DNA from: Dehalococcoidia bacterium
Lineage (GTDB): Bacteria; Chloroflexota; Dehalococcoidia; Lucifugimonadales; UBA3495
Reading direction: 5' to 3'
Length of the DNA stretch: 64,000 bases
Assembly: GCA_965243255.1 (NCBI GenBank)
Contig: CBDEUH010000004.1
Location: 766,979 to 830,978, forward strand
Below are positions 1 through 64,000 of the stretch, in pieces (positions within the stretch are counted from its first letter, which is position 1; every line of letters begins with the position of its first letter). The position numbers and the translations under genes were made by a program. The notes below the pieces were generated by a model. That model worked only from the letters and a program-made list of their open reading frames with translations. It searched no databases and was not told where the DNA came from.

Positions 1-655
1 GGATGGTATCGGGATGCAGCGCTTTCTGGAGGGGCAGGCCCTTGTCGTAGAAGAAGGCTTCGGTGCCCTCGGCGGCGGTGGCGGGAACGCCCTCGTCCCA
101 GCCCTCGGCACGGATGTGGGTGGCGCGTCCGGTGAGGCCGGCCTCGTTGAGGATGGCGGCCAGGGGAACGCCGGTCCACTCGCTGCCGGACAGAATCATG
201 CGCTCCTGAGTGCGAGATGGGCGAGGGCCCTCGCCCTTGAAGTATTCGAAGTAGGTGGCGTCGCTGCCGGAGCACTCCATGACGGTGCGGACGGAGCGAG
301 ACGGGAAGCGACGGACGTCATCATAGGAGAGGCGCAGGGGCTTCTTGACCTCGCCGTCCACGGAGAGGGACCAGTCGGTGGCGGAGACGGTTTCGGGAAC
401 GCCGAAATGCTGAACCACGTAGTGCAGTTCGGTGGGCGTAATCAGCCCTTCCAGTTCCATGACCGGGGTGCGGACGCGCTCGGTTTTGCCGTCGGGTCGC
501 TGGAGGGTAACGGGCTCGACTTTGCGATGGGGCCACCCGTACCAGTCATCCGTGTTAGCGTCGGAGTCCGAGGCTTCGGCGCCGTTCATTTGGAGAAAGT
601 CGGGGCGGGCGGCGTCGCCATCCTGGGTTTGGGACTGGTTTTGCGGGGTAGTCAT
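1..655 (-). CDS. sulfite oxidase-family molybdopterin oxidoreductase (N-terminal 218 codons; gene runs off the left edge)
   Basis: Absent from the ORF track because there is no stop in the window. My own translation from ATG at 655 gives MTTPQNQ...GLITPTELHYVVQHFGVPE...RSVRTVMECSGSDATYFEY...SEWTGVPLAAIL. The ITPxxxxYVxxHF entry motif and the MECSG Mo-ligand cysteine loop are typical of the SUOX fold. The sense-strand track ORF 14..1042 is Gly/Ala junk over this span. Confidence 0.7.
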   Translation of the reverse strand, partial: MTTPQNQSQTQDGDAARPDFLQMNGAEASDSDANTDDWYGWPHRKVEPVTLQRPDGKTERVRTPVMELEGLITPTELHYVVQHFGVPETVSATDWSLSVDGEVKKPLRLSYDDVRRFPSRSVRTVMECSGSDATYFEYFKGEGPRPSRTQERMILSGSEWTGVPLAAILNEAGLTGRATHIRAEGWDEGVPATAAEGTEAFFYDKGLPLQKALHPDTI

Positions 656-793
656 CGGGCAAGCGCCTCCTGGGATGATGCTGGCCGGCCTGAGCCCGGC
701 GAGGTAAAGACTGCGCGTGCCAGTTTCCCACGCCGGCGGACGGAGGGCAAGGGTTATAGGGGAGGTTTGGTACAATGCCGCCGAGAGGCGCTG

Positions 794-1042
794 ATGACTT
801 CGCTGCACATCATTGTTGAGATTACCGAGCAGGTGCCCACGGGGCGCACCGAGTGGCGGGTGGATTGCGCCGAATGCGGGTGGTACGACATCTTCGACGA
901 CCGCCGCCGGGCCGAGGATGCCACGACCCGGCACATGAGCGCCTCCCACCGCGACCAGCCCGCCTACAACCGCATCACGCAGACGCTGCGGATTGAGCCG
1001 AACCCGGAGGAGGGGGAGTTGGTGGATTTAGCCGGGGAGTGA
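794..1042 (+). CDS. hypothetical small protein (82 aa, one CxxC)
   Basis: Only the last third of track ORF 14..1042 reads like protein (MTSLHIIVEITEQVPTGRTEWRVDCAECGWYD...). ATG at 794 is preceded by GAGAGG and an extended -10-like TGgTACAAT (768..776). No family recognised. Confidence 0.4.
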   Translation: MTSLHIIVEITEQVPTGRTEWRVDCAECGWYDIFDDRRRAEDATTRHMSASHRDQPAYNRITQTLRIEPNPEEGELVDLAGE

Positions 1043-1049
1043 AATCGGC

Positions 1050-2666
1050 TCAGTCGGCGGCGTATTTAGCGCCCAGTTCGGTTTCCCAGCGGAGGTAGTG
1101 CTGCATATCGGCGTAGGTGCGGTCGGGGCCGCTGAAGACGATGTCGGCCGGGGTGCGCATCACGCCGGATAGTCCTTCCTCAACGGGCAGGCCGGCGGCG
1201 CGCCAGGAGTTCATTCCTCCATCCAGCGTGGCGACGTTGGTGTAGCCCATTTCCTGCAGGGTGGCCGCGGCCAGCAAGGATTGGCGGCCGTCGCCGCAGG
1301 TTACGATGACCCGAGCGTCGGCGGACGGCAGGTGGTCTCCAGCTTCCCATTCCAGCCAGCCCCGGGGCGTCCAGCGGGCGCCGGGGACGTGGCCGCGGGC
1401 AAAGTCGCGGCTGGTGTCAACGAAGAGGACGGTTGCGGATGAATCGCCGTGGGCATCCTGAGGGGATACAGCGGGAACGGACTGGCGGGCATCGCTCAGC
1501 AGCTGCGGCTCGCCGGCGCCGCTGATGGAGCCGTCGAAGAGGGCGGCCACGCTGGAGCCGGATTCGAGAGGACGGCCGGCAGCGGCCCAGGCGGGAACGC
1601 CACCGTCCAGGGCGTACACCTCCTGGTAGCCCAACTGGCGATACCAGGATGCGGTGAGGGTGGCGCGGGCTTTACCGTCGCAACAGAAGACGATGGGCGC
1701 GTTCTTGACGACGGCGACGTCATCGCTGCGCTGGACGCACTGGCCGCCGGGGAACCAGCGGAAGCCGGCAATCCGGCCGGCGTCATACTCCTCGGCGGTG
1801 CGAACGTCGATGAAATAGACGCTCTCACTGCGGCTGCGGTCAATGAGAGCATCCAGGCCGTTTACGTCGAGGAAGCGCACGCCGTCTTCGGCAGCGCAGC
1901 GGTCGGCGTAGGCTTCGGCGGCGGCGCGGCCGGCGTCGGAAACGCCGGGCAGCTGGTCGCGGTCAGCGCCGGATTCCAGTTCGTAGCCGGCCAGAACCCA
2001 GCCGGACGTGCCGTTTTTGAGGCCGACGACCTCGCGGTCCAGACCCATGCGCTGCAGGACGCGGGTGCCGATGATGCTGCGGGTGCGGCCGGCGCAGTTG
2101 ACTACGACGGTGGTGTCCGGGTCGAGGTCGGCGGTAACGTCGGTGATGCGCAGGGCCAGTTCGCCGCCGGGCAGGCTGCGTCCGCCGGGGATGCAGAAAC
2201 GGCGGTACTCCTCGGGAGTACGAGTATCCAGGATGACCATCTTGTCGCCCCGCTCCATGCGAGCGTGGAGTTCCATGGCATCGATTTCGGGCACGTGGTG
2301 GACCACTTCCATCTTTTCGCCGAAGTCCTTGCTGGGGACGTTGACGCCCCATTCGGTGGGATGGTCCAGGCTCATCCAGCGATTGACGCCGCCATCCAGC
2401 CAAGCCACGTTGGAAAATCCCATCTGCTGCACGGTGTGCACGGCGCGGGCTACGCGGCGGCCATCATCGTCGCACAGCACGACCAGGGTGGACGGATGGG
2501 GAACGGCAGCAGGCAGGTCGAACTCCAGCGTACGGCGGGGGATCAGGCTGCTGCCGGGGATATGGCTGGCGTTGTATTCGCCGGGTTCGCGAACGTCGAT
2601 GAGGGCGAAGGGCGTGTTGCCGTCGAAGAGTTCAAGGAGGTGAGCTGGGGTGATTGGCTGGGCCAT
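1050..2666 (-). CDS. four-domain rhodanese-like sulfurtransferase
   Basis: Track ORF. Four tandem rhodanese modules each keep an active-site-loop Cys (LCDDDGRR, NCAGRTRS, FCCDGKAR, TCGDGRQS). GAGG lies 7 nt before the ATG. It starts 13 nt downstream of the cupin gene on the same strand. Confidence 0.85.
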   Translation of the reverse strand: MAQPITPAHLLELFDGNTPFALIDVREPGEYNASHIPGSSLIPRRTLEFDLPAAVPHPSTLVVLCDDDGRRVARAVHTVQQMGFSNVAWLDGGVNRWMSLDHPTEWGVNVPSKDFGEKMEVVHHVPEIDAMELHARMERGDKMVILDTRTPEEYRRFCIPGGRSLPGGELALRITDVTADLDPDTTVVVNCAGRTRSIIGTRVLQRMGLDREVVGLKNGTSGWVLAGYELESGADRDQLPGVSDAGRAAAEAYADRCAAEDGVRFLDVNGLDALIDRSRSESVYFIDVRTAEEYDAGRIAGFRWFPGGQCVQRSDDVAVVKNAPIVFCCDGKARATLTASWYRQLGYQEVYALDGGVPAWAAAGRPLESGSSVAALFDGSISGAGEPQLLSDARQSVPAVSPQDAHGDSSATVLFVDTSRDFARGHVPGARWTPRGWLEWEAGDHLPSADARVIVTCGDGRQSLLAAATLQEMGYTNVATLDGGMNSWRAAGLPVEEGLSGVMRTPADIVFSGPDRTYADMQHYLRWETELGAKYAAD

Positions 2667-2679
2667 GATGGAACCTCGG

Positions 2680-3267
2680 TTAGCAGTTGTCGTACTTTTC
2701 GGTAATCATCTGTTTGATGGCGCCGGTTTCCAGGTCGTAGCGGACGCGTTCGAGGCCGCGCAGGTCGTTTCCGTACACGTGGATTTCCACGGTGGGGCGG
2801 TCGGTGAAGTTGTCCATCTGGTGGATTTCGTCGACTTCTGGGATGAGCAGGCTGATTTCGCCGGGCTTGACGACGGCGGAGCGGTCGCGTTCCAACTGGG
2901 CCCAGTCGTCGCGTTGGTGGTCGTCCACGCGTCGGAAACGGGTTTCGGTGAGGGCGTTGTCCATGACGCCAATCATGCCCCAGGTGCGATGGTCGTGGGG
3001 CGCGGCGTGATCGCCAGGGCCCCAGACCACGGCGGTGACCAGCAGGCCGCTGTCGGGGCTGTGGTGGAGCAGCCAGGAGCCATGATTGGCCCGGCGGCCG
3101 GCGCCCACGGGCTGGCGGAACCGCTGGGGTATGGCGTCGGGGTTGGCGATCAGACGGGACAGGTGGTCTGAGCCGCGGTCAAAGATTTTCTCGTTGTTGG
3201 GCTGGGTGGCCAACAGGTCTTCCATCTCGTGAACGAAGTCGTCCAGCGTGTATTTGACGGCTACCAT
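2680..3267 (-). CDS. cysteine dioxygenase type I-like cupin (thiol dioxygenase family)
   Basis: Only the last 195 codons of track ORF 2680..5397 look like protein (MVAVKYTLDDFVHEMEDLL...). AGGAGG lies 5 nt before the ATG at 3267. Cupin metal motifs are GPGDHAAPHDH and EIHQM/EIHVYG. The rest of the 905-aa ORF is antisense to the SBP gene. Confidence 0.7.
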   Translation of the reverse strand: MVAVKYTLDDFVHEMEDLLATQPNNEKIFDRGSDHLSRLIANPDAIPQRFRQPVGAGRRANHGSWLLHHSPDSGLLVTAVVWGPGDHAAPHDHRTWGMIGVMDNALTETRFRRVDDHQRDDWAQLERDRSAVVKPGEISLLIPEVDEIHQMDNFTDRPTVEIHVYGNDLRGLERVRYDLETGAIKQMITEKYDNC

Positions 3268-3429
3268 GGGGTGCCTCCTGGGGATTTTTTGATGGTGGCA
3301 GTTTAACTGCCTGAGGCGTACTGAGGCAAGCCGCTGCCGGTTCCCGGAGTATGCGGGAGGGCCGATGGCGGAATTCGTCAGTATCACGCTTTGCAATATC
3401 GCAACCGGTGAATAATGGGGATAATTGCG

Positions 3430-3458
3430 TTGACATACGAATCGCCATCGCCTAAATT
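3430..3458 (+). promoter_or_regulatory. sigma70-like promoter for the first ABC operon
   Basis: TTGACA (3430..3435), 17-nt spacer, TAAATT (3453..3458), about 85 nt upstream of the SBP start. Confidence 0.4.
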
Positions 3459-3543
3459 GGCGGAACAAGGCGAATCGGCGCGCGGCGACGATAAGAGCGT
3501 CGGTGCGGAATGATATGACCGATGTCGTCGGAGGAGGCGCAAA

Positions 3544-5388
3544 GTGATTACGGTTTATGCCACACGATTGTTGCCACTGTCCCTGCTGACCCTGGCGTTG
3601 GCGGCGCTGATGGTGGCGGGGATCGCTTGCGGCGGCGCCGGAGAGCCGGCAGCCGACAGCGGCGATTCGGGAGGAGGATCGGCAGCCACCACCGGCACTA
3701 CGCAGTCCTCCGACAGCGGGCCGGCCGCTACCGAGGTGCCGGCGGCAGCGCCGGCCGCGACGGAAGCTCCGGCGATGGAAGCCATGGACTCGGACATTGA
3801 CCTGTTCACAGTGATGGTAACTACCCAGGGCAACGAGCTCTTCAACTCGAAGTACGCCGCGGGTGAAAACAACCTCTGGCACCGGCTTGCCCAGGTCTGG
3901 TTGGTGGGCGGCAGTTTGACGGACGGGAGCCTGGTGCTGGACCCTGAAACGGGCATCGCCAACAGGTGGGAGATAGTTGATGACGGCCTGGCTTGGGAGT
4001 TCACCATCCGGCCCGGCATCCAGTTCCACAACGGTGAAGTACTCGACGTTGACGACATCCACTTTAAGGCAACCTGGGCCATCACCGAGGAAGCGGCGGG
4101 TGTGTCCACCGTGCGTATTGCCCGGGAGATAACCAACCGAGAGATCACCGGCCCGGACACCTATAAGTTCACCTTCAAGGAACCAATGGCGTTCTTTGGC
4201 GCTGCGGTGTCGGAAGTTGACAATACCGCCATCGGCACCGTTATATCCTGGGACTATTGGCAGAGCCTGCCGCTGGGTCAGACCATTGAAAACTGCACTC
4301 CAGTGGAAGTGTGCCAGCAAGCGGAAGCCTTTGAAGAAAACCCTGATCCCGGCCTTCCGGGCCCCTACAAGGTGGCCAGCCATCGCTATGAGGAAGAGAT
4401 CCTGTACGAGCGGTTCGAGGACTATTTCCTGCGCCAGGAAAGGCCCTTCCCGTTCAGACAGATTTCGCTCCGCGTAGTCCCGGAACTCTCCACCCGCGTA
4501 GCGGCGTTGCAGGCCGGCGACGTGGACATCATCGAAGCCGACAACACCGTGGTCGGGCAGATCCAGGACGCCGGCGGGCGCATTGTGTACGCTCCCGAAT
4601 CGGTGCACATCTGGATTAACGCCAACGGGTGCAACCGGATGACCGACAACGACGGTCTGCCGATTATGTGCCACGACCTCCGGGTGCGTCAGGCGCTGGA
4701 CTACGCCATCGACAAGACGAAGATCCAGGCCCTCTACGGTGGTTCCGACGCCTTCGAGATTGACGGAATGCACGGAATCGGCAGCCCCTCTGGGTTGGGC
4801 TTCAGGCCTGACTTGGGTCCGCTTCCCTACGACCCGGACAAGGCCAAGCAGTTGATGACCGAGGCCGGTTACCCGGACGGAGCCGGCTTCAACGAGGGTC
4901 GCGTCTTCCCCATCCACACCTGGACGGGCGCGGGCGCTCCCCTCACGGTCGAACTGTCCACACTGATCTGCCAGAGCTGGAAAGAAGTGTTGGGCATCGA
5001 ATGCGAAGTGAACGTCGGCGAGGAAGTGAGCCTGAAGGAAGTGCAATACGCCGGCGAGATCGCTGGGCAGTACCTGGTGCGCACCAACGAGAACACCTAT
5101 GACGGTGGCCGCCGGATGCTGGGCCGCTACGCTCGCGAAGGCGCCTACATCGCGTACGACACGGACATCGCCGCAAAGGTGCTGGCCGCCGGCGCGACCA
5201 TTGGGACCCAGGAGGAGCGGCACCAGGCTTACTACGAGGCGCTGCGGACCATCCACGACAAACACTACGACTTCACCCCCGGCTTCCTGAACCAGCCTTA
5301 CGGCGTCAGCGATCGGGTGGAAAGTTGGACTCCGTGGCCCCTGGCGCCGTACATGAGCGCCCTGTGGACGGTGGACATCAGCCAGTAG
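3544..5388 (+). CDS. ABC transporter substrate-binding lipoprotein, family 5 (peptide/nickel type)
   Basis: Track ORF. GTG start 6 nt after GGAGGAGG. Signal peptide with lipobox-like MVAGIAC-GG, then a Gly/Ser/Ala/Thr linker. The body resembles DppA/OppA/NikA-type binding proteins. Confidence 0.85.
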   Translation: MITVYATRLLPLSLLTLALAALMVAGIACGGAGEPAADSGDSGGGSAATTGTTQSSDSGPAATEVPAAAPAATEAPAMEAMDSDIDLFTVMVTTQGNELFNSKYAAGENNLWHRLAQVWLVGGSLTDGSLVLDPETGIANRWEIVDDGLAWEFTIRPGIQFHNGEVLDVDDIHFKATWAITEEAAGVSTVRIAREITNREITGPDTYKFTFKEPMAFFGAAVSEVDNTAIGTVISWDYWQSLPLGQTIENCTPVEVCQQAEAFEENPDPGLPGPYKVASHRYEEEILYERFEDYFLRQERPFPFRQISLRVVPELSTRVAALQAGDVDIIEADNTVVGQIQDAGGRIVYAPESVHIWINANGCNRMTDNDGLPIMCHDLRVRQALDYAIDKTKIQALYGGSDAFEIDGMHGIGSPSGLGFRPDLGPLPYDPDKAKQLMTEAGYPDGAGFNEGRVFPIHTWTGAGAPLTVELSTLICQSWKEVLGIECEVNVGEEVSLKEVQYAGEIAGQYLVRTNENTYDGGRRMLGRYAREGAYIAYDTDIAAKVLAAGATIGTQEERHQAYYEALRTIHDKHYDFTPGFLNQPYGVSDRVESWTPWPLAPYMSALWTVDISQ

Positions 5389-5399
5389 GCAACGCAACG

Positions 5400-5427
5400 G
5401 TTGGGGTCGGTTGCAACCGACCCCAAC
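5400..5427. repeat. perfect 28-nt palindrome (hairpin) between SBP and permease genes
   Basis: GTTGGGGTCGGTTGCAACCGACCCCAAC. I paired every position 5400-5427 around the centre at 5413/5414. No T-run follows. Confidence 0.8.
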
Positions 5428-5468
5428 GAATATAGTTGCCGTAGCTTTGCCCAGAAGGATATGACCTG

Positions 5469-6386
5469 ATGCTCCGTTTCACCGCAGCCCGCATCGGCCA
5501 GTCGATCATCACGCTGATAGTGCTCAGCGTGGTGGTGTTCTTCGGGTCAGAGCTGACCGGAGACCTGGCGCTTTCGCTGGCCACGGCGGACACGACACAG
5601 GCCGAGCTGGAAGAAATCCGGCAGAAGCTGGGGCTGGACCGGCCGGCCCACATCCGGTACGCGCGCTACATGATCAATCTGGCGCAGGGGGACCTGGGCG
5701 TCTCGGGCACCAGCCGGCGCCAAGTCAGTGAGATGATGGCGGAGCGCATACCTCCGACGTTGCAGTTGGCTGCGGTGGGGTTGTTCATCGCCATGCTCAT
5801 CGGCATACCGTTAGGAGTGGTGGCGGCGGTCAAACGCAACACCATATTGGACCAATTGGCCAAGGTGTTCGCCATCATCGGGATGTCCGCGCCTCAGTTC
5901 TGGGTGGCGATCATGCTGATCATGTTCTTCGGAGCACAGTTGAAATGGCTGCCCACGTACGGGCGCGGCGGGATTGATCATTACATCCTGCCGGGAATTG
6001 CCATATCGCTGTTCGTGATGGCGGGATTCATGCGGCTGACGCGTTCCAGCATGCTGGAAGTGCTGGACAGCGAGTTTGTGAAATTCGCCAGGATCAAGGG
6101 GCTGCAGGAGCGGCTGGTAATCTTCAAGCACGCACTGAAGAACGCCATCATACCCGTGCTGACCTTCGGCGGCGTGAGCTTTGCCGGGTTGCTGAACGGG
6201 GCTATCGTGGTGGAGGTGGTGTTCGCCTGGCCAGGACTGGGCCGCCTGATGCTGGACGCGATCCGGGAACGGGATACCGTGGTCATCATGGCGACCATCC
6301 TGACTTCCGGCTTCATATACATCTTCCTGTCCACGGTGGTGGACATTCTGTACGCCTACGTGGATCCGCGGATTCGCTACCAGTAA
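5469..6386 (+). CDS. ABC transporter permease (DppB/OppB type)
   Basis: Track ORF. Multi-TM with the conserved cytoplasmic loop FVKFARIKGLQERLVIFKHALKNAIIP. Confidence 0.9.
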   Translation: MLRFTAARIGQSIITLIVLSVVVFFGSELTGDLALSLATADTTQAELEEIRQKLGLDRPAHIRYARYMINLAQGDLGVSGTSRRQVSEMMAERIPPTLQLAAVGLFIAMLIGIPLGVVAAVKRNTILDQLAKVFAIIGMSAPQFWVAIMLIMFFGAQLKWLPTYGRGGIDHYILPGIAISLFVMAGFMRLTRSSMLEVLDSEFVKFARIKGLQERLVIFKHALKNAIIPVLTFGGVSFAGLLNGAIVVEVVFAWPGLGRLMLDAIRERDTVVIMATILTSGFIYIFLSTVVDILYAYVDPRIRYQ

Positions 6387-6397
6387 AGGAGTCCAGC

Positions 6398-7291
6398 ATG
6401 GCAGTACAGACGGCGACAACGACCCCGGCGCTGAGCAATGCCCGTCGCATGATGGACCAGTTGCGCGGGATGCGCGTACCGTGGATACCGGTGGTGGTAT
6501 TGCTGGTGTTGCTGGTGTGCGCGCTGTTCGCGCCGTGGCTGGCGCCATACGACCCGCAGGAGCCGGACGTGCTGAAGGGCGTGCAAAGGATTGCGCCCTT
6601 CGAGTCCAGGGAGAACCCACTGGGCGTTGACCTGCTGGGTCGGGACATCCTGAGCCGGCTGGTTTACGGGGCGCGCATCTCGGCGTTCATCAGCCTCATC
6701 TCGTTGGGGTTCGGGGCGCTGGTGGGCACGGCCCTGGGCGTGGCGTCGGGCTACCTGGGAGGCAAGATTGATGCCATCCTGATGCGGGTGTGCGACGGCG
6801 TGATGGGGTTCCCCACCATTCTACTGGCGCTGATTATCGTGGCGATACAGGGCGGCGCCGGCATTCAGAACGTGGTCATCGCCATCATGGCGACGGTGTG
6901 GGCGCGGTTCGCGCGGCAGGTGCGGGGCGAGGTGCTGAGCATCAAGGAGCGGGACTTTGTGACGCTGGCCGTGGTGGCCGGCGTGCCCAGCCACGTCATC
7001 ATGTGGCGGCACATCTTCCCCAACGTGGTGAACACGGTGCTGGTCATCATCAGCCTGCTGGTGGGGCAGACGATTCTGCTGGAAGCGTCGTTGAGTTTCC
7101 TGGGCGTGGGCGTGCCGCCGGGCGAGCCGGCGTGGGGCATCATGGTGTCGGAAGGGCGTAACAACCTTCTGGACCTGTGGTGGCTGTCGCTGATGCCGGG
7201 GCTGGCAATTACCATCGTGGTGATGGCGCTGAACCTCTTTGGCGACTGGCTGAGGGACACGCTGGACCCGCGGCTGCGGCGGACGCGGTAG
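6398..7291 (+). CDS. ABC transporter permease (DppC/OppC type)
   Basis: Track ORF. N-terminal OppC-like segment and loop DFVTLAVVAGVPSHVIMWRHIFPNVVN. No ATPase gene follows. Confidence 0.9.
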   Translation: MAVQTATTTPALSNARRMMDQLRGMRVPWIPVVVLLVLLVCALFAPWLAPYDPQEPDVLKGVQRIAPFESRENPLGVDLLGRDILSRLVYGARISAFISLISLGFGALVGTALGVASGYLGGKIDAILMRVCDGVMGFPTILLALIIVAIQGGAGIQNVVIAIMATVWARFARQVRGEVLSIKERDFVTLAVVAGVPSHVIMWRHIFPNVVNTVLVIISLLVGQTILLEASLSFLGVGVPPGEPAWGIMVSEGRNNLLDLWWLSLMPGLAITIVVMALNLFGDWLRDTLDPRLRRTR

Positions 7292-7369
7292 AGGGAGAGG
7301 GCGTTTCTGGCTGATATACTCCCGTGCAGGAAACCGCGTGGTAAGCGCGGATGCTCGGAGGCAGTCCCC

Positions 7370-8416
7370 ATGGCCGATTCCATCAAGATCTCAATGCGCG
7401 TGCCGGGCACGTCGCCGATGCCGGAGCTGCTGGCGCTGATCCAGAAGATAGAGGACGCCGGCTTTGACGGGGCCGGCATCCTGGACAGCCAGATGATATG
7501 TCGGGACACGTTCGTGACCATGGGGTTGGCCGCCAGCGCCACCAGCCGACTGCGGCTGTTTCCGGCGGTTACCAATCCCTTCGGGAGGATTCCGTCGGTG
7601 CTGGCCGGAGCGGCGCAGACGGTGGCGGAGATTGCGCCGGGTCGCACCAAGTTCATCATCGGCACGGGATACACGTCGGCCAGCACGATAGGACGGCGGC
7701 CGGCGACGCTGCGGCAGATGCGTCGCTGCATCATGGAGGTCAAGGCGCTGCTGGCCGGCGAGTCGGTGGACTATGGCAGGATGACGAACCGGCTGGATTT
7801 CGCGGGCGTTGACGGCGGGGCCGGTGTGCCGGTGCTGATGGCGGCGTCGGGGCCGCGTTCGCTGGAATTGGCCGGCGAGGTGGCGGATGGCGCGCTGGTG
7901 CTGGTGGGCTACACGCCGGGCATCGTGGGCAAGGCGCTGGAGCATCTGGGAATCGGGGCCAAGCGCAGCGGCCGGACGCTGGACGATCTGGACGTGGTGT
8001 TCGCGGTGCGGACGTGCGTGTCGGACAACAACGACGAAGCGCGGCGGTTGGCCCGGCCGGTGTCGGTGCACTGGGCGCTGCTGTGGGGCGGGCCCAACTG
8101 GCTGCCGTACTCGGACATCGAGCTGCCCGACTACGAGATTCCGCAGGCGGTGCGGGACGTGTATCCCGACCTGGGGCACGCGCCCAACTGGGAGGAGGCC
8201 ATCGAGCTGACGCAGTTCGTCAGCGACGACGTGAACACGCAGCTGTGCGATGCCATGGGGCTGGTGGGCACGCCGGAGCACTGCACGGAACGCATCCGGG
8301 AGATGGCGAAGCACGGCGTGAACCAGATTTACCTGATGCCTTGCCTGACCTTCGCGCCGCCGGAGGCCGAGGTGCGGGCGTTCGGGGAGCGGATAATACC
8401 GGCGCTGGCAAATTAG
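7370..8416 (+). CDS. LLM-class (luciferase-like) flavin/F420-dependent oxidoreductase
   Basis: Track ORF. GGAGG before the ATG. TIM-barrel LLM pattern (GFDGAGILDSQ..., LFPAVTNPFGR..., GTPEHCTERIREM). Confidence 0.8.
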   Translation: MADSIKISMRVPGTSPMPELLALIQKIEDAGFDGAGILDSQMICRDTFVTMGLAASATSRLRLFPAVTNPFGRIPSVLAGAAQTVAEIAPGRTKFIIGTGYTSASTIGRRPATLRQMRRCIMEVKALLAGESVDYGRMTNRLDFAGVDGGAGVPVLMAASGPRSLELAGEVADGALVLVGYTPGIVGKALEHLGIGAKRSGRTLDDLDVVFAVRTCVSDNNDEARRLARPVSVHWALLWGGPNWLPYSDIELPDYEIPQAVRDVYPDLGHAPNWEEAIELTQFVSDDVNTQLCDAMGLVGTPEHCTERIREMAKHGVNQIYLMPCLTFAPPEAEVRAFGERIIPALAN

Positions 8417-8820
8417 TCCGGCCGGCTGTTGGAGCGCAGCAGGGTGATGCCCTCCCAGGCGAGGACGGCGACGGCGGCTGGGTCGAGATACTGCCACAAG
8501 GTAACGTTGTCTTCGGCGTGGGGCACGAAGAACAGCAGCGAGTTGTGCAGGAACAGCATCAGGATGAATGCGGCGACGACGGTGATGGCGTCGCGGGGAA
8601 GTTGTCGGAGGTGAGCTGAAGGGTCGCGCCGAACGCGGATGGAATCGACGACGTTGACCAGGACGGTCAGGGCGATGACCACAACGACGAGGCTGTCAAC
8701 CACGTTCCAAGCGGCGTCGGGGAAGTCGGCATAGGCAGCGCTGACGTAGTAGGCTGCCAGCAGCACCAGGGCGACGAGGAGGGAGAGAGCGCCGAGGGGT
8801 TGGCGCAGGGTGTCGAGCAT
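8413..8820 (-). CDS. hypothetical integral membrane protein (about 4 TM)
   Basis: Track ORF. GGAGG lies 7 nt before the ATG at 8820. Four hydrophobic stretches. No family recognised. Confidence 0.6.
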   Translation of the reverse strand: MLDTLRQPLGALSLLVALVLLAAYYVSAAYADFPDAAWNVVDSLVVVVIALTVLVNVVDSIRVRRDPSAHLRQLPRDAITVVAAFILMLFLHNSLLFFVPHAEDNVTLWQYLDPAAVAVLAWEGITLLRSNSRPD

Positions 8821-9161
8821 GGTGTGGCCTCCATGTTGTGTGTCATTAATGGGAAGGATATACGAGATGACTTGGCGTTGTCCTGTTTCTCGTGTTAGGC
8901 AGCGCGAAGTTCCAGAAAGCGGGGCCGGCAGCTTGCGTGGCGGACTAGGTTAGCTCAATAATGGCGGCGTCACTTTAGGCTAGGGATTTCGTATGCAGAG
9001 CATCAGATCGCCATGGGCGGCTACGTTTGACCGCTTCTCCAGTTCAGACGGCGACCCGTGAGGCAGGTGTGTTATCTTTGGAGCAAGGGGGTTTGGGGGC
9101 GCCGGTTGGTATGGTTTCGGAGAATCGGCCAGTTAACCTGAACCGCAGTATGGAGAATGGA

Positions 9162-9521
9162 ATGACCACGCCGGAGTACCAAGTTCACAGCGAGCGCTTT
9201 CTCGCTCAAGCCAGGACTGAACTGGCCACTGGGGACTTGCAGCAGGCCTCGGAGAAAGGATGGGGCGCCGTCGCGCAAATGCTTAAAGCCGTTGCTGAGA
9301 AACGTGGCTGGGAACACAACCGCCACCGGCACCTTTCCCGCATCGCCAGCCGTTTGCGCTCCGAGATTGGGGACCGGGACATCGTTCGCCTTTTCGCTAC
9401 CGCGAGCCTACTGCACGAGAACTTCTACGAGAACGAGTTGTCCGCCGATGACGTCGCTGAGGGTCTGGATGACGTGGAGTCGCTAGTTGGCAAGGTAGCG
9501 CCTCTGCTGGAAACAACATGA
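9162..9521 (+). CDS. PaREP1-like (HEPN-related) helical protein
   Basis: C-terminal 119 codons of track ORF 9027..9521. GGAG lies 6 nt before the ATG at 9162. The pattern FLAQARTELATGDLQQASEKGWGAVAQMLKAVAEKRGWEHNRHRHL...LLHENFYE matches my memory of the PaREP1 family. Its stop overlaps the mutase start (ATGA at 9518). Confidence 0.55.
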   Translation: MTTPEYQVHSERFLAQARTELATGDLQQASEKGWGAVAQMLKAVAEKRGWEHNRHRHLSRIASRLRSEIGDRDIVRLFATASLLHENFYENELSADDVAEGLDDVESLVGKVAPLLETT

Positions 9522-11146
9522 CCAAGAATCACGACGAGTACCGCACGCTTTCGGGGATACCTGTTGAGGGGCTTTATTCGGCGGAGGGGCTGGAGACTGG
9601 CGGGTTTGATGCGGGGCGGGATTTGGGGGCTCCGGGGGAGTTTCCCTTTACGCGGGGGGCTTATCCCAATATGTACCGGGGGCGGCTTTGGACGCGGCGG
9701 CAGATTGCCGGGTTCGGAACGGCGGCGGCGACCAACGAGCGGTACCGGTTCCTGCTGGCGCACGGGCAGACCGGGTTGAGCACGGACTTTGACCATCCGA
9801 CGCTGACCGGGTATGACTCGGACCACGAGCTGGCCGAGGGCGAGGTGGGTCGCCTGGGTGTCGCTATCGATAGCGCCGCCGACATGGGCGAGCTGTTTGA
9901 CGGCATCCCGCTGGAACAGGCCAGCGTGTCGCTGACCATCAACCATCCGGCCATCGTGCTGCTGGCGATGTTTCTGCACACCGCCGAGAAGCGGGGGACG
10001 CCCTGGCCGTCGCTGCGCGGCACGGTGCAGAACGACTCGCTGAAGGAGTTTCACGGGCAGAAGACCTTTGCGCTGCCGCCGGGGCCGGCGCTGAAACTGA
10101 CGACGGACGTGGTGGAGTTCTGCACGGAGCGGGTGCCGAACTGGTACACCATATCCATCAGCGGGTACCACACGCGGGAGGCGGGGTCGGACGCGGTGCA
10201 GGAGCTGGCGTTCACCATCGCGCAGGGGATGGCCTACGTGGAGTCGGCGATGCGGCGGGGGCTACCGGTGGACGCCTTTGCGTCGCGGCTGTCGCACTTC
10301 TTCGGGGTGCACAACGACTTCTTCGAGGAAATCGCCAAGTTTCGGGCGGCGCGTCGGATGTGGGCGCGGCTGATGCGGGAACGCTACGGAGCGACGCGCC
10401 CGGAGTCGATGCGGATGCGGTTCCACACGCAGACGTTAGGCTCGACGCTGGTGCGGCAGGACCCGCTGAACAACATCCTGCGGGGCGGATTGCAGGCGTT
10501 GGCCGCCGTGCTGGGCGGCACGCAGTCGCTGCACGTGAGCGGGTACGACGAGGCTTACGACATACCGTCGGAAGAGGCAATGAGGATTTCGCTGGCGACG
10601 CAGATGATACTGGCGCATGAGTCGGGAGTGGCGGCGACGCCGGATCCGCTGGGCGGGTCGGCGTACCTGGAGACGCTGACGAACAAGCTGGAAGAGGCGG
10701 CGATGGGCTACATCGAGCGCATCGACGGGATGGGCAACGGGAGCATGCTGGACGGGATGCTGGAGGCCGTGGGCAGCGGGTACATCGAGAGCGAAATCGC
10801 GCAGGCGTCGTACTGCTACCAGCAGCGGGTGGAGAGCGGCGAGTACACGATTGTAGGGGTCAATGACGAATATCGGGACGAAGCGGCATCGGCCGGGTCG
10901 TTGGAGCTGTTTGAGTTTGACCAGGCGGAGGAGGACCGGCAGATTGAGCGTCTGGTCGCCGTGCGTCGGGGTCGGAGCGAGGCGGATGCGTCGGCGGCGT
11001 TGCGCGGAGTGGTCAAGACGGCGCGGGCCGAGGGCAACCTGATGCCGGCGATACTGGAGGCGGTGGCCGCCGGCGTTACGGAGGGTGAGATAATGGGGGC
11101 GCTGCGGGATGAATGGGGTGAATACGTTGACCCTGGGGTGTTTTAG
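9518..11146 (+). CDS. methylmalonyl-CoA mutase-family large (substrate-binding) subunit
   Basis: Track ORF. Motifs [44 protein letters not shown]. Confidence 0.9.
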
Positions 11147-11163
11147 ACGGTGGCTGCGGAATC

Positions 11164-11601
11164 ATGACTACGGCTGTTGAATCGGGTAGGCTCAATCCGC
11201 CGCGGGTGTTGTTGGCCAAGCTGGGGCTGGACGGGCACGACCGGGGGGTGAAGGTGATCGCGCGGGCGCTGCGGGACGCAGGGATGGAGGTGGTGTACCT
11301 GGGGATGCGGGTTAGTGCCGACCAGGTGGCGGCGGCGGCGGCGCAAGAGGACGTGGACGTGGTTGGCATCAGCATCCTGTCGGGGGCGCATATGCGGTTG
11401 ATGCCCAGGATGGTGGATGCGTTGGAGAGGCACGGGCTGAGGGGCGGTGACGACGGAGATAGCGTGATATTGCTGGTGGGTGGGACGATACCCGACGGCG
11501 ATGTCGAATCACTGCGAGAGATGGGGGTGGACGGCGTGTTTCCGGTAGGTACGTTCACGAGCGAGATGGTGGAGTTCATTCGGTCGGGCGTGGTCAAGTG
11601 A
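11164..11601 (+). CDS. cobalamin-binding small subunit of acyl-CoA mutase
   Basis: Track ORF. B12-binding DxHxxG motif (LGLDGHDRG) and Rossmann-like order. Confidence 0.9.
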   Translation: MTTAVESGRLNPPRVLLAKLGLDGHDRGVKVIARALRDAGMEVVYLGMRVSADQVAAAAAQEDVDVVGISILSGAHMRLMPRMVDALERHGLRGGDDGDSVILLVGGTIPDGDVESLREMGVDGVFPVGTFTSEMVEFIRSGVVK

Positions 11602-11639
11602 ATTTACATGGATGAACGGGATTGACGGGATCTAAAATT

Positions 11640-13040
11640 ATGGATTGGCCGCCGAAATACGATCTGGCGTATGTTCCGCATCCGGACGCCGAGCATTGGG
11701 ATGCGCGGCTGGAGACGATGGCGCCGGAGGAGCGGGACGGGGTTATCCTGGAAAAGTTGCGGGGGCAGGTTCGGTATGCGTGGGAGCGCAGCGGGTTTTA
11801 CCGGGAGTTCTGGCGGGACGCGCCTGTTGACCCGGCCAACCTGAGCAGCCTGGAGGAGTTTGCCCAGCTGCCGATCCTGACCAAGGAGGAGGTGCGGGTA
11901 GAGCAGGAAGCGCACCCGCCTTACGGTCGGTTTTTGTGCGTTGAGCCGAGCGAGGTGTACCGGATACACGGGACGTCGGGGACGACGGGCAGGCCGACGG
12001 TTTTCGGCATCAGCAGGGGCGACTGGGAGCGTATTGGCGAGGCCCATGGGCGTATTTTATGGGCGGCGGGTGTACGACCGGGCGACACGGTGATGGTCGC
12101 GGCGGTGTTCAGTCTGTACGTAGGGAGCTGGGGAGCGCTGGTGGGCGCGGAACGGCTGGGAGCGACGTGCTTTCCCTTCGGGGCCGGCGCGCCGGGGCAG
12201 ACGGAGCGGGCCGTGGAATGGGCGCAGATGGTCAAGCCGGCGGCGCTGTACGCCACGCCGTCTTATGCGCTGTACCTGGCGGAAACGGCGCAGGAGATGG
12301 GGGTTGACCCACGGACGGATTTGGCCTTCCGCTTGATGTTTTTCAGCGGGGAGCCGGGGGCCAGCGTGCCGGCGACGCGGCAGGCCATCGAGGACGCTTT
12401 TGGTTGCTATGTGGTGGACCAGGGCAGCATGGCGGAGATGACGCCGTGGATGACCAACGGGGGCTGCCGGCATCTGCAACGGGGGATGCACCTGTGGCAG
12501 GACATTGTCTATACGCAGTTGGTACATCCTGACACTGGCGAAGCCGTGCCCATGGGCGGCGAAGGCGTGCCGGTCTATACGCACCTAGAGCGGGAATCGC
12601 AGCCGATGATACGGTACTGGTCGGGGGACATTGCGCGGTGGGAGATGCTGGACTGCACTTGCTGTCGGACGTATCCGACGCTGCCGCTGGGCATCTACGG
12701 GCGGGCGGACGATATGCTGATTATTCGGGGGCAGAACGTGTTTCCGTCGCGGGTCGAGGACGTGCTGCGGGGTATCGACGAGTTCGGCGGCGAGTTCCGG
12801 CTGGTGGTGGAACGGGAGCGTGGTTACCTGGACCGGCTGACGGTGCAGACGGAAGTGTCCGCACGCGTGTGGGCGTCGGCAGGCGAAGGCGGGCCGGAAG
12901 GGTTGGCGTCTCTGCGTAGCCAGGTGGGTGAGACGCTGCGGCGAGCGTTGGGCGTCGGCGTGTCGGTGGAGCTGAAGCCGGAAGGTGAGTTTGAGCGGAC
13001 GCAGTTCAAGACGCGGCGGGTGATTGACCTGCGGTCGTAA
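11640..13040 (+). CDS. phenylacetate-CoA ligase-like (PaaK / F390 synthetase family) adenylating enzyme
   Basis: Track ORF 11622..13040. I prefer the ATG at 11640 (MDWPPKYD...). AMP-binding core IHGTSGTTGRPT. C-terminal ACT-like domain as in PaaK. Confidence 0.8.
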   Translation: MDWPPKYDLAYVPHPDAEHWDARLETMAPEERDGVILEKLRGQVRYAWERSGFYREFWRDAPVDPANLSSLEEFAQLPILTKEEVRVEQEAHPPYGRFLCVEPSEVYRIHGTSGTTGRPTVFGISRGDWERIGEAHGRILWAAGVRPGDTVMVAAVFSLYVGSWGALVGAERLGATCFPFGAGAPGQTERAVEWAQMVKPAALYATPSYALYLAETAQEMGVDPRTDLAFRLMFFSGEPGASVPATRQAIEDAFGCYVVDQGSMAEMTPWMTNGGCRHLQRGMHLWQDIVYTQLVHPDTGEAVPMGGEGVPVYTHLERESQPMIRYWSGDIARWEMLDCTCCRTYPTLPLGIYGRADDMLIIRGQNVFPSRVEDVLRGIDEFGGEFRLVVERERGYLDRLTVQTEVSARVWASAGEGGPEGLASLRSQVGETLRRALGVGVSVELKPEGEFERTQFKTRRVIDLRS

Positions 13041-13071
13041 TTTACCGCCACGCATTAGATATACTAGGTGT

Positions 13072-13857
13072 ATGGACTGGCCGCCGCCTGACGATCTCAT
13101 ATACCGTCCGCCGAGCATACCGGGTCCCCGGGCGCGGGTTGGAGAAGTGTTGCCGGGGCTGCACCAGCGCGCGCTGGGAACGACCAGCGCGTTCATCGTA
13201 GTCACGCCCGATGATGAAAGCGGGGAGGCATCGGTTGCGGTGATTGACGCCGGCTGGCGGCACTTTCACAAGCGCCCGGTGCTGAATTACCTGCGCAGCA
13301 TCGGGTACGGGCCGGATGCAGTGGAACGGCTGATAGCAACTCACTGGCACCCGGACCACGTGGGCGGGATGCGCAGCCTGCAACAAACCACCGGCGCGGC
13401 GGTGGCGGCCCACCGGGTGGAAGCGCCTTACCTGAGTGGCGTGTCGGACGGGCCGATACCGAATCCAATCAACCCGTGGTGGCTGCGTCCGCTGCTGTGG
13501 CCGTTGTTCACGCCGCTGACTGCGCCGGCTTTCGCAGTAGCCACCGCGTTGGAGGACGGCGATACGCTGCCGTTGCTGGGCGGCGCCAGGGTGGTTCATA
13601 CGCCAGGGCATACGCCGGGGAGCATCAGCCTGCACTTTCCCAACGAGGGCGTGCTGCTGGTGGCGGATGCCGTGCAGCGGTATCACGACCGGCTGACATT
13701 GCCGTCGCGGTGGTTTTCCAGCGACATGGCGGCGGCGAGAGAGTCGGTGCGGAAGCTGGCGGAGCTGGATTTTGAGGTAATCTGTTTCAGTCACTTCCAG
13801 CCGATGCGGCAGGGAGCGCGGGCGGCGCTGCGGTCGTTGGCGGAGTTTGTGAGTTGA
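13072..13857 (+). CDS. MBL-fold metallo-hydrolase
   Basis: Track ORF 13024..13857. ATG at 13072 (MDWPPPDD...). HxHxDH motif THWHPDHVGG and later HTPGHTPG. Confidence 0.85.
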   Translation: MDWPPPDDLIYRPPSIPGPRARVGEVLPGLHQRALGTTSAFIVVTPDDESGEASVAVIDAGWRHFHKRPVLNYLRSIGYGPDAVERLIATHWHPDHVGGMRSLQQTTGAAVAAHRVEAPYLSGVSDGPIPNPINPWWLRPLLWPLFTPLTAPAFAVATALEDGDTLPLLGGARVVHTPGHTPGSISLHFPNEGVLLVADAVQRYHDRLTLPSRWFSSDMAAARESVRKLAELDFEVICFSHFQPMRQGARAALRSLAEFVS

Positions 13858-13892
13858 CTGATGGCGGAGTTTTTCGGCGGAATATAGCAGGC

Positions 13893-13921
13893 TTGACGAA
13901 GGGTTATGCCGAACTTAGCAT
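13893..13921 (+). promoter_or_regulatory. sigma70-like promoter of the low-GC islet (possibly leaderless transcript)
   Basis: TTGACG (13893..13898), 17-nt spacer, TAGCAT (13916..13921). The ATG at 13928 lies 7 nt after the -10, so the mRNA may start at or next to the start codon. Confidence 0.35.
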
Positions 13922-13927
13922 ATTCGT

Positions 13928-14146
13928 ATGGAGCACGCCATGAGCGTAAAACCCGACGACCATCCTGAACTTACCGAGAGCCTGGTCGGCTACGTAATTC
14001 GTCCCAAGCGCATCGACTACTCACGGCTGGGAACCCTCCGATCAAAGATACCGCAAGGGGTCCCGCCTTTCGACATCGGCAAGTTCCGTGAAACTCTCTA
14101 TGGCCCAGCCTTACGTGGTCAATTCGACGAGGATATAGGGGGGTGA
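13928..14146 (+). CDS. hypothetical small protein (72 aa)
   Basis: Track ORF. The stop is 1 nt before the next ATG (TGAtATG). Lower-GC codon usage is shared with the next gene. No family recognised. Confidence 0.5.
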   Translation: MEHAMSVKPDDHPELTESLVGYVIRPKRIDYSRLGTLRSKIPQGVPPFDIGKFRETLYGPALRGQFDEDIGG

Positions 14147-14147
14147 T

Positions 14148-15065
14148 ATGGAGTTCGGAGAACTGAAAGACGTCGACTTGCGGACGGCATGGGCGGATGA
14201 AGCAGGCGACTTTACTCCCTGGTTAGCCGACAATTTAGAACGGCTTTCGCGAGTGATTGGGGTTCCACTGGAAGCCGAAGGTAAGGAGGTGCCGGTCGAG
14301 GGGTTCAAGGCAGACATTCTGGCCCGCAATCCCATGGATGGCAGCCGGGTGCTGATCGAGAATCAACTGGAAGGGACAGATCATAAGCATTTGGGACAAA
14401 TTCTCACCTATCTTGCGGGCCTGGAAGCCGAAATAGTCGTCTGGGTAGCGCGGGAGTTTCATGGAGCGCATCTTTCCGCCGTTCGTTGGTTGAACGAACA
14501 TACTACGGATCCTTTCGCGTTTTTCGCCGTGCGAGTTCGAGCGGTGCGCATTGGCGACGATGCGACCTCGACAGTTGCTCCGCTGTTTGAGGTGCTGGAA
14601 CGGCCCAGTGGTTGGGAGCGCCGGGTACGGGCATCAGTGGAAGGGGCAAGCACGCTGAGTGAAAGCGGGCAGTTTCGGCGAGAATTTTGGCAACATTATG
14701 TTGGCCGTTATCCAGACGATGGCGTCCGCATTGGTTATGCCGGCAGCAACGTCTGGCATCCGATAATCGATACCAGCATCCTTCTGAGCCAATACGTCGC
14801 CGCATTTGGCGTCGGGGTATATTTGCGCAGCGGATGGAATGAGTCTAACGAGCAAGCCTTTCCAAGAATTGAAAGTTACGCAGAAGCTTTGAAAGAGGAA
14901 CTGGGGGTTGAACTTGGCACTGTCTCCGATGGTTGGTGGTCCCTCAAGACACTGAGGATCAATTCGAAAGACCGCGCCAATTGGCCTCAAATGGTCGATT
15001 GGCTGCACGAGAATTTGGTGGCGTATCGGCGAGTTCTCACAGTTAATGGGGAGCATAGGAACTAA
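14148..15065 (+). CDS. PD-(D/E)xK nuclease-like N-domain plus DUF4268-like C-domain protein
   Basis: Track ORF. The signature ADILARNPMDGSRVLIENQLEGTDHKHLGQILTYLAG matches the ENQL..TDH.HLGQ..TY.AG block I associate with NucS-like/DUF4268 proteins. Confidence 0.6.
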   Translation: MEFGELKDVDLRTAWADEAGDFTPWLADNLERLSRVIGVPLEAEGKEVPVEGFKADILARNPMDGSRVLIENQLEGTDHKHLGQILTYLAGLEAEIVVWVAREFHGAHLSAVRWLNEHTTDPFAFFAVRVRAVRIGDDATSTVAPLFEVLERPSGWERRVRASVEGASTLSESGQFRREFWQHYVGRYPDDGVRIGYAGSNVWHPIIDTSILLSQYVAAFGVGVYLRSGWNESNEQAFPRIESYAEALKEELGVELGTVSDGWWSLKTLRINSKDRANWPQMVDWLHENLVAYRRVLTVNGEHRN

Positions 15066-15107
15066 TTCGACTGGCCGGCAAACACGACACAGCAGGGATA
15101 AGAAACT

Positions 15108-16382
15108 ATGCCGAACAATGATGACGATGCTCTCACCGAGCGAGGGACTGGCCTACCCCTGCCGTTGACTGGGGTTAGGGTGCTTGATGCTACGCATATT
15201 GTGGCGGGGCCGTTTTGTTCGCAGATTCTGGCGGATATGGGGGCCGAGGTTATCAAGATTGAGCGGCCTCGTACCGGGGACTTGGCCCGGGGGCGGGAGC
15301 CTTTCATCGGGGATGATGATACTGGACGGGTGAGCAGCCGTTTTCTGGGGGTGAACCGCAACAAGAAGTCGGTTACGCTGGATTTGCGCAACGAGGTCTG
15401 CAAGGGAGCGTTTGAGAGGCTGGTGGCCAACTCGGACGTGCTGCTGGACAACTGGGGGCCGGGCGCCTTCCGGCGGCTGGGTTTGGGCTACGACCGGCTC
15501 AGCGAGATAAACCCCCGGTTGATTTACGCCGAGATCTCCGGCTATGGCGACGGCGAGGGGGCGCGTGGGCCGTATTCGGACTGGCCGGCCAACAACCTGG
15601 CGATACAGGCGATGTCGGGATGGATGGAAGTTACCGGCGAGCCGGGCGGGCGGCCCCAGGCGGTGGGCGACAACATCGGCGACTCCGTGCCGGGAGTCTG
15701 GACGGCGCTGGGCATCGTGCTGGCGCTGGAAACTCGGCGACAGACCGGGGTGGGACAGCACGTTGACGTGGCGATGTACGACTGCATGACGTCGCACCTG
15801 GTGAGCAACATGAACGCCTACCAGGCTACGGGGCATAACAGCGACTACACCCATGGACGCACCCGGCAGGCGTCGCTGGGGCCGGGGCTCGTCTTTGAGG
15901 CGGCGGATGGTTATGTAATCATGGCCGGAGTGCGCAGTCCGCAAAGGTTGGCCGCGATGTGGGATTTGATTGGCCGCAGCGATTTACCGGAGCAGGACGA
16001 ACGGTATTTGCAGCAGTTTCCGGACGCCGATTTTGTGTTTGAACGGGTGATACCGGCCATTGAAGAATGGTCGTCGCAGCGTCCCAAGTGGGAGGTGGCG
16101 GGCAAGCTGACGGAAATCGGGTTTTCCATGGGCGTTACGCAGAGCATATCCGACCTGGCGAACTGCCCGCAGCTGGCGGCGCGGGGAATGTACGTTGACA
16201 CCGACGACTCCATCGGCGGAACTTTCCGGTCGCTGGCGACGCCGATACGACTTACGGGGTGCGAGCCGTCCGCCGCCGGAACGCCGCCCACGCTGGGGCA
16301 GCACAACGCCGAGATTCTATGCACGCTGGGCGGGCTGACGGTGGAACAGTTGGCGGAATTGGAGGCGGAGGGAGCCGTTTGA
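15108..16382 (+). CDS. family III CoA-transferase (CaiB/BaiF type)
   Basis: Track ORF. GVRVLDATHIVAGPFCSQILADMGAEVIKIERP. Confidence 0.9.
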   Translation: MPNNDDDALTERGTGLPLPLTGVRVLDATHIVAGPFCSQILADMGAEVIKIERPRTGDLARGREPFIGDDDTGRVSSRFLGVNRNKKSVTLDLRNEVCKGAFERLVANSDVLLDNWGPGAFRRLGLGYDRLSEINPRLIYAEISGYGDGEGARGPYSDWPANNLAIQAMSGWMEVTGEPGGRPQAVGDNIGDSVPGVWTALGIVLALETRRQTGVGQHVDVAMYDCMTSHLVSNMNAYQATGHNSDYTHGRTRQASLGPGLVFEAADGYVIMAGVRSPQRLAAMWDLIGRSDLPEQDERYLQQFPDADFVFERVIPAIEEWSSQRPKWEVAGKLTEIGFSMGVTQSISDLANCPQLAARGMYVDTDDSIGGTFRSLATPIRLTGCEPSAAGTPPTLGQHNAEILCTLGGLTVEQLAELEAEGAV

Positions 16383-16413
16383 TTCGCACTATACGGGAGT
16401 TTCGGACACCTTT

Positions 16414-17448
16414 TTACAGGGGCAGGTACACGGCTTGGCCGGTCGTGGCGCTTCGGATGACTGCCTCGGTCCATTCCATGTAGTGTACGCCGGTTTCGAA
16501 GGCAACCATGTCCACGATTTCGGTACCGCGGATGGCGTTGGTGAACTGCTCTTCAACGCGGTAGCGGGCCTGGGTCTCCGGCGGGTTGGGCACTTCGGTC
16601 AGGTCGGAGTCTCCGCGTTTACCGGCCCAGACGCGGCGCTGGGAATCGACGTGAATGGTGCCTTCGGTGCCGAACATCCAGATCTGGCTGCCGCGATTGA
16701 GGCCTGAGGTGGCGCTCATCTGCATATGGACCTGGGCGCCATTGGCCAGCTCGTAGAGGATGTCGATGTGGTCGGGGATGGAGACAGAAGTGAGGTGACC
16801 GGTGTCGTCTCTGCGGTAGGGGACGTGGATTTTGGACATGGACATGACGCGGGTACCGCGGCCCAGCCAACGCATCATGGACTCGTAGGACGCGCCGATG
16901 TTGAGGGTGTTGTAGCCGCTGAGGGCGCGGTCGTGTCGCCAGTGCAGGGCGCCGTCGAAATCGGCGAAGTTGTTTTGGAGGGACGTGAAATCGACGGACA
17001 GCAGCTCGCCGAGGTATCCTTCGTTGATGAGCCGCTTGATGACGTTGTCGATGGTGTAGCTGGTGGAAGTCGGGGTGAGCTGGCAAACGAGGTGCGGGTG
17101 GGCGCGGGAGGCGCGCAACATATCGCGGGCTTCCTCGGCGTCGTTGGCCATGCGGGCCTCGGTGAGGACGTGCTTGCCGGCCTCCAGGGCGGCCAGGGTC
17201 ATGGCGCGGTGCATATAGGGCCAGGTGCCGATGCAGACGGCGTTGATTTCCTCGTCCTCGAGGATTTCCCGCCAGTGTCCGTACACCTTGGGGATGTTGA
17301 ACTGGTCAGCCACGACCCGGCCGGACTGGACGGTGCGGTTGGCGACGGCGACGATCTCGCAGTCGTCCACGCCCTGAAAGCCGGGAATGTGGCGGTTGCG
17401 GACGTTGCCGCCGGCGCCGATGAGGCCTACTCGGATCGGTTCAGACAT
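16414..17448 (-). CDS. Gfo/Idh/MocA-family NAD(P)-dependent oxidoreductase
   Basis: Track ORF 16414..17607, trimmed to the ATG at 17448 (MSEPIRVGLIGAGGNVRNRHIPGF) with GGGAGA upstream. Confidence 0.85.
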   Translation of the reverse strand: MSEPIRVGLIGAGGNVRNRHIPGFQGVDDCEIVAVANRTVQSGRVVADQFNIPKVYGHWREILEDEEINAVCIGTWPYMHRAMTLAALEAGKHVLTEARMANDAEEARDMLRASRAHPHLVCQLTPTSTSYTIDNVIKRLINEGYLGELLSVDFTSLQNNFADFDGALHWRHDRALSGYNTLNIGASYESMMRWLGRGTRVMSMSKIHVPYRRDDTGHLTSVSIPDHIDILYELANGAQVHMQMSATSGLNRGSQIWMFGTEGTIHVDSQRRVWAGKRGDSDLTEVPNPPETQARYRVEEQFTNAIRGTEIVDMVAFETGVHYMEWTEAVIRSATTGQAVYLPL

Positions 17449-17617
17449 GGCCATTCTCCCGGTTGTTGGGTAAGAGTCGTAAATGGTGGGCGATGGTAGA
17501 TTATAACGCTGCGGCGCGGGAGTCGGAACAGCGGCCGTCAATGTGGGGTACAATGCGCGGACAGCGGCTACCTTTGCCCACCATCCGGCTCGTTTCGAGC
17601 GCAGCAAGAATTACGAT

Positions 17618-19024
17618 ATGTCCACACCCCAGGAACCGCAACGCAGCTTCCTCGCCCAGAGGGCGCATCGGTTTCTGGCGGCACTGGTGTTTCGGGATTT
17701 CCGGTTCATGGCGTTTGCCACGCTGTGCAGCAGCAGCGGGGCATGGGCGCTGATCGTGGCGCGGGGCGCGTGGGTGTACGGCATCCCGGAGTTGCAGGGC
17801 ACGCAGGGGTTGTGGGTCGGGCTGATCACGTTCGCGGCCATGGCGCCGCGCTTTTTTACGACCCCGTTCATCGGCTACCTGGCCGACAAGATGACCCGCA
17901 AAACGCTGCTGCAACGGGTGTACGTGCTGCAAATCGCCCAGGCCTCCATCATGGCCATACTGGTCATGGCGGAGGTAAGCAATCCGTGGTACGTGGTCGC
18001 CCTGGCGGTGATCAACGGGACGTTGCGCACGGCGCAGATGACGGCGGCCCAGTCGCTGACACCAAACCTGGTGGACCGGGAGCGGCTGCCCAACGCGGTG
18101 GCGCTGAACCAGGCAATGCAGCAGGGATCGCGTGCCATCGGGCCGGCGATCCTGCTGGTGATTTCGGTGACGGTGGGCAGCAGCGGGCTATTCGGATCGG
18201 GCGGGCTGTCGTTCTCTCTGCAGGATCTGGTGGTGACGCTGGGGACCTCGGGCGTGGTGTTCTGGGCATGCGCGTCCTTCTACCTGGTGTCGCTGATATC
18301 CGCCCTGAACATCAGGACGGTATCAACGGGAGTGATCAACCGGCGCGCGGGGTTCTGGGCCAACGCCGCCGCCGGGTTCGTGTACGCATATACCACGCCG
18401 CTGATATTCGGCATCCTGCTGATGGCGGTGGCGCACTGCGTATTGGTGATGTCCTTCGAGTCGATGCTGCCGCCGCTGGCGTTGGAGAAGCTGTCTCCGG
18501 ACGGCGTTACCTTCAACGCCAACGACGTTTATGCGTTGATGGCGGCGCTGGGGGTTGGCGCGCTGTTTTCGTCGATATTCGTTGGGGGCATCATCAACCA
18601 CATGACGCGGGGCAAGGTGTTTTTGCTGCTGGGGTTCACCAGCAGCCTGACGCCCATGGGGATGGGGCTGTCATCGCAAACGGGGATTTCGGTGATTGCG
18701 GCGGTGCTGATGGGGCTGGGCACATCGGGGTTTATGACCATCACCCATACGATTATCCAGACGGTGGCGCCGGACGAGATACGGGGCCGGGTTTCATCGG
18801 CGTACTCCATGCACATCGGAGGGAGCATGGCGTTTGCGAACCTGCTGTACGGGCGGCTGGCGGACTTCTGGTCGGCGGGGAACGTGATGGCGGTGGCGGG
18901 AGCGGCGTTCACGCTAGTGGTGGTGGGCACGGTGGTCGGCAGCGGGTTCTGGCGGGACATCTATTTCCGGGGCACGGCGCGGCCGGTGGCGGCGGCAGGC
19001 GCTGCGGGTGGAGACGGGCAGTGA
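17618..19024 (+). CDS. MFS transporter
   Basis: Track ORF 17543..19024, trimmed to the ATG at 17618. About 12 hydrophobic segments. MFS loop-like motif YLADKMTRK after TM2. Confidence 0.8.
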   Translation: MSTPQEPQRSFLAQRAHRFLAALVFRDFRFMAFATLCSSSGAWALIVARGAWVYGIPELQGTQGLWVGLITFAAMAPRFFTTPFIGYLADKMTRKTLLQRVYVLQIAQASIMAILVMAEVSNPWYVVALAVINGTLRTAQMTAAQSLTPNLVDRERLPNAVALNQAMQQGSRAIGPAILLVISVTVGSSGLFGSGGLSFSLQDLVVTLGTSGVVFWACASFYLVSLISALNIRTVSTGVINRRAGFWANAAAGFVYAYTTPLIFGILLMAVAHCVLVMSFESMLPPLALEKLSPDGVTFNANDVYALMAALGVGALFSSIFVGGIINHMTRGKVFLLLGFTSSLTPMGMGLSSQTGISVIAAVLMGLGTSGFMTITHTIIQTVAPDEIRGRVSSAYSMHIGGSMAFANLLYGRLADFWSAGNVMAVAGAAFTLVVVGTVVGSGFWRDIYFRGTARPVAAAGAAGGDGQ

Positions 19025-19194
19025 GCGGTGGTGGATGAGATCGTGAGGGGGCTCGCTCTTGACGCCAACGGTCTCCCGCCAGGATAGAGGGAGTTTGGCG
19101 CGGACCCTCGAATTACTGCGCTTGCCCATTGCGGAATCCCGGCGTAGAATGGCGGCACTTATCAACACCACAGAGAAATCAAGGAGAACCGGTC

Positions 19195-20409
19195 ATGGCA
19201 GAAGCGAAAGGCCCCCTGGACGGAATACGCGTAATTGACCTCGGTCGGCATCAGGCCGGCCCCCGCTGCGCTCAAGTTCTCGCCCGCCTGGGCGCGGAAG
19301 TCATAAAAGTCGAGCGCTTGGGCGGCGAGGAAACCCGTTACCATGCCCCCTGGGTTCGCAAGCAGTCGGCCTACTGGGTACAGTACAACAGCGGCAAGAA
19401 GAGCCTGAGCATCGACCTGCGCAAGGAAGAAGGCAAGGAAGTGCTCCGCAAGCTGGTCAAGGTCTCGGACGTCCTGCTGCAGAACTTCCGGCCCGGCACC
19501 ATCGACATCATGGGCTTCGGCTATGACGTTCTCTACGAGCTGAACCCCCGTATCGTCATGGTGAACGTCTCTGCCTACGGTCAGTTCGGCCCGTACCGGG
19601 ACCAGATTGGTTATGACCCCATCGGCCAGACGATGTCGGGAATCGCCATGGTAACCGGCGAGGAGGGAATGCCTCCGATTCGCGCCGGCGTGCCCATCAT
19701 CGACCGCACCACTGCTCTCCACGCGGCCATCGGTACGCTGGCTGCATTGCACGAGCGGGAATCTTCCGGCCTCGGTCAGTGCATTGACGCCTGCCTGGCG
19801 GACACCGGGTACAGCTATACGGAGATCCCCGTCACCGCATATCACGGCGCCGGCATTGAACCGCGTCGTGGCGAGTCGGCGGCGCCGCCGTCGGGTACCT
19901 ACCCGTGCAAGGACGGCTGGGTGCTGATTTCCGCAGGTGACCAGCACCACTGGCATCGCGTCTGTAACGCGCTGGGCAAGCCCGAGTGGCTGGAAGACCC
20001 GCGCTTTACCACCCGCCACGAGCGCGGACGTAACGGTGAGGCGGTCAACCAGGCCATGCGCGACCTGATGGCCGACATGACCATGCGGGAGGCCATCGCG
20101 CACTTCACGCATCACGACGTGGTTGCGGCGCCGGTGAACACCATCGCGCAGGCCGCCGCCGACCCGCACCCCTGGGAGCGGCGTGCCATGGTTGAGGTGG
20201 ACGACTTCCTGGCCGGCAGCATAGCCGTGTCCGGCGACTTCTGGCACTTCAGTCGGACGCCGGCGGTGGTGGGCACCACGCCGCGGGTTGGCGAGCACAA
20301 TGAGGACGTGCTGACGGGTCTGCTGGATTACACCGAAGAGCAGGTCCAAGCGCTGTACGAGGCCAACGTCATCGGCACCTTCGACCACTACGACGAAGTG
20401 CCCGGCTAA
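19195..20409 (+). CDS. family III CoA-transferase (CaiB/BaiF type), second paralogue
   Basis: Track ORF 19129..20409, trimmed to the ATG at 19195 with AAGGAG 8 nt upstream. GIRVIDLGRHQAGPRCAQVLARLGAEVIKVER. Confidence 0.9.
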   Translation: MAEAKGPLDGIRVIDLGRHQAGPRCAQVLARLGAEVIKVERLGGEETRYHAPWVRKQSAYWVQYNSGKKSLSIDLRKEEGKEVLRKLVKVSDVLLQNFRPGTIDIMGFGYDVLYELNPRIVMVNVSAYGQFGPYRDQIGYDPIGQTMSGIAMVTGEEGMPPIRAGVPIIDRTTALHAAIGTLAALHERESSGLGQCIDACLADTGYSYTEIPVTAYHGAGIEPRRGESAAPPSGTYPCKDGWVLISAGDQHHWHRVCNALGKPEWLEDPRFTTRHERGRNGEAVNQAMRDLMADMTMREAIAHFTHHDVVAAPVNTIAQAAADPHPWERRAMVEVDDFLAGSIAVSGDFWHFSRTPAVVGTTPRVGEHNEDVLTGLLDYTEEQVQALYEANVIGTFDHYDEVPG

Positions 20410-20433
20410 TCGGCACCGACGCGGAAATGCGGT

Positions 20434-20466
20434 AGGGGCGAATGATTATTCGCCCCTATTTTTTGA
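20434..20466 (+). terminator. intrinsic terminator; copy 1 of the GGGGCGAAT/ATTCGCCCC palindromic element
   Basis: AGGGGCGAAT (20434..20443), loop GATT, ATTCGCCCCT (20448..20457), then ATTTTTTG. It lies between convergent genes. Confidence 0.75.
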
Positions 20467-20489
20467 GTGATGTCGAGTCTGACACCGCG

Positions 20490-21434
20490 TTAGTCAACGT
20501 GTTGCATGATGTCGCCGGCGAACCAGTCCAGTCGCTCCAGGGCTTGGTTGAGGTCGCTGCCGCGGATGTCGAAGATGATGTGGGATACACCGACCTCGGA
20601 GTAGGTGTGCACGTCTTCCAGAATGGCGTCGGGTGAGCCGGAGAAGCGGCGACGGGGGCCGGATTGCATCGTGGCCGGGTCGTAGAGCGGCGCCTTCATT
20701 GAAATCTGTATCTCGGCCGGGTTGCGGCCGGCCTGCTCGGCGTAACGGTTGAGGGTTACCAGGTCGCCCGCCAGCTCTTCGGGTTCCAGCGTGGCCGCCG
20801 GGATGGTGCCAACTGGATGCCAGCCGTCCCCGATGGTGGCGGCGCGGCGGATGGCCGGACGGCTCTGCCCGCCGACCCAGATAGGCGGATGGGGCTTCTG
20901 CAGGGGCTTGGGCAGGAACTGAATGTTGGAGAACTGCACGTACTTGCCGTCGAATTCCGGGTTGGGACTGGTCCACAGCTCCTGGTAAGCGCGGAGATAT
21001 TCGTCGGTTACGGCGCCGCGTTCAGCAAATGGAGGAGTGCTCAGCGCCTCGAACTCCTCTTCCATCCAGCCGACACCGACGCCCAGAATCAGGCGTCCTT
21101 GGGACAGGACGTCCAGCGTGGCCAGAATTTTGGCGGCCAGGATGGGCGGGCGGTAGGGAACAATCATGACGCTGGGCACCAGGCGGATGTTCTCGGTTAC
21201 GCCGGCCAGGTAGGTGAGCAGGGTCAGCTGCTCGAAGTACTCGCCGCTCTCGCCGGTGGGAAACTCGCCGCCTACGGTGTAGGGATAGGGCGAGTCGATG
21301 CGGCTGGGCACCAGCACGTGGTCGCCGGCCACCATGCAGTAGAAGCCGAGGCGGTCTCCGGTCTGGGCGATTTGCGCCAGCGGACCGGGCTGGGCGTTGG
21401 GGCCGTGATTGGGAAGGTAAAATCCGAATTGCAT
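20490..21434 (-). CDS. LLM-class F420-dependent oxidoreductase
   Basis: Track ORF 20490..21515, trimmed to the ATG at 21434 (MQFGFYLPNHGP...) with AGGAG upstream. Typical LLM TIM-barrel pattern. Confidence 0.85.
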   Translation of the reverse strand: MQFGFYLPNHGPNAQPGPLAQIAQTGDRLGFYCMVAGDHVLVPSRIDSPYPYTVGGEFPTGESGEYFEQLTLLTYLAGVTENIRLVPSVMIVPYRPPILAAKILATLDVLSQGRLILGVGVGWMEEEFEALSTPPFAERGAVTDEYLRAYQELWTSPNPEFDGKYVQFSNIQFLPKPLQKPHPPIWVGGQSRPAIRRAATIGDGWHPVGTIPAATLEPEELAGDLVTLNRYAEQAGRNPAEIQISMKAPLYDPATMQSGPRRRFSGSPDAILEDVHTYSEVGVSHIIFDIRGSDLNQALERLDWFAGDIMQHVD

Positions 21435-21471
21435 TGGACCACTCCTGACGGATAGGGCGAGGGAGCGTTGG

Positions 21472-21600
21472 CTAGACGCCAACCTGAACCTCACAGGCGC
21501 CGAACACCAGGGCAATAATGATCAGGACAACGACGATGCCCGCCACTACGCCGAGAACGCATCCGCAGCCTTTGCTGAACGAGTCAAAGAATCTAAACAT
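21472..21600 (-). CDS. possible 42-aa single-TM micro-protein
   Basis: Below the track cutoff. My translation is MFRFFDSFSKGCGCVLGVVAGIVVVLIIIALVFGACEVQVGV. It lies 37 nt upstream of, and co-oriented with, the LLM gene. No clear SD. Confidence 0.3.
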   Translation of the reverse strand: MFRFFDSFSKGCGCVLGVVAGIVVVLIIIALVFGACEVQVGV

Positions 21601-21722
21601 GGTGGAATAATATCCCTGAACCACCGGCCCACGGCGAAGTCGGATAGTGAGCTGGCGGCCCTGCTATAATAGCGCAGGCGGTTCGCCGCCTCAACTTGAC
21701 GCAACCGGAAAGGAGACTTCTA

Positions 21723-22142
21723 ATGCCTAACATCACCCTGGATCAGGCCGAACTCGTACTGGCCGGCGCCAAAGCCGCCGCTCTGGATTTGGGCAAGGCG
21801 TTCAGCTTCTCGGTAGTGGACGCGCGGGGCGACCTGATCACCATGTGCAAGATGGACGGCTCCGCCTGGCGGACGCCTTACGTATCGCGAGGGAAGGCGC
21901 GGGCGGCGGCCTGCTTCGGCGAGCCCAGCGGCGACCTCACTGAGCGGTCCACCACGCCCATCATGCGGGCCGTGATGGAAGTGGAGCGAGGCGAATTCGT
22001 GCCCGGGCAAGGTGCGCTGCCCATCTACATGAACGGAGAGCTGATTGGCGCCGTGGGCGGCAGCGGCGGCACGGCGCAGGAGGACGAAGACTGTTCGCGA
22101 GCGGGCATTGGCCGTCTCTCGGGCGCTTCTGCCAGCCGGTAA
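21723..22142 (+). CDS. GlcG/HbpS-like heme-binding (DUF336) protein
   Basis: Track ORF 21696..22142, trimmed to the ATG at 21723 with AGGAG upstream. LIGAVGGSGGTAQEDEDC motif. Confidence 0.8.
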   Translation: MPNITLDQAELVLAGAKAAALDLGKAFSFSVVDARGDLITMCKMDGSAWRTPYVSRGKARAAACFGEPSGDLTERSTTPIMRAVMEVERGEFVPGQGALPIYMNGELIGAVGGSGGTAQEDEDCSRAGIGRLSGASASR

Positions 22143-22225
22143 CCCGGGAGTGCGTGGATTCCCGCCCCGTATCAAGTACGGGGCAGGCTCTTCGCGGGAA
22201 TGACGACGAAGGGTGGACAAAATCA

Positions 22226-22252
22226 GGCCCCGGCAATTGGATTGCCGGGGCC
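22226..22252. terminator. bidirectional terminator hairpin
   Basis: GGCCCCGGCAAT (22226..22237), loop TGG, ATTGCCGGGGCC (22241..22252), between convergent genes. A second hairpin, CCCCGTA..TACGGGG, lies just upstream. Confidence 0.6.
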
Positions 22253-22276
22253 GATTGATTTGAGCTTGATGCGGGG

Positions 22277-22570
22277 TTAGTCGGTGGAAGAAATCTCGAA
22301 GTGCTTCACCCAGTACTCGCCGCGATAGAGGTGTTCAACTTCGCGGGCGATGTTGGCGCGGAATTCGCTGGTTTCGTAGGCCCGCAGGTCGCCCAGGGTT
22401 TCCCAGACGCTGACGCTGATGCCCTCGTCGGGGTCCTCGGTGCTGCGAATCAACTGCCGCTCGCGCAGTCCCTTGGGCTTGTTGCCGGCGGTAACGCGTT
22501 CGTGATAATGCCGCTCAAACTCTTCCCAGGAACCGGCTCGGAGCTTGCCCCAGACCATTCGTATGAACAT
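22277..22570 (-). CDS. ABM (antibiotic biosynthesis monooxygenase)-like small protein
   Basis: Track ORF, 97 aa with a ferredoxin-like alpha+beta pattern (MVWGKLRAGSWEEFERHY...VSVWETLGDLRAYE). Confidence 0.6.
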   Translation of the reverse strand: MFIRMVWGKLRAGSWEEFERHYHERVTAGNKPKGLRERQLIRSTEDPDEGISVSVWETLGDLRAYETSEFRANIAREVEHLYRGEYWVKHFEISSTD

Positions 22571-22608
22571 TTCGTAATTTCCTCCTTGGATTTGATTTGC
22601 CGAATTGG

Positions 22609-23298
22609 TTAGTGTTCCAGGTCGCCGGTGGCGTGGGCGATGATTTTGGCCGCCGTCTCGTCGCTCATGTGCCCCATGTCAAGCATCAGATGATACAGCG
22701 TCGGGTCGTGGGGAGATACCTTGAAAAATTTCTGGAAGAACTTGACCCGCGCCTCTTCCAACCCTTCCAGGTAGGCGCTGGCTTCGGCTTCACCCAGGTG
22801 CTCACGCTCCATGATGGTTTGCACGCGCCGGGACATGGGGGCCAGCATACCGACGTGGAGCACGCCGGGGGTATCGCCAAGAATCACGTTGGCGCCGCGA
22901 CCGATGATGACGACATGGCCGGCCTGAGCCAGGTTGCGCACCACTTCGCGGGTGGTGTCGATAAACAGCTGGTCGTTGACCCGCTGCACGCGGGATGACG
23001 ATTCGCCGGCCAGTTCGTGGTACGTTTCGGGCAGGGTTTCAATGCCTACGCCCAGGTCGTAGTCGCCCGACACCGCAGCCCGCTCCAGCACCCGGCCCAG
23101 CAGGGCCGCAACCCGGTCGCCGAATCTCTCCACCCGCTGCTCTTTGGCAATGAGCATGGAGACGGGCGAACCGATGACGCGGGCGGCCTCGGCGAACACC
23201 ATACGGTCAACGTAGTTCAGGTGCAGGTCGCGGGCTACCTGCTGCCCGACAGCGATGGAGCCGGCGCCGATGGGGCCGTTAATGGTGATTACGGGCAT
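22609..23298 (-). CDS. cytidylate kinase-like family protein (degenerate P-loop)
   Basis: Track ORF. ITINGPIGAGSIAVGQQVARDLHLNYVD and the C-terminal helical region match the cytidylate-kinase-2-like family. The Walker A lysine is absent. Confidence 0.65.
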   Translation of the reverse strand: MPVITINGPIGAGSIAVGQQVARDLHLNYVDRMVFAEAARVIGSPVSMLIAKEQRVERFGDRVAALLGRVLERAAVSGDYDLGVGIETLPETYHELAGESSSRVQRVNDQLFIDTTREVVRNLAQAGHVVIIGRGANVILGDTPGVLHVGMLAPMSRRVQTIMEREHLGEAEASAYLEGLEEARVKFFQKFFKVSPHDPTLYHLMLDMGHMSDETAAKIIAHATGDLEH

Positions 23299-23319
23299 AA
23301 CAGGACCTCCTGTGCAAGC

Positions 23320-24159
23320 CTACCGGCGTCCGCCGCCGCCTCCGCCGCCACCGCCCAGGAAGCGGCGATCGGACGGGTTACCCCTGCCGCCGCCGGAGGA
23401 ACGATTGGGGGGACGGCGTCCGCCGCGGTCGCGGTCGTTGGGGTCGCTGCCGAGCATGGAGTTGCGGTCTCGCTCGCCGCCGCCGTAGCCACGGCCGCCG
23501 CCGCCGCCACCGCCGCGACCACCACGGTCGCGGTCGCGGTCACGATCACGGTCTCCGCCGTAACCGCCGCGTCCGCCACGGTCACGATCCCGGTCGCCGC
23601 CAAAGCCGCCGCGTCCGCCTCGATCACGGTCCCGGTCGCCGCCACGGCCGTAGCCTCCGCCGGGGCCGCCGCGTCCGCCACGGTCACCGCCGCGACCATA
23701 GCCGCCGCCGCGGGGGCCGCGATCACGGTCTCGGTCGAAGCCGCCGCCGTAGGAGGGACGTTCCGGGCGAGGGGGGGCCGGCTCGGTATCACCCATCAGG
23801 ACGCGGCGGGACATATTGATGCGGCCCATGTGGTCGATTTCGTGAATTATCACCGTGATTTCCTGGCCGATGTCCAGGTCATCGTTAGCCAGGTCACCCA
23901 TCTCTTCGTTGCGTACCAGGCCGTCCTTACCGCCGGGGGTAATCTCGACGAAGACGCCGAAGTTGGTGGTGCGGGTAATCTTGCCGGTGATGATGTCTCC
24001 CACCTCGGGGTCGCGCGTGAGGCCGTCAACACGGCTGCGGGCGAGTTCGATCATGGACTGGTCGCTGGAGGAGATAACGACGCCGCCGTCGTCGGAAACG
24101 TCGATGCCGCAACCGGTCTCTTCCTGGATGGCGCGGATGACGCGACCGCCGGGGCCGAT
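23320..24159 (-). CDS. pnp: PNPase C-terminal part (KH + S1 domains + RGG/DR tail), out of frame with the upstream part
   Basis: The lower part of track ORF 23320..24540 reads IGPGGRVIRAIQEETGCGIDVSDDG... (KH), then GDIITGKITRTTNFGVFVEITPGGKDGLV (S1), then a 153-aa Arg/Gly/Asp tail. It joins the upstream ORF only after a 1-nt correction near 24158..24160. Confidence 0.85.
   Translation of the reverse strand: MGPGGRVIRAIQEETGCGIDVSDDGGVVISSSDQSMIELARSRVDGLTRDPEVGDIITGKITRTTNFGVFVEITPGGKDGLVRNEEMGDLANDDLDIGQEITVIIHEIDHMGRINMSRRVLMGDTEPAPPRPERPSYGGGFDRDRDRGPRGGGYGRGGDRGGRGGPGGGYGRGGDRDRDRGGRGGFGGDRDRDRGGRGGYGGDRDRDRDRDRGGRGGGGGGGRGYGGGERDRNSMLGSDPNDRDRGGRRPPNRSSGGGRGNPSDRRFLGGGGGGGGGRR
23323..23781 (-). 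repeat. coding low-complexity tandem repeats (GGDRDRDRGGRGG[YF] units, about 39-nt period)
   Basis: Translation: PAPPRPERPSYGGGFDRDRDRGPRGGGYGRGGDRGGRGGPGGGYGRGGDRDRDRGGRGGFGGDRDRDRGGRGGYGGDRDRDRDRDRGGRGGGGGGGRGYGGG...GGGGGGGGGRR. Confidence 0.9.
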
Positions 24160-25892
24160 AGGGCGCCGATTTTCTCGACCGGAATCTGCATTCGCACCAG
24201 CTTGGGAGCGTACTTGCTCATCTGGGAACGGGGTTCCGTGATGGCTTCGGCCATGCGGTCGAGGATGTGGAGCCGGCCGACGCGGGCCTGTTCCAGGGCT
24301 TCGCTGAGCAGTTCCTGGGTGAGGCCGTCGATCTTCACGTCCATTTGCAGGGCGTTGATACCGCGCTCGGTGCCGGCGACCTTGAAGTCCATGTCGCCCA
24401 GGAAGTCTTCGATGCCCTGGATGTCGCTGAGAATGGCGTAGCGTTCGCCGTCGCCGTCGGTGATGAGGCCCATGGCAATGCCAGCAACGGGAGCGGCCAG
24501 GGGAACGCCGGCGTCCATCAAGGCCAGAGAGGAGCCGCAAACGCTGCCCATGGAGGTGGAGCCGTTGGAGGCCAGCACCTCGCTGACGATGCGGACAGTG
24601 TAGGGGAAATCTTCTTCGGGGGGCATGGCCGCCAGAATCGCTCTCTCTGCCAGCGCGCCGTGTCCGATTTCGCGGCGGCCGGGGGAACCCACTCGCCGGG
24701 CCTCGCCCACGCTGTAGGGCGGGAAGTTGTAGTGGTGCATGAACTGCTTGGTGTTGTCGGGGCCGACGGTGTCCAACGTCTGCTTCATGGACAGGGAGGC
24801 CAGGGTGGCGATGGACAGCACCTGGGTCTGGCCGCGAGTGAAGAGACCGCTGCCGTGGGCCCGGGGCAATTCGCCGACGCTGCAGGTGATGGGACGGATT
24901 TCGTCCGGCTGGCGTCCGTCGGGGCGAACTTTGAGGTTGAGAATGCGGCCGCGGACTTCGGCTTTGACGAGGTTCTTGAAGGCTTCGCCGACTTCGGCGG
25001 AGGAATAATCCTCGGACAGCTGCGCCTTTACGTCAGATTCGATGGCGTCCAAGCCGGCGTCGCGCTCGCTCTTGAAGGAGTTTTGTTCCAGGACCTCGGC
25101 GATGCGGCCGTTGACCAGGGCGTCAACCTTCTCTTGCCGCTGGGTGGCTTCGTCGTAATCGACGTGGACCTCGGTCTTGTCGGCGCCGCGCTCGGCAACG
25201 AGTTGGTCAATCAGCCCGATGGTTTGGACGTTGCTCTCGTGGGCCAGGCGGATGCCTTCCAGGATGACTTCTTCTGAGACTTCTACAGAACCGGATTCGA
25301 CCATCATGATGGCGTGGCGGTTGCTGGCCACGACCATGTTGAGCTCGGCGGCTGCGGCGCTCTGGTAGCTGGGATTGATGCTGTAGTCGCTGCCGTCCCA
25401 GGTGACGCGTGAGGCTCCGATGGGGCCGTCGAAGGGAATCTGGCTGATGGACAAGGCGGCGGAGGCCGCGACCATGCCCAGGGTTTCGGGCGGATGCTCT
25501 TCGTCAACGGAGAGCACTGTGATGATCACTTGTACTTCGTTGTGCAGGCCCTTGGGGAAAAGGGGCCGGATGCTGCGATCGGTGAGGCGGGCCGAAAGGA
25601 TGGCCTCGGTGCCGGGGCGTCCTTCGCGGCGGAAGAAGCTGCCGGGGATTTTGCCGACGGCGTACAGGCGCTCTTCAAACTCTACCGTCAGGGGCAGAAA
25701 GTCGATGCCCTCCCGGGCTTGTTCGGACATTACGGCGGTGGCCAGCAGGATGGTTTCGCCGCAGGTGATGGTTACGGAGCCGTGGGCTTGCTGGGCCAGG
25801 CGGCCGGTTTCCAGTGTGATGGGATGCCCACCGATATCGCCGTTGATGACGAAGGGGTCCATTAGTGAGCTGGTGATGTCAGTCGTGGTCAT
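24051..25892 (-). CDS. pnp: polyribonucleotide nucleotidyltransferase (PNPase), N-terminal two RNase PH domains; frame broken near 24159
   Basis: Track ORF. Typical PNPase sequence runs up to ...QIPVEKIGA. The last roughly 35 codons (LSAPAVASSAPSRKRP...) are out-of-frame read-through. Confidence 0.9.
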   Translation of the reverse strand: MTTTDITSSLMDPFVINGDIGGHPITLETGRLAQQAHGSVTITCGETILLATAVMSEQAREGIDFLPLTVEFEERLYAVGKIPGSFFRREGRPGTEAILSARLTDRSIRPLFPKGLHNEVQVIITVLSVDEEHPPETLGMVAASAALSISQIPFDGPIGASRVTWDGSDYSINPSYQSAAAAELNMVVASNRHAIMMVESGSVEVSEEVILEGIRLAHESNVQTIGLIDQLVAERGADKTEVHVDYDEATQRQEKVDALVNGRIAEVLEQNSFKSERDAGLDAIESDVKAQLSEDYSSAEVGEAFKNLVKAEVRGRILNLKVRPDGRQPDEIRPITCSVGELPRAHGSGLFTRGQTQVLSIATLASLSMKQTLDTVGPDNTKQFMHHYNFPPYSVGEARRVGSPGRREIGHGALAERAILAAMPPEEDFPYTVRIVSEVLASNGSTSMGSVCGSSLALMDAGVPLAAPVAGIAMGLITDGDGERYAILSDIQGIEDFLGDMDFKVAGTERGINALQMDVKIDGLTQELLSEALEQARVGRLHILDRMAEAITEPRSQMSKYAPKLVRMQIPVEKIGALSAPAVASSAPSRKRPVAASTFPTTAASLSPPATSP

Positions 25893-26225
25893 AACAGGAG
25901 TGTTTTCTACCTCTCTCTTCCGATTCGTGCTGCTGCCGGGCCGTCAGATGCGGCGGTATTGCGGCAAGGTTTCCGATAAATACTGGCGCCGATTCCCCGG
26001 CGGCGCGCTTTTGGTGTGCTCGTAGTTTGCGAGCGCGCTGGCTGCGATGTAGCGGCGAAGGCGGTTGTTTCAAGCTACGCATGCCGGCGTGCGGCGGTTT
26101 CGCCGAATAGTGGACAAGCCGTGTCAGAAACGGCGCCCTGGGATGAGCGGCGCGCGGGACGGCTGGGTCTCAGGCCGACCGACATAGCAGGGATTGCGCC
26201 CAAGCTGACGGTCTCAAGGCTCTAC

Positions 26226-26492
26226 TTACCGGCGCAGACCGAGCCGGGAGATCAGCCTTTGGTATCTTCCGACGTCTTCACGGCTCAGGTAGTTGAGCAG
26301 CCGTCGGCGCTTGGAAACCATGGTGACCAGGCCCCGGCGGGAGTGTACGTCCTTACGATGGGTGCGCAGGTGGTCCGTTACCTGGCGAATGCGCTCGGTG
26401 AGCATCGCCACCTGTAGTTCGGTAGAGCCGGTATCGGAGTCGTGCGTGCGGTATTCGTCGATGATTCTCTGCTTGACGTCGGTGTCCAACAT
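26226..26492 (-). CDS. rpsO: 30S ribosomal protein S15
   Basis: Track ORF, 88 aa ([35 protein letters not shown]...). Classical rpsO-pnp arrangement with a 333-nt spacer. Confidence 0.95.
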
Positions 26493-26615
26493 TACTGGTA
26501 GAGTACCCTTTCCCTTCCGGGCCCTTGCAGCCCCGCATTGCGTTAGCTTGTTGCTTCACGGAACAGGTTAGCACGGGAACCGAAAATAGGCAACCTAACG
26601 GCCAAGCCGTCAGGG

Positions 26616-26644
26616 TTGACCGTGGCGGGCGGCCGTGCTAGTTT
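26616..26644 (+). promoter_or_regulatory. sigma70-like promoter upstream of the riboswitch
   Basis: TTGACC (26616..26621), 17-nt spacer, TAGTTT (26639..26644), about 30 nt before the aptamer P1. Confidence 0.35.
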
Positions 26645-26674
26645 AGACGCGTTAACAACTGAACGCTCCAACCA

Positions 26675-26922
26675 ACACCTGTTGGTGACCCGCGTTCCGG
26701 GTAGTGGTCGATGCCAGTCGGCCAGGACCTGCGGAACACGCGGGGCAAAAGGAAATCCGGTGAAAATCCGGTGCGGTCGCGCCACTGTAATTGGCGAGAC
26801 GCTCTCCCGTTGACCTCTTTCAGAAGAGGATCGTTGACGCAAACCACTGTCTGCTCAGCGCGGATGGGAAGGTGGAGAGTCGTCGCTATCAGCCATTAGC
26901 CAGGAAGCCTGCCATCAGGTGT
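26675..26922 (+). promoter_or_regulatory. cobalamin (B12) riboswitch aptamer
   Basis: Core AAAAGGAAATCCGGTGAAAATCCGGTGCGGTCGCGCCACTGTAA (26747..26790). B12-box-like ACCACTG (26843..26849) followed by GGGAAGG (26866..26872). 3' element AGCCAGGAAGCCTGCC (26898..26913). P1 ACACCTG (26675..26681) pairs with CAGGTGT (26916..26922). Confidence 0.85.
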
Positions 26923-27011
26923 GTTCTGGCTGCACTTCGCGGAACGAGTGAAGCGGATTTACCGGTGAATCGGGCATGGCTGGCCAAGGTGAGCTGATGC
27001 CCGTGAACACA

Positions 27012-27045
27012 CCCCGTCCAACCAAGTGCGGACGGGGTTTTTGTT
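27012..27045 (+). terminator. riboswitch expression-platform intrinsic terminator
   Basis: CCCCGTCC (27012..27019), 10-nt loop, GGACGGGG (27030..27037), TTTTT. GGTGTGTTC (26918..26926) can alternatively pair with GAACACACC (27005..27013), touching the terminator 5' arm. Confidence 0.75.
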
Positions 27046-27174
27046 GTCTTCGTTGAGGGCCATTTTACTCCGCGCCGCCGAGGTCAACCCCCACTTCGCT
27101 TCTACCGCACCAGTGCGTCGGGAACCAGGGAGGAGGGTGTTCACAGGCGACTCAAAGGAGCATATAGGGAAGGA

Positions 27175-28917
27175 ATGAACATGGAAAGAATACTGATACA
27201 GCGTTTCAAAACGGTAATGGCCGTTGGGTGCGGCCTATTGCTGGTGCTGGCGGTGGCCTGCGGGACTGCCGCCGAACCCAGTGAGACGGCCCCGTCCACG
27301 GGTAGCAGCGACGTACAGGCGACCGCGCCGGCGGCGGCTGCATCGCAACAGCAGGTCGCGACCGCCGCGCCGGTGCAACAAGCAGATTCGTCGACTTCCG
27401 CTCAACAACAGAACGAGCCCGCTGAAGCCGCAATGGCGGAGCGGCCCATATTGAACGCAGGCGTCATCTGGTTGGACAGTCCCCTGGACCCGGTGCAGAG
27501 CGGTTGGGTTGCCAATCAATCGGGGATGTCGGAGAACCTGTTCCGACTGTCGGGAAGCACCCTCAGTCCGGAGCCGTGGCTGGCAACGGAAGCCACGCAT
27601 GTGGACCCATTGACCTGGGAGATAGAAATCCGGTCGGGGGTCAAGTTCCACAATGGCAACCCGTTGGATGCGGAAGCGGTGAAGGCTTCCCTGGAGCGGG
27701 CCATTCGGATGTCGGAAGCGGCGGCGGATATATTGTCTGCCGACACGATATCGGTTAAGGACGCGCAGACCATCACCATCACCACCACGGCGCCGCAGCC
27801 GACGTTGCCGGGCCTGCTGATTACTCCGGTATTCGGCATTCACGACGCGGTGGCGGCGGACGCCGCCGGCGAGGGCAATTTCATCGAAGCGCGCGCGCTT
27901 ACCGGGCCGTACATTCCCACGGCTTACGTCCAGCTGGAGCACCTTGACAGCGTAGCCAACGACGATTACTGGGGTGGACCGCCCCCGCTGGCCGGCATCA
28001 ATAGCCTTGCGATCCCAGATACCAACAGCCGGGAGCTGGCGCTGCAGGCCGGAGACGTGGACATCATCATCAACGTGTCACCGGATGGATCCCAGGTAAT
28101 CAACGCCAACCCGGGCACGCAAACCGCGACCGCCGGCCTGGGCACCGCCTTGGTGCTATGGTGGGTCAACTTCGAACGCGGCACGCTGGCCGACCCGCTG
28201 GTGCGTCGGGCGGTGGCGCACGCCATTGACCGGGAGAGCATCGCCGGGCTGGTGGCGCCCTCCGGAGCGGGGTCATTCGCAGAGTTTATGCTGCCGGAAG
28301 TGGTGGTCTCGTGTCCTGACGTACAGGCGCCGGCCTATGATCCTGACGAAGCCCGCCATTTGCTGGAAGATGCCGGCTACTCGGACAGCGACGGCGACGG
28401 AATCCTGGACAAGGATGGTCAGCCGCTGGAAATTATCATCGGCGGTTACCCTCAGCGGTTCCAGCTGCCGATTATGGCCGAAGCCGCACAGGCGATGCTG
28501 GCCGATGTTGGAATCAAGGTGAACGTGCAAATCACCGAATGGTCGGTGGTAAAGGAACCCGCCTGGGACCTCTTCGGCTGGTACAACGGTGTCGTGGAAG
28601 GCGGCGGAGACCCGGTGTTCAACATCAGCAAATTCGCCGGACTGCGAGCCGATGCCGGCGGCACGGGCGGCAACAACTACGGGCACTATGACAATACCGC
28701 CCTGGCGGAAATAGTGGGGCCATCGGTATCGGTGTCCGACGTAGATGGCCGAAAGGAGATTGCCTGCCAGGCCCTGGCAGTCATCACTGACGAAACGGCG
28801 TTCCTGCCGGTGGCGCACATGAATCTGGTGTTCGGCATCAGTGACAAGGTCACCGATTTCTCGCCCCATCCGTCCAGTCTCTATTTCTTCGACCATCGCG
28901 TTGGCCTGTCCGAGTGA
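27175..28917 (+). CDS. ABC transporter substrate-binding lipoprotein, family 5 (peptide/nickel type), riboswitch-controlled
   Basis: Track ORF. Signal peptide with lipobox LAVAC-G, then a Ser/Ala/Gln linker. Family-5 SBP body. Confidence 0.85.
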   Translation: MNMERILIQRFKTVMAVGCGLLLVLAVACGTAAEPSETAPSTGSSDVQATAPAAAASQQQVATAAPVQQADSSTSAQQQNEPAEAAMAERPILNAGVIWLDSPLDPVQSGWVANQSGMSENLFRLSGSTLSPEPWLATEATHVDPLTWEIEIRSGVKFHNGNPLDAEAVKASLERAIRMSEAAADILSADTISVKDAQTITITTTAPQPTLPGLLITPVFGIHDAVAADAAGEGNFIEARALTGPYIPTAYVQLEHLDSVANDDYWGGPPPLAGINSLAIPDTNSRELALQAGDVDIIINVSPDGSQVINANPGTQTATAGLGTALVLWWVNFERGTLADPLVRRAVAHAIDRESIAGLVAPSGAGSFAEFMLPEVVVSCPDVQAPAYDPDEARHLLEDAGYSDSDGDGILDKDGQPLEIIIGGYPQRFQLPIMAEAAQAMLADVGIKVNVQITEWSVVKEPAWDLFGWYNGVVEGGGDPVFNISKFAGLRADAGGTGGNNYGHYDNTALAEIVGPSVSVSDVDGRKEIACQALAVITDETAFLPVAHMNLVFGISDKVTDFSPHPSSLYFFDHRVGLSE

Positions 28918-28960
28918 TGATCGATACCGGCCGGCACGGGATAAATAGACAGCCGTCGGC

Positions 28961-29908
28961 ATGTTTGCATACCTGACCCGACGGCTGGCTACCCTGCCGC
29001 TACTGCTGCTGGGAATCTCGGCGGTCAGTTTCGCATTGCTGAATCTGGCCCCGGGAGACCCGGCGGAGATTGTGCTGCGTCAGCGTCACCCGGGGCAGCT
29101 GCCCAGCCCGGTGGAAGTGGCGGCCATGCGAGAGGAGTTGGGGCTGAACGCCCCCTTGCCGGCGCAATACGTGCGCTGGGCGACTCAGGCGCTGGCTGGA
29201 GACCTGGGCAAGTCATTCACAACAGAACAGCCGGTGGCCGCCCAACTGGCGCGCCGCACCGTACCGACGGCCCTGCTCACGGTCGCTGCGTTCTCTCTGG
29301 CGCTGATGGTTGCCGTGCCCATGGGCATATTATCGGCCCGCAAACGGGGCAGCGCCCTGGATACCGTGGCGCGTCTGGTGGCGCTGGTAGGGGCGGCGGC
29401 CCCATCCTATGCCCTGGCCTACGGGCTAATCATACTGTTCGCGGTGAAACTCTCCTGGCTGCCGGCCCTGGGCTACGGCTCGCCGGCGCAGGTGATACTG
29501 CCAGCCTTCGCGTTGTCGCTGGGGCCCATGGCGCAGCTGATGCGGCTAATCCGGGCCAGCATGCTGGAGACCCTGGGTGAGGACTACATCCGAACGGCGC
29601 GAGCCAAGGGGTTATCCGAGCGAGTGGTTGCCTTCCGGCACGCCCTTCGCAACGCGCTGCTGCCGGCCATTGGAGCTACGGGGGTGAATCTGGGATACCT
29701 GCTCAGTGGAGCCGTCATCGTGGAAACCATCTTTACCTGGCCGGGCTTGGGTCAACTGATGGTAGGCGCGGCGGTGACCCGGGATTACCCCGTGGTGCAG
29801 GGGTTTGTGACGTACATCGCAGTGGTAGTGCTGCTAGTTAACTTGGCCGCAGACATTGCTCTGCGCATCGCCGACCCCCGTTTGCGTTTCGGGCGGGACG
29901 AGCTGTAG
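28961..29908 (+). CDS. ABC transporter permease (DppB/NikB type)
   Basis: Track ORF. Loop DYIRTARAKGLSERVVAFRHALRNALLP. Confidence 0.9.
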   Translation: MFAYLTRRLATLPLLLLGISAVSFALLNLAPGDPAEIVLRQRHPGQLPSPVEVAAMREELGLNAPLPAQYVRWATQALAGDLGKSFTTEQPVAAQLARRTVPTALLTVAAFSLALMVAVPMGILSARKRGSALDTVARLVALVGAAAPSYALAYGLIILFAVKLSWLPALGYGSPAQVILPAFALSLGPMAQLMRLIRASMLETLGEDYIRTARAKGLSERVVAFRHALRNALLPAIGATGVNLGYLLSGAVIVETIFTWPGLGQLMVGAAVTRDYPVVQGFVTYIAVVVLLVNLAADIALRIADPRLRFGRDEL

Positions 29909-29914
29909 CATCCC

Positions 29915-30811
29915 ATGACGAGCAGAGCTGAACAGTCCGGGGAACACGTTCCCGTCCTAGCCGTGGCCAGCGGCGCGCGTCAGAGACGGCGCTGGACCGG
30001 TCTGCTGCGGGAGCCGGGAACCGCGCTGGGCCTGTTCCTGGTATTGACGCTGCTGTCGGCCGGGGTACTGGCTCCCTGGCTGCCCCTGGATGATCCGACC
30101 CAAATCAATCTGCCCGACCGGTTGCTCCCACCGTCAGCAGAGCGTCTGTTGGGCACCGACCACCTGGGCCGGGATACTTTCAGCCGGATTGTGCATGGGG
30201 CTCGGATGACGCTGTTGGCCGCCACCGTGACCCTGGGTTTGAGCATGGGCATCGCGTTGACCGTGGGCATCTTGTCCGGGTACCACGGCGGCTGGGCGGA
30301 CACCGCGCTGATGGGCGTGGTGGACCTGCTGCTAGCGTTTCCTTCGCTGATATTGGCGTTGGCAGTGGCCGGCGCATTGGGGCCAGGATTGTTCAACGTG
30401 CTGCTGGCTGCGGGAGCAGTCTGGTGGGTTGGTCACGCTCGCATCATCAGGGGCGTTACGCTGGCAACCCGGCAACAGGAGTACGTGACGGCGGCGCGGG
30501 CCACGGGAGCCAGCGGCTTCAGGATCATCGTGCGGCACATTGCGCCCAACATTATCGGGCCGATTATCGTGATCGCCTCGCTGGACGTGGGATGGATTAT
30601 CCTGGGTATCGCGGGCCTGAACTTCCTGGGGCTGGGGGCGCAGCCGCCCACGCCGGAATGGGGGGCGATGCTCAACGATGCTCGCCCGCATCTACAGACT
30701 ACCCCGAGGCTGCTGCTGCTGCCGGGCACGGCTATCTTCGTCGCCGTGCTGGGGTTCAACCTGTTGGGCGACGGATTGAGGGACTTGCTGGACCCTCGGA
30801 CTACGGGATAA
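29915..30811 (+). CDS. ABC transporter permease (DppC/NikC type)
   Basis: Track ORF. Loop EYVTAARATGASGFRIIVRHIAPNIIGP. No ATPase gene follows. Confidence 0.9.
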   Translation: MTSRAEQSGEHVPVLAVASGARQRRRWTGLLREPGTALGLFLVLTLLSAGVLAPWLPLDDPTQINLPDRLLPPSAERLLGTDHLGRDTFSRIVHGARMTLLAATVTLGLSMGIALTVGILSGYHGGWADTALMGVVDLLLAFPSLILALAVAGALGPGLFNVLLAAGAVWWVGHARIIRGVTLATRQQEYVTAARATGASGFRIIVRHIAPNIIGPIIVIASLDVGWIILGIAGLNFLGLGAQPPTPEWGAMLNDARPHLQTTPRLLLLPGTAIFVAVLGFNLLGDGLRDLLDPRTTG

Positions 30812-31694
30812 TCCCCAGCCTCTCCGCCAGCCACGCGCCCCGGACGACTGCGTGCTCGTGTCCGCCACCCTCGGCGGCGCCGTCGTAAAGGCGGAAATCG
30901 CAATTGGGCAGGGCGGCAGCCAACTCTTCGGCAAGGGGTAGGGGGCACAGGCTCCGGTCGGAACGGCCCGCGCTCAGCAACACGGGAGCCGACACGGACG
31001 GAGCGGCCGGCAGCGGATTGAGCAGCGACAGGGTTTCCGTGACGGCTTGCCGGCTTTCGGGATGGGAGCGCAAATAGTCGCCCAGCTCGCCCAGGGGGTA
31101 GCCCAAGCCGGGCTGCAAGGCCGTCGGATGCCCCAGGGCCATGGGCGTATCGGCGGCGACGGCGGCCACATTGGGACGCCGGGCGGCTGCGACCAGAGCC
31201 AGGGCGGCGCCAAGGCCGGCGCCGGTCAGGGCCACCGCGCTAGTCTGCGCTACGTTTTGGGCAGACAGAGCGTCCATGGCGCGGAGGGCGTCGGCGTAAG
31301 CGCCGAGCAGGACGTAGGTTTGGGCTGTTTCGACGCCATCGGTAAGCAGGCCGGGGTAGCTGGCGCGATATATCACGTCGCTGTTGCGCTGGCCCCGGTG
31401 GGTGGCGTTCATCACTACGGCGCGGTGACGCAAGGACGTGTAGATTATGTCGTGCACGCTGGCGTAGTCGGGCATCCGGATTAGCGCGGGGAATGGGCCG
31501 CCGCCGTCTTTGGGGACGGAGAGCCAGGCGAACAGCCGGTGGCCGTCGGTGGTGTCGTAGTGCATCCGGTACACGTCCCACTCGGGCTGGGAGTAGAACG
31601 TGTCATGCTCCAGCGTAACGTTGAGGTCGGTCTCGGCCAGTTGGGCATCGGTTTGCTCCCAAAAGGCGGCCGGGGATGATGGCATACTGGTCAT
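30801..31694 (-). CDS. acetyl-xylan-esterase-like alpha/beta hydrolase paralogue lacking the nucleophile serine
   Basis: Track ORF 30801..31877, trimmed to the ATG at 31694 (MTSMPSSPAAFWEQ...). It aligns by eye with the next gene. The GxSxG position reads TGAGLG instead of GSSQGG. The Asp (GRSDRSLCP) and His (GGGHEH) positions are retained. Confidence 0.65.
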   Translation of the reverse strand: MTSMPSSPAAFWEQTDAQLAETDLNVTLEHDTFYSQPEWDVYRMHYDTTDGHRLFAWLSVPKDGGGPFPALIRMPDYASVHDIIYTSLRHRAVVMNATHRGQRNSDVIYRASYPGLLTDGVETAQTYVLLGAYADALRAMDALSAQNVAQTSAVALTGAGLGAALALVAAARRPNVAAVAADTPMALGHPTALQPGLGYPLGELGDYLRSHPESRQAVTETLSLLNPLPAAPSVSAPVLLSAGRSDRSLCPLPLAEELAAALPNCDFRLYDGAAEGGGHEHAVVRGAWLAERLGIIP

Positions 31695-31704
31695 GGTGAA
31701 CCAC

Positions 31705-32637
31705 TCAGGCCGGCGTCGTGCCGATGCGCTGCTGCAGCCAGGCGGCCTCGCGGGCAGGGTATTGGTGGGCGTTGCCGTGTCCGGAGTTGGGGAAGAGCCA
31801 GAGCTCACGCTGGCCGCCGAGCGAGCGGTAGGCAGCGTAGCTAGTTTCGGGCGGGCAGACTTCGTCCTCCATAGCAATGCCTACGACCATAGGGCACTTG
31901 ATGCGTGGGGCGAAGTTCACAGCGTCGAAATAGCGCAGAGTTTCCAGCATTTGCTCGACGCGGTCGGGGTAGGCGCGGGCGTAGCAGGAAAGTTCGTCGT
32001 AGGGGTAGCTGCGCAGCATCTGCATCGATTCGGGGAAGCAGCACAGGAAGGGATAGCCGGATACGCCGGCCTTGATTTCCGGGCGCAGGGCCGAGGTTAT
32101 CAGGGTCAAGCCGCCGCCCTGGCTGCTGCCGCAGCAATAGATTCGGTCGGGGTCAATTTCGGGTCGGGACAAGAGGAAATCGACACCGCGCAAGCAGTCG
32201 GAGATGACGCCCTTGTAGCTGTACGCATTGCGGTCTTCCAGGCCGTTGGTGAGCAGACCGGGGTAGCCGGGGTTGAACTTGCTGCTGCTGGGCAGCTTGC
32301 CGCGCACGGCAACCGACAGCGCGGCCACGCCTTTGCCGCCCCAGTCCCGGCGCAGGGACGGTTCAGACTTGTAACCGGGCAGGATCAGCACCGCCGGGAA
32401 CGGGCCATCGCCCACGGCCGGCACGCTGTACCAGGCAAAAATCTCCAGATCGTCCAGGCTGCGGTAGCCGACCTGGTACACCTTGACGGCGTCGGTGCTG
32501 CGGAGGGGGTCGTGGTTGATTCCGGCATCCAGAGGGATTGCGGCCAACTCCGCCTGGACTCCGTCCCAGAACGGGTCAAAGTCATCGGGACAACTGACCT
32601 TCGTAGTGAAGGCTACCAAGTCTGCCTGAGTTGCCAT
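31705..32637 (-). CDS. acetyl xylan esterase / cephalosporin-C deacetylase-family alpha/beta hydrolase
   Basis: Track ORF 31705..32688, trimmed to the ATG at 32637 with GGAG upstream. Nucleophile elbow CCGSSQGGG, acid MEDEVCPP, His NSGHGNAH. Confidence 0.75.
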   Translation of the reverse strand: MATQADLVAFTTKVSCPDDFDPFWDGVQAELAAIPLDAGINHDPLRSTDAVKVYQVGYRSLDDLEIFAWYSVPAVGDGPFPAVLILPGYKSEPSLRRDWGGKGVAALSVAVRGKLPSSSKFNPGYPGLLTNGLEDRNAYSYKGVISDCLRGVDFLLSRPEIDPDRIYCCGSSQGGGLTLITSALRPEIKAGVSGYPFLCCFPESMQMLRSYPYDELSCYARAYPDRVEQMLETLRYFDAVNFAPRIKCPMVVGIAMEDEVCPPETSYAAYRSLGGQRELWLFPNSGHGNAHQYPAREAAWLQQRIGTTPA

Positions 32638-32766
32638 GCTGCATACTCCGTCGGCGCCGATTGGCCGGTTTTCCACCGCATTATACACGGTGTACCCGGT
32701 GCTATAATGCGCTCACCTGTCGCCGGGCTGACTGCGCCGGCGCGCACTTGCGGAGATGAAAACGAT

Positions 32767-33654
32767 ATGAAAGCTGGGTTTATTGGCGTCGGCAACATGG
32801 GCAACCCAATGGCTGCGAACATGATAAAGGCCGGGCATCAACTGACCGTCCACGACCTGCGTCGTGAGTCGGCCACCAACCTGCTGGAGATGGGCGCGGA
32901 GTGGGCGGATACGCCGGCCGGATGCGTTGCCGGGAAGGATGCCGTATTCACCTCGCTGCCGGTGCCGCGGGACGTGGAGGCGGTGGTGATGGGCGAGAAC
33001 GGCATCATGTCCGCCGCCGGCGCCGGCGACGTGTACGTTGACCTGTCCACCAACTCGCCCACGGTCATACGGAGCATTCATGCCGAATGCGCCGCCCGGG
33101 GCGTAACCGTGCTAGACGCTCCGGTGAGCGGCGGCGTGTACGGCGCGGCGGCCGGCACGCTGGCGGTGATGGTCGGCGGCGACGAAGCGACCTACAACAC
33201 CGTAAAGCCCATGCTGGACGCCATCGGCGCGCACGTGGTTTATTGCGGCGAAATTGGCAACGGCATGGTTACCAAAATCTGCAACAACCTGCTGACCATG
33301 GGCATCGGCGTGCTGATGGCGGAGGCGCTGACGCTGGGCGTCAAGGCGGGCGTGCCCCTGGAGACGCTGGCCGACGTAATCGCCAACAGCAGCGGCGGCA
33401 GCCGTCGCCTGGTGGAAAAGCACCCGCGCTACCTGTTCGCTGGCAACTTCGAGCCGGGCTTCGCCACGGCGCTGGCCGCCAAGGACGTGCGCCTGGCTAC
33501 AGACCTGGGGCGTGAGTACGGCATCCCGATGGAGCTGTCCAACCTGGTTGACCAGCGCCACGTGGAAGCAATGTTCCATGGCCTGGGGCCGGAGGACTCC
33601 GACGCCGTATCCAAGCTGCAGGAAGAGAAGTCCGGCGTGCAACTGCGGTTCTGA
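32767..33654 (+). CDS. NAD(P)-dependent 3-hydroxyisobutyrate dehydrogenase-family oxidoreductase
   Basis: Last 295 codons of track ORF 31600..33654. ATG at 32767 ([19 protein letters not shown]...). DAPVSGG and KICNN motifs. The upstream part of the ORF is antisense to the esterase genes. Confidence 0.85.
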
Positions 33655-33665
33655 CGAGGCTAACG

Positions 33666-33989
33666 TTGTTCCGCTCGGCTTATCCTGCCAGTGACCAGCC
33701 CCGGTACATCACCCGCTACGTGTATGCCGACACACAGCTGTCCACTCACGGCGGCAACGTGGGCCGGGTCAGCATTACCAGCGAGGAGCATACTCGCTTG
33801 CAACAGATGGCCGATTTCCTGGAACGCTGCTGCAACGACCTGGACGCCGCCGGCTACGACGTTATATCCATCACACCCGTCGTCAGTGGAAGAACGTCTT
33901 ACATGGCAACCAATACCGAGTTGGCAGATCCCGGGCACGGCTACAGCGTTACCGACGGGTTGATTGTTACCGGGAAACTGCGAGAATAA
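33666..33989 (+). CDS. hypothetical protein (107 aa)
   Basis: Track ORF. TTG start 6 nt after GAGG and 11 nt after the preceding stop. The GYDVISITPVV...GLIVTGK tail is vaguely DUF4177-like. No firm family. Confidence 0.45.
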   Translation: MFRSAYPASDQPRYITRYVYADTQLSTHGGNVGRVSITSEEHTRLQQMADFLERCCNDLDAAGYDVISITPVVSGRTSYMATNTELADPGHGYSVTDGLIVTGKLRE

Positions 33990-34015
33990 CCGCTACCAAA
34001 CATCAGGAGATTACG

Positions 34016-35044
34016 ATGACCAGCAGCGCCGAACGGCACGTTGAAACCGCCGACACCATTGAGGCCATTGAGGAATGCTTCCGCCTGGGCTGGACCGACG
34101 GCCTGCCGGTGGTTCCGCCGGCCGATTATAAAGTCCGGGAGATGCTCTCCGTGGCCGGACTCACCGGCGAGGAGGAACTGCTGAACCTGGATATGCGGAG
34201 CCGGGTGATTACGTCGGAGAACGCCGCCGCCAACGCGGTGATGGCCGGCTGCCAGGCCGAATACTTCCCGGTGCTGGTTACGGCGCTGAAAACCCTGGAG
34301 GAGGAACGCAACTTCGTCAACATGGCCGCGTCCTCTACCAGTTCGCCAAGCATCCTGATGGTGCTGAACGGCCCGATACGGGACGCGCTGGGCATCAACA
34401 GCCGGGACGGATTGTTCGGCCCCGGCTTCCGCGCCAACGCCAGCATCGGGCGAGCCGTGCGCCTCTGCTTTATGAACGGGTTCGACGCCTGGCCAGGCCA
34501 GCTCGACCGGGGCACCATGGGCACGCCGGCCAAGTACACCTTCTGCATCGCCGAGAACGAGGAAACCTCGCCCTGGGAACCGCTGCACGTCAGCCGGGGC
34601 TTCGACGCCTCCGACAGCGTGGTTACCGTAGCCGTGGCCTACAACCCCGTCAGCGTGCCCAACAGCTACGGGCATACCGGACGCCAGATCCTGAACTCCA
34701 TTTGCGACTCCCTCCGTTCCGCCACCCTGGTCCATCGCTACCCGGCTCAGTGGGTCATTGTCATCGGGCCGGAGCACGCCCTGACCCTGCAAGGCGAGGG
34801 CTGGAGCCGCCGGGACATCCAGGATTACCTCATTGAGAACAGCGGACGCTCCCGCGCCGAGTTGATACGCTTGGGCTCCAAGCAGGGGCCGGAGCGACCC
34901 GGCGACGAGGACGTCATCATGCGCTGCGCCAACGAGCCCGACGACATCCTGATTATGCACGGCGGCGGCACCGGCGGACGTTACAGCGCCATCATCGACA
35001 CCACGGGCTACCGCATCCGCACCCGCAAGATTGGCGCCGACTAG
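34016..35044 (+). CDS. hypothetical protein (342 aa), family not recognised
   Basis: Track ORF. AGGAG lies 6 nt before the ATG. Good coding texture (…CFRLGWTDGLPVVPPADYKVREML…AGCQAEYFPVLV…). The antisense ORF 33941..35065 is Gly/Ala/Val junk. Confidence 0.7.
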   Translation: MTSSAERHVETADTIEAIEECFRLGWTDGLPVVPPADYKVREMLSVAGLTGEEELLNLDMRSRVITSENAAANAVMAGCQAEYFPVLVTALKTLEEERNFVNMAASSTSSPSILMVLNGPIRDALGINSRDGLFGPGFRANASIGRAVRLCFMNGFDAWPGQLDRGTMGTPAKYTFCIAENEETSPWEPLHVSRGFDASDSVVTVAVAYNPVSVPNSYGHTGRQILNSICDSLRSATLVHRYPAQWVIVIGPEHALTLQGEGWSRRDIQDYLIENSGRSRAELIRLGSKQGPERPGDEDVIMRCANEPDDILIMHGGGTGGRYSAIIDTTGYRIRTRKIGAD

Positions 35045-35142
35045 TCCGAAACAGGGGTTACGCAATCACCCGGTTTGACGGTACAATCGGGCCATCACAT
35101 TACAACCACGGTTACCACGACACCGACGGAGGTTAGATAGCA

Positions 35143-35709
35143 ATGACGACCGCCGAATCCATGAGCCGCCTCCGGCTCGTCAACCCCAAGGGCACCGAGC
35201 TGCCCCAGAGCGAATTCCACATGAACGACCGCTCCGGCGGCCTGGCCGGCAAGCGTCTGGGCCTGATGGAGAACTCCAAGGCCAACGCCGACAAGCTGCT
35301 GCATGAGTTGGGCAACATCCTCAACGAGCGGCACGGCTTCTCCGAGGTCAGGTATTTCAGCAAGCACCACGCCAGCCTGCCCGCCAAGCAGGACGTCATC
35401 GACTCCATCCTCGGCGAGGTTGACTACCTCATCACCGGGGTGGGTGATTGAGGGTCCTGCAGTTCGTGCAGTGTGCACGACGGAATCGACATGGAAAAGC
35501 GCGGCGTCCCGACGGCTGCCATCATCACCCACGTGTTCCTCAACACCGCCCAGGCCATGACCCGGATGATGGGCGTGCCCGAATATCGCTACGTGGTGGC
35601 GCAGCATCCCCTGTCCAGCCTCACCGACGACGAAGTGAAGGCTCGGGCCAACGAACTGGCCGACGAGGTTGAGTCCATTCTGACGGGCGTACCCGTAGCG
35701 TCTGCCTAA
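35143..35709 (+). CDS. UGSC-motif selenoprotein candidate (TGA at 35449..35451 read as Sec)
   Basis: Track ORFs 35143..35451 and 35473..35709 share a frame. Read-through gives LITGVGD-U-GSCSSCSVHDGIDMEKRGVPTAAIITHVF. Stem-loops lie directly 3' of the TGA. GGAGG lies upstream of the ATG at 35143. Confidence 0.7.
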
Positions 35710-35721
35710 CCCGGCGGGCTG

Positions 35722-36114
35722 TTGGTGTCAACTACCGACGGGTCAGCGTCGCCTCGCCCGGCTGTGAACCCGGCCATCCGGGCGGGCCTGACGGGCGAGG
35801 TTGAGGTGACCATCGCCTCGGAGCATCTGGCGCCCCACGTGCCGAAGTTCTGCACGCCGGCGATGCTCTTCATCATCGAGCAGGGTTGCTACCGTGCGGT
35901 AGTATCCCTGCTTTACCCGGGGCAAACCGTGGTCGGCTACCGGTTCGACATCAGGCACCTGGCGGCGGCGGGCATCGGCGACCGCGTAACGGCACGCTGC
36001 ACGCTGACCGAGGTTGCATACAACCGGCTGGAGTTTTCGGCCCAGGTACAGCGGGACGATACGTTACTGGGCACGGCCCAGCTCTACCTGGCGGTAGTGG
36101 ATCAAGCATCGTAG
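35722..36114 (+). CDS. hotdog-fold thioesterase-family protein
   Basis: Track ORF (TTG/GTG start). The pattern FCTPAMLFIIEQGCYRAV...GQTVVGYRFDIRHLAAAGIGDRVTARCTL is typical of the small FlK/4HBT-like hotdog thioesterases. Confidence 0.65.
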   Translation: MVSTTDGSASPRPAVNPAIRAGLTGEVEVTIASEHLAPHVPKFCTPAMLFIIEQGCYRAVVSLLYPGQTVVGYRFDIRHLAAAGIGDRVTARCTLTEVAYNRLEFSAQVQRDDTLLGTAQLYLAVVDQAS

Positions 36115-36146
36115 GGGCGAATGGTTATTCGCCCCTGCTACTTTTT
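36113..36146 (+). terminator. intrinsic terminator; copy 2 of the GGGGCGAAT/ATTCGCCCC element
   Basis: AGGGGCGAAT (36113..36122), loop GGTT, ATTCGCCCCT (36127..36136), then GCTACTTTTT. It overlaps the TAG stop of the thioesterase gene. Confidence 0.65.
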
Positions 36147-36157
36147 GGAGGTTCAAG

Positions 36158-36988
36158 ATGACACTGCTACCGGTTGGACGGCCGCGATTGCAAGACAAGG
36201 TCGCCATCATCACCGGAGCCGGATCAAGCGGGCCGGGGATGGGCACGGGCAAAGCGGCGTCCATACTGTTCGCCCACGAAGGCGCCAAGGTGTTGCTGGT
36301 GGACCGGAATCCCCAGGCCGCCGAAGAAACGCTGGCCGCCATCCACGAGCAGGGCGGCGAAGGCTCGGTAATCGCCGCCGACGTAACCTCCGCCGAGGAC
36401 TGCCAGGCTATCGTGGACGCCGCGCTGGAACGCTACGGCGGGCTGCACATCCTGTTCAACAATGTGGGCATCACCGGGCCCGGCACGCCCACCGACGTTG
36501 AGGAAAGCGTGTGGGACAACGTGCTGGACGTGAACCTGAAGAGCATGATGCTCACCACCAAATACGCCGTGCCCAAAATGATTGATGCCGGCGGGGGCAG
36601 CATCATCAACATGTCGTCCATCGCTGGCGTGCGGGCCGGGAGCGGGCTGGCCAGCATTCCTTACTCTGCCTCGAAGTCCGGCGTCATCGGCATGTCGGAG
36701 ACGATGGCGGTGCATCTGGGACGGGACAACATCCGGGTGAACGTGATCGCCCCCGGGCACATCTACACGCCGATGGTGGCCGGGATGATGCCGGATAGGA
36801 CCCGGGAACTGCGTCGAAAGGCGGGCCCGTTGGGAACCGAAGGGAGCGCCTGGGACATTGCCTACGCCGCGCTCTTTTTGGCCAGCGACGAGGCGCGATG
36901 GGTATCCGGCGTCGTGCTTCCGGTGGATGCCGGGTTGCTGGCGGCCACGCCCCTGGCGGTGTATCAGAAAATCCGGGAAGGGGATTAG
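36158..36988 (+). CDS. SDR-family oxidoreductase
   Basis: Track ORF. TGAGSSGPGMG cofactor motif, NNVG, and the catalytic YSASK. Confidence 0.9.
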   Translation: MTLLPVGRPRLQDKVAIITGAGSSGPGMGTGKAASILFAHEGAKVLLVDRNPQAAEETLAAIHEQGGEGSVIAADVTSAEDCQAIVDAALERYGGLHILFNNVGITGPGTPTDVEESVWDNVLDVNLKSMMLTTKYAVPKMIDAGGGSIINMSSIAGVRAGSGLASIPYSASKSGVIGMSETMAVHLGRDNIRVNVIAPGHIYTPMVAGMMPDRTRELRRKAGPLGTEGSAWDIAYAALFLASDEARWVSGVVLPVDAGLLAATPLAVYQKIREGD

Positions 36989-36993
36989 GCCGG

Positions 36994-37320
36994 CTACTCC
37001 GCTTCGATTGCGGGCCCCACCAGCACGTCGTCGCCATCGATGCGAACGGCGAATTTGCGCAGCGCCTCGGTAGCGGGAGGGGTGACCGGGTTCCCGGTGA
37101 CCACGTCGAAAACTGCCCCGTGCAGCGGGCAAACCACCTCGCTCTCTTCCAGGTCGCCCTCGGAAAGGTTGGCGTAAGCGTGGGTGCAGATGTCGTCGCA
37201 GGCGTGCATCTCCCCGTCCAGGTTCACCAGCAGAATCTCTTCGGACCCAACCCTCACCGAAAGCATATCGCCGGGTGGGATCTCGCTGAGTGAGGCAATC
37301 TTCACGAATTCGTCGGCCAT
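36994..37320 (-). CDS. Rieske [2Fe-2S] ferredoxin-like protein
   Basis: Track ORF 36994..37428, trimmed to the ATG at 37320 with AAGGAGGG upstream. CTH...CPLHG Rieske ligand motifs. Confidence 0.85.
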   Translation of the reverse strand: MADEFVKIASLSEIPPGDMLSVRVGSEEILLVNLDGEMHACDDICTHAYANLSEGDLEESEVVCPLHGAVFDVVTGNPVTPPATEALRKFAVRIDGDDVLVGPAIEAE

Positions 37321-37463
37321 AGGGATGTCCCTCCTTGAAAGTTCCGTTGCTGAAATGGAACGGGCCGACTTGCCAGCCACCCGTTTCGTCGATGCCAATA
37401 AAATTGCGGCGCGGCTATTATATGACAAATCGCCGACTGCGCGCAGCGCGCAACGCCATTCCC

Positions 37464-37493
37464 TTGACCCTTCGTTAGGGCGTTGCCTATAAT
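37464..37493 (+). promoter_or_regulatory. sigma70-like promoter upstream of pheS
   Basis: TTGACC (37464..37469), 18-nt spacer, consensus TATAAT (37488..37493). This leaves only about 12 nt of leader before the first possible pheS start. Confidence 0.45.
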
Positions 37494-37511
37494 TTTACAT
37501 CCTCGATTCTA

Positions 37512-38588
37512 TTGCAGCGCATTATCGTGTCCCAAGTGTTGACCGAACCGCCGTCCGCCCAATCAATCTCAGAACTGGCCAGCCGGGCGCTGGCCGAACT
37601 GGACGCAGTTCCCGATGCGGACGGCGCCGAGGAATGGCGCGTGGCCTGGCTGGGCCGGCGCGGGCGGATCACGGGCATCCTCCGCTCCATACCCGAGCTG
37701 GAGCCGGAGCTGCGGCGTCCAGTCGGCATAGCGGCCAATCAGGCCAGGAACCTCCTGGATGAGGCTTTGTCCAGTCGCATTCGTGAACTGGCCGAGGCCG
37801 AACTGGCGGCGCGCGGTGGGCTGGACGTAACCCTGCCTGGCCGTCCCGTGGTTACTGGGCGGCTGCATCCGACCACGCAAATCGTGCGCGAGGTCTGCCA
37901 GGCCTTCATGGCGATGGGTTTCAGCGTCGTGGAGGGGCCGGAAGTGGAGCTGGACCACTATAACTTCGAGATGCTGAACATTCCGGCCGGGCACCCGGCT
38001 CGGGATATGTGGAACTCGCTGTGGGTGGACTACGTGAACGAGGACGGCCAGCAGCCGATGCTGCTGCGGACTCACACTTCGCCGATGCAGGCTCGCGTTA
38101 TGGAAAGCCAGGAGCCGCCGGTGCGGGTGGTAGTGCCGGGGAAGTGCTATCGCTACGAGGCCACCGACGCTACCCACGAATGGCACTTCTACCAGATTGA
38201 GGGGCTGGCCGTAGCCGAGGGCATCACCTTCGCTGACCTGAAAGGAACGCTGTACGAATTTGCCAGGCGGGTGTTCGGCGCAGACCGCCAGATTCGCTTC
38301 CGTTGCGACTACTTCCCCTTCGTTGAGCCGGGCGTGGATATGTCGATTTCCAACTTCGTGGACCCGGCCACCGTGCGGCGTCCCATCAACCGTGATGAGG
38401 ATTGGATTGAAATTATGGGCGCCGGCATGGTGCATCCGCGGGTGCTGGAAGGGGTTGGCTACGACCCGCAGCGTTACACCGGGTTTGCTTTTGGCATGGG
38501 GCCGGAGCGCATCGGGATGCTGAAATACGGCATTGACGACATCCGCCACTTCTACCGGAACGACGTGAGGTTCCTGCGGCAGTTCTGA
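37512..38588 (+). CDS. pheS: phenylalanine--tRNA ligase alpha subunit
   Basis: Track ORF. Class II motifs (HPARDMW, LLRTHTSPMQ, FRCDYFPFVEPG, GAGMVHP). The exact start is uncertain (TTG 37512, or GTG 37527/37536), with no SD. Confidence 0.9.
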   Translation: MQRIIVSQVLTEPPSAQSISELASRALAELDAVPDADGAEEWRVAWLGRRGRITGILRSIPELEPELRRPVGIAANQARNLLDEALSSRIRELAEAELAARGGLDVTLPGRPVVTGRLHPTTQIVREVCQAFMAMGFSVVEGPEVELDHYNFEMLNIPAGHPARDMWNSLWVDYVNEDGQQPMLLRTHTSPMQARVMESQEPPVRVVVPGKCYRYEATDATHEWHFYQIEGLAVAEGITFADLKGTLYEFARRVFGADRQIRFRCDYFPFVEPGVDMSISNFVDPATVRRPINRDEDWIEIMGAGMVHPRVLEGVGYDPQRYTGFAFGMGPERIGMLKYGIDDIRHFYRNDVRFLRQF

Positions 38589-38622
38589 CTGGCGGGCGGC
38601 TCACCCGATACCAAAGACTGAT

Positions 38623-41043
38623 ATGCTCATCCCCTTCTCCTGGCTCTCTCAGTACGTTGACATTACTCTGCCGCCGGATGAGTTGGCCCACCGGCTGACC
38701 ATGGGCGGCATTGAAGTGGGCGACGTTATCACTCGCGGCGGCTGGGATGGATGCGTGGTTGGCTACGTCCGAGCCACGCGACCGCATCCCAATGCGGATA
38801 CGTTGACCCTGTGCGAAGTTGATCCCGGCGACGGGCCGCCTCTGGAAGTGGTTTGCGGCGCGCCTAACGTGGCCGCCGGACAGAAAATCTGCTTTGCGCG
38901 GCCGGGCGTAACGCTGCTCAATATGCACACCGGACGGCGCGAAGAACTCAAGCCGGCCAGCATCCGCGGCGTGGTGTCGGAGGGGATGATTTGCTCCGAA
39001 GCTGAGTTGGAGATCAGCGACGAGCATGAGGGCATCATCGTGCTGCCCGACGACGCCGTGGTTGGCGCTCCCCTGCACGACGTGCTGGGGGATACGTTCC
39101 TGGAGTTGGAGTTGACGCCCAACCGGGGCGATTGCCTGTCAATGCTGGGCGTGGCGCGGGAGATCGGCGCGTTGACCGGCCAGCAGGTGCGGGTGCCGGA
39201 CGTGTCCTATGCGGAATCCGAAACGCCCGCATCGGAACTGGCGCGGGTAACCATCGCCGACCCGGAACTTTGCCTGCGGTACACGGCGTCGGTAGTTACG
39301 GGCATCAGCATCGGCCCGTCGCCGGAGTGGTTGCAGGATAGACTGACACGGGCCGGCCTGCGTCCGATCAACAACGTGGTGGACGTAACCAACTACGTCA
39401 TGCTGGAGTACAACCAGCCGCTGCACGCCTTTGACCTGGACACCGTAACCGACCGGCACGTGGTAGTTCGGCGGGCCGCCGATGGTGAAAAGTTCACCAC
39501 TCTGGACGGAGTGGAACGGACGCTGACCTCTGATAACCTGCTAATTGCCGACCCGGCGCAGGCCATCGGCATCGGCGGCGTGATGGGCGGCGCCAACAGC
39601 GAAATCACGCCCTCCACTACCAATATGCTGCTGGAGTCGGCCACGTTCCACGACCTGAACAACCGGCGCACGGCTACGGAGCTGAACCTGCGGACGGAGG
39701 CCAGCCAGCGTTTTGAGAAGGGTTTGCGCCCGGAGCTGGCGCCCATTGCCCTGCGTCGGGCGACCCAGTTGATTCTGGAAACGGCCGGCGGAGAAGCTGC
39801 CGCTGGCATCATCGACGTGTTTCCCGCCGGGGATGAGCCCGTTGCGTCCGTGGCCTTGACGGTACAACGGCTGCGGCAGGTGCTGGGGATGGACCTGGAC
39901 ATTGGCCGGGCGGAATCGGTGCTAAACAGTCTGGGCTTCCGCACCCGGCGCACCGGGCCGGACAGCCTGGATGCCGAGCCGCCCTACTGGCGCAGCGACA
40001 TTGCGATTGAAGAAGACCTGATTGAGGAAGTAATCCGCATCATCGGGTACGACGAAGTGCCTACTACGATGCTGTCGTCGCCGATTCCCTATCACCGGGG
40101 CGACGCGATGACGACACTGAAGGACAACCTGCGCGACGCCTTGGCCGCCGCCGGAATGCAGGAAACCATCAGCTACCCACTGATCGCCCCCGATGAACTG
40201 GCGAAGCTGGGCAACGGCGCTGCCGACTACCAACAGCTATTGCGCGTCGCCAATCCCATGTCCGCCGAACAGGACGTGCTGCGGCCCACGCTGGCGGCCA
40301 GCATTCTCAACACGCTGGCCTACAACCGGGGACACAACGACGGCGGCTTTAGACTGTTTGAGTTGGGGCGGGCGTTCATTCCACAGAAGGACGGGCTGCC
40401 ACGGGAGCGGGAATTGGCTGCCGGCGTGATGTGCGGCCCCCGCCATGAGGCCAACTGGCTCAACGACGCTGAACCGCTGGACTTCTTCGACCTGTCGGGG
40501 ACGCTGACAACCGCCATGAACCGCATCGGCGTTGCCGTATCGTTCGAGAGTCAGGACAATCCGTTGTTTCATCCAGGACGGGCCGCCGGAATTTCCATCG
40601 CGGGCAACGTGGACATCGGCGTGATTGGCGAAATACATCCCGACATTGCCGCCGCGTTTGATCTGGACGCTGAGCCGGTCATCTACTTCGAGCTGCGCCT
40701 GGACGACCTGCTGGCTGCGCAGCTGGATAATGAACTAGCAGCGAACCGTTTCCAATCTCTTTCCCGATTCCCGGCCGCCAACCGGGACCTGGCGCTGGTG
40801 GTGCCAGCGGAAACGCCAGCCAACCAGGTACAGCGATTGATTGAACGGGTCCGCCTGGTGGAACGAGCCGAACTGTTCGACGTGTATTCCGGCGAAAACG
40901 TGCCGGAGGGCACGCGCTCGCTGGCTTTTCGCATCCGGTTCCGCGCCACCGACCGCACGCTGACTGCCGAAGAGGTGAACCGGGCCATCGACGGCCTCAC
41001 GCGAGCCTTGGAACGGGAAATAGGGGCCACGGTGCGGGGCTGA
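38623..41043 (+). CDS. pheT: phenylalanine--tRNA ligase beta subunit
   Basis: Track ORF, 806 aa. tRNA-binding OB domain, B3/4, B5 and FDX-ACB order recognisable. Confidence 0.95.
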   Translation: MLIPFSWLSQYVDITLPPDELAHRLTMGGIEVGDVITRGGWDGCVVGYVRATRPHPNADTLTLCEVDPGDGPPLEVVCGAPNVAAGQKICFARPGVTLLNMHTGRREELKPASIRGVVSEGMICSEAELEISDEHEGIIVLPDDAVVGAPLHDVLGDTFLELELTPNRGDCLSMLGVAREIGALTGQQVRVPDVSYAESETPASELARVTIADPELCLRYTASVVTGISIGPSPEWLQDRLTRAGLRPINNVVDVTNYVMLEYNQPLHAFDLDTVTDRHVVVRRAADGEKFTTLDGVERTLTSDNLLIADPAQAIGIGGVMGGANSEITPSTTNMLLESATFHDLNNRRTATELNLRTEASQRFEKGLRPELAPIALRRATQLILETAGGEAAAGIIDVFPAGDEPVASVALTVQRLRQVLGMDLDIGRAESVLNSLGFRTRRTGPDSLDAEPPYWRSDIAIEEDLIEEVIRIIGYDEVPTTMLSSPIPYHRGDAMTTLKDNLRDALAAAGMQETISYPLIAPDELAKLGNGAADYQQLLRVANPMSAEQDVLRPTLAASILNTLAYNRGHNDGGFRLFELGRAFIPQKDGLPRERELAAGVMCGPRHEANWLNDAEPLDFFDLSGTLTTAMNRIGVAVSFESQDNPLFHPGRAAGISIAGNVDIGVIGEIHPDIAAAFDLDAEPVIYFELRLDDLLAAQLDNELAANRFQSLSRFPAANRDLALVVPAETPANQVQRLIERVRLVERAELFDVYSGENVPEGTRSLAFRIRFRATDRTLTAEEVNRAIDGLTRALEREIGATVRG

Positions 41044-41108
41044 ACCCCGCGAGACTATGGTAGGATGTTAAGTCCTCCGCGACGCAATCCTGTCTAGATG
41101 GTAACGTT

Positions 41109-42518
41109 ATGACTACTCACCAGCATCAGCGCAACCTGCACGCTCACGACGCGCACGGCGACGGAGACCACGAGAGCATCCACGACCATGGCCACGGTCA
41201 TGGCAGCCGACATCACGACGGACACCGTGGCCATGACAACGGGCATGGGCACGAGGATATGCTGGAAGTGGAGGAGGCGTTCTCGCGCATCATCGCTCAT
41301 TTCGCCCCCCTGGACGCCGTTGAATTGCCGGCGCTGGAATGCCTTGGCCTGGCGCTGGCCGAGGATATTACGTCGCCGCTGGACCTGCCGCCCCTGGCTA
41401 ACTCGGCCATGGATGGCTATGCCGTCCTGCATGCCGACATCGCCGGCGCTGACGATGCTGCGCCTACCCTGTCCGTCATCTCCGCAGTAGCCGCCGGGCA
41501 GGTGTCCAGCGACACCGTAACTCCTGGCAACGCCATTCGGATTATGACCGGCGCCCCCGTTCCCGACGGCGCTGACACCGTGGTGCCGTTCGAGGAAACG
41601 GATGAGATTGACCGCCGGCGCAGCGGGCGGCCGCTGGATGAAATCGAAATACGCAAGACACTGCCCCTGGGCAGCAACGTGCGACCAGCCGGTGAGGACG
41701 TGTCTGCGGGTGAGTTGGTGCTGCCGGCTGGCACGGTGATCCGGCCCGCCGAGACCGGAGTCATGGCTTCCCTTGGGCTGACCAGCGCTCGGGTTATCCG
41801 CCGCCCGGTGGTGGCGGTGCTTTCCACAGGAGACGAGCTGGCGTCGGCCGGCGAAAGGCTAAAGCCGGGGCATATCTACGACAGCAACAGCAGCAGCGTC
41901 GCCGCCGGGGTTATCGCCGCGGGCGGTACGCCACGCCTGATTGGCATTGCCCGGGATACGCTGGAAGACCTGCACCGCTGCATCGACGAAGCCTCTGATG
42001 CCGACCTGCTGGTAACGTCGGCCGGCGTTTCCAAAGGCGATTACGACATGGTCAAGGACGTGCTGGAACAGCGTGGAGACATGAACTTCTGGTCGGTGCG
42101 GATGCGCCCGGCCAAGCCCCTGGCCTTCGGGTTGTTGCGTCGGCCGGATGGCAGTTCCCTGCCGCTGTTGGGACTGCCGGGCAACCCGGTGAGCGCGTTG
42201 CTGGCTTTCGAGATGTTCGGCCGGCCGGCCATCCGTCGGATGCTGGGGCGCGAGTTATTGGCCCGTCCGGAAGTTGAAGGGGTGCTGACCGGCCCGATAT
42301 TCAACAGCGACGGTCGTCGCGTTTATGCCCGCGTTGAAGTGGAACGACGTGACGGCGCCTGGTTCGCCACGCCCACCGGGCCGCAGGGCTCAAACATCCT
42401 GACCTCCCTCTCCCGGGCCAACGGACTGGCCGTCTGCCCGGCCGACCTGCCGCGCAAGGAAGCGGGACAGGCCGTGAAAATCATCATGCTGGACTGGAAC
42501 GAAGAGGTTGCCCAATGA
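41109..42518 (+). CDS. moeA: molybdopterin molybdotransferase MoeA with a 50-aa His-rich N-terminal extension
   Basis: Track ORF. The MoeA core starts at MLEVEEAFSRI...NSAMDGYAV. The N-terminus has 16 His in the first 50 residues (HGHGHG, HDHGH). The alternative start is the ATG at 41259. Confidence 0.85.
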   Translation: MTTHQHQRNLHAHDAHGDGDHESIHDHGHGHGSRHHDGHRGHDNGHGHEDMLEVEEAFSRIIAHFAPLDAVELPALECLGLALAEDITSPLDLPPLANSAMDGYAVLHADIAGADDAAPTLSVISAVAAGQVSSDTVTPGNAIRIMTGAPVPDGADTVVPFEETDEIDRRRSGRPLDEIEIRKTLPLGSNVRPAGEDVSAGELVLPAGTVIRPAETGVMASLGLTSARVIRRPVVAVLSTGDELASAGERLKPGHIYDSNSSSVAAGVIAAGGTPRLIGIARDTLEDLHRCIDEASDADLLVTSAGVSKGDYDMVKDVLEQRGDMNFWSVRMRPAKPLAFGLLRRPDGSSLPLLGLPGNPVSALLAFEMFGRPAIRRMLGRELLARPEVEGVLTGPIFNSDGRRVYARVEVERRDGAWFATPTGPQGSNILTSLSRANGLAVCPADLPRKEAGQAVKIIMLDWNEEVAQ

Positions 42519-43111
42519 CCACAGTTGCCGCCAACACTCGCCTGGAAAGTTTGGAATATCGCTTCAGCCTGGAGCGCCTGGCTGAACTGAGCCGCTCTCC
42601 AGTGCCTCTGCTTCTGGCGCGCCTCAACACCGCCTGCCCTTCCTATGGGAAAACCCCCGCTGACATCGACAGCCCCAGTAAACTGAACGCCGAAATCCGC
42701 GCCCACTGTGCAGATGATCCCGACTTCATCCGGCAGTCGATGCCGTTGCAGGAGATCGTGTTCCGCACCTTGCTTCTGGCCGACGACCAGACCATGACGC
42801 TGGGGGCAATTCACAACGACCTGAGCGAGCGGTGGTCATCCCCCATCCGTCCCATCACCGTTACGGTGGCCGGCCTGTCCAAGATTCTGGACAACGACGT
42901 ATTCTATGGATTTGAGATGATTCCAGCGCCGGAACCCGAGGTCCTGGAACCAGACTTGCCGATGTTGTCCGCAGCAGAGGGCGATGCAGCCAGCGCTTTG
43001 GCTGACGCAGCCGATTTCATCGACATGGACGAGGAGGACGAGGACGACGAAGACCTGTACGAAGATGACCCCTACGAAGAGGATGACGATGAGGACGGGG
43101 ACGAAGCATAG
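42515..43111 (+). CDS. hypothetical protein with poly-acidic C-terminal tail
   Basis: Track ORF. The start overlaps the moeA stop (ATGA). The last roughly 30 residues are almost entirely Asp/Glu (DMDEEDEDDEDLYEDDPYEEDDDEDGDEA). Confidence 0.6.
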   Translation: MTTVAANTRLESLEYRFSLERLAELSRSPVPLLLARLNTACPSYGKTPADIDSPSKLNAEIRAHCADDPDFIRQSMPLQEIVFRTLLLADDQTMTLGAIHNDLSERWSSPIRPITVTVAGLSKILDNDVFYGFEMIPAPEPEVLEPDLPMLSAAEGDAASALADAADFIDMDEEDEDDEDLYEDDPYEEDDDEDGDEA

Positions 43112-43175
43112 CCTTCCCTGCCCCGCCCATCGGCATATTCACGAATAACTAATATCGCAATTGTGCGGTACGCCG

Positions 43176-43204
43176 TTGACTGAGTGTTGACCCGACGCTA
43201 AAAT
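43176..43204 (+). promoter_or_regulatory. sigma70-like promoter of the infC-rpmI-rplT operon
   Basis: TTGACT (43176..43181), 17-nt spacer, TAAAAT (43199..43204). The roughly 73-nt leader contains hairpins (CAGCCC..GGGCTG; GCTGGC-AA-GCCAGC). Confidence 0.5.
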
Positions 43205-43283
43205 AGGCGAGTAGTCAGCCCCTTTCGGGAATTCGAAGGGCTGGCAAGCCAGCGTTCAGGTTCAATCAAATGGAGGTGGCACC

Positions 43284-43853
43284 ATCGCCAGGCAATACAG
43301 GGTCAACGAACAGATACGCGTTCCGCAAGTGCGGGTAATCGGAGAAGATGGCGAGCAGCTTGGCGTAATGACGGTGTCAGACGCGCTCTCCAGGGCGCGT
43401 ATGCACGACCTTGACCTGGTGGAGGTGGCGCCCAACGCCGACCCTCCCGTCGCCCGCCTGCTGGATTACGGTAAGCTCCGCTACCTGTCGTCCAAGAAGG
43501 AACGCGAGACCCGCAAATCCCAGAAGAGCAACGAACTGAAGGAAGTGCGCTTCCGGCCCAACATCGGCACGCACGACTTCGACGCCAAGATGCGCAAGGT
43601 CAAGCAGTTCATCGGAAACGGCGACAAGGTGAAACTTACGGTGCGGTTCCGGGGGCGCGAGGCCGTCCACCAGCAAAATGGACTGTCCCTGCTGAAGAAA
43701 GTCGCCGAGGAGATGAAGGACGATATTCGCCTGGAGCAGCAGCCATCAATGGAAGGGCGCGCCATGTCCATGGTGCTCATCCCCAGCCCGGCGATTGCCG
43801 CTCGGCAGGAACGCAACGACAGCAACTCAACCGCTACGGCGGAATCGGAATAG
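43284..43853 (+). CDS. infC: translation initiation factor IF-3, probable non-canonical ATC start
   Basis: Track ORF 43329..43853 begins inside the conserved N-terminus. In-frame upstream sequence reads I-ARQYRVNEQIRVPQVRVIGEDGEQLGV. GGAGGTG lies 5 nt before the ATC at 43284. There is no ATG/GTG/TTG between the in-frame stop at 43212 and 43329. Confidence 0.8.
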   Translation: MARQYRVNEQIRVPQVRVIGEDGEQLGVMTVSDALSRARMHDLDLVEVAPNADPPVARLLDYGKLRYLSSKKERETRKSQKSNELKEVRFRPNIGTHDFDAKMRKVKQFIGNGDKVKLTVRFRGREAVHQQNGLSLLKKVAEEMKDDIRLEQQPSMEGRAMSMVLIPSPAIAARQERNDSNSTATAESE

Positions 43854-43859
43854 CGAGAA

Positions 43860-44060
43860 ATGCCCAAACTGAAAACCCACAAGGGCGCCAAAGCCCGCAT
43901 CCACATCACCGGCTCCGGCAAGCTCATGCGCCGCAAGCGCATGAGTAGTCATTTGCGTCGCAAGAAGCCCAAGAAGGTTACGCGCAAATACGCGCAGAAA
44001 ATGCCCTTCGACCAGGCCGACGTGAAACGGCTCAGCCGCTTGGTGCCTTACGACATCTAA
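43860..44060 (+). CDS. rpmI: 50S ribosomal protein L35
   Basis: Track ORF. MPKLKTHKGAKARIHITGSGK... Confidence 0.95.
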   Translation: MPKLKTHKGAKARIHITGSGKLMRRKRMSSHLRRKKPKKVTRKYAQKMPFDQADVKRLSRLVPYDI

Positions 44061-44111
44061 GCGGGGGCATCCCCTACCCAGTCAACCGCAAACTACGGAG
44101 TACCAACCACC

Positions 44112-44471
44112 GTGCCCAGAGTCAAACGGGGCGTGACCAAACGCGCTCGCCATAAGAAAGTCCTCAAAGCCGCCAAGGGCTACCGCGCCTCTTCCAGCCG
44201 CAATTACAAGTGGGCCAAAGAGGCGGTGATGCACGCCTGGAGCCATGCCTATCGACACCGTCGGGAGCGCAAGGGCGACTTCCGTCGGCTGTGGATTATC
44301 CGCATCGGAGCCGCCTGCCGGCAGCATGGAACCACGTACAGCCAATTCATGCACGGCCTCAAAGCCGCCGGTATTGAGATCGACCGCAAGATGCTGGCCG
44401 ACATGGCCGTCCGAGATCCGGACGCCTTTGAACGGCTGGTGGAGGTCGCGGGGGCAGCTGCCGCGAATTGA
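44112..44471 (+). CDS. rplT: 50S ribosomal protein L20
   Basis: Track ORF, GTG start. [24 protein letters not shown]... Confidence 0.95.
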
Positions 44472-44498
44472 GCGGCGCCCGTCACCGGAGAATCATAA

Positions 44499-44526
44499 TG
44501 TGGGGCGAATGATGGTTCGCCCCACA
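44499..44526. terminator. hairpin; copy 3 (variant) of the GGGGCGAA/TTCGCCCC element
   Basis: TGTGGGGCGAA (44499..44509), loop TGATGG, TTCGCCCCACA (44516..44526), between convergent rplT and the M20 peptidase gene. No clear T-run. Confidence 0.55.
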
Positions 44527-44575
44527 GGTCTGTTCGGTTAGTTTGCCACCAGGTACCAAGTTAGCAGGGACGGCG

Positions 44576-45907
44576 TCATTCGTGGAATCGCTGCAGGAGG
44601 CGGTGCAAGGCTTCTGCGCCGAACTCCAGGGCGGAAACCGGGACGCGTTCGTTGGCGGCGTGGATGGTTTTGAGGAAGTCGAAATCGGCCGGCAGGTTCA
44701 TGGGCATCCAGCCGTAGGTTTGAATACCAAGGCGGGCGAAGTGCCGACCGTCGGTGCCGGCGGGCATGAGCATGGGGACGGACACGCCGTCGTTGTCCTG
44801 CTCCGCGATGATGCCGGCCAGGGTGTCAAAGAGGCCCATGTTGAGCAACCAGGGCTTGGGCTGGAAGTTCACCGCCTGGAACTCAATGTCGGGGCCGGCG
44901 ATGCCCTGCAGCTCGCCCAGCAAATCTTCGGAGTCGTAGCCGGGCAGCATCCGGCAGTCCAGATTGACCACGACCTCGCTGGGGATGACGTTGGCCTTTT
45001 CACCGCCGTTGATGATGGTGGCGTTGGCAGTGTGGCGAAAGAGGGGTTCCATCTCCTGCCCGGCGGTTCCCATACGGCGCAGCATCCGGCCGGTGAAGGT
45101 CGGGTTGAGGAGCAGTTTCAGAAAGGCGCAGTCCGGCATCGGCAGGCTGCTGCTCATGGCCTCAATCATCATCTTGGTTACCGGATGGATGTGATAGGGC
45201 AGCGCCATGCGGTCCAGCTTGACCAGGAACTCGGCCATGCGGGTGGGAGCGGTGGAGTGATGCACGAGGGAACCGTGCCCGCCAGGCCCTCGAGCGATGG
45301 CTTGCACTCGACAGCCCTGTTTCTCCGCCACCTGGACCATGTAGAACTTGCGGCTCCGGTAGGTCTTGCTGAAGCCGCCGAACTCGCCCACCGCGTAGCG
45401 TGCGCCCTCAAACAGCTCCGGGCGGGCGTCCACCAGCCAGGCAGCGCCGGTGTGGCCGCCGGCTTCTTCGTCGGTGACCAGGGCTAGAATCACGTCGCCG
45501 GGCAGGTCGGTTCCCTCCAGGTGGGCGCGCATGAAGGCGTCCATCATCATGGCGACGCCGCCCTTCATGTCCAGCGCACCGCGACCCCATATATAGCCGT
45601 CCTGCAAGCGGCCTTCAAAGGGAGGCACGTCCCAGGGCTGCGCTGCTGTGGGCACCACGTCAATATGGCCGTAGAATAGCAGGGGAGGAGCGTCGCCGCG
45701 GCCCGGCAGCCTACTAATGACGTTGACGCGGTTGGGGTCGTCGCCCAGCAATTCGGCGGAGATGCCGGCGCGGCTCAGCACGTCGCGGCAATAGATGGCG
45801 CACTCCCGCTCGTTGCCGGGTGGATTGGTGGTGTCGTGCCGAATCAGCGCTTGCAGCAGATCGGCAACGTGAGGTCGGTACACAGGGGATTGAGTCGCCG
45901 CCGTCAT
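44576..45907 (-). CDS. M20-family metallopeptidase/deacylase (ArgE/DapE/CPG2-like)
   Basis: Track ORF. LLFYGHIDVVP, GRGALDMKGG and DEEAGG metal-ligand motifs. Confidence 0.85.
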   Translation of the reverse strand: MTAATQSPVYRPHVADLLQALIRHDTTNPPGNERECAIYCRDVLSRAGISAELLGDDPNRVNVISRLPGRGDAPPLLFYGHIDVVPTAAQPWDVPPFEGRLQDGYIWGRGALDMKGGVAMMMDAFMRAHLEGTDLPGDVILALVTDEEAGGHTGAAWLVDARPELFEGARYAVGEFGGFSKTYRSRKFYMVQVAEKQGCRVQAIARGPGGHGSLVHHSTAPTRMAEFLVKLDRMALPYHIHPVTKMMIEAMSSSLPMPDCAFLKLLLNPTFTGRMLRRMGTAGQEMEPLFRHTANATIINGGEKANVIPSEVVVNLDCRMLPGYDSEDLLGELQGIAGPDIEFQAVNFQPKPWLLNMGLFDTLAGIIAEQDNDGVSVPMLMPAGTDGRHFARLGIQTYGWMPMNLPADFDFLKTIHAANERVPVSALEFGAEALHRLLQRFHE

Positions 45908-45931
45908 AGCTATCCTGCGATTGGCCGAGGG

Positions 45932-46846
45932 CTACGCACGGTCGGGGGAGTCCTCATCGCTGGAATCCTCACCGTCCAGGTCAACGGTCAAACCCTGCAG
46001 AAATTCCTCGATGCTGGACGGCAATGGAGTCTCCGGCTCAGGAAGGGAGCCCGTCTCGTATTCGCTGTCGTACATCTCCTCAATACGACTAAGCACGTCT
46101 CCGGCCGGTATTTGGCCGTCACCTGGGGATAACTCGTCATACTGTTTTAGACCGCGCTCCGACTGGGCGATACGTTCCGGCAGGTCGTAGAGTCGGCACA
46201 GCAGTTCCATCATCCTGGCCGCGCCCTGGTAATCATCGTCCAGGTTGAGATACTGGGGCAGGTGCACCACAAAAGCCCGTGTTTCCAGCCCCATTTTGGT
46301 GGCAGTTTCAGTGATGGTGTAGGTGATGGTGGTGGGACCCTCGTAGCTGCTGGGCCGGGCGTTGGCGATGTTGTAGTCGCGCTCCACGTTCTCTCCGGTG
46401 CCCAGGCCGGAAACAACCAGGGGCCTGGTATGGGGGACCATATCGTACATGCCGCCGATCAGAGCATACTGCTTCACGCCGAAATGCCTGATGATTTCCA
46501 GCAAAGCCTCGGAATAGTCCTCTCCGTACAGGTGAGGTTCCAGCAGGTGGGCGGTAATCAGGTGCTGCCCGTCATCAGGGTTGGCGTAGCGAAGGATGGT
46601 GTTGGGAATGGTAACTTCGCGATTGCCGCTGACCAGATAAGACCGGGGCCGATAACGGGTAAAGTCATAGTAACGACCGGGGCGATACAGCCGGCCCAAC
46701 TCGCGGCTGCGCAGATGCCGCTCCAGGCGTCCCAGGGACAAGCTGCCCACGTTTCCCACGTCAATCCAGGGACGGAGCACTGCCAGCATGTGCGGGTCCC
46801 GGAGTTCGGGGAGGGGTTCCGCTATGTCAAATTCGCCGATTCGCAT
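45932..46846 (-). CDS. PAC2 (proteasome assembly chaperone 2-like) family protein
   Basis: Track ORF. The pattern LRPWIDVGNVGSLSL...IGGMYDMVPHTRP...SYEGPTTITY resembles bacterial PAC2-family proteins. Acidic C-terminus. Confidence 0.6.
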   Translation of the reverse strand: MRIGEFDIAEPLPELRDPHMLAVLRPWIDVGNVGSLSLGRLERHLRSRELGRLYRPGRYYDFTRYRPRSYLVSGNREVTIPNTILRYANPDDGQHLITAHLLEPHLYGEDYSEALLEIIRHFGVKQYALIGGMYDMVPHTRPLVVSGLGTGENVERDYNIANARPSSYEGPTTITYTITETATKMGLETRAFVVHLPQYLNLDDDYQGAARMMELLCRLYDLPERIAQSERGLKQYDELSPGDGQIPAGDVLSRIEEMYDSEYETGSLPEPETPLPSSIEEFLQGLTVDLDGEDSSDEDSPDRA

Positions 46847-46914
46847 AAACGCGCCTCACGGTAGCACCGAGGTTAAACAGCGTCAAGGCAGATTCCGTCG
46901 CGGTGGCTGCCGGG

Positions 46915-48093
46915 TCAGCATTCGCCCATCTGGGTGAGGCGGCCCTCGCGCCAGGCCACCATGCCGCCCTTCACCGTGGCGAAGGTGTCCAGACGCAGCG
47001 AGCCGTCCACGTTGTGCCCGGCCATATCGTGCCAGACGAAGCGGCCCTGGCGCTGCTCCCACACCGCGGCGTCGCCTTCCATGCCGACGGCAAGGGAACC
47101 GATGCTATCCTGCAGTCCCAATATTTCGGCCGGCCGGCTGGTGCTGGCCGTGATAGCGTCGGACAGGGGCATACCAAGGGCGTGGAACTTGCTCACCAGG
47201 TCATTCATCAGATAGACGATGCGGCCGGGGGGAGCGATGTGAATATCGGTGCTGATCGTATCCGGTACGATGCCCTGGTCCATGGCTGCCTTGACCACCT
47301 CAACGTCGCAATGCACGCCGGCGTGGGCCACGTCCATGATGACCCCGCGCTCAGCGGCGGCGCGCACTTGGGGACGCACCTTGCCAGCGCTATCAAGCAT
47401 ATTTTCCGGCAGGCCGTTGAAGGCGTGGGTTGATATGTCGCCGGGACCCAGGTGTTCCAGCACATCGGGCAGAGGGATGGGCGTGCCGCTGACGTGAACC
47501 ATCAGGCGCACTCCGGCCTCGGATGCGGCCTGTTTCGCTTTGGCCATGGCTTCGTGAGCGTTCCAGCGGGCCACGGCGTCATGATGCATCCGCACCTTGA
47601 CGCCGAAGAGGAGGTTCGGGTTGTCCTTGATAGCCTGTACCGTTCGCTCTACGTCGATGATGCGCATATCGTGGAGGCCGCCGCCAAGAACCCCGTTGGC
47701 AGCCAATCCAACGGCGCCAATGTGCAGGAAGGCAATGAGCCGGGTGCGGTGGGCCGGAAAGACGTAATCCCGCATCGCGCCGTAGTTCAGGAAACCGGAG
47801 CTTCCGGCGTCCACGCCGGTGGTTACGCCGCTGCCCAGGCAGGTCTGGTCGGCGTGAACTGCGCTGCTGCTGCCGCCATGGTAGAAATGGCCGTGCAGGT
47901 CAACCAAACCGGGGGTAACCAACTTGCCGGACACGTCAACGGTTAGCGTGGCGCTGAGCGGGTCGATGTAATCGGCAACGGCGGCGACTTTGCCGTCCTT
48001 GAAGGCGATGTCCCTGGGTTCGTTGTCAATGCCCAGGGCCGGGTCAAGGAGATTGCCGCCGGTGAGCGCTAGGTCGTAGATGGCGGTAGTCAT
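46915..48093 (-). CDS. amidohydrolase/deacetylase-family metallohydrolase
   Basis: Track ORF. GGAGGG upstream. Metal motif VDLHGHFY, then later HV.. and D..HAG motifs of the amidohydrolase TIM barrel. Confidence 0.8.
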   Translation of the reverse strand: MTTAIYDLALTGGNLLDPALGIDNEPRDIAFKDGKVAAVADYIDPLSATLTVDVSGKLVTPGLVDLHGHFYHGGSSSAVHADQTCLGSGVTTGVDAGSSGFLNYGAMRDYVFPAHRTRLIAFLHIGAVGLAANGVLGGGLHDMRIIDVERTVQAIKDNPNLLFGVKVRMHHDAVARWNAHEAMAKAKQAASEAGVRLMVHVSGTPIPLPDVLEHLGPGDISTHAFNGLPENMLDSAGKVRPQVRAAAERGVIMDVAHAGVHCDVEVVKAAMDQGIVPDTISTDIHIAPPGRIVYLMNDLVSKFHALGMPLSDAITASTSRPAEILGLQDSIGSLAVGMEGDAAVWEQRQGRFVWHDMAGHNVDGSLRLDTFATVKGGMVAWREGRLTQMGEC

Positions 48094-48118
48094 CAGTATT
48101 GAATCCCTCCGCGTTCAG

Positions 48119-48592
48119 TCAGTACTCATCCCAGTAGTAGTCTTCCGTAGTAAGGTTCTCCTGCCACCAGCGTCGCAAACGGGGCAGCACCAGTTCCTTG
48201 GGCTTGCGAAAGTCCGCTTCGACAAAATCCAGCGAGTCGGGCAAAGGCCGGGCTTCCCATTTCTGGATCGCTTCGAGAACAAAGCGCCGCACCATCTCCG
48301 GCGAGCGGGCTTCGAGGCGTCCCAACTGGTAAGCCAGCGTGACGGCCATCTGCATCTGGCAGATCAGGGCGTGGGCGTCCTCCTCGCGCAGGTTTTCCGG
48401 CATTGCCCCCGACTGGTCTATAAAATCGTCCAGCACCTGGCCGATAATCAGCGGAGGGTCGTTTTCGTCCTGCTCCGGCAGAAACTCGGTGAGGCGGTCG
48501 GTAAGGTCGGCAACCCCTTCTTCAGGCAGGGCGAAACTTGCCCACTGGTCATCGCCGGATTCAGGATTGGGGTTGAACTGGTCGTCGCTCAT
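48119..48592 (-). CDS. hypothetical acidic protein (157 aa)
   Basis: Track ORF 48119..48613 (TTG). I prefer the ATG at 48592 (MSDDQFNPNPESGDDQW...). No family recognised. Confidence 0.5.
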   Translation of the reverse strand: MSDDQFNPNPESGDDQWASFALPEEGVADLTDRLTEFLPEQDENDPPLIIGQVLDDFIDQSGAMPENLREEDAHALICQMQMAVTLAYQLGRLEARSPEMVRRFVLEAIQKWEARPLPDSLDFVEADFRKPKELVLPRLRRWWQENLTTEDYYWDEY

Positions 48593-48906
48593 CGTAAGGT
48601 CCTGCGTGGGCAAACTTGGCGGCCCGGCGATCTGTAAACCGGTGTGTGGTTAAGCCGGTTGCACGTCCCTTTGCATTGTATCACGCCGCCGCCGGGGTTC
48701 CCGTAGGGACCGGCGTTGTTCACCCAATTCGCCCTGTCTCCACGATTGACCCGGCGCCCGGCAGGAGGGAAACGGGTTGACACATCTAAACGTCGCTGTC
48801 AAACTTGTTGACGCTTTATGTCAGGCCGTCTTCGGCCCAATAGAGCGTCCCAAAATTCAACTCACCGAAACCCAAATACTTGCACTCAGTAAGAGGAGCT
48901 TGTGGT

Positions 48907-51549
48907 ATGCGCGCAGAAAGCGGCAAGTTTTTTCCGTGGATTATCGGCAGCGTGGCCCTGATGGCAATCGTCGGAGCTATCGTTGCCGGATTAGTTTTAC
49001 CGGCTGGCGCGTTTCAGGTCGCCGCTCCCGCTCCCGACAACCTGACGACTGAGTCCATACCGGTTGCCCATCCCGCAGACGCCAGGGACTTGCTGGCTAC
49101 TTCGAAAACCGACTCCGTCATTAACTCAACTGATGGCAACTCCTCTGTGGCACAACAGGCTGGCGCTCCGGCCAGCATCGAACTCTCGCCGGGAGAGGAT
49201 TGGAACCCCATCAAGACACAGCATACCTTCACGATAACGGTAAAGCGGGCGGACGGCTCTCCCGCGTCCGGCGCAGCGGTTGAATTGATTCTGAATCGCT
49301 TTGGCGCCGCAGTCGGCGACATCGTTGACATTGGTGGCAGTAACCCCAACAAGGTGGACAACACCTACGGGACCGTAACCACCAATTCGAGCGGCCAAGC
49401 CACGCTTACCATCACCGCCACTCGTGAAGGGGACACGGACGTAACCGCTTACGCTCCCGGCATCGCTGACGCTGACGCTCACAAGGTGTTCGCCGTCAAG
49501 CACTGGGTTGACATCGCGGTGGACTTCCCGCCGGCGGAGGCTACCAACCAGGCCGGCGCGCCTCACCAGATGACGGTGGTGGTCTATAAGTCCAGCGACG
49601 GAAAGGATATCGACGGCAACCCGATCACCCCGCTGTCCGGCGTGCACGTGGACTGGGCGCTTTCTGACAACGACCCCGGCGCCAGTTTGAGCCAGACTTC
49701 GACGGTGACCGACGAGAACGGCACGGCCACCGTAACGCTGCAACAAGCCAGCGCAGCTACCGGCGACAACACTGTTGACATCGCAGTTAAGGACGCGGAA
49801 AACCGCGCCACCTTCACTCACACCGTAACCAAGACCTGGGTGGCCCAAGATATCGCGGTTGACAAGCAGGGCCCAGCGACCCTGGGCCTGCTGGCGGAGG
49901 GCAGCTACACCATCACCGTTACCAACAACGGCACGGCTCTTGCTCCCGACGTGCAGCTGATTGACCAACTGCCGGCAGGGTTGCAATACGTAAGCGCCAG
50001 CCCGGAACCGGACCAGAACATCAACAACGTACTTTCCTGGTCCCTGGGCGACATTGCTATTGGCGAGTCCGCCAGCGTCACGTTGAACCTGCAGGGCGTG
50101 GGAATCGGCAACCAGGAGAATACGGCCACCGCCGTCTCGGGCGAGTACTCCGGCATGGATACGCTGGCTACCAACGTGCTGGCCGGCTCTCTGATGGTCA
50201 GCAAGACCGGGCCCAGCCAGGTCAACTTCAACGAAGAATTCAGCTACGACGTAACGGTTACCAACAACGGGAACGGCGCTTTGACCAACGTGGTGGTTAC
50301 CGACGCCCTGCCGGCCGAGTTCACTCTGGTCAGCAGCGATCCGGTTGCAGCGGCGGGGCCGACGTGGAACCTGGGTACCCTGGCACAGGGTGAAAGCAAG
50401 TCGGTCAGCTTGACCGTTTCTTCCGCCACGGCTGGCGACTACGTCAACCGCGTCAGCGTTACCTCCGACGAAGGACAGACTGGCGGGGCCGAAGCATCCA
50501 CGACGGTGCAATCGCCGACGGTTACGGTAACCAAGACCGCCAACCCGGGCACCATCCTGGTTGGCGAGCAGACGACCTTTACCATCACAGCAACAAACAA
50601 CGGAGACGGCTTCGCATCCAACATCAGCGTCGTTGACAACCTGCCGGACGGCATGGAAATGGTATCCACCACTCCGGAGGCTACCGTGGGCAACGACGGC
50701 TCCCTGAGCTGGACCATCGAGCGGCTTGAGGCCGGCGCCTCTGAGACCTTCACCGTAGTCGCCCAGGGCAATGCCGGTGGCGACCTGGTGAACCTCGCCG
50801 CGGTCAGCGGAGAAGGCGTCATCGGTACGGCCGAGGCTACGGTCGTGGTTCAAACCACCGCCATCGGGCTGGCGAAGACGGGCGGCTCAGTGATGTACAT
50901 CGGTGGCGAGCGCGACTACCAGATTACGGCTACCAACAACGGTACCGCTGATCTGACCGGCGTCGTCATCACCGACACCATCCCCGAGGGCCTGTCCTAC
51001 GTGAGCAGCGAAAACGGCAGCCTGAACGCCAACACCGTAACCTGGACGATTGGCGAACTGGCCGCCGGCGCCACCAACACCGTGACGCTGACCCTGCGGG
51101 GTGAAACGGCCGGTGAACACACCAACGAGGCCAGCGTAACTACTGACCAGGGTGTCAGCGCCAACGCCAACTTCGCCGTGTCGGTGCTGGCCGCGGCCGG
51201 CGCAACACTGCAGCTCAGCGACAATCCGGACCCGGTGGGCGTGGGTGAGCAGGTAACGTACACCGCTACCTTGACCAACCAAAGCCCCGACAGCTCCATC
51301 ACCAACGTCAGAGTAACGGTTGACATCCCAGAGGAATTCACCATCCTTGACGCAGGAACCGGCGTGGCAACCGGCAACAGCGTTGCCTTCCCGGCCGTTG
51401 AAACCCTGGGAGCCGGCCAAACCCTGACTTACACCATCACAGTGCAAGCCAACACTGCGGGCGACGTGGTTGCCCAGGCTACGCTCGAATACGCCGAGTT
51501 CAGCCGGCCCATCGCCGCACAGGAAGGTACCACCATCATCGACAGGTAG
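48907..51549 (+). CDS. large surface/secreted protein: N-terminal TM anchor, 2 Big-1-like Ig domains, 5 DUF11 repeats
   Basis: Track ORF 48880..51549, trimmed to the ATG at 48907 with GAGGAG 8 nt upstream. The unit ...TVTNNG.....V.V.D.LP.G...VS....W.LG.L..G.S....L.... is repeated five times. Invasin-like Ig domains precede it (SGQATLTITATREGDTDVTAY). Confidence 0.85.
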   Translation: MRAESGKFFPWIIGSVALMAIVGAIVAGLVLPAGAFQVAAPAPDNLTTESIPVAHPADARDLLATSKTDSVINSTDGNSSVAQQAGAPASIELSPGEDWNPIKTQHTFTITVKRADGSPASGAAVELILNRFGAAVGDIVDIGGSNPNKVDNTYGTVTTNSSGQATLTITATREGDTDVTAYAPGIADADAHKVFAVKHWVDIAVDFPPAEATNQAGAPHQMTVVVYKSSDGKDIDGNPITPLSGVHVDWALSDNDPGASLSQTSTVTDENGTATVTLQQASAATGDNTVDIAVKDAENRATFTHTVTKTWVAQDIAVDKQGPATLGLLAEGSYTITVTNNGTALAPDVQLIDQLPAGLQYVSASPEPDQNINNVLSWSLGDIAIGESASVTLNLQGVGIGNQENTATAVSGEYSGMDTLATNVLAGSLMVSKTGPSQVNFNEEFSYDVTVTNNGNGALTNVVVTDALPAEFTLVSSDPVAAAGPTWNLGTLAQGESKSVSLTVSSATAGDYVNRVSVTSDEGQTGGAEASTTVQSPTVTVTKTANPGTILVGEQTTFTITATNNGDGFASNISVVDNLPDGMEMVSTTPEATVGNDGSLSWTIERLEAGASETFTVVAQGNAGGDLVNLAAVSGEGVIGTAEATVVVQTTAIGLAKTGGSVMYIGGERDYQITATNNGTADLTGVVITDTIPEGLSYVSSENGSLNANTVTWTIGELAAGATNTVTLTLRGETAGEHTNEASVTTDQGVSANANFAVSVLAAAGATLQLSDNPDPVGVGEQVTYTATLTNQSPDSSITNVRVTVDIPEEFTILDAGTGVATGNSVAFPAVETLGAGQTLTYTITVQANTAGDVVAQATLEYAEFSRPIAAQEGTTIIDR

Positions 51550-51583
51550 CCTTTGGGTAAAACCAAGCCACTTGCTCGAAAGG

Positions 51584-51614
51584 ACAGGGGCGGCCGGCAT
51601 CAGGTCGCCCCTGT
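51584..51614 (+). terminator. hairpin after the DUF11 gene
   Basis: ACAGGGGCG (51584..51592), 13-nt loop, CGCCCCTGT (51606..51614). It shares the GGGGCG/CGCCCC core with the three-copy element. No T-run. Confidence 0.35.
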
Positions 51615-51649
51615 TGACAACGGGGCACGCGGCGGTGAATGATGCGCCA

Positions 51650-52213
51650 ATGGACACCCTCCTGCCCCAAATCGCGGTATCCGTTCAAACCGACTTTCCA
51701 GGCGGCGCCGTCAGAACGCCCAACTCGCAGTGGCTCGTGGCGGCGGTGCGTAGCGGGCTGGCCCAGGTTTTGACTCCGGACGCCAGGGGCCAAGTAAGCC
51801 TGCTGCTGACCGACGATGCTACCGTCCGGGAGCTGAACCGGCAGTATCGGGGCCTTGATGAAACCACCGACGTGCTGTCGTTCTCGGCGGAGTACAGCGG
51901 TAACTGGCAGGGTGATGAGCCTCCACCCTCATCCGGACGCCCTTTAGGCGAGGGCGAGAAGGAAGCAGCCACCATTTTTCCAATCCCCGCCGACGAGCCC
52001 CAACCGCTGGGGGACATCGTTATCTCTATACCCCAGGCCCTACGGCAAGCCGACGCGCAGGACACTTCGCTGTGCCGCGAGCTGGGTCTGCTAATCGTCC
52101 ACGGCGCCCTGCACCTGCTGGGACACGACCATTACTCGGATGACGAGAGTGCAGCAATGCAGCGGCTGGAGCGGACGGCGCTGGCAGCAATCTTCGGCGA
52201 ATCGGAGGGTTGA
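51650..52213 (+). CDS. ybeY: rRNA maturation endoribonuclease YbeY
   Basis: Track ORF 51470..52213, trimmed to the ATG at 51650. HGALHLLGHDH zinc motif. It contains a roughly 35-aa Pro/Glu-rich insertion. Confidence 0.85.
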   Translation: MDTLLPQIAVSVQTDFPGGAVRTPNSQWLVAAVRSGLAQVLTPDARGQVSLLLTDDATVRELNRQYRGLDETTDVLSFSAEYSGNWQGDEPPPSSGRPLGEGEKEAATIFPIPADEPQPLGDIVISIPQALRQADAQDTSLCRELGLLIVHGALHLLGHDHYSDDESAAMQRLERTALAAIFGESEG

Positions 52214-52215
52214 AA

Positions 52216-52653
52216 ATGCTGATGTCTCGAGAAGAGTTTGAGCGGCATGTGCTGTCGGCTTACGAACAGTTGCCTGAGGCTGCGCGGGCCGCACTGGACG
52301 AAGGCAACATCGACATCGTGTTGGAGGACTGGCCCGGGCCGGAAGCTGAAGGAGCCTTTGACCCCGACGGCGGAGACCCAAACCCACAGAGCCTGTACGT
52401 GGGCGTACCTTTGCCGGATCGTCATGGCGGCCACGCTAACCTGCTGGGCTTATACGTCGGCGTGCCACTGATTGACCGTTACGGGGGCGAACCGGCCCTG
52501 CCCGACTGTATCTACCTATATCGCTGCCCGATCCTGGAGGCTTGCGATTCTTACGATGCGGTGGTGGAAGAAATCCGAGTTACCCTGCTCCACGAAGTAG
52601 GCCACTACCTGGGGCTGGACGAGGACGATTTGGAGCGTCTTGGCTATGGCTGA
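52216..52653 (+). CDS. zincin-like metallopeptidase-family protein (DUF1025-like)
   Basis: Track ORF 52210..52653. ATG at 52216 lies 6 nt after GGAGGG. HEVGHYLG zinc motif. Internal duplication of the LYVGVPL.DR.GG segment. Confidence 0.7.
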   Translation: MLMSREEFERHVLSAYEQLPEAARAALDEGNIDIVLEDWPGPEAEGAFDPDGGDPNPQSLYVGVPLPDRHGGHANLLGLYVGVPLIDRYGGEPALPDCIYLYRCPILEACDSYDAVVEEIRVTLLHEVGHYLGLDEDDLERLGYG

Positions 52654-53161
52654 CCGGGTGGCCTGGCTCATCGGGTCCGGTTTCGGCTCCGGGCTGTCGC
52701 CGTTAGCGCCCGGGACGGCCGGCTCCCTGGTGGCGGCGGCAATTCTCTTCCTGCTGTCCTTCTTCCTGCCCGGTATGCCGAGTGGCTGGGAGCGGATGGC
52801 CATCCTGGCAGCAATGTCCATCATCGGCCTGGCCGTCGGCGTCTGGGCCACCGGGCGAATGTCAACGCCGGAAAATCCTGACCCAAGAAGCGCCACTTGG
52901 GACGAGTTCGTGGGAATGTGGCTGACCTGCCTGCTGATTCCCTTCCACTCCCCGGTATGGCTGGCCATAGCCTTCGTGCTGTTCCGCGCGCTGGACGTGT
53001 TGAAACCCTGGCCCTGCCGACGGCTGGAACGGCTACCCGGCGGCTGGGGCATCATGCTGGATGACGTCGCCGCTGGGCTGTGGGGAATGCTGATAATGCT
53101 GGGGCTGCTGGCTGCCTATGCACTCGGGTGGCCGCTTGCAGCTGACCTGGCCTCAGGTTAG
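52646..53161 (+). CDS. pgpA: phosphatidylglycerophosphatase A
   Basis: Track ORF 52640..53161. ATG at 52646. GSGFGSGLSPLAPGTAGS and DEFVGMW motifs. Confidence 0.85.
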   Translation: MADRVAWLIGSGFGSGLSPLAPGTAGSLVAAAILFLLSFFLPGMPSGWERMAILAAMSIIGLAVGVWATGRMSTPENPDPRSATWDEFVGMWLTCLLIPFHSPVWLAIAFVLFRALDVLKPWPCRRLERLPGGWGIMLDDVAAGLWGMLIMLGLLAAYALGWPLAADLASG

Positions 53162-54021
53162 GCGGCAACGGCTACCCGGGCGCGAATAGCTTTCAGGATG
53201 TCCACGTTCGGCTTGTCCGGGCCGCGGTTGTCCTTGTCGTAGCCGGGGACTTCCAGGAAAAAGGGCAGGTCGGCGAAGGCGGAGTGGGACATGATGCTGA
53301 CGAAGCCCTGCTCACCGATAAGCCCATCGCCGATATTGTCGTGCCGGTCAACGCCGGACCCGCAGGGCCGCTTGGAGTCGTTGGCGTGCACTGCGGACAG
53401 CCGTTCCAGCCCGATGTCCCGGTCAAACTCGTCAATCATCCCGGCGACGCCTTCGGGGCAAGTGAGATCGTAGCCGGCCGCGAAGGCGTGCTGCGTATCC
53501 AGGCAGATGCCCAAGCGCGGGCTGTCCACCGCCCGAAGGACCTCCCCCAGCTCGCTGAACTTCGCGCCGATGTGTTGACCCATACCGGCCATGTTCTCCA
53601 GGCACAGGAGTGGTCCCTCCGGGGATTGCTCCAGCACCCGGTTGATACTCTCGACCACTTGCGGAAACACGCCTTCGTAACCGGCCCCGCCGTGGCTGCC
53701 GGGATGGAAGATGACGCCGCCGGCTCCGATCTGATCGGCCAGTTCCATATAGTTGACCAGCGACGATATGGACTTATCCACGTTGTCGGGGTTGGAGTTG
53801 CCCAAGTTAATAAGATAGATGGCGTGCAGGAACGGCGGAGCCAGGCCGGCCGCGGCGTTCTTCTCCCGAAACTGGTCGGCCTCGGCGTCCGTAAGCCCCT
53901 TGAATCGCCAGGAACGGGTGGAGGACCCGAAAATCTGGACAGCTTCGGCCCCGATGCCCACGGCACGGTCAACTGCCTTGGCAATCCCGCCGGCTGCGGA
54001 AACGTGAGCTCCGATAATCAT
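53158..54021 (-). CDS. nfo: deoxyribonuclease IV (endonuclease IV)
   Basis: Last 287 codons of track ORF 53158..54465. ATG at 54021 lies 7 nt after AGGAGA. MIIGAHVSAAGG, FHPGSH, LCLENMAG, DTQHAFAAGYD, HANDS motifs. Confidence 0.9.
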   Translation of the reverse strand: MIIGAHVSAAGGIAKAVDRAVGIGAEAVQIFGSSTRSWRFKGLTDAEADQFREKNAAAGLAPPFLHAIYLINLGNSNPDNVDKSISSLVNYMELADQIGAGGVIFHPGSHGGAGYEGVFPQVVESINRVLEQSPEGPLLCLENMAGMGQHIGAKFSELGEVLRAVDSPRLGICLDTQHAFAAGYDLTCPEGVAGMIDEFDRDIGLERLSAVHANDSKRPCGSGVDRHDNIGDGLIGEQGFVSIMSHSAFADLPFFLEVPGYDKDNRGPDKPNVDILKAIRARVAVAA

Positions 54022-54127
54022 TCTATGCTCTCCTGGCTGGGCTGTTGCTACGCGCTCAGCAGTATCGCAGAATGAAGCCGCTACGGTAACCCCTATGATC
54101 AAACCGCCTTCGCCTATCCCGAAAACG

Positions 54128-55183
54128 ATGAACGCGCTGACGGTTGTGCAGACCGGCCGGCCGCCGCGACTAGCCATCGAGAAACGGCCTGTTCCGATGC
54201 CTGCTCCCGGTGAGGCGCTGCTGCGCGTCGATGCCTGCGGCTTCTGCCACCACGACCTGCTGGTGATGGCTGGAACGCTACGGCGAGGAGTTGCCCCTGG
54301 CGTCATTCTCGGCCATGAAATAGCCGGTACCATCGTTGACGCCGCCGGTGGAGTAACCCAGTTCCGCCCTGGCGACCGCGTGGTCAGCCTGCTTACTGCC
54401 GCCTGCGGACAGTGCGCGCGCTGTCTGGCCGGTCGGGAGCATCGTTGCCTGGCCGGCGCCGGCATCGGTCATGGGCGGGACGGCGGCTTTGCGGAATATG
54501 TGGCCCTGCCGGTATCCGCGCTGGTGACCATCCCAAACAACATATCTGCGGAGGAAGCGGCCCTGCTGGCCTGTCCCGCCGGGGTTGCGCTGTCCGGCAT
54601 CGAGGCGGTCGGCGTAGCATCCGGCGACACGGTAGTGGTAACCGGGGCCGGCGGCGGATTGGGCTCCCACACCGTGCAACTGGCCGCTATGCAGGGGGCA
54701 CAGGTGATCGCCGTAACCACGTCGCCGGACAAGGCGGAGGTGCTGGAACAATTGGGCGCGTCGGTGGTAATCGAGGCCGAGGAGGGCCTGGACATCGCCG
54801 AAGTGGTATTGGCATTGACCGACGACGCCGGCGCCGAGGCCGTGATTGACACGGTGGGGCCTCCGCTATGGCCGGCGACGCTGCGCTGCCTGGGTCAGTA
54901 CGGGCGGCTGGCCCTGTTGGGCGACGTTACCGGGGAGTCGGCGTCGCTGCGGCTGGCAGAAGTTATCTTTCGCGACGTGCGGATAATGGGTGTGTCCGGC
55001 GTGTCGCGGGCCGGGCTGGAGCGAGCGGTGAGGCTGGCGGCTGCGGGGCGATTACGCCCGGCAGTATCGCAAACGCTGCCGCTGACTGTCGAAGGCGCAA
55101 CTGAGGCGTGGCGTCTGGTGGCTGAGCGGCGCCCCCTGGGGAAGGTGGTACTTATGCCGCCGCTTGCCGCCGGCCCAGGGTGA
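54128..55183 (+). CDS. zinc-dependent MDR-family alcohol dehydrogenase
   Basis: Track ORF 54095..55183. The ATG at 54128 gives the usual N-terminus (MNALTVVQ...). Motifs CGFCHHD, GHEIAG, CGQCARCLAGREHRC, GAGGGLG. The start is ambiguous between 54095 and 54128. Confidence 0.85.
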   Translation: MNALTVVQTGRPPRLAIEKRPVPMPAPGEALLRVDACGFCHHDLLVMAGTLRRGVAPGVILGHEIAGTIVDAAGGVTQFRPGDRVVSLLTAACGQCARCLAGREHRCLAGAGIGHGRDGGFAEYVALPVSALVTIPNNISAEEAALLACPAGVALSGIEAVGVASGDTVVVTGAGGGLGSHTVQLAAMQGAQVIAVTTSPDKAEVLEQLGASVVIEAEEGLDIAEVVLALTDDAGAEAVIDTVGPPLWPATLRCLGQYGRLALLGDVTGESASLRLAEVIFRDVRIMGVSGVSRAGLERAVRLAAAGRLRPAVSQTLPLTVEGATEAWRLVAERRPLGKVVLMPPLAAGPG

Positions 55184-56108
55184 AGATGCGACCGAATTCC
55201 CGGCGTTCCCAGATGACGAGGAATTGGGCGGCAATGAAGATGGAGCTGTAGGTTCCCACTACGACGCCGATGGCCACCACCAGGAGCAGCTCGCGGATGG
55301 AATCGCCGCCAATCAGCAGCATCGCCAAGAGCACCATCAGCGTGGTGAAGCTGGTATTGATGGAGCGACCAACGCTCTCGATTATGCTCAGGTTCACGGT
55401 GTCTTCCAGCCGGCGGTCGGGCACCCGGATGGTATTCTCCCGGATGCGGTCAAACACCACGATGGTGTCGTTCACCGAATAGCCGGCCACCGTGAGGATT
55501 CCGACGATGAACATGGAGTTGACCTCAATGCCCAGCAAACGCCCCAGGATGGAAAACACGCCCAGCACGATTAGCGTGTCGTGAGCCAGGGTAACCACGG
55601 CAGCCACGCCGTAGCGATAGGCCCGGGGAACACGTCGAAAGGCGTACCAGATGTACACCAGGATGAACACCGACGCCACCATCAACGCCAGGAACGTGTT
55701 GCGAACGGTCTCCTGAGCGATGATTGGCGATACGGTGTCCACGCCCGAGGCCGCAATGGAGCCGATTTCGCTCTCCATGGCGTCTTCGATGCGCTCGCGC
55801 TCGGACAGCTGCGCTCCCGACGCTTCTTCCAGCACGCGGGTGCGAATCAGCACCGAATCCGTGCCCACCGACTGCACCAACGCTTCCGGATGGTCCAATC
55901 GCGCCATCAGGCTGCGGACGGCCTCCGCATCCACGGGGCGTTCGAAAGCTACGTTTAGCACCGACCCGCTGGTGAAGTCGATACCCGGCCGCAGGCCTGA
56001 ACCGCCGCTGATCCAACCGGGCGGCGCCAACATCGAGAGTAGCCCCGGAATGATCAGGACCGCCGATAGAACAAAGTACCAGCCGCGCTTGCCGACGATG
56101 TTGAACAT
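55152..56108 (-). CDS. secF: protein translocase subunit SecF
   Basis: Track ORF with typical SecF topology and sequence (GIDFTSG..., NDTIVVFDRIREN). Confidence 0.95.
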   Translation of the reverse strand: MFNIVGKRGWYFVLSAVLIIPGLLSMLAPPGWISGGSGLRPGIDFTSGSVLNVAFERPVDAEAVRSLMARLDHPEALVQSVGTDSVLIRTRVLEEASGAQLSERERIEDAMESEIGSIAASGVDTVSPIIAQETVRNTFLALMVASVFILVYIWYAFRRVPRAYRYGVAAVVTLAHDTLIVLGVFSILGRLLGIEVNSMFIVGILTVAGYSVNDTIVVFDRIRENTIRVPDRRLEDTVNLSIIESVGRSINTSFTTLMVLLAMLLIGGDSIRELLLVVAIGVVVGTYSSIFIAAQFLVIWERREFGRIFTLGRRQAAA

Positions 56109-56111
56109 TTG

Positions 56112-57944
56112 CTAACGGCCTCCCTGAGCCGACCTAGGTTGTTGCCCGGCAGCGCGGGGTTGAATTTTCTCTGGAGTGAACAAGTTGGCCATGCGGCCCA
56201 GGCCCATGGCCTGAAAGGCCTGCAGCAGGTTGCGGCTGACCAGCACCGCGGTGAACATGCTCACCATGACGCCGACCAGAAGGGTTAGCGCAAAGCCGTT
56301 AACCAGGCCGCCGCCCAATCGGTTGCCGAACCACAGCAGCACGGCGCACGTAATCAGCGTGCTTACGTTGCCGTCGCGTATCGCCGGCCAGGCGCGGTTG
56401 AAGCCCACCTCCATCGCTGAGGCCAAACTGCGCCCTAACCTGATTTCCTCCTTGATGCGCTCGAATATCAGGATGTTGGCGTCCACGGCGAGGCCGATTG
56501 ACAAAATGAAGCCACCGATGTGGGGCAGCGTCAGCGTAATGGGCACCAGCTTGAAAATCGCCAGCGTAACTATGGCGTAGTAAATCAACGCGATCGCTGC
56601 CACCACGCCGGCGGCCCGATAATAGGCGACCACGAAAATCAGCACCAGGCCCAAGCCCACCAGACCGGCCATTAGGCTCCGTTCCAGCGATTCCTGGCCG
56701 AGGAGAGCGTCAACCTCGGATTCCTGGATTAGCTGCAGAGGCACCGGCAGCCGACCGGATTTGAGCTGAATGGCAAGGGTGCGCGCGGATTCCCGGTTGA
56801 AGCTGCCGGAAATCTGGCTGCGGCCGTCGCGAATATGGGCCCGGGCTACCGGTGCAATCAACTGTTCTCCATCGAGAATGACGGCGATTACCTCGTCGGA
56901 CTGGCGATTGGTCTGAACGTTGATTTCACCGGTCATCTGGCCGAAAATATCCGCGCCCCGGTCGTTGAACTGAATGTTGACGACCCATTCACCCGTTACC
57001 GAGTCGGTGCTCGCGTAGGCGTCAACCAGATCGTCGCCGGTCAGGCCGATGCTGCTGTCCACGAAGGGCGGCAGACACCCGACGCCGACCACCGGGCCAG
57101 CACACTTTCGCCGCAGGAACTCCAGCTGCGCGGTTTCGCCGATGAGCCGCTTGGCGTCTTCAATGCTGCCGGTTACCAGGTACGACTCGATGGTACCCAC
57201 TTCCGATGACAGCAAGGTTTCCAATGCGCTGCGCTGGGTGTTGCTCAGCGTGGTTGCAGTGGCGATGCGGAATCGGTTGCCGCCCCGATCCACGATTTCA
57301 ACGTCTTCGTACCCCTGGTCCAGTATTACGCTGCCCAGTTTCTCAACGTCGGCTCCCTCGGCAAAGCTGACGGCGATGACCGACCCGCTGGCGCCGGGCA
57401 GCTGCACGATGATGCGGTCTTCGCCAAAGCGCTGCACTATCGGCTCGTCGGTGCCGTACAGGTTGACGCGGCGGCTGATTATGTTCAGCACCCCGTCCAT
57501 TTGCTCCGAGGTGGGCGGCGGCAAATCTTCATTGACGAAATCCACCGGCTCGCCAAGGTTGTCCACCAGGGCTTGCCTCACCTCGGCGCGCCGTTCGGGA
57601 GCGAGGTATGGGCCAACTATTTCAAAGCCGGACCCATCACCGTCCTGGGTTACCTGGGCTTCATAATTGGCATCCGACAGGGCATTCTGAACGGCGTCAA
57701 CGTCCACATTGGCGTCATCGGCAAAGGACACTGACAGGGTAGTGCCGGTTTGGGCCTGGTACACCAGGTGCGCGCCGCCCTGCAGGTCGAGGCCGAGCTT
57801 CAAACCCAGCGGGCCGGTTTCGGCGCGGTCAAGCCGGGGCAAGCCGGGTATGGCTATATGGATTTCTGGCAGGGCCAACGCGACGAACGAGACGCCCAGA
57901 ACAACTAGTATCAGAAGGGTTAACAGAACGGTGCGGCGTCGCAT
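56112..57944 (-). CDS. secD: protein translocase subunit SecD
   Basis: Track ORF. LGLDLQGG, a large periplasmic domain, C-terminal RND-like TMs, DANILIFERIKEE. Confidence 0.95.
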   Translation of the reverse strand: MRRRTVLLTLLILVVLGVSFVALALPEIHIAIPGLPRLDRAETGPLGLKLGLDLQGGAHLVYQAQTGTTLSVSFADDANVDVDAVQNALSDANYEAQVTQDGDGSGFEIVGPYLAPERRAEVRQALVDNLGEPVDFVNEDLPPPTSEQMDGVLNIISRRVNLYGTDEPIVQRFGEDRIIVQLPGASGSVIAVSFAEGADVEKLGSVILDQGYEDVEIVDRGGNRFRIATATTLSNTQRSALETLLSSEVGTIESYLVTGSIEDAKRLIGETAQLEFLRRKCAGPVVGVGCLPPFVDSSIGLTGDDLVDAYASTDSVTGEWVVNIQFNDRGADIFGQMTGEINVQTNRQSDEVIAVILDGEQLIAPVARAHIRDGRSQISGSFNRESARTLAIQLKSGRLPVPLQLIQESEVDALLGQESLERSLMAGLVGLGLVLIFVVAYYRAAGVVAAIALIYYAIVTLAIFKLVPITLTLPHIGGFILSIGLAVDANILIFERIKEEIRLGRSLASAMEVGFNRAWPAIRDGNVSTLITCAVLLWFGNRLGGGLVNGFALTLLVGVMVSMFTAVLVSRNLLQAFQAMGLGRMANLFTPEKIQPRAAGQQPRSAQGGR

Positions 57945-57949
57945 TTAAG

Positions 57950-59428
57950 CTATCCAACCTCAATCGCATCATCGTCCAACAGACGCGCTGCCAGGGACAG
58001 GGCTTCTTCGCGATTGGAAACCTCGCCCACCGCCTGGGCTTCACGCAGCCTTTCCAGCAGCGCGCCCACGCGAGGGCCGGGATCAATGCGCAATGTATCC
58101 ATCAGCTCGTGGCCGTTGACTAATCCGCGGGGGCCATCATCCCCGGCCTGGGGTGTGGCTCCCGCTTCAAGAACAGCGGCAATCATTCTAGCATAGTTAT
58201 TCCACCGTTCCGGCGATAGCTCTGGCCCACGCGCTGCCAGAAAGTCGGCCATGGCCAGATACAGCGTGTCCACGGCGGCGTCGCCCACGTCCCGATAATA
58301 TCGATAGATGGCCCGGCGCGACGGCATTTTGTCGCCCTCGCGCAGCTGGCTGGGGCGCAGGTGATGGAGCACCATAGCCGATACCAGGGACGTGGTGCGT
58401 CGAGCCAGCCGCAACCGGGACAGTCGGCTTTCCGCCACCTGCGCGCCCTGTTCGCTGTGGCCGAGGAACCGGATACGCCCATTCTCGTCCGGGCCTTTGG
58501 TTTGGGGCTTGGCGATATCGTGGAGCAGAGCGGCCAGCTTGAGGACGGTTCGCCGGGTGTGCCCGTCGCCGATTACCTCGGAGAAGTAGGCATCCTCGGC
58601 AGCAGTCCAGGGAGCCATGGTGTAGATGGCGCTGTTGCGGCGTCCGGCGGTAATCTCTTCGGCGTATTCCACGCAATGCAGTAGATGGCCCAGCACGTCC
58701 CAGTAATGATGGGACCGGGGCTGCTCGCAGTTGCGGGCCGCTTCCAGCTCCGGCATCACCCGGCAAAGCAGGCCCAGCCGGTCCAGAATTTCCAGCTGCG
58801 CCCGCGCTCCGTCGGCCGCCAGAATCGCCATAAATTCGTCGCGCACTCTTTCGGGGGCGACACGTTCCAGCAGGTGGGCATCCCTGCGGATGGCCTGCGC
58901 CGTTTCCGGCGTCATGCGGAAGTCCAGGCTCTTGGCCAGGCGCACGCCGCGCAGCATCCGGCCGGGGTCATTCCGAAAAACGTCTTCGCCGGTGGCGCGC
59001 AGAATGCGGCGAACCAGGTCAGCCCGGCCGTTCAGCGGGTCAACTATGCTTTCAATCCGTTCGTCGTTATCCCAGGAAAGGAGGGGCAGCGCGATTGCGT
59101 TCACGGTGAAATCGCGAGTTCGGAGATCATCCTCAATAGACCCGTCGTAGCTGGATACGTCGATGATGAAGGGCGCAGCGGCACCGTTGGCCGGCGGCAG
59201 CGCGACGCGGGTAACGTTCCACGCATCGATGGGTACCGCCGTACCGCCCAGGTAATCGGCGACCGCCCGTCCGATTGGCGCGGAGTCACCGGCCACGGCC
59301 AGGTCGATGTCGTGAATTTCCCGACCCAGAACGGCGTCGCGGACAGCGCCACCCACCAGCCACACTTCGGTGTCACCTCGGGCAGCCAAAAACCCGCCCA
59401 ACCGGGTGAGCAGGCCGTCAGCGTCCAT
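57950..59428 (-). CDS. cca: CCA tRNA nucleotidyltransferase / poly(A) polymerase-family protein with HD domain
   Basis: Track ORF 57950..59587, trimmed to the ATG at 59428 (MDADGLLTRL...). GGAVRD and DIDLAV nucleotidyltransferase motifs. HD motif LLHDIAKP. Confidence 0.8.
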   Translation of the reverse strand: MDADGLLTRLGGFLAARGDTEVWLVGGAVRDAVLGREIHDIDLAVAGDSAPIGRAVADYLGGTAVPIDAWNVTRVALPPANGAAAPFIIDVSSYDGSIEDDLRTRDFTVNAIALPLLSWDNDERIESIVDPLNGRADLVRRILRATGEDVFRNDPGRMLRGVRLAKSLDFRMTPETAQAIRRDAHLLERVAPERVRDEFMAILAADGARAQLEILDRLGLLCRVMPELEAARNCEQPRSHHYWDVLGHLLHCVEYAEEITAGRRNSAIYTMAPWTAAEDAYFSEVIGDGHTRRTVLKLAALLHDIAKPQTKGPDENGRIRFLGHSEQGAQVAESRLSRLRLARRTTSLVSAMVLHHLRPSQLREGDKMPSRRAIYRYYRDVGDAAVDTLYLAMADFLAARGPELSPERWNNYARMIAAVLEAGATPQAGDDGPRGLVNGHELMDTLRIDPGPRVGALLERLREAQAVGEVSNREEALSLAARLLDDDAIEVG

Positions 59429-59429
59429 G

Positions 59430-60074
59430 CTAGTCGGCGGCGGTTGCGTCGTCGGCGCCACGGGACGGAGTGCGCCCGCTGGTGGTGTCGAACTGCGACA
59501 ACGGTACGCGAGACGAGGACTGATGCATCCGACGGGCGGCGGCTTCCAACTCGGCGGCGTCGGGCTCGCCGGTGGGCAGATACTCAACGTCGCCCTCTTC
59601 GTTGACGTGGATGCGGAAAAACTGGTCGTGAGCGATCAGGTGGTCGATGTACAGGATGCCGTTGAGGTGGTCGGTTTCGTGCTCAATGGCCTGGGCCAGG
59701 ATGCAGTCGGCTTTCAGGCGCAGCTGCTTGCCCGTCAAATCCTGGTAACGGAGGCGAATGCGCACCGCGCGGTTGACCATGCCCCGATAGCCGGGCAGGC
59801 TGAGACAGCCTTCCTCAACTTCGCGCTCGCCCTCGCGGCGGATTATTTCGGGATTGACCAGCACCAGCGGCTCGTCCCAATCCTCCGGCTTGACCACGCA
59901 GAGGCGCTGCAATACGCCCACCTGATTGGCGGCCAGGCCGACCCCGCGCTGCGCTGCCATGGTGTCCAACATGTCGGCAGCCAGCTTGGCCAGCTTGGCG
60001 TCAAACCGAGTTACTTTGATTGCGCGTTGGCGCAGGATGGGGTCGGGAAACAAGCGTACATCAAGTACGGCCAC
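59430..60074 (-). CDS. def: peptide deformylase (with a roughly 45-aa C-terminal extension)
   Basis: Track ORF. GVGLAANQ, EGCLS and HETDH motifs. The stop is 1 nt from the cca start. Confidence 0.95.
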   Translation of the reverse strand: MAVLDVRLFPDPILRQRAIKVTRFDAKLAKLAADMLDTMAAQRGVGLAANQVGVLQRLCVVKPEDWDEPLVLVNPEIIRREGEREVEEGCLSLPGYRGMVNRAVRIRLRYQDLTGKQLRLKADCILAQAIEHETDHLNGILYIDHLIAHDQFFRIHVNEEGDVEYLPTGEPDAAELEAAARRMHQSSSRVPLSQFDTTSGRTPSRGADDATAAD

Positions 60075-60145
60075 GGTATTGCTCCGGTTAGAGGCGAGCC
60101 ATGCTATTGCGGAATTCGTAATCGTTGTGTGGCGATTATATCACG

Positions 60146-61786
60146 CTACAGCCCGGTTATTTCGCCTTCCGGTGTCAGGTCCATGTCCATCGCCCGGGGA
60201 CGGGTGGGCAGGCCGGGGAGCGTTTCAATCCGGCCAGCCAGCGCGTAGAGGAACCCGGCCCCCACGGAGGCGCGGATGTCGGAAATCGGGAAGGTGTACC
60301 CCGACGGGCTGCCCCGCAGCGTGGGGTCATGGGATACCGACAGGTGGGTCTTGGCCATGCAGATGGGCAGGTCGCCCCAGCCCTGTTCGGCGAAGAACCG
60401 CGCCCGTCGGCGGGCTTCCGCCGACCAGCTGACCGATTGGGCGCCGTACACCCGCTTCGCCAACGCCAGGGTCTTCTCTTCGATGGTGCCATCCAGCTCG
60501 TAGGCGTAGTCCACTTGCGCCGGCGCCAGGCCGTCGTTGCTGGCCGCGGCCTGCGCCACCGCCTCGGCCAGGGCCATGCCGCCCTCGCCGCCGTCGGTAA
60601 AGCCCGCGTATTCCGCCGTAGCGTAGGCGCCGGCGTCGGCGGCGATCTTGGCCGCCGCCTGCAATTCCTCGGCGCTGTCCCCGGGGAAGCGGTTCAGCGC
60701 TACCACGCAGGGGAGTCCGAAGGCGCGCACGTTGTTGATGTGATGGACCATATTGGACGCGCCCGCTTTCATGGCGTCGAGGTTAGGGTCGCCCAGATTG
60801 CGGCGAGTTGCGCCGCCGTGCCAGCGCATGGCTCGCACCGACGCCACCAGCACTGCCGCGCTGACGGGCAACCCGCTCTGACGGGTCTTGATGTGCATGA
60901 ACTTCTCGAAGCCCAAATCGGAGCCGAAGCCGGCCTCGGTGATCACGTGGTCAGCATAACCCATGGCCAGCCGGTCGGCGATGATGGAGCTGCAGCCGTG
61001 AGCGATGTTGCCGAATGGGCCGGCGTGGACGATGGCCGGCTGGCCTTCCAGGGTCTGCACCAAGTTGGGCATCACGGTATGGCGCATCACGGCCATCAGC
61101 GAACCCTCAAAACCCAAGTCGCCCACCGATACCGGCGCGCCGACGCGGTTGGTTCCCACCACCATCCTGGAAAGACGCGCCCGCAGGTCGGACAGGTCGG
61201 TGCACAGGGCCAAGATGGCCATTATTTCCGAGGCGGTGATGAAGTCGAAGCGGGTTTCACGCAAGGGGCTGTTGGCGCTGCCGCCCAACCCGGCAGTTAT
61301 CTGACGTAAAGCGCGGTCGGAGGCGTCGGTAACCCTTGACCAGGTAACGCCTTCCGCCGCCATGTCGTTGGCGTTGTTGCGATACACGGCGTTCTCAACG
61401 AGGGCGGCCAGCAGGTTGTGGGTGGAACCCACGGCGTGAGCGTCGCCGGTGAAGTGGATGTTGATTTCGTCCTCTGGGACGATGCGGGCCTTGCCGCCGC
61501 CGGTTCCGCCGCCCTTGATGCCGAAAATCGGACCCAGGGCCGGCTCGCGCAGGTTGACCACCGGCTGGTAACCCAGCCGCCCGAGGCCGTCGGTGAGGCC
61601 GATGGAAGTGGTCGTCTTGCCCTCGCCGGCCGGCGTGGGAGTAATGCCCGTAACGACCACCAGCTTGCCCCTTGCCCCGTCGGACTTTATCGCGTCAAGG
61701 CTTATCTTGGCCTTGTGATGCCCGTAGGGAATGAGGTGCTTGTGGTCAATGCCGAGACGGTCGGCGACGGCGCTAATCTGGTCCAT
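60146..61786 (-). CDS. fhs: formate--tetrahydrofolate ligase
   Basis: Track ORF. TPTPAGEGKTTTSIGL P-loop and overall FTHFS sequence. Confidence 0.95.
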   Translation of the reverse strand: MDQISAVADRLGIDHKHLIPYGHHKAKISLDAIKSDGARGKLVVVTGITPTPAGEGKTTTSIGLTDGLGRLGYQPVVNLREPALGPIFGIKGGGTGGGKARIVPEDEINIHFTGDAHAVGSTHNLLAALVENAVYRNNANDMAAEGVTWSRVTDASDRALRQITAGLGGSANSPLRETRFDFITASEIMAILALCTDLSDLRARLSRMVVGTNRVGAPVSVGDLGFEGSLMAVMRHTVMPNLVQTLEGQPAIVHAGPFGNIAHGCSSIIADRLAMGYADHVITEAGFGSDLGFEKFMHIKTRQSGLPVSAAVLVASVRAMRWHGGATRRNLGDPNLDAMKAGASNMVHHINNVRAFGLPCVVALNRFPGDSAEELQAAAKIAADAGAYATAEYAGFTDGGEGGMALAEAVAQAAASNDGLAPAQVDYAYELDGTIEEKTLALAKRVYGAQSVSWSAEARRRARFFAEQGWGDLPICMAKTHLSVSHDPTLRGSPSGYTFPISDIRASVGAGFLYALAGRIETLPGLPTRPRAMDMDLTPEGEITGL

Positions 61787-61834
61787 TGTGCCCCCAGGTG
61801 TTGCTGAATGCGGCTCTATTATAATGCCAGCGGG

Positions 61835-64000
61835 CTAGTCCAAATGTACCGGGTCAACTTCTACCCGGCAGTTGCGGGGGATGACCTCACTCTGCAAGAA
61901 TTGCCAGAGCCGCCGTCCCCGCAGCAGCAGGCGCCAACGATACCGTCCCCGCACGCGCTCAGGCTGGCAGGGTGTCGGGCCGACGATTTCCACGTCACCC
62001 CTACCCTGAAGAGCGGCCTTGTTTCGCCACCGCTTTGCCAATTCATCCAGGGTTTGCTGAACCATACGGACGCTCAAATCGGCGCAAATTACCTGGGCCA
62101 GACGGTTGAAAGGCGGATTGCCCTGCTGCTGCCGGGCATTGATTTCGATGCCGTAGAACAGGTCATAGTTCTGAGCGGCGGCGGCCATGATGGCGTAGTG
62201 GTCGGGCTGGTAGGTCTGGATGATGGACCGGCCCGGTTGTCGCCCGCGGCCGGCGCGCCCGCAAACCTGGCACAGCAAGGCAAACGCTCGCTCGCCGGCG
62301 CGGAAGTCGGGCAGATTCAGCCCCAGGTCCGCCAGCAGCACCGCCGACAGGGTTACGTTGGGCAGGTCAAGGCCACGGGCCACCATCTGGGTGCCAATCA
62401 AAATCTGCGCCTTTCCTTCAGACAGCCTAGTCATGGCCCGCTCCAACTCCGCCGGGTCGCGCACCGAGTCCGAATCCCATCGTTCGATGGTTACTTCGGG
62501 GTACCGTCGTTGCAGCTCGGCTTCTACAGCCTCGGTTCCGGCTCCCATCTCGCGGATGCGCCCGCCACGGCATTGCGGACACGCCCGTGGCAACCGCCGT
62601 GAGCGATTGCAGTAATGGCACAGCAGTCGGTTCGTTTCAGCATGGTGCGCATACGCCACCGAACAGCGGCTGCAAGTAACCACATTGCCACAGTCGCGGC
62701 ACTGCATGAAAGCGGCGCTGCCCCTGCGGTTCAGGAACAGGATAGCCTGCTGGCCGGCCCGGATGGTATTGTCCAGCGCCTCGGTAAGGCTGCGGCTGAA
62801 GACGCTGCGATTGCCTTCCCGCAGTTCCCAGCGCATATCCACCACCTGCGTGTCGGCCAGTGGCATCGGCACGCCGTCGGATCCCGGAATCCGCTGGGGC
62901 AGAGTCTTCAGGTGGTGGCGGCCGCGCTGGGCGTCGTAATAGGTGCTAACGTCGGGCGTGGCCGAACCCATCACCACGACGGCGCCGCAACGTCGGGCCA
63001 ATGCCAATGCGGCGTCCCTGGCGTGGTAGAAAGGGGCATACTCACTTTGCTTGTAGGCCGGTTCATGTTCCTCATCCACGATAATGACGCCAACGTTGGA
63101 CACCGGAGCGAAAAGCGCGCTGCGCGGGCCTACCACCACATCCGCCTGCCCGTCGCGGATTCGCCACCACTGGTCAAATCGCTCCCGGTCGGTGAGACGG
63201 TGGTGCAATACAGCGGCGCGTCCTGGGAAACGGTCATTGACCGCGCCCACGGTTTGGGGCGTTAGCGCAATTTCCGGCACAAGGTAGATTGCCTGCTTGC
63301 CCAGGGCAACGGCGCGGGCAATGGCGCGGAGGTACACCTCCGTTTTGCCGCTGCCGGTAACCCCGTGCAACAGAAAACTGCGCGGCGTGGCATCGGGATC
63401 GTCCAGCGCGGCGACAATGCTGGCTACGGCGTCGGCCTGGGCTGGGGTCAACGCGGCCGGCGGCGGTCCGGTCGGTGACACTCCGGCGGGTATTTCCGGC
63501 TCAATCCGCCGCCACTCCTCGGCAATCAGGCCACGCCCCACCAAGGCATCTGCCACGGGGCCGACTCCAGTAGAGGCGTAGGGCGTGGGTGATTCACGAA
63601 CCGCGTCCAGCAAGTCCGCTTGACGGTGGGCACGACTTGGAACTTCAGGCGCAGTATCGTCATCGGTGTCGGGGTAATGCCCGGGAATAAGTAGGCGGCG
63701 ATGGCGATGTGTGCGCGGTCGGGGAAGGTTGACTTCCTTGAGCACCAGGCCGCGGTCAACCAGCCGGCGCAAATCCCGGCGGGCAACGTCCGTGCGGTTG
63801 GCAGCAGTTGCGATGCGCCTCAAAAAGTCGGCCTCGTCACAGACCTTGCCCGATGCGGCCAGCTCCTGCCAGGCGTCTCGGGTTGCATCCCGGAAGGATG
63901 ACAGTTCTGCGTCGTCATCCGGACCGGCAACTGCCGTGAGCCGGGAGCGCTGCTCAGCACGGAATCCGGGCGGCAGCATCGGCGCCAAGGCTTCAAAAGG
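61835..64000 (-). CDS. priA: primosomal protein N' (replication restart helicase PriA), 5' end beyond the window
   Basis: Track ORF 61835..63988. The frame stays open to position 64000. GVTGSGKTEVY Walker A, DEEH box, and the Cys-rich zinc region CRDCGNVVTCSRCSVAYAHH...CHYCN...CPQC. Confidence 0.9.
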   Translation of the reverse strand, partial: PFEALAPMLPPGFRAEQRSRLTAVAGPDDDAELSSFRDATRDAWQELAASGKVCDEADFLRRIATAANRTDVARRDLRRLVDRGLVLKEVNLPRPRTHRHRRLLIPGHYPDTDDDTAPEVPSRAHRQADLLDAVRESPTPYASTGVGPVADALVGRGLIAEEWRRIEPEIPAGVSPTGPPPAALTPAQADAVASIVAALDDPDATPRSFLLHGVTGSGKTEVYLRAIARAVALGKQAIYLVPEIALTPQTVGAVNDRFPGRAAVLHHRLTDRERFDQWWRIRDGQADVVVGPRSALFAPVSNVGVIIVDEEHEPAYKQSEYAPFYHARDAALALARRCGAVVVMGSATPDVSTYYDAQRGRHHLKTLPQRIPGSDGVPMPLADTQVVDMRWELREGNRSVFSRSLTEALDNTIRAGQQAILFLNRRGSAAFMQCRDCGNVVTCSRCSVAYAHHAETNRLLCHYCNRSRRLPRACPQCRGGRIREMGAGTEAVEAELQRRYPEVTIERWDSDSVRDPAELERAMTRLSEGKAQILIGTQMVARGLDLPNVTLSAVLLADLGLNLPDFRAGERAFALLCQVCGRAGRGRQPGRSIIQTYQPDHYAIMAAAAQNYDLFYGIEINARQQQGNPPFNRLAQVICADLSVRMVQQTLDELAKRWRNKAALQGRGDVEIVGPTPCQPERVRGRYRWRLLLRGRRLWQFLQSEVIPRNCRVEVDPVHLD

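Follow-up and report, generated by a model that had tools for sequence, protein, structure and literature searches.

The selenoprotein UGSC and an adjoining 342-residue protein probably form a two-subunit, thioredoxin-dependent reductase

With which other protein, if any, does the selenoprotein UGSC work, and in what kind of reaction? Since papers of 2007-2008 the family has ranked among the prokaryotic selenoproteins that ocean and freshwater metagenomes contain in greatest abundance, and its function is still unassigned in the literature (PMC1976440, PMC2398784, PMC13188914). A 2026 review continues to place it among the selenoproteins of largely uncharacterised function, and the prevailing view is that of a stand-alone selenoprotein, likely with a thioredoxin-like fold. 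The question is raised by a locus of a Dehalococcoidia bacterium, which we studied within a stretch of DNA of 64,000 nt (hereafter, the window). There, the UGSC gene lies in a compact run of same-strand genes that the original prediction, made from the letters of the DNA, took for a possible selenocysteine-dependent module. The gene order and the gaps that it described were all recovered, and the features are as follows.

32767..33654, + strand: HIBADH / tartronate-semialdehyde-reductase-type NAD(P) dehydrogenase (Pfam NAD_binding_2 and NAD_binding_11), at the head of the same-strand run
33666..33989, + strand: 107-aa open reading frame with a TTG start, 11 nt after the dehydrogenase
34016..35044, + strand: 342-aa protein, here called P342, 26 nt past the preceding reading frame; the gap contains a ribosome-binding site, GGAG
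35143..35709, + strand: UGSC selenoprotein of 188 residues, 98 nt after P342
35449..35451, + strand: in-frame TGA, the selenocysteine codon in the read-through translation of the UGSC gene
35465..35479, + strand: SECIS-like hairpin CGUGCA-GUG-UGCACG, beginning 16 nt past the U of the UGA
35722..36114, + strand: FlK-type hotdog thioesterase (PF22636) with a TTG start, 12 nt after the UGSC gene
36111..36148, + strand: intrinsic-terminator-like hairpin (12-bp stem and T-run), end of the operon
36158..36988, + strand: SDR oxidoreductase (adh_short_C2, 203 bits)
36994..37428, - strand: Rieske ferredoxin, tail-to-tail with the SDR gene

Neither paralogues nor genes for tRNA-Sec or trxB were found in the window. 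Judged by its sequence, the product of 35143..35709 is a clear member of the UGSC family, as it scores above both curated cut-offs (156.8 bits against NF041046, with a cut-off of 125, and 191.3 bits against PF24696, with a cut-off of 25). Its redox motif is G-D-U103-G-S-C106, where the DNA reads GVGD-TGA-GSC, and the residues that are invariant in the alignment of the family are G-D-U-G-x-C-S, E118, P123, H155 and P156. The in-frame stop is kept among these relatives: all 77 UGSC genes adjoining a P342 gene have one at this position, and in the 75 loci with a match to a Sec-UGSC DNA pattern this stop is TGA. The hairpin 16-30 nt past the UGA is present in the single-sequence fold, a fold that is not more stable than those of shuffled sequences (z = +1.7). 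In 18 diverse homologues the consensus structure is again this hairpin, with a conserved 6-bp stem and G-U-K loop and with compensatory changes in two pairs; since the stem lies within conserved coding sequence, the support that this covariation gives is modest.

UGSC and P342 form a near-obligate pair, whichever of the two is taken as the starting point. We collected 80 genome loci that encode a homologue of P342 at 39-94% identity, mostly from Dehalococcoidia and spanning Chloroflexota, Binatia, Methylomirabilota, Thermoanaerobaculia, Acidimicrobiia and Bacillus piscicola. A Sec-type UGSC gene is found at most 6 kb from P342 in 77 of these loci and at most 1.5 kb away in 74, and in nearly all such loci it is on the same strand and directly 3' of P342. 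The reverse sampling consisted of 80 metagenome stretches chosen by the Sec-UGSC DNA pattern alone: all 80 encode UGSC, 70 have P342 adjoining on the same strand, and none of those with at least 1.3 kb of flank on each side lacks P342. The two proteins are also frequently fused, in 33 of 149 representatives of the P342 family (22%; 29 with the order UGSC-P342 and 4 with the order P342-UGSC), and two in-frame P342/UGSC fusions were found in metagenome DNA. In many of the fusions, the gene caller breaks the chain precisely at the selenocysteine codon. In Figure S1A of their study, Zhang and Gladyshev (2008; PMC2398784) present a 'UGSC/Unknown_1 fusion', in which UGSC is joined to an unnamed conserved domain. 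In view of the number of fusions in our set, Unknown_1 very probably corresponds to the P342 family.

The two proteins also diverge together. Their pairwise identities are correlated with r = 0.97 over 2,850 pairs, a value that none of 500 permutations reached, and P342 and UGSC diverge in parallel between the paralogous pairs of a single genome, of which one Dehalococcoidia assembly has at least three divergent ones. Tandem P342-P342 proteins, which speak against such a pair, occur as well, one of them without UGSC within 6 kb upstream. The adjacency in both directions, the frequent single-chain fusions and the co-divergence bear out the suggestion that the 342-aa protein could be the dedicated partner of the selenoprotein. 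Since P342 is a near-constant and often fused partner of UGSC, the two most likely make up one thioredoxin-driven reductase: we give a probability of roughly 0.6 to P342 and UGSC being two subunits of one thioredoxin-dependent Sec/Cys reductase, which is a single polypeptide in some organisms.

The link to the thioredoxin system comes from genes found beside or within the pair in several unrelated lineages. A fusion joins P342 with a low-Mr thioredoxin reductase (CAVC motif), with a Sec-type UGSC gene immediately upstream, and TrxB-like genes adjoin the pair in three further loci (L084, L101 and L151). Among cultured organisms, the pair has a Cys-type UGSC in Arthrobacter sp. ERGS1:01, Roseovarius sp. 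THAF8, Natrinema zhouii and Halalkalicoccus jeotgali B3, a Sec-type one in Bacillus piscicola, and more divergent UGSC-like versions in Variovorax sp. SRS16 and Paracoccus versutus. The gene order is trxB-trxA-P342-UGSC in the Arthrobacter, P342-UGSC-trxB in the Roseovarius, and trxB-TTT binding protein-SDR-P342-UGSC-like in the Variovorax. In the window trxB is missing, and the 80 genome loci, which are mostly from Dehalococcoidia, yielded none either, so that one has to suppose a housekeeping thioredoxin system in these cases. The proposed chemistry resembles that of the thioredoxin-dependent Cys/Sec reductases (methionine sulfoxide reductase, PAPS reductase, ArsC, peroxiredoxins), in that a nucleophilic Sec or Cys and a resolving Cys would be recycled by thioredoxin and its reductase, and some lineages have dedicated trxB or trxA genes adjoining or fused to the pair. 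The pair has no kinship with these enzymes in sequence or fold, and it differs from them in that its redox motif is on one protein and its putative substrate site on another, the two co-evolving. In the literature that we found, there is no description of the near-obligate adjacency, the co-divergence, the trxB link or the Cys-type pairs of cultured bacteria and haloarchaea, and searches for SAR202 together with selenoproteins returned no papers.

What P342 itself may do is harder to read. It was originally described as a protein that fits no family, which our searches bear out: no Pfam or NCBIfam model matches it, and permissive Pfam scans of 72 P342 members (E≤1) and of 17 UGSC members gave no recurring family either. 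The exact sequence of the window's P342 has no existing record. Its family comprises 4,350 clusters at 50% identity, and a family of this size that lacks a Pfam or NCBIfam model merits a curated one. Across 172 non-redundant domains, the residues conserved family-wide are D28, T66, C79, N141, R146, C177, E180, H254 and G317, with values of 97% for Cys79, 99% for Arg146, 99% for Glu180 and 85% for Cys177; positions 21 and 304 are variable. Cys177 is thus absent from 15% of the domains, and it is also absent from several fusion proteins. Some homologues have a Cys-rich C-terminal tail (C-x-D-G-T-C or C-L-D-C). An AF2 model built on a 72-sequence alignment has a pLDDT of 94 and a pTM of 0.92, and supersedes an earlier, poor one from a shallow alignment of 26 close homologues (pLDDT 66). 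The best match of this model in a Foldseek search of the PDB was 7xky_A (E = 8e-4, probability 0.85, TM 0.28/0.32, rmsd 14 Å). The best matches are the alpha subunit of the class I Fe-S fumarate hydratase and the Toblerone-fold cyclic amide hydrolases (barbiturase, cyanuric acid hydrolase), and the other weak ones include YjgF and an MmgE/PrpD-family epimerase. As no PDB match exceeds a TM of 0.32 (range 0.16-0.32, rmsd 12-17 Å), we give P342 no fold family. Sequence searches of the PDB with the P342 profile, and with the UGSC sequence and profile, returned noise only. Class I Fe-S fumarate hydratases hold a [4Fe-4S] cluster with three conserved cysteines. P342 keeps two, Cys79 and Cys177, and has no sequence similarity to these enzymes in PDB or Pfam searches.

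These fold matches, all to hydro-lyases, hydrolases and an epimerase or YjgF, together with the two conserved cysteines and the tandem P342-P342 proteins that may do without UGSC, would be compatible with another division of labour. P342 would then be a non-redox enzyme (a hydro-lyase, an isomerase, or a two-base racemase acting through Cys79 and Cys177), and UGSC a private thioredoxin-like activator or protector that keeps the catalytic cysteines reduced. We consider this unlikely, because TM-scores of 0.16-0.32 carry little weight and because fusion in 22% of the representatives, so tight a correlation of identities and a selenocysteine in 77 of 77 loci are unexpected of a mere protector. 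For the two-subunit reductase, the lack of a recognisable cofactor motif and of a close solved fold means that the catalytic role of P342 is one that we infer.

The original prediction had also likened the selenoprotein to the GrdB/PrdB-type selenoprotein B reductases. The resemblance stands locally, around the selenocysteine motif, and is not enough to show membership of the family. In the hhalign alignment of UGSC with PrdB, the selenocysteines align and the spacing U-G-[ST]-C-x11-E-x2-G-[IV]-P-T is identical, the common segment being strand-U-G-[ST]-C-helix-E-x2-G-I-P-T. The probability of this alignment is 29% (E = 5.8e-4, 68 columns), falling to 20% with deeper alignments (range 53-68 columns), and at 20-29% we do not claim homology. 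The PrdB search was seeded with a PrdB-like sequence used only to retrieve database proteins, and those retrieved are genuine PF07355 members. The PF07355 HMM itself matched none of 17 UGSC sequences, even at E≤10. We also tried P342 as a relative of PrdA or PrdE (PF09338) and rejected it, with hhalign probabilities of 0.2% against Clostridium botulinum PrdA and 0.02% against PrdE, and no Pfam match.

As an analogy, the comparison with these reductases seems reasonable. PrdA/PrdB and GrdB/GrdE are Sec enzymes of two components, pairing a small alpha/beta selenoprotein that bears U-x-x-C with a dedicated catalytic subunit, and they draw their electrons from a dithiol or the thioredoxin system; the UGSC-P342 pair may be built alike. 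Unlike in those systems, the partner is unrelated to PF09338 and the hosts, largely aerobes, also comprise haloarchaea; equivalents of GrdA, GrdC and GrdD were not seen. Taken literally, the comparison would make UGSC a very divergent member of GrdB/PrdB and P342 a pyruvoyl proenzyme like PrdA/GrdE, the pair reductively breaking a C-N or C-X bond at the position alpha to a carboxylate, in the manner of the glycine, betaine and D-proline reductases. The aligned selenocysteines with their PrdB-like spacing speak for it, and two neighbourhoods do as well. The Arthrobacter trxB-trxA genes upstream of the pair recall glycine reductase operons, which contain trxB-trxA, and 14 of the 24 loci of the 55-73% identity group have, next after the pair, a gene for a Complex1_51K protein, whose domain is also present in PrdC from the prd operon. 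Yet the silence of PF07355, the short and weak alignment, the probabilities below 1% for P342, the lack of any PF09338 gene among the neighbour families and gene tables examined, and the presence of the pair in aerobes and haloarchaea make this quite improbable.

A third possibility is that a metal, a metalloid or an Fe-S cluster is bound or handled by the pair where its subunits meet, with Cys79, Cys177, Sec103 and Cys106 as ligands and with no organic turnover. Four conserved Cys/Sec residues are indeed divided between the two proteins, the top fold match of P342 is an Fe-S hydro-lyase, and the Cys-rich tails of some homologues would fit. We regard it as very improbable all the same: one of the would-be ligands, Cys177, is not kept in a sizeable minority of domains and in several fusion proteins, genes for metal transport or resistance do not recur in the neighbourhood, and the trxB link is better explained by the cycling of a disulfide or a selenenylsulfide.

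The neighbouring genes delimit the unit. The dehydrogenase, whose NCBIfam matches (HIBADH, 2-hydroxy-3-oxopropionate reductase) are all under the cut-off, is a lineage-level neighbour outside the core pair: among the 32 loci with at least 55% identity, 26 have an orthologue of it 5' of P342, and no locus further off has one. The 107-aa open reading frame is really coding, as its substitutions relative to eight related genomes (L001-L008) fall mostly at the third codon position (e.g., 9/5/36 for positions 1/2/3). It has no Pfam or NCBIfam match, and a set of 5.8 billion proteins contains only 56 clusters of its homologues; almost all of them share 62% identity or more with it, and no cluster bears a functional name. 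The thioesterase is well assigned (64.1 bits against PF22636, with a cut-off of 27, and 28.9 bits against PF03061), and in L001-L008 it is just 47-52% identical, with genes of about 90% identity on either side. Among the 80 loci, the 107-aa gene and the thioesterase occur only in these eight, at 90% identity or more, and they are missing from all 72 loci below 90% and from the contexts in cultured organisms. The 107-aa gene is therefore clade-restricted and the thioesterase a local addition to the operon. Co-occurrence across genomes, the check proposed for the 107-aa, 342-aa, UGSC and thioesterase genes, held for the 342-aa/UGSC pair and failed for the other two. Confined as it is, the thioesterase gives no conserved evidence on the substrate. 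The dehydrogenase, the 107-aa protein and the thioesterase are co-transcribed with the pair in the window and none of the three is in the conserved core. That the five genes form one conserved selenocysteine-dependent acyl-thioester pathway, as originally proposed, is hardly credible: their tight gaps (11, 26, 98 and 12 nt), their single closing terminator and their retention in eight closely related genomes are outweighed by the absence of two of the genes elsewhere, by the divergence of the thioesterase even in close relatives, and by the HIBADH gene no longer recurring below 55% identity.

No third gene takes their place. When 846 neighbouring ORFs were clustered and 88 near neighbours were sorted by Pfam family, no conserved gene common to all groups came out, and the commonest of these Pfam families accounts for only 4 of the 88. 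The SDR cluster is the sole neighbour family to recur over three of the four identity groups (28 of the 80 loci, 27 of them with the gene on the same strand), and part of the 44-48% paralogue group has, 3' of UGSC, an SDR that is 61-66% identical to that of the window and in most cases no more than about 300 nt away. Elsewhere, family III CoA-transferases recur near the pair, as do TRAP and TTT carboxylate transporters and LysR regulators. These neighbours, the SDR and HIBADH dehydrogenases among them, and the conserved arginines weakly suggest that the substrate is a small organic acid or a CoA ester of a catabolic pathway, a guess that is weak because the genes around the pair are so heterogeneous.

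The pairing, the fusions, the co-divergence, the use of selenocysteine and the association with trxB are shown by the data; for the thioredoxin-dependent reductase we infer the reaction chemistry, the part that each residue plays and the kind of substrate, and a plausible cycle can be outlined. The redox centre would be Sec103-Gly-Ser-Cys106 on UGSC, and the substrate site would be on P342, with Cys79 and Cys177, Arg146, Asn141, Glu180, His254 and Asp28. Sec103 would attack the substrate, or an adduct of the substrate with Cys79, held on P342; Cys106 would then resolve the intermediate, leaving a selenenylsulfide that NADPH would re-reduce via thioredoxin reductase and thioredoxin.

Considering that UGSC is almost never found without P342, is often part of the same polypeptide, and repeatedly has a thioredoxin reductase attached or adjoining, we propose that the object to study is a two-subunit enzyme with the thioredoxin system as its donor. 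More tentatively, and at somewhat less than even odds, the pair may represent an undescribed class of thioredoxin-dependent Sec/Cys reductases, in which the fold of the catalytic subunit has no solved relative. Such a class would be spread over soil, freshwater and marine bacteria and haloarchaea, would have been duplicated in SAR202-type Dehalococcoidia to give each genome several paralogues with substrates of their own, and would perform a reductive step in the catabolism of organic acids or acyl-CoA that lies beyond the known enzyme families. The presence of at least three divergent paralogous pairs in one Dehalococcoidia assembly bears on how these bacteria degrade dissolved organic matter.

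The five genes of the operon lie on one strand and are separated by gaps of 11, 26, 98, and 12 nt. Sequence inspection and HMM searches recovered all the features of the original prediction, as listed here.

Features of the operon and of the genes that follow it (window positions)
32767..33654, + strand: HIBADH-type dehydrogenase, first gene of the run
33666..33989, + strand: 107-aa ORF with a TTG start; no match in Pfam or NCBIfam
34016..35044, + strand: P342, the 342-aa ORF; no match in Pfam or NCBIfam
35143..35709, + strand: UGSC family (seleno)protein, 188 codons; NF041046 at 156.8 bits (cut-off 125), PF24696 at 191 bits
35449..35451, + strand: the single TGA interrupting the UGSC frame, read from the sequence
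35722..36114, + strand: FlK-type hotdog thioesterase, 130 aa, TTG start; PF22636 at 64 bits
36111..36148: 12-bp hairpin followed by a T-run, closing the run
36158..36988: SDR gene, after the hairpin
36994..37428, - strand: Rieske ferredoxin gene, tail-to-tail with the SDR gene

P342 and UGSC are nearly always found together. With one genome per GTDB species, at least 529 loci encode a relative of P342, and we analyzed the 80 best (39 to 94% identity). A UGSC homologue was found by tblastn within 6 kb of P342 in 77 of these 80 loci, nearly always on the same strand and 50-250 nt downstream, and two of the three loci lacking it are short contigs. A six-frame HMM scan of the same loci gave 78 UGSC and 81 P342 domains, with each UGSC at most 3.8 kb from a P342. 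All 77 UGSC genes near P342 have an in-frame stop at the U position, which is TGA in 75 loci according to a strict 45-nt pattern. The hosts are mostly Dehalococcoidia/SAR202, with further cases in Binatia, Methylomirabilota, Thermoanaerobaculia, Acidimicrobiia, and Bacillus piscicola. The spacer between the two genes is about 885 nt in L001, L004, and L007, all close relatives of the window, rather than about 100 nt.

The reverse search used a 45-nt DNA pattern that specifies only the Sec-UGSC motif. Run over a metagenome collection, it retrieved 80 stretches of soil, freshwater, and marine origin, all of which encode a UGSC domain. P342 lies within 1.5 kb of UGSC on the same strand in 70 of them (60 upstream, 10 downstream). 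The other ten have UGSC about 700 nt or less from a contig end, on one side or both, and their P342 could lie beyond it. None of the 80 stretches lacks P342 while having at least 1.3 kb on both sides of UGSC; the sole possible exception is a locus (L109) with 709 nt upstream, 12 kb downstream, and no P342.

The proposal that P342 is the partner of UGSC is thus borne out by adjacency in both directions, and also by gene fusions and co-divergence. Among the 149 cluster representatives listed for the P342 family (P0121-P0269), 29 are UGSC-P342 fusions and 4 have the order P342-UGSC. In many fusion entries the Sec codon marks the very start or end (P0129 terminates in "...AVGD", and P0152 starts within the C-terminal half of UGSC); these are fusions with Sec that gene callers have cut. 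Two more UGSC/P342 fusions were read in frame directly from metagenome DNA. Across 76 loci, the pairwise identities of P342 and UGSC correlate with r = 0.97, a value reached by none of 500 label permutations. Single assemblies carry up to three loci (among the 80 best loci analyzed), and paralogous pairs within one genome have diverged in step (39-46% for P342, 38-50% for UGSC).

Ten of the 149 representatives are P342-P342 tandems (e.g., P0122-P0127 and P0142); the tandem form, some 710-740 aa long, is also seen at the locus L205 (6001-8154). At one tandem locus, the 6 kb upstream contain no UGSC, and the downstream sequence is just 0.5 kb long. On plasmid 2 of Halalkalicoccus jeotgali B3 (L211, 5992-8643), a Cys-type UGSC lies between two P342 genes. 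Such tandem or double forms may indicate that the arrangement is 2:1 or pseudo-dimeric, or that some forms of P342 are UGSC-independent.

In the window's operon, the conserved module consists of the P342-UGSC pair only. The original prediction of a five-gene Sec module, to be checked by conserved synteny, held for the adjacency of P342 and UGSC and failed for the 107-aa ORF and for a thioesterase at this position, both restricted among the 80 loci to the eight at 90% identity or more (L001-L008). Substitutions in the 107-aa ORF relative to these eight loci are mostly at codon position 3, which marks it as a genuine gene; its family is small, with just 56 clusters, nearly all of which have 62% identity or more. 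The thioesterases at the corresponding position are only 47-52% identical to the window's, amid flanking genes at about 90%, which suggests that the gene (35722-36114) was replaced or is evolving very fast; blastn of this gene against L001 and L002 gave no match. The thioesterase, not being conserved beyond these relatives, loses the value it had been given as a clue to an acyl-thioester substrate. Of the 32 loci at 55% identity or more, 26 have the HIBADH gene upstream, and none below 55% does. The window's HIBADH gene has a sub-threshold match to sulfolactaldehyde 3-reductase. An SDR cluster occurs in 28 of the 80 loci (27 on the same strand) and spans three of the four identity groups; in a subset of the 44-48% paralogue group, SDRs 61-66% identical to the window's are encoded downstream of UGSC.

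Other neighbors are varied. Within the closest orthologue group to the window's clade (24 loci, 55-73% identity), 13-14 loci have, after the pair and on the same strand, genes for a NuoE-like protein (2Fe-2S), a NuoF-like protein (Complex1_51K and NADH_4Fe-4S), and a 950-aa FdhA/NuoG-like molybdopterin protein (e.g., L028 at 11887-12348 and L032 at 12376-16980). The Complex1_51K domain is shared with PrdC of the proline reductase operon, and the trio may be an electron-input module or reflect mere synteny within one lineage. A Pfam census of 88 near neighbors in the most diverse loci was heterogeneous: family III CoA-transferases were found four times, and homocysteine S-methyltransferases, SDRs, transketolases, and alpha/beta hydrolases three times each. 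A 137-aa PaREP1-family protein adjoins the pair in 12 loci (e.g., L008 at 9046-9456). In cultured organisms, family III CoA-transferases, TRAP/TTT carboxylate transporters, SDRs, and LysR regulators recur by the pair. Annotations of a ComA-like phosphosulfolactate synthase occur near it in the archaeon Natrinema zhouii (L206, 3889-4356) and the actinobacterium Arthrobacter sp. ERGS1:01 (L207, 4710-5498). Together with the sub-threshold match of the window's HIBADH gene, these annotations may link the pair to sulfonate metabolism. The window regions upstream of the operon (15108-16379, 19129-20406, and 27175-30811 on the + strand; 20490-21515 and 30801-32688 on the - strand) encode two family III CoA-transferases, a luciferase-like monooxygenase, a GFO/IDH/MocA oxidoreductase, an MFS transporter, an SBP_bac_5 ABC transporter, and an AXE1-type esterase with a similar-looking second ORF beside it. 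CoA-transferases of this family adjoin the pair in other organisms and are 14-19 kb away from it in the window.

P342 belongs to a large family that has no curated model. A word-indexed search gave at least 7,701 homologues; among the matches listed, all source names are "hypothetical protein" and none has a precomputed Pfam domain. An exhaustive HMMER search of 1.84 billion cluster representatives gave 4,350 clusters at E<=1e-3, of which 888 remain at E<=1e-30, and no Pfam family recurred across 72 diverse members at E<=1. The AlphaFold2 model, built from a 72-sequence alignment, has a pLDDT of 94 and a pTM of 0.92. Foldseek found no close fold in the PDB (TM <= 0.34 and rmsd >10 Å for all the best matches), and we therefore treat the fold as lacking a close solved relative. 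The top match was the alpha subunit of class I fumarate hydratase (E = 8e-4, TM 0.28/0.32), and other leading matches were Toblerone-fold cyclic amide hydrolases and YjgF proteins. Over 172 non-redundant domains, the conserved residues are Gly317 (100%), Arg146 and Glu180 (99% each), Asp28, Cys79, and Asn141 (97% each), Thr66 (91%), and Cys177 and His254 (85% each). Some homologues whose gene lies just upstream of UGSC have a short Cys-rich tail at their very C-terminus: ...C-V/I-D-G-T-C-x-L in L093, L104, L113, and L119, and ...C-L-D-C in L083 and L116. This could be a mobile redox tail; it is absent from the P342 of the window.

The resemblance of UGSC to the GrdB/PrdB reductases proved to be local. 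We retrieved genuine PrdB proteins (PF07355) by a database search seeded with a PrdB-like sequence and aligned 18 of them. Their Sec motif is T-[AG]-G-U-G-T-C-H-R, with E-x-x-G-[IM]-[PS]-T beginning 15 residues past U; UGSC has G-D-U-G-S-C, then E-x-x-G-[IV]-P-T at the identical distance. Hhalign placed Sec on Sec over 68 columns with a probability of 29%, or 20% with deeper alignments, and an HMM scan found no PF07355 match in UGSC. P342 as a relative of PrdA or PrdE was rejected, since it has no similarity to these proteins from a C. botulinum prd operon. The link is thus best regarded as an analogy based on the local motif and not as evidence that UGSC belongs to the family: like PrdA/PrdB and GrdB/GrdE, the pair would combine a small U-x-x-C selenoprotein with a dedicated partner.

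In the family alignment, the motif G-D-U-G-[SG]-C-S is invariant, which places a Cys three residues downstream of Sec. Table 2 of PMC2398784 lists such U-x-x-C motifs for PrdB and for selenoproteins of the thioredoxin-like and peroxiredoxin-like kinds. Thioredoxin system genes are repeatedly associated with the pair, in unrelated lineages. One metagenomic P342 has a low-Mr TrxR (CAVC motif) fused to its C-terminus; its gene is directly preceded by a Sec-UGSC gene and followed by genes for an epimerase and an SDR. The gene order is trxB-trxA-P342-UGSC in Arthrobacter sp. ERGS1:01, whose pair is of the Cys type (WP_054009257.1 and WP_054009256.1), P342-UGSC-trxB after a LysR regulator gene in Roseovarius sp. 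THAF8, and trxB, TTT binding protein, SDR, P342, and UGSC-like in Variovorax sp. SRS16; L084, L101, and L151 likewise have a TrxB-like gene right next to the pair. From the motif and these associations, we infer a thioredoxin-driven two-component Sec/Cys reductase. The window has no trxB, and we assume that its pair uses the housekeeping thioredoxin system. UGSC would be the Sec/Cys redox subunit and P342 would hold the substrate, the likely active site comprising Cys79 together with the conserved Arg, Glu, and His. The substrate might be a carboxylate or an acyl-CoA, which is a weak guess from the gene neighborhoods. That the pair represents a new enzyme class is a tentative reading, to which we give a probability of roughly 40%.

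UGSC was first seen in Hyphomonas neptunium, as a "selenoprotein of unknown function" (PMC1976440). It was later described as likely having a thioredoxin-like fold and as occurring in fusion with a conserved domain, "Unknown_1" (PMC2398784), and a review of 2026 still counts it among the selenoproteins of largely uncharacterised function (PMC13188914). Given the fusion census, Unknown_1 is very probably P342. In the literature searched, we found no report of the near-obligate two-way adjacency, and no mention of the co-divergence of paralogous pairs, the trxB link, Cys-type pairs in cultured bacteria and haloarchaea, or the absence of a curated model or solved fold for the UGSC partner. The cultured strain Bacillus piscicola FBU1786 (L071, NZ_JAJJJF010000008.1, 9986-11611) encodes P342 followed by a UGSC with an in-frame TGA (GD-U-GSC), which implies that the strain uses Sec; experiments on the Sec form might be done in it. 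With P342 as its partner, a selenoprotein long listed as of "unknown function" becomes part of a defined two-subunit system that is testable in cultured hosts.

What the first reader, a model, noticed from the sequence alone, without database searches (positions are those of the whole stretch)
35143..35709. In-frame TGA fuses two track ORFs into a UGSC-motif selenoprotein candidate
Track ORFs 35143..35451 and 35473..35709 are in the same frame (offset 330 nt). Only TGA (35449..35451) plus seven sense codons separate them. Read-through gives ...DYLITGVGD-[TGA]-GSCSSCSVHDGIDMEKRGVPTAAIITHVFLNTAQAM..., a U-G-S-C redox-type motif followed by a second CSSC pair.

RNA directly 3' of the TGA can fold in two ways:
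- CUGCA/UGCAG (35457..35461 with 35467..35471).
- GUGCA/UGCAC (35466..35470 with 35474..35478), closed by GUC/GAC (35454..35456 with 35479..35481).

The second fold puts a G/U-containing apical loop about 20 nt after the UGA, as in bacterial SECIS elements. From memory, 'UGSC-containing protein' / 'UGSC family (seleno)protein' is a named but functionally uncharacterised family from marine metagenome selenoproteome surveys. Ordinary gene callers would truncate or split the gene here.
Basis: partly seen in the sequence, partly recalled or inferred. Interest (0 to 1): 0.8.

Follow-up and report, generated by a model that had tools for sequence, protein, structure and literature searches.

The report
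UGSC-family selenoprotein gene split by callers
The in-frame TGA at 35449 is very likely a selenocysteine codon in one 188-residue gene of the known but uncharacterised UGSC selenoprotein family, so the finding is real but not new; the useful extra is that this gene almost always sits beside an unannotated partner gene.

Summary
ORFs 35143..35451 and 35473..35709 share a frame and are separated only by TGA (35449-35451) plus seven sense codons.

With Cys in place of the TGA, the 188-aa product matches NCBIfam NF041046 (156.8 bits, cutoff 125) and Pfam PF24696 end to end. Cys homologues carry GDCGSC with Cys in the TGA column.

- All 17 close relatives, and 16 loci from two divergent clades, keep TGA there.
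- The sequence after it is under purifying selection (dN/dS 0.06-0.22).
- TGA is an ordinary stop for 15 of 42 other window genes.
- A 17-nt hairpin (35464-35480), 12 nt after the UGA, meets all four published bacterial SECIS criteria.
- That hairpin is nucleotide-invariant across six codons where neighbouring synonymous sites vary.
- One clade shows a compensatory U-A to A-U swap in the stem.

No selA, selB, selD or tRNA-Sec lies in the window, so the decoding machinery is untested.

The family has been described since 2007-2008, with unknown function. New here: a 342-aa protein (34016..35044) with no Pfam, NCBIfam or PDB match lies next to the UGSC gene in 97 of 117 loci from bacteria and archaea. 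CoA-ester enzymes are often nearby. The predicted fold looks flavodoxin-like, not thioredoxin-like.

The parts
35143..35709 (+). Single UGSC-family selenoprotein gene (188 aa including Sec; stop TAA 35707-35709), wrongly split into two ORFs by standard gene calling
   Evidence: Translation. NF041046 156.8 bits over residues 36-181 and PF24696 191.3 bits over residues 12-181 of 188, both spanning the TGA. Shine-Dalgarno GGAGG upstream of ATG 35143, and none before the internal GTG 35473 or ATG 35491.
35449..35451 (+). In-frame TGA, proposed selenocysteine codon (first position of the U-G-S-C motif)
   Evidence: It aligns with the invariant Cys of GDCGSC in Cys homologues. TGA occupies this column in 17 related loci, against TGC or TGT in 80 Cys-form loci, and in two further clades.
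35452..35463 (+). 12-nt spacer between the UGA and the hairpin (codons Gly-Ser-Cys-Ser, containing the resolving Cys of UGSC)
   Evidence: Among the in-frame close relatives these four codons vary only synonymously (GGC/GGG, TCC/TCG/TCT, TGC/TGT, AGC/AGT), so they are translated in this frame.
35464..35480 (+). SECIS-like hairpin: 7-bp stem UCGUGCA/UGCACGA (35464-35470 with 35474-35480) and apical loop GUG (35471-35473)
   Evidence: -8.2 kcal/mol, 19 nt from the UGA to the loop, G then U at the start of the loop: all four bSECIS criteria quoted in PMC13188914 are met. Codons +5 to +10 use one codon each in 11 sequences. Found in 11/11 Sec forms and 8/80 Cys forms. One compensatory U-A to A-U change in the NC10 clade, and loop GUA in a third clade.
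34016..35044 (+). Conserved partner gene: 342-aa protein of an unannotated family, directly upstream of the UGSC gene
   Evidence: No Pfam or NCBIfam hit and no PDB sequence hit. At least 7,701 homologues, all without Pfam domains. Adjacent and co-oriented with UGSC in 97 of 117 loci. Cys79 invariant in 89/89 sequences.
35722..36114 (+). FlK-like hotdog-fold acyl-CoA thioesterase gene, 12 nt after the UGSC stop; probably the last gene of the same transcription unit
   Evidence: PF22636 FlK 64.1 bits and PF03061 4HBT. Conserved only in the closest relatives, L085 and L003.
36111..36138 (+). Terminator-like hairpin (12-bp stem followed by a T run) closing the partner-UGSC-thioesterase unit
   Evidence: Consensus scan. 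This is a pattern match only.

Best explanation
35143..35709 is one gene for a 188-residue selenoprotein of the UGSC family. During translation, the hairpin at 35464-35480 most likely acts as a bacterial SECIS element. It would recruit SelB carrying Sec-tRNA(Sec), so that selenocysteine is inserted at UGA 35449-35451 and translation continues to TAA 35707.

In the protein, Sec is the first residue of the U-G-S-C motif. In a confident model of a Cys homologue, this motif sits at the junction of a beta-strand and the N-terminus of an alpha-helix, in a flavodoxin-like alpha/beta domain. Sec probably acts as the attacking redox nucleophile and forms a selenenylsulfide with the Cys three residues later.

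The protein most likely works with the product of the adjacent 342-aa gene (34016..35044), which has one invariant Cys. Together they would form a two-protein Sec/Cys-dependent enzyme. Recurrent neighbours (family III CoA-transferase, LysR regulators, and a thioesterase here) point to a small organic acid or CoA ester as substrate. One locus suggests re-reduction by thioredoxin.

Shown: the in-frame conserved TGA, family membership, selection on the downstream part, the conserved hairpin, and the gene pairing. Inferred: SelB-dependent decoding, the selenenylsulfide chemistry, the physical partnership, and the substrate class.
For: Family and column
- The full-length match to NF041046 and PF24696 spans the TGA.
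- Cys homologues have an invariant GDCGSC with Cys in the TGA column and align through to the C-terminus.

Conserved TGA and translation beyond it
- TGA is conserved in 17 close loci and in two clades with about 36-40% N-terminal identity.
- dN/dS after the TGA is 0.06-0.22. TGA ends 15 of 42 ordinary genes in the window.
- Codons +1 to +4 change only synonymously.
- There is no ribosome-binding site for an internal restart.

Hairpin
- It meets the published bSECIS criteria.
- Six consecutive codons are codon-invariant, against 5 of about 39 comparable codons nearby.
- It is kept through a compensatory pair change that costs two amino-acid changes.
- It is rare in Cys forms, 8 of 80.

Family-wide pattern
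- 124 of the 150 best representative clusters end exactly at this column, and 114 of these end in GD.

Partner and context
- The partner is adjacent in 97 of 117 loci across proteobacteria, actinobacteria, Chloroflexi, NC10 and haloarchaea.
- Family III CoA-transferase lies within 6 kb in 47 of 80 Cys-form loci, and LysR in 59 of 80.
- One locus reads TrxB-Trx-partner-UGSC (L100).

Structure
- AlphaFold model: pLDDT 83, pTM 0.79, with the motif at the beta3/alpha3 junction.
Against: - No selA, selB, selD or tRNA-Sec lies in the window or in any held locus. The Sec-decoding trait of this organism is therefore unverified.
- Rfam has no match for the hairpin.
- Its folding energy in context is no better than shuffled sequence.
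- Covariation rests on one event, which 57 of 500 shuffles reach.
- The hairpin overlaps conserved codons, so part of its conservation is protein-level.
- The functional model is inference. The partner's structure model failed (pLDDT 47.6).
- The thioredoxin link comes from a single locus.
- The 80 Cys-form loci are taxonomically redundant, with many Achromobacter and Mycobacterium.
- At least one locus with 10 kb of upstream DNA lacks the partner (L001).
Confidence: 0.85

Rival explanations
1. The TGA is a real stop. The locus encodes two separate polypeptides: a 102-aa N-terminal part, and a 72-78-aa C-terminal part restarted at GTG 35473 or ATG 35491. These would assemble as a split protein.
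For: Gene callers annotate it this way in every relative; both halves are called as separate PF24696 genes. GTG 35473 is conserved at the same offset.
Against: - The GTG is part of the invariant hairpin, which explains its conservation.
- No Shine-Dalgarno sequence precedes GTG 35473 or ATG 35491, whereas ATG 35143 has GGAGG.
- Codons +1 to +4 between the TGA and the GTG change only synonymously, so they are translated.
- A split would delete the family's only invariant motif residues, G-S-C.
- Cys homologues are single chains.
Confidence: 0.04
2. UGA is read through without selenium. A near-cognate or suppressor tRNA inserts Trp, Cys or another residue, perhaps helped by the downstream hairpin, and the product is full-length but not a selenoprotein.
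For: Sec machinery was not found in the 64 kb available. Downstream structures can stimulate read-through in general (general knowledge, not tested here).
Against: - The column is Cys in all 80 full-length homologues, the classic Cys/Sec pair signature.
- The hairpin matches the SelB-type bSECIS model in loop sequence and spacing.
- The family is an accepted selenoprotein family in organisms that decode Sec (PMC1976440, PMC2398784, PMC5029168).
- Chloroflexi include selenoprotein users (PMC1794560).
Confidence: 0.07
3. The gene is a pseudogene, or the TGA is a sequencing or assembly error in a Cys-type (TGC/TGT) gene.
For: A single base separates TGA from TGC or TGT. One related contig (L003, about 2x coverage) is full of frameshifts.
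Against: - The same TGA appears in 33 independently assembled loci from three clades.
- 124 of the 150 best representative protein clusters end at this column.
- The downstream part is under strong purifying selection.
Confidence: 0.01
4. UGA is reassigned genome-wide as a sense codon (Gly or Trp, as in translation tables 25 or 4) in this organism.
For: None specific. It was considered because an in-frame TGA is the only anomaly.
Against: TGA terminates 15 of 42 well-supported genes of at least 150 aa in the window. No other genuine in-frame TGA exists in 64 kb.
Confidence: 0.01

Closest known systems
UGSC-containing protein / 'UGSC family (seleno)protein' (NCBIfam NF041046, Pfam PF24696); first reported by Zhang and Gladyshev (PMC1976440, 2007; PMC2398784, 2008)
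   Same: - Full-length HMM match above both curated cut-offs.
- U-G-S-C motif in the Sec/Cys column.
- About 190 aa.
- Sec forms far outnumber Cys forms in environmental data: 255 against 21 in GOS, and 124 against 9 among the 150 best representatives here.
- Function unknown.
   Different: Nothing in the gene itself; it is an ordinary member, here from a Chloroflexota-like genome.

My data disagree with the published guess of a 'likely Trx-like fold'. The model of a Cys homologue has beta-alpha-beta-alpha-beta-alpha-beta topology, with only weak flavodoxin-like PDB matches.

The near-obligate partner gene is not mentioned in any of the 8 papers in the library that name the family. The 'Unknown_1' domain reported fused to UGSC may be the same protein, but that figure is an image and could not be checked.
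Bacterial SECIS elements (consensus bSECIS model of Zhang and Gladyshev, as summarised in PMC13188914; archetype E. coli fdhF)
   Same: - The hairpin lies inside the coding region just after the UGA.
- 3-nt apical loop (allowed 3-9) and 7-bp upper stem (allowed 4-16).
- G followed by U at the start of the loop.
- 19 nt from the UGA to the loop (allowed 16-37).
- -8.2 kcal/mol (required -7.5 or lower).
- From my own knowledge of the E. coli fdhF work: a 17-nt minimal stem-loop placed 11 nt after the UGA suffices there. Here it is a 17-nt stem-loop 12 nt after the UGA.
   Different: There is no bulged U, and the sequence is unlike fdhF. Binding to SelB is not tested. No Rfam family matches it.
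Selenoprotein B subunits of glycine and D-proline reductases (GrdB/PrdB, Pfam PF07355)
   Same: UxxC Sec motif (Table 2 of PMC2398784). They are small redox selenoproteins that act with a second, separately encoded subunit. From general knowledge, glycine reductase draws electrons from the thioredoxin system, and one UGSC locus (L100) sits next to trxB-trxA.
   Different: No PF07355 match at E <= 0.01. The partner has no detectable similarity to any Pfam family. Genomic context is aerobic CoA-ester catabolism rather than Stickland fermentation. This is an analogy of organisation only, not membership.
Thioredoxin-fold CxxC/UxxC oxidoreductases (Trx, Prx-like and DsbA-like selenoproteins)
   Same: A redox-type U/C-x-x-C motif at the N-terminus of a helix that follows a beta-strand.
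   Different: The predicted topology is not the thioredoxin fold, and none of the 50 listed Foldseek PDB matches is described as a thioredoxin-family protein. No Trx-family Pfam hit.

Membership tests
UGSC family (seleno)protein (NF041046 / PF24696) | Score above the curated cut-off of the family HMMs over the full length | tested here: met
   NF041046 scores 156.8 bits against a cut-off of 125, covering profile positions 2-147 of 147. PF24696 scores 191.3 bits against 25, covering 2-171 of 172. Sec was replaced by Cys for the search.
UGSC family (seleno)protein (NF041046 / PF24696) | U/C-G-S-C motif, with Sec or Cys in the first position, preceded by G-D | tested here: met
   The window has GVGD-TGA-GSC. 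G, D, C, G, S and C are invariant in 16 full-length sequences. The column is TGA in 18 loci, TGC in 74 and TGT in 6.
Bacterial SelB/SECIS-dependent selenoprotein gene | In-frame UGA aligned with Cys in homologues, with coding conservation continuing downstream | tested here: met
   (dN/dS 0.06-0.22 downstream).
Bacterial SelB/SECIS-dependent selenoprotein gene | bSECIS hairpin: 3-9-nt loop, 4-16-bp stem, G in the first two loop positions, 16-37 nt from the UGA, MFE -7.5 kcal/mol or lower | tested here: met
   3-nt loop GUG, 7-bp stem, 19-nt spacing, -8.2 kcal/mol. Criteria are taken from PMC13188914 and tested. The hairpin is conserved in three clades with one compensatory pair.
Bacterial SelB/SECIS-dependent selenoprotein gene | The genome encodes selA, selB, selD and tRNA-Sec | not testable with these tools
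   Only 64 kb is available. No tRNA was found in the window. About 30 of the larger genes were annotated and none is selA, selB or selD. No tRNA-Sec in 17 related loci. Absence from the window says nothing about the genome.
Bacterial SelB/SECIS-dependent selenoprotein gene | Selenium is actually incorporated at the UGA position | not testable with these tools
   Needs 75Se labelling or mass spectrometry.
Thioredoxin-fold oxidoreductases | Thioredoxin fold | tested here: not met
   The AlphaFold model of Cys homologue P0008 (pLDDT 83) has beta-alpha-beta-alpha-beta-alpha-beta order. The best Foldseek PDB hits are flavodoxin-like (WrbA, azoreductase; TM 0.41-0.48), and none of the 50 listed is described as a thioredoxin-family protein.
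GrdB/PrdB selenoprotein B (PF07355) | Match to PF07355 | tested here: not met
   PF24696 is the only Pfam hit at E <= 0.01.

The most novel reading that the evidence does not exclude
The UGSC protein and the adjacent 340-370-aa protein, from a large family with no Pfam, NCBIfam or PDB relative, form a previously unrecognised two-subunit Sec/Cys-dependent enzyme. It would be present in bacteria and haloarchaea and act on a small carboxylic acid or CoA ester. The supporting context is family III CoA-transferase, LysR regulators and thioesterase genes nearby, with thioredoxin as a possible reductant. That would make it a new selenoenzyme class, and would give one of the most abundant aquatic selenoprotein families a first functional handle.
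Probability: 0.35. Interest if true: 0.6.

Novelty: new member of a known kind. Interest (0 to 1): 0.3.

Why it matters
For annotation, the locus should be one selenoprotein gene rather than two hypothetical ORFs. The same error is systematic: 124 of the 150 best representative clusters in a 1.84-billion-protein library are truncated at this codon.

Biologically, the gene is an ordinary member of a family listed since 2007-2008 and still without a function. The GOS survey ranks it among the most abundant selenoprotein families in surface waters.

The by-products of this check give a concrete route to that function:
- a near-universal partner gene from an unannotated family;
- a SECIS hairpin conserved across three clades;
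- a recurrent CoA-transferase and LysR neighbourhood;
- a predicted fold that is flavodoxin-like rather than thioredoxin-like.

The obvious next step is to co-express the two proteins, using Cys forms from culturable Achromobacter, Mycobacterium or haloarchaea.

Tried and rejected
- Rfam at gathering and relaxed thresholds: no SECIS family or any credible hit at the site.
- Folding energy of 35449-35500 against shuffles: not significant (z = -0.09).
- A lower stem extending the hairpin: not consistently paired; it rests on one G-C to C-G exchange and has broken pairs. I do not claim it.
- The exact-sequence contig look-up for the window's own N-terminal ORF and for P0001 found nothing.
- The genome-contig scan keyed on GDCGSC and so returned only Cys forms.
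- The metagenome scan gave only 3 loci.
I modelled Cys homologue P0008 instead.
- The partner's AlphaFold model was poor (pLDDT 47.6) and its Foldseek search was meaningless.
- A weak HisF hit from a shallow partner profile (E = 7.7e-4) disappeared with a more diverse profile. I treat it as spurious.
- Single-linkage clustering of neighbour ORFs was swamped by antisense ORFs of high-GC DNA. I replaced it with targeted tblastn.
- The apparent glutaredoxin-like N-terminal extension of P0270 has no Pfam support.
- My first claim of two invariant Cys in the partner was corrected. Only Cys79 is invariant (89/89); Cys177 is Ala in 8 of 89.
- Figure S1A of PMC2398784 (the UGSC/Unknown_1 fusion) is held only as an image, and motif searches of the supplements found nothing.

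Full report
**1. The observation**

- ORF 35143..35451 ends in TGA (35449-35451).
- The same frame continues through seven sense codons (GSCSSCS) to the GTG at 35473, where the second listed ORF starts, and on to TAA at 35707-35709.
- Read-through gives 188 residues with ...DYLITGVGD-U-GSCSSCSVHDGIDMEKRG...

A scan of both strands of the window looked for TGA codons with gene-like GC1/GC2/GC3 on both sides. This site was the only genuine case; the three other candidates lie antisense to real genes.

**2. What the gene is**

With Cys substituted for the TGA, the product matches two family models:
- NCBIfam NF041046 'UGSC family (seleno)protein': 156.8 bits, cut-off 125.
- Pfam PF24696 'UGSC': 191.3 bits, residues 12-181 matching profile positions 2-171 of 172.

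Both matches run straight across the TGA.

A search of 5.8 billion proteins returned two kinds of relative.
- Full-length proteins of about 190 aa, with an invariant GDCGSC whose first Cys falls exactly in the TGA column. They align through to the C-terminus.
- The closest relatives (66-86% identity), which are all truncated at ...GVGD, plus separate fragments that start at MEKRG.

DNA of 17 such relatives shows TGA in the same column every time, followed by GSCSSCSVHDGI in frame. The 80 Cys-form loci have TGC (74) or TGT (6) there.

**3. Is the TGA translated?**

- Relative to the window, the 72 codons after the TGA have dN/dS of 0.06-0.22. That is at least as constrained as the N-terminal half.
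- The four codons directly after the TGA (Gly-Ser-Cys-Ser) vary among the in-frame close relatives only synonymously. Translation therefore continues immediately past the UGA, rather than restarting at GTG 35473.
- ATG 35143 has a GGAGG ribosome-binding site. The internal GTG and ATG have none.
- TGA is the ordinary stop of 15 of 42 well-supported genes in the window, so the codon is not reassigned genome-wide.

These results argue against a split gene, a pseudogene, a sequencing error and codon reassignment.

**4. The RNA element**

Twelve nucleotides after the UGA lies a perfect 17-nt hairpin: UCGUGCA-GUG-UGCACGA (35464-35470, loop 35471-35473, 35474-35480).

A recent review (PMC13188914) summarises the published bacterial SECIS model as four criteria:
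- apical loop of 3-9 nt;
- upper stem of 4-16 bp;
- G in the first two loop positions, usually followed by G or U;
- 16-37 nt between the UGA and the loop, with MFE of -7.5 kcal/mol or lower.

This hairpin has a 3-nt loop GUG, a 7-bp stem, 19 nt of spacing and -8.2 kcal/mol. All four criteria are met. The same test passes in 11 of 11 distinct Sec-form sequences but in only 8 of 80 Cys-form sequences.

The comparative evidence is as follows.
- The six codons that make up the hairpin (TCG TGC AGT GTG CAC GAC) use one codon each in all 11 distinct close relatives.
- Only 5 of about 39 other degenerate codons with an invariant amino acid in the surrounding 75 codons are equally fixed. This points to constraint at the RNA level.
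- Within that clade the stem never varies, so it offers no covariation.
- I therefore fetched two divergent Sec-form clades with about 36-40% N-terminal protein identity.
- The NC10-type clade has UCGAGCA-GUG-UGCUCGA at the same position. This is a compensatory U-A to A-U exchange, and it is kept even though it changes Cys to Ser and His to Leu.
- The third clade keeps the stem, with loop GUA.

Limits on this evidence:
- Formally, all 70 cells pair and one pair is compensatory. This is a single event, and 57 of 500 shuffles reach it, so covariation alone is not significant.
- The MFE of the region alone is no better than shuffles.
- Rfam has no matching family.

**5. What could not be tested**

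The window has no tRNA gene. None of about 30 annotated larger genes is selA, selB or selD. The related loci hold no tRNA-Sec. With 64 kb this is uninformative either way.

The nearest named relatives of the neighbouring gene are MAGs labelled Chloroflexi, Dehalococcoidia and SAR202. Chloroflexi are reported to include selenoprotein users (PMC1794560).

**6. Comparison with what is known**

- The 'UGSC-containing protein' was reported in 2007 in an Olavius symbiont, with mention of Hyphomonas neptunium (PMC1976440).
- In the GOS survey it was one of the most abundant selenoprotein families: 255 Sec against 21 Cys sequences, a UxxC motif, and more frequent in non-marine samples (PMC2398784).
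- A 2026 review still lists it as functionally uncharacterised (PMC13188914).

The finding is therefore a correct rediscovery of a new member of a known family.

My survey agrees with the Sec bias.
- A phmmer search with the N-terminal half against 1.84 billion representatives gave 456 hits.
- Of the best 150, 124 end exactly at the Sec column (114 of these in 'GD'). Only 9 continue, with GDCGSC.
- A profile of truncated forms found 735 more, and the best 120 are all 93-102 aa.

Mis-annotation of this gene is systematic.

**7. New context: a partner gene**

The gene directly upstream (34016..35044, 342 aa) has no Pfam or NCBIfam match and no PDB match by profile. It nevertheless has at least 7,701 homologues, none carrying a Pfam domain.

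Its distribution across the 117 loci that carry a UGSC gene:
- In 97, a homologue is adjacent and co-oriented (81 upstream, 16 downstream). These come from beta- and alpha-proteobacteria, actinobacteria, Chloroflexi-like MAGs, NC10 and haloarchaea.
- In 7 more, it lies 0.5-4.8 kb away on the same strand, mostly separated by tandem DUF4058 genes.
- In 13, no homologue was found. Nine of these lack flanking DNA.

Cys79 (motif VMAGC) is invariant in 89 of 89 partner sequences. Cys177 is conserved in 81 of 89.

Beyond the pair, the recurrent neighbours are:
- a family III CoA-transferase, within 6 kb in 47 of 80 Cys-form loci and directly downstream in most beta-proteobacterial and mycobacterial ones;
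- a LysR regulator, in 59 of 80;
- in the window, an FlK-like acyl-CoA thioesterase 12 nt after the UGSC stop, followed by a terminator-like hairpin.

An Arthrobacter plasmid has thioredoxin reductase, thioredoxin, partner and UGSC in a row. There, UGSC carries a NifU-like C-terminal domain.

None of the 8 papers in the library that name the family mentions a partner. The 'Unknown_1' domain reported fused to UGSC in GOS reads may be this protein, but I could not check it.

**8. Structure**

An AlphaFold model of the Cys homologue P0008 (pLDDT 83, pTM 0.79) shows beta-alpha-beta-alpha-beta-alpha-beta order. The C-G-S-C motif sits at the end of strand 3 and the start of helix 3.

Foldseek against the PDB gives only weak flavodoxin-like matches (WrbA, azoreductase; TM 0.41-0.48) and, among the 50 listed, none described as a thioredoxin-family protein. 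The published guess of a thioredoxin-like fold is not supported.

The partner's model was too poor to use.

**9. Verdict**

This is a selenocysteine codon with a SECIS-like hairpin in a UGSC-family gene that gene callers split.

It is a new member of a known kind, so interest in the finding as stated is modest. The most novel reading left open is that UGSC and its unannotated partner form an unrecognised two-subunit Sec/Cys enzyme linked to CoA-ester metabolism.

Noticed in passing
window 34016-35044 (+), and the gene next to UGSC in L004-L116: A 342-aa protein from a very large family (at least 7,701 clusters) with no Pfam, NCBIfam or PDB relative. It is adjacent to UGSC genes in 97 of 117 loci from bacteria and haloarchaea. 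Cys79 is invariant, and DGLPVVPP, VMAGC, NGP, RAN..GRA.RL, EHA and GG..G..S motifs are conserved.
   Followed up: partly
L087-L094 (for example L092 2784-7267, L094 5384-9894): In the PANK22 metagenome relatives, 2-5 tandem DUF4058 genes sit between the partner gene and the UGSC gene. Defence-type genes lie just downstream: type ISP restriction-modification, a TIR-domain protein, HicAB, ParE, and a kinase-helicase with a PLD nuclease. The UGSC locus seems to border a variable island there.
   Followed up: no
window 26702-26930 (+): Cobalamin riboswitch (Rfam RF00174, 67 bits). It lies upstream of an SBP_bac_5 ABC-transporter binding protein (27175-28917) and two probable permease ORFs (28961-29908, 29915-30811; not annotated here).
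   Followed up: no
window 9518-11601 (+), 15108-16382 (+), 19129-20409 (+): A methylmalonyl-CoA mutase gene (9518-11146) is followed by a small ORF (11164-11601) that I did not annotate. Two family III CoA-transferase genes lie 15-20 kb from the UGSC pair; this is the enzyme family that flanks the pair directly in other lineages.
   Followed up: partly
L034, L035, L045 (haloarchaeal Cys forms), 18 nt after the TGC: Three haloarchaeal Cys-form genes have a hairpin (GUCGUGGUGCGUCUACGAC, -8.2 kcal/mol) at the same offset that passes the bSECIS filter. It may be chance, driven by similar codons, or a remnant of a former SECIS.
   Followed up: no
L100 4642-7816 (Arthrobacter sp. ERGS1:01 plasmid): Thioredoxin reductase, thioredoxin, partner and UGSC lie in one orientation. 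This UGSC (P0023, and also P0022) carries a C-terminal NifU-like domain with a CxxC motif.
   Followed up: partly
L101-L108 (NC10-type clade): The Sec motif there is U-S-S-C rather than U-G-S-C, and the second Cys pair is absent (SSCSSSS). Only U/C-x-x-C is common to the family.
   Followed up: partly
window 33666-33989 (+): A 107-aa ORF with no Pfam match lies just upstream of the partner gene. It is conserved (64-74% identity) only in the closest relatives: L085, L091, L092, L094 and L003.
   Followed up: partly
window 31600-33654 (+): The mechanical 684-aa ORF is mostly artefact. Only its last roughly 284 residues (from about 32800) match a real family: a NAD_binding_2/NAD_binding_11 beta-hydroxyacid dehydrogenase.
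   Followed up: partly
window 1050-2666 (-): A 538-aa protein made of four rhodanese domains (sulfurtransferase type), next to a molybdopterin oxidoreductase fragment at the window edge (2-949, -).
   Followed up: no
L095/L096 10462-16317: In one Sec-form relative, the UGSC pair is followed by genes resembling an NAD-dependent formate dehydrogenase (2Fe-2S thioredoxin-like, 51-kDa-type, and molybdopterin subunits). The large subunit is called as one 943-aa gene, so it has no in-frame stop.
   Followed up: no
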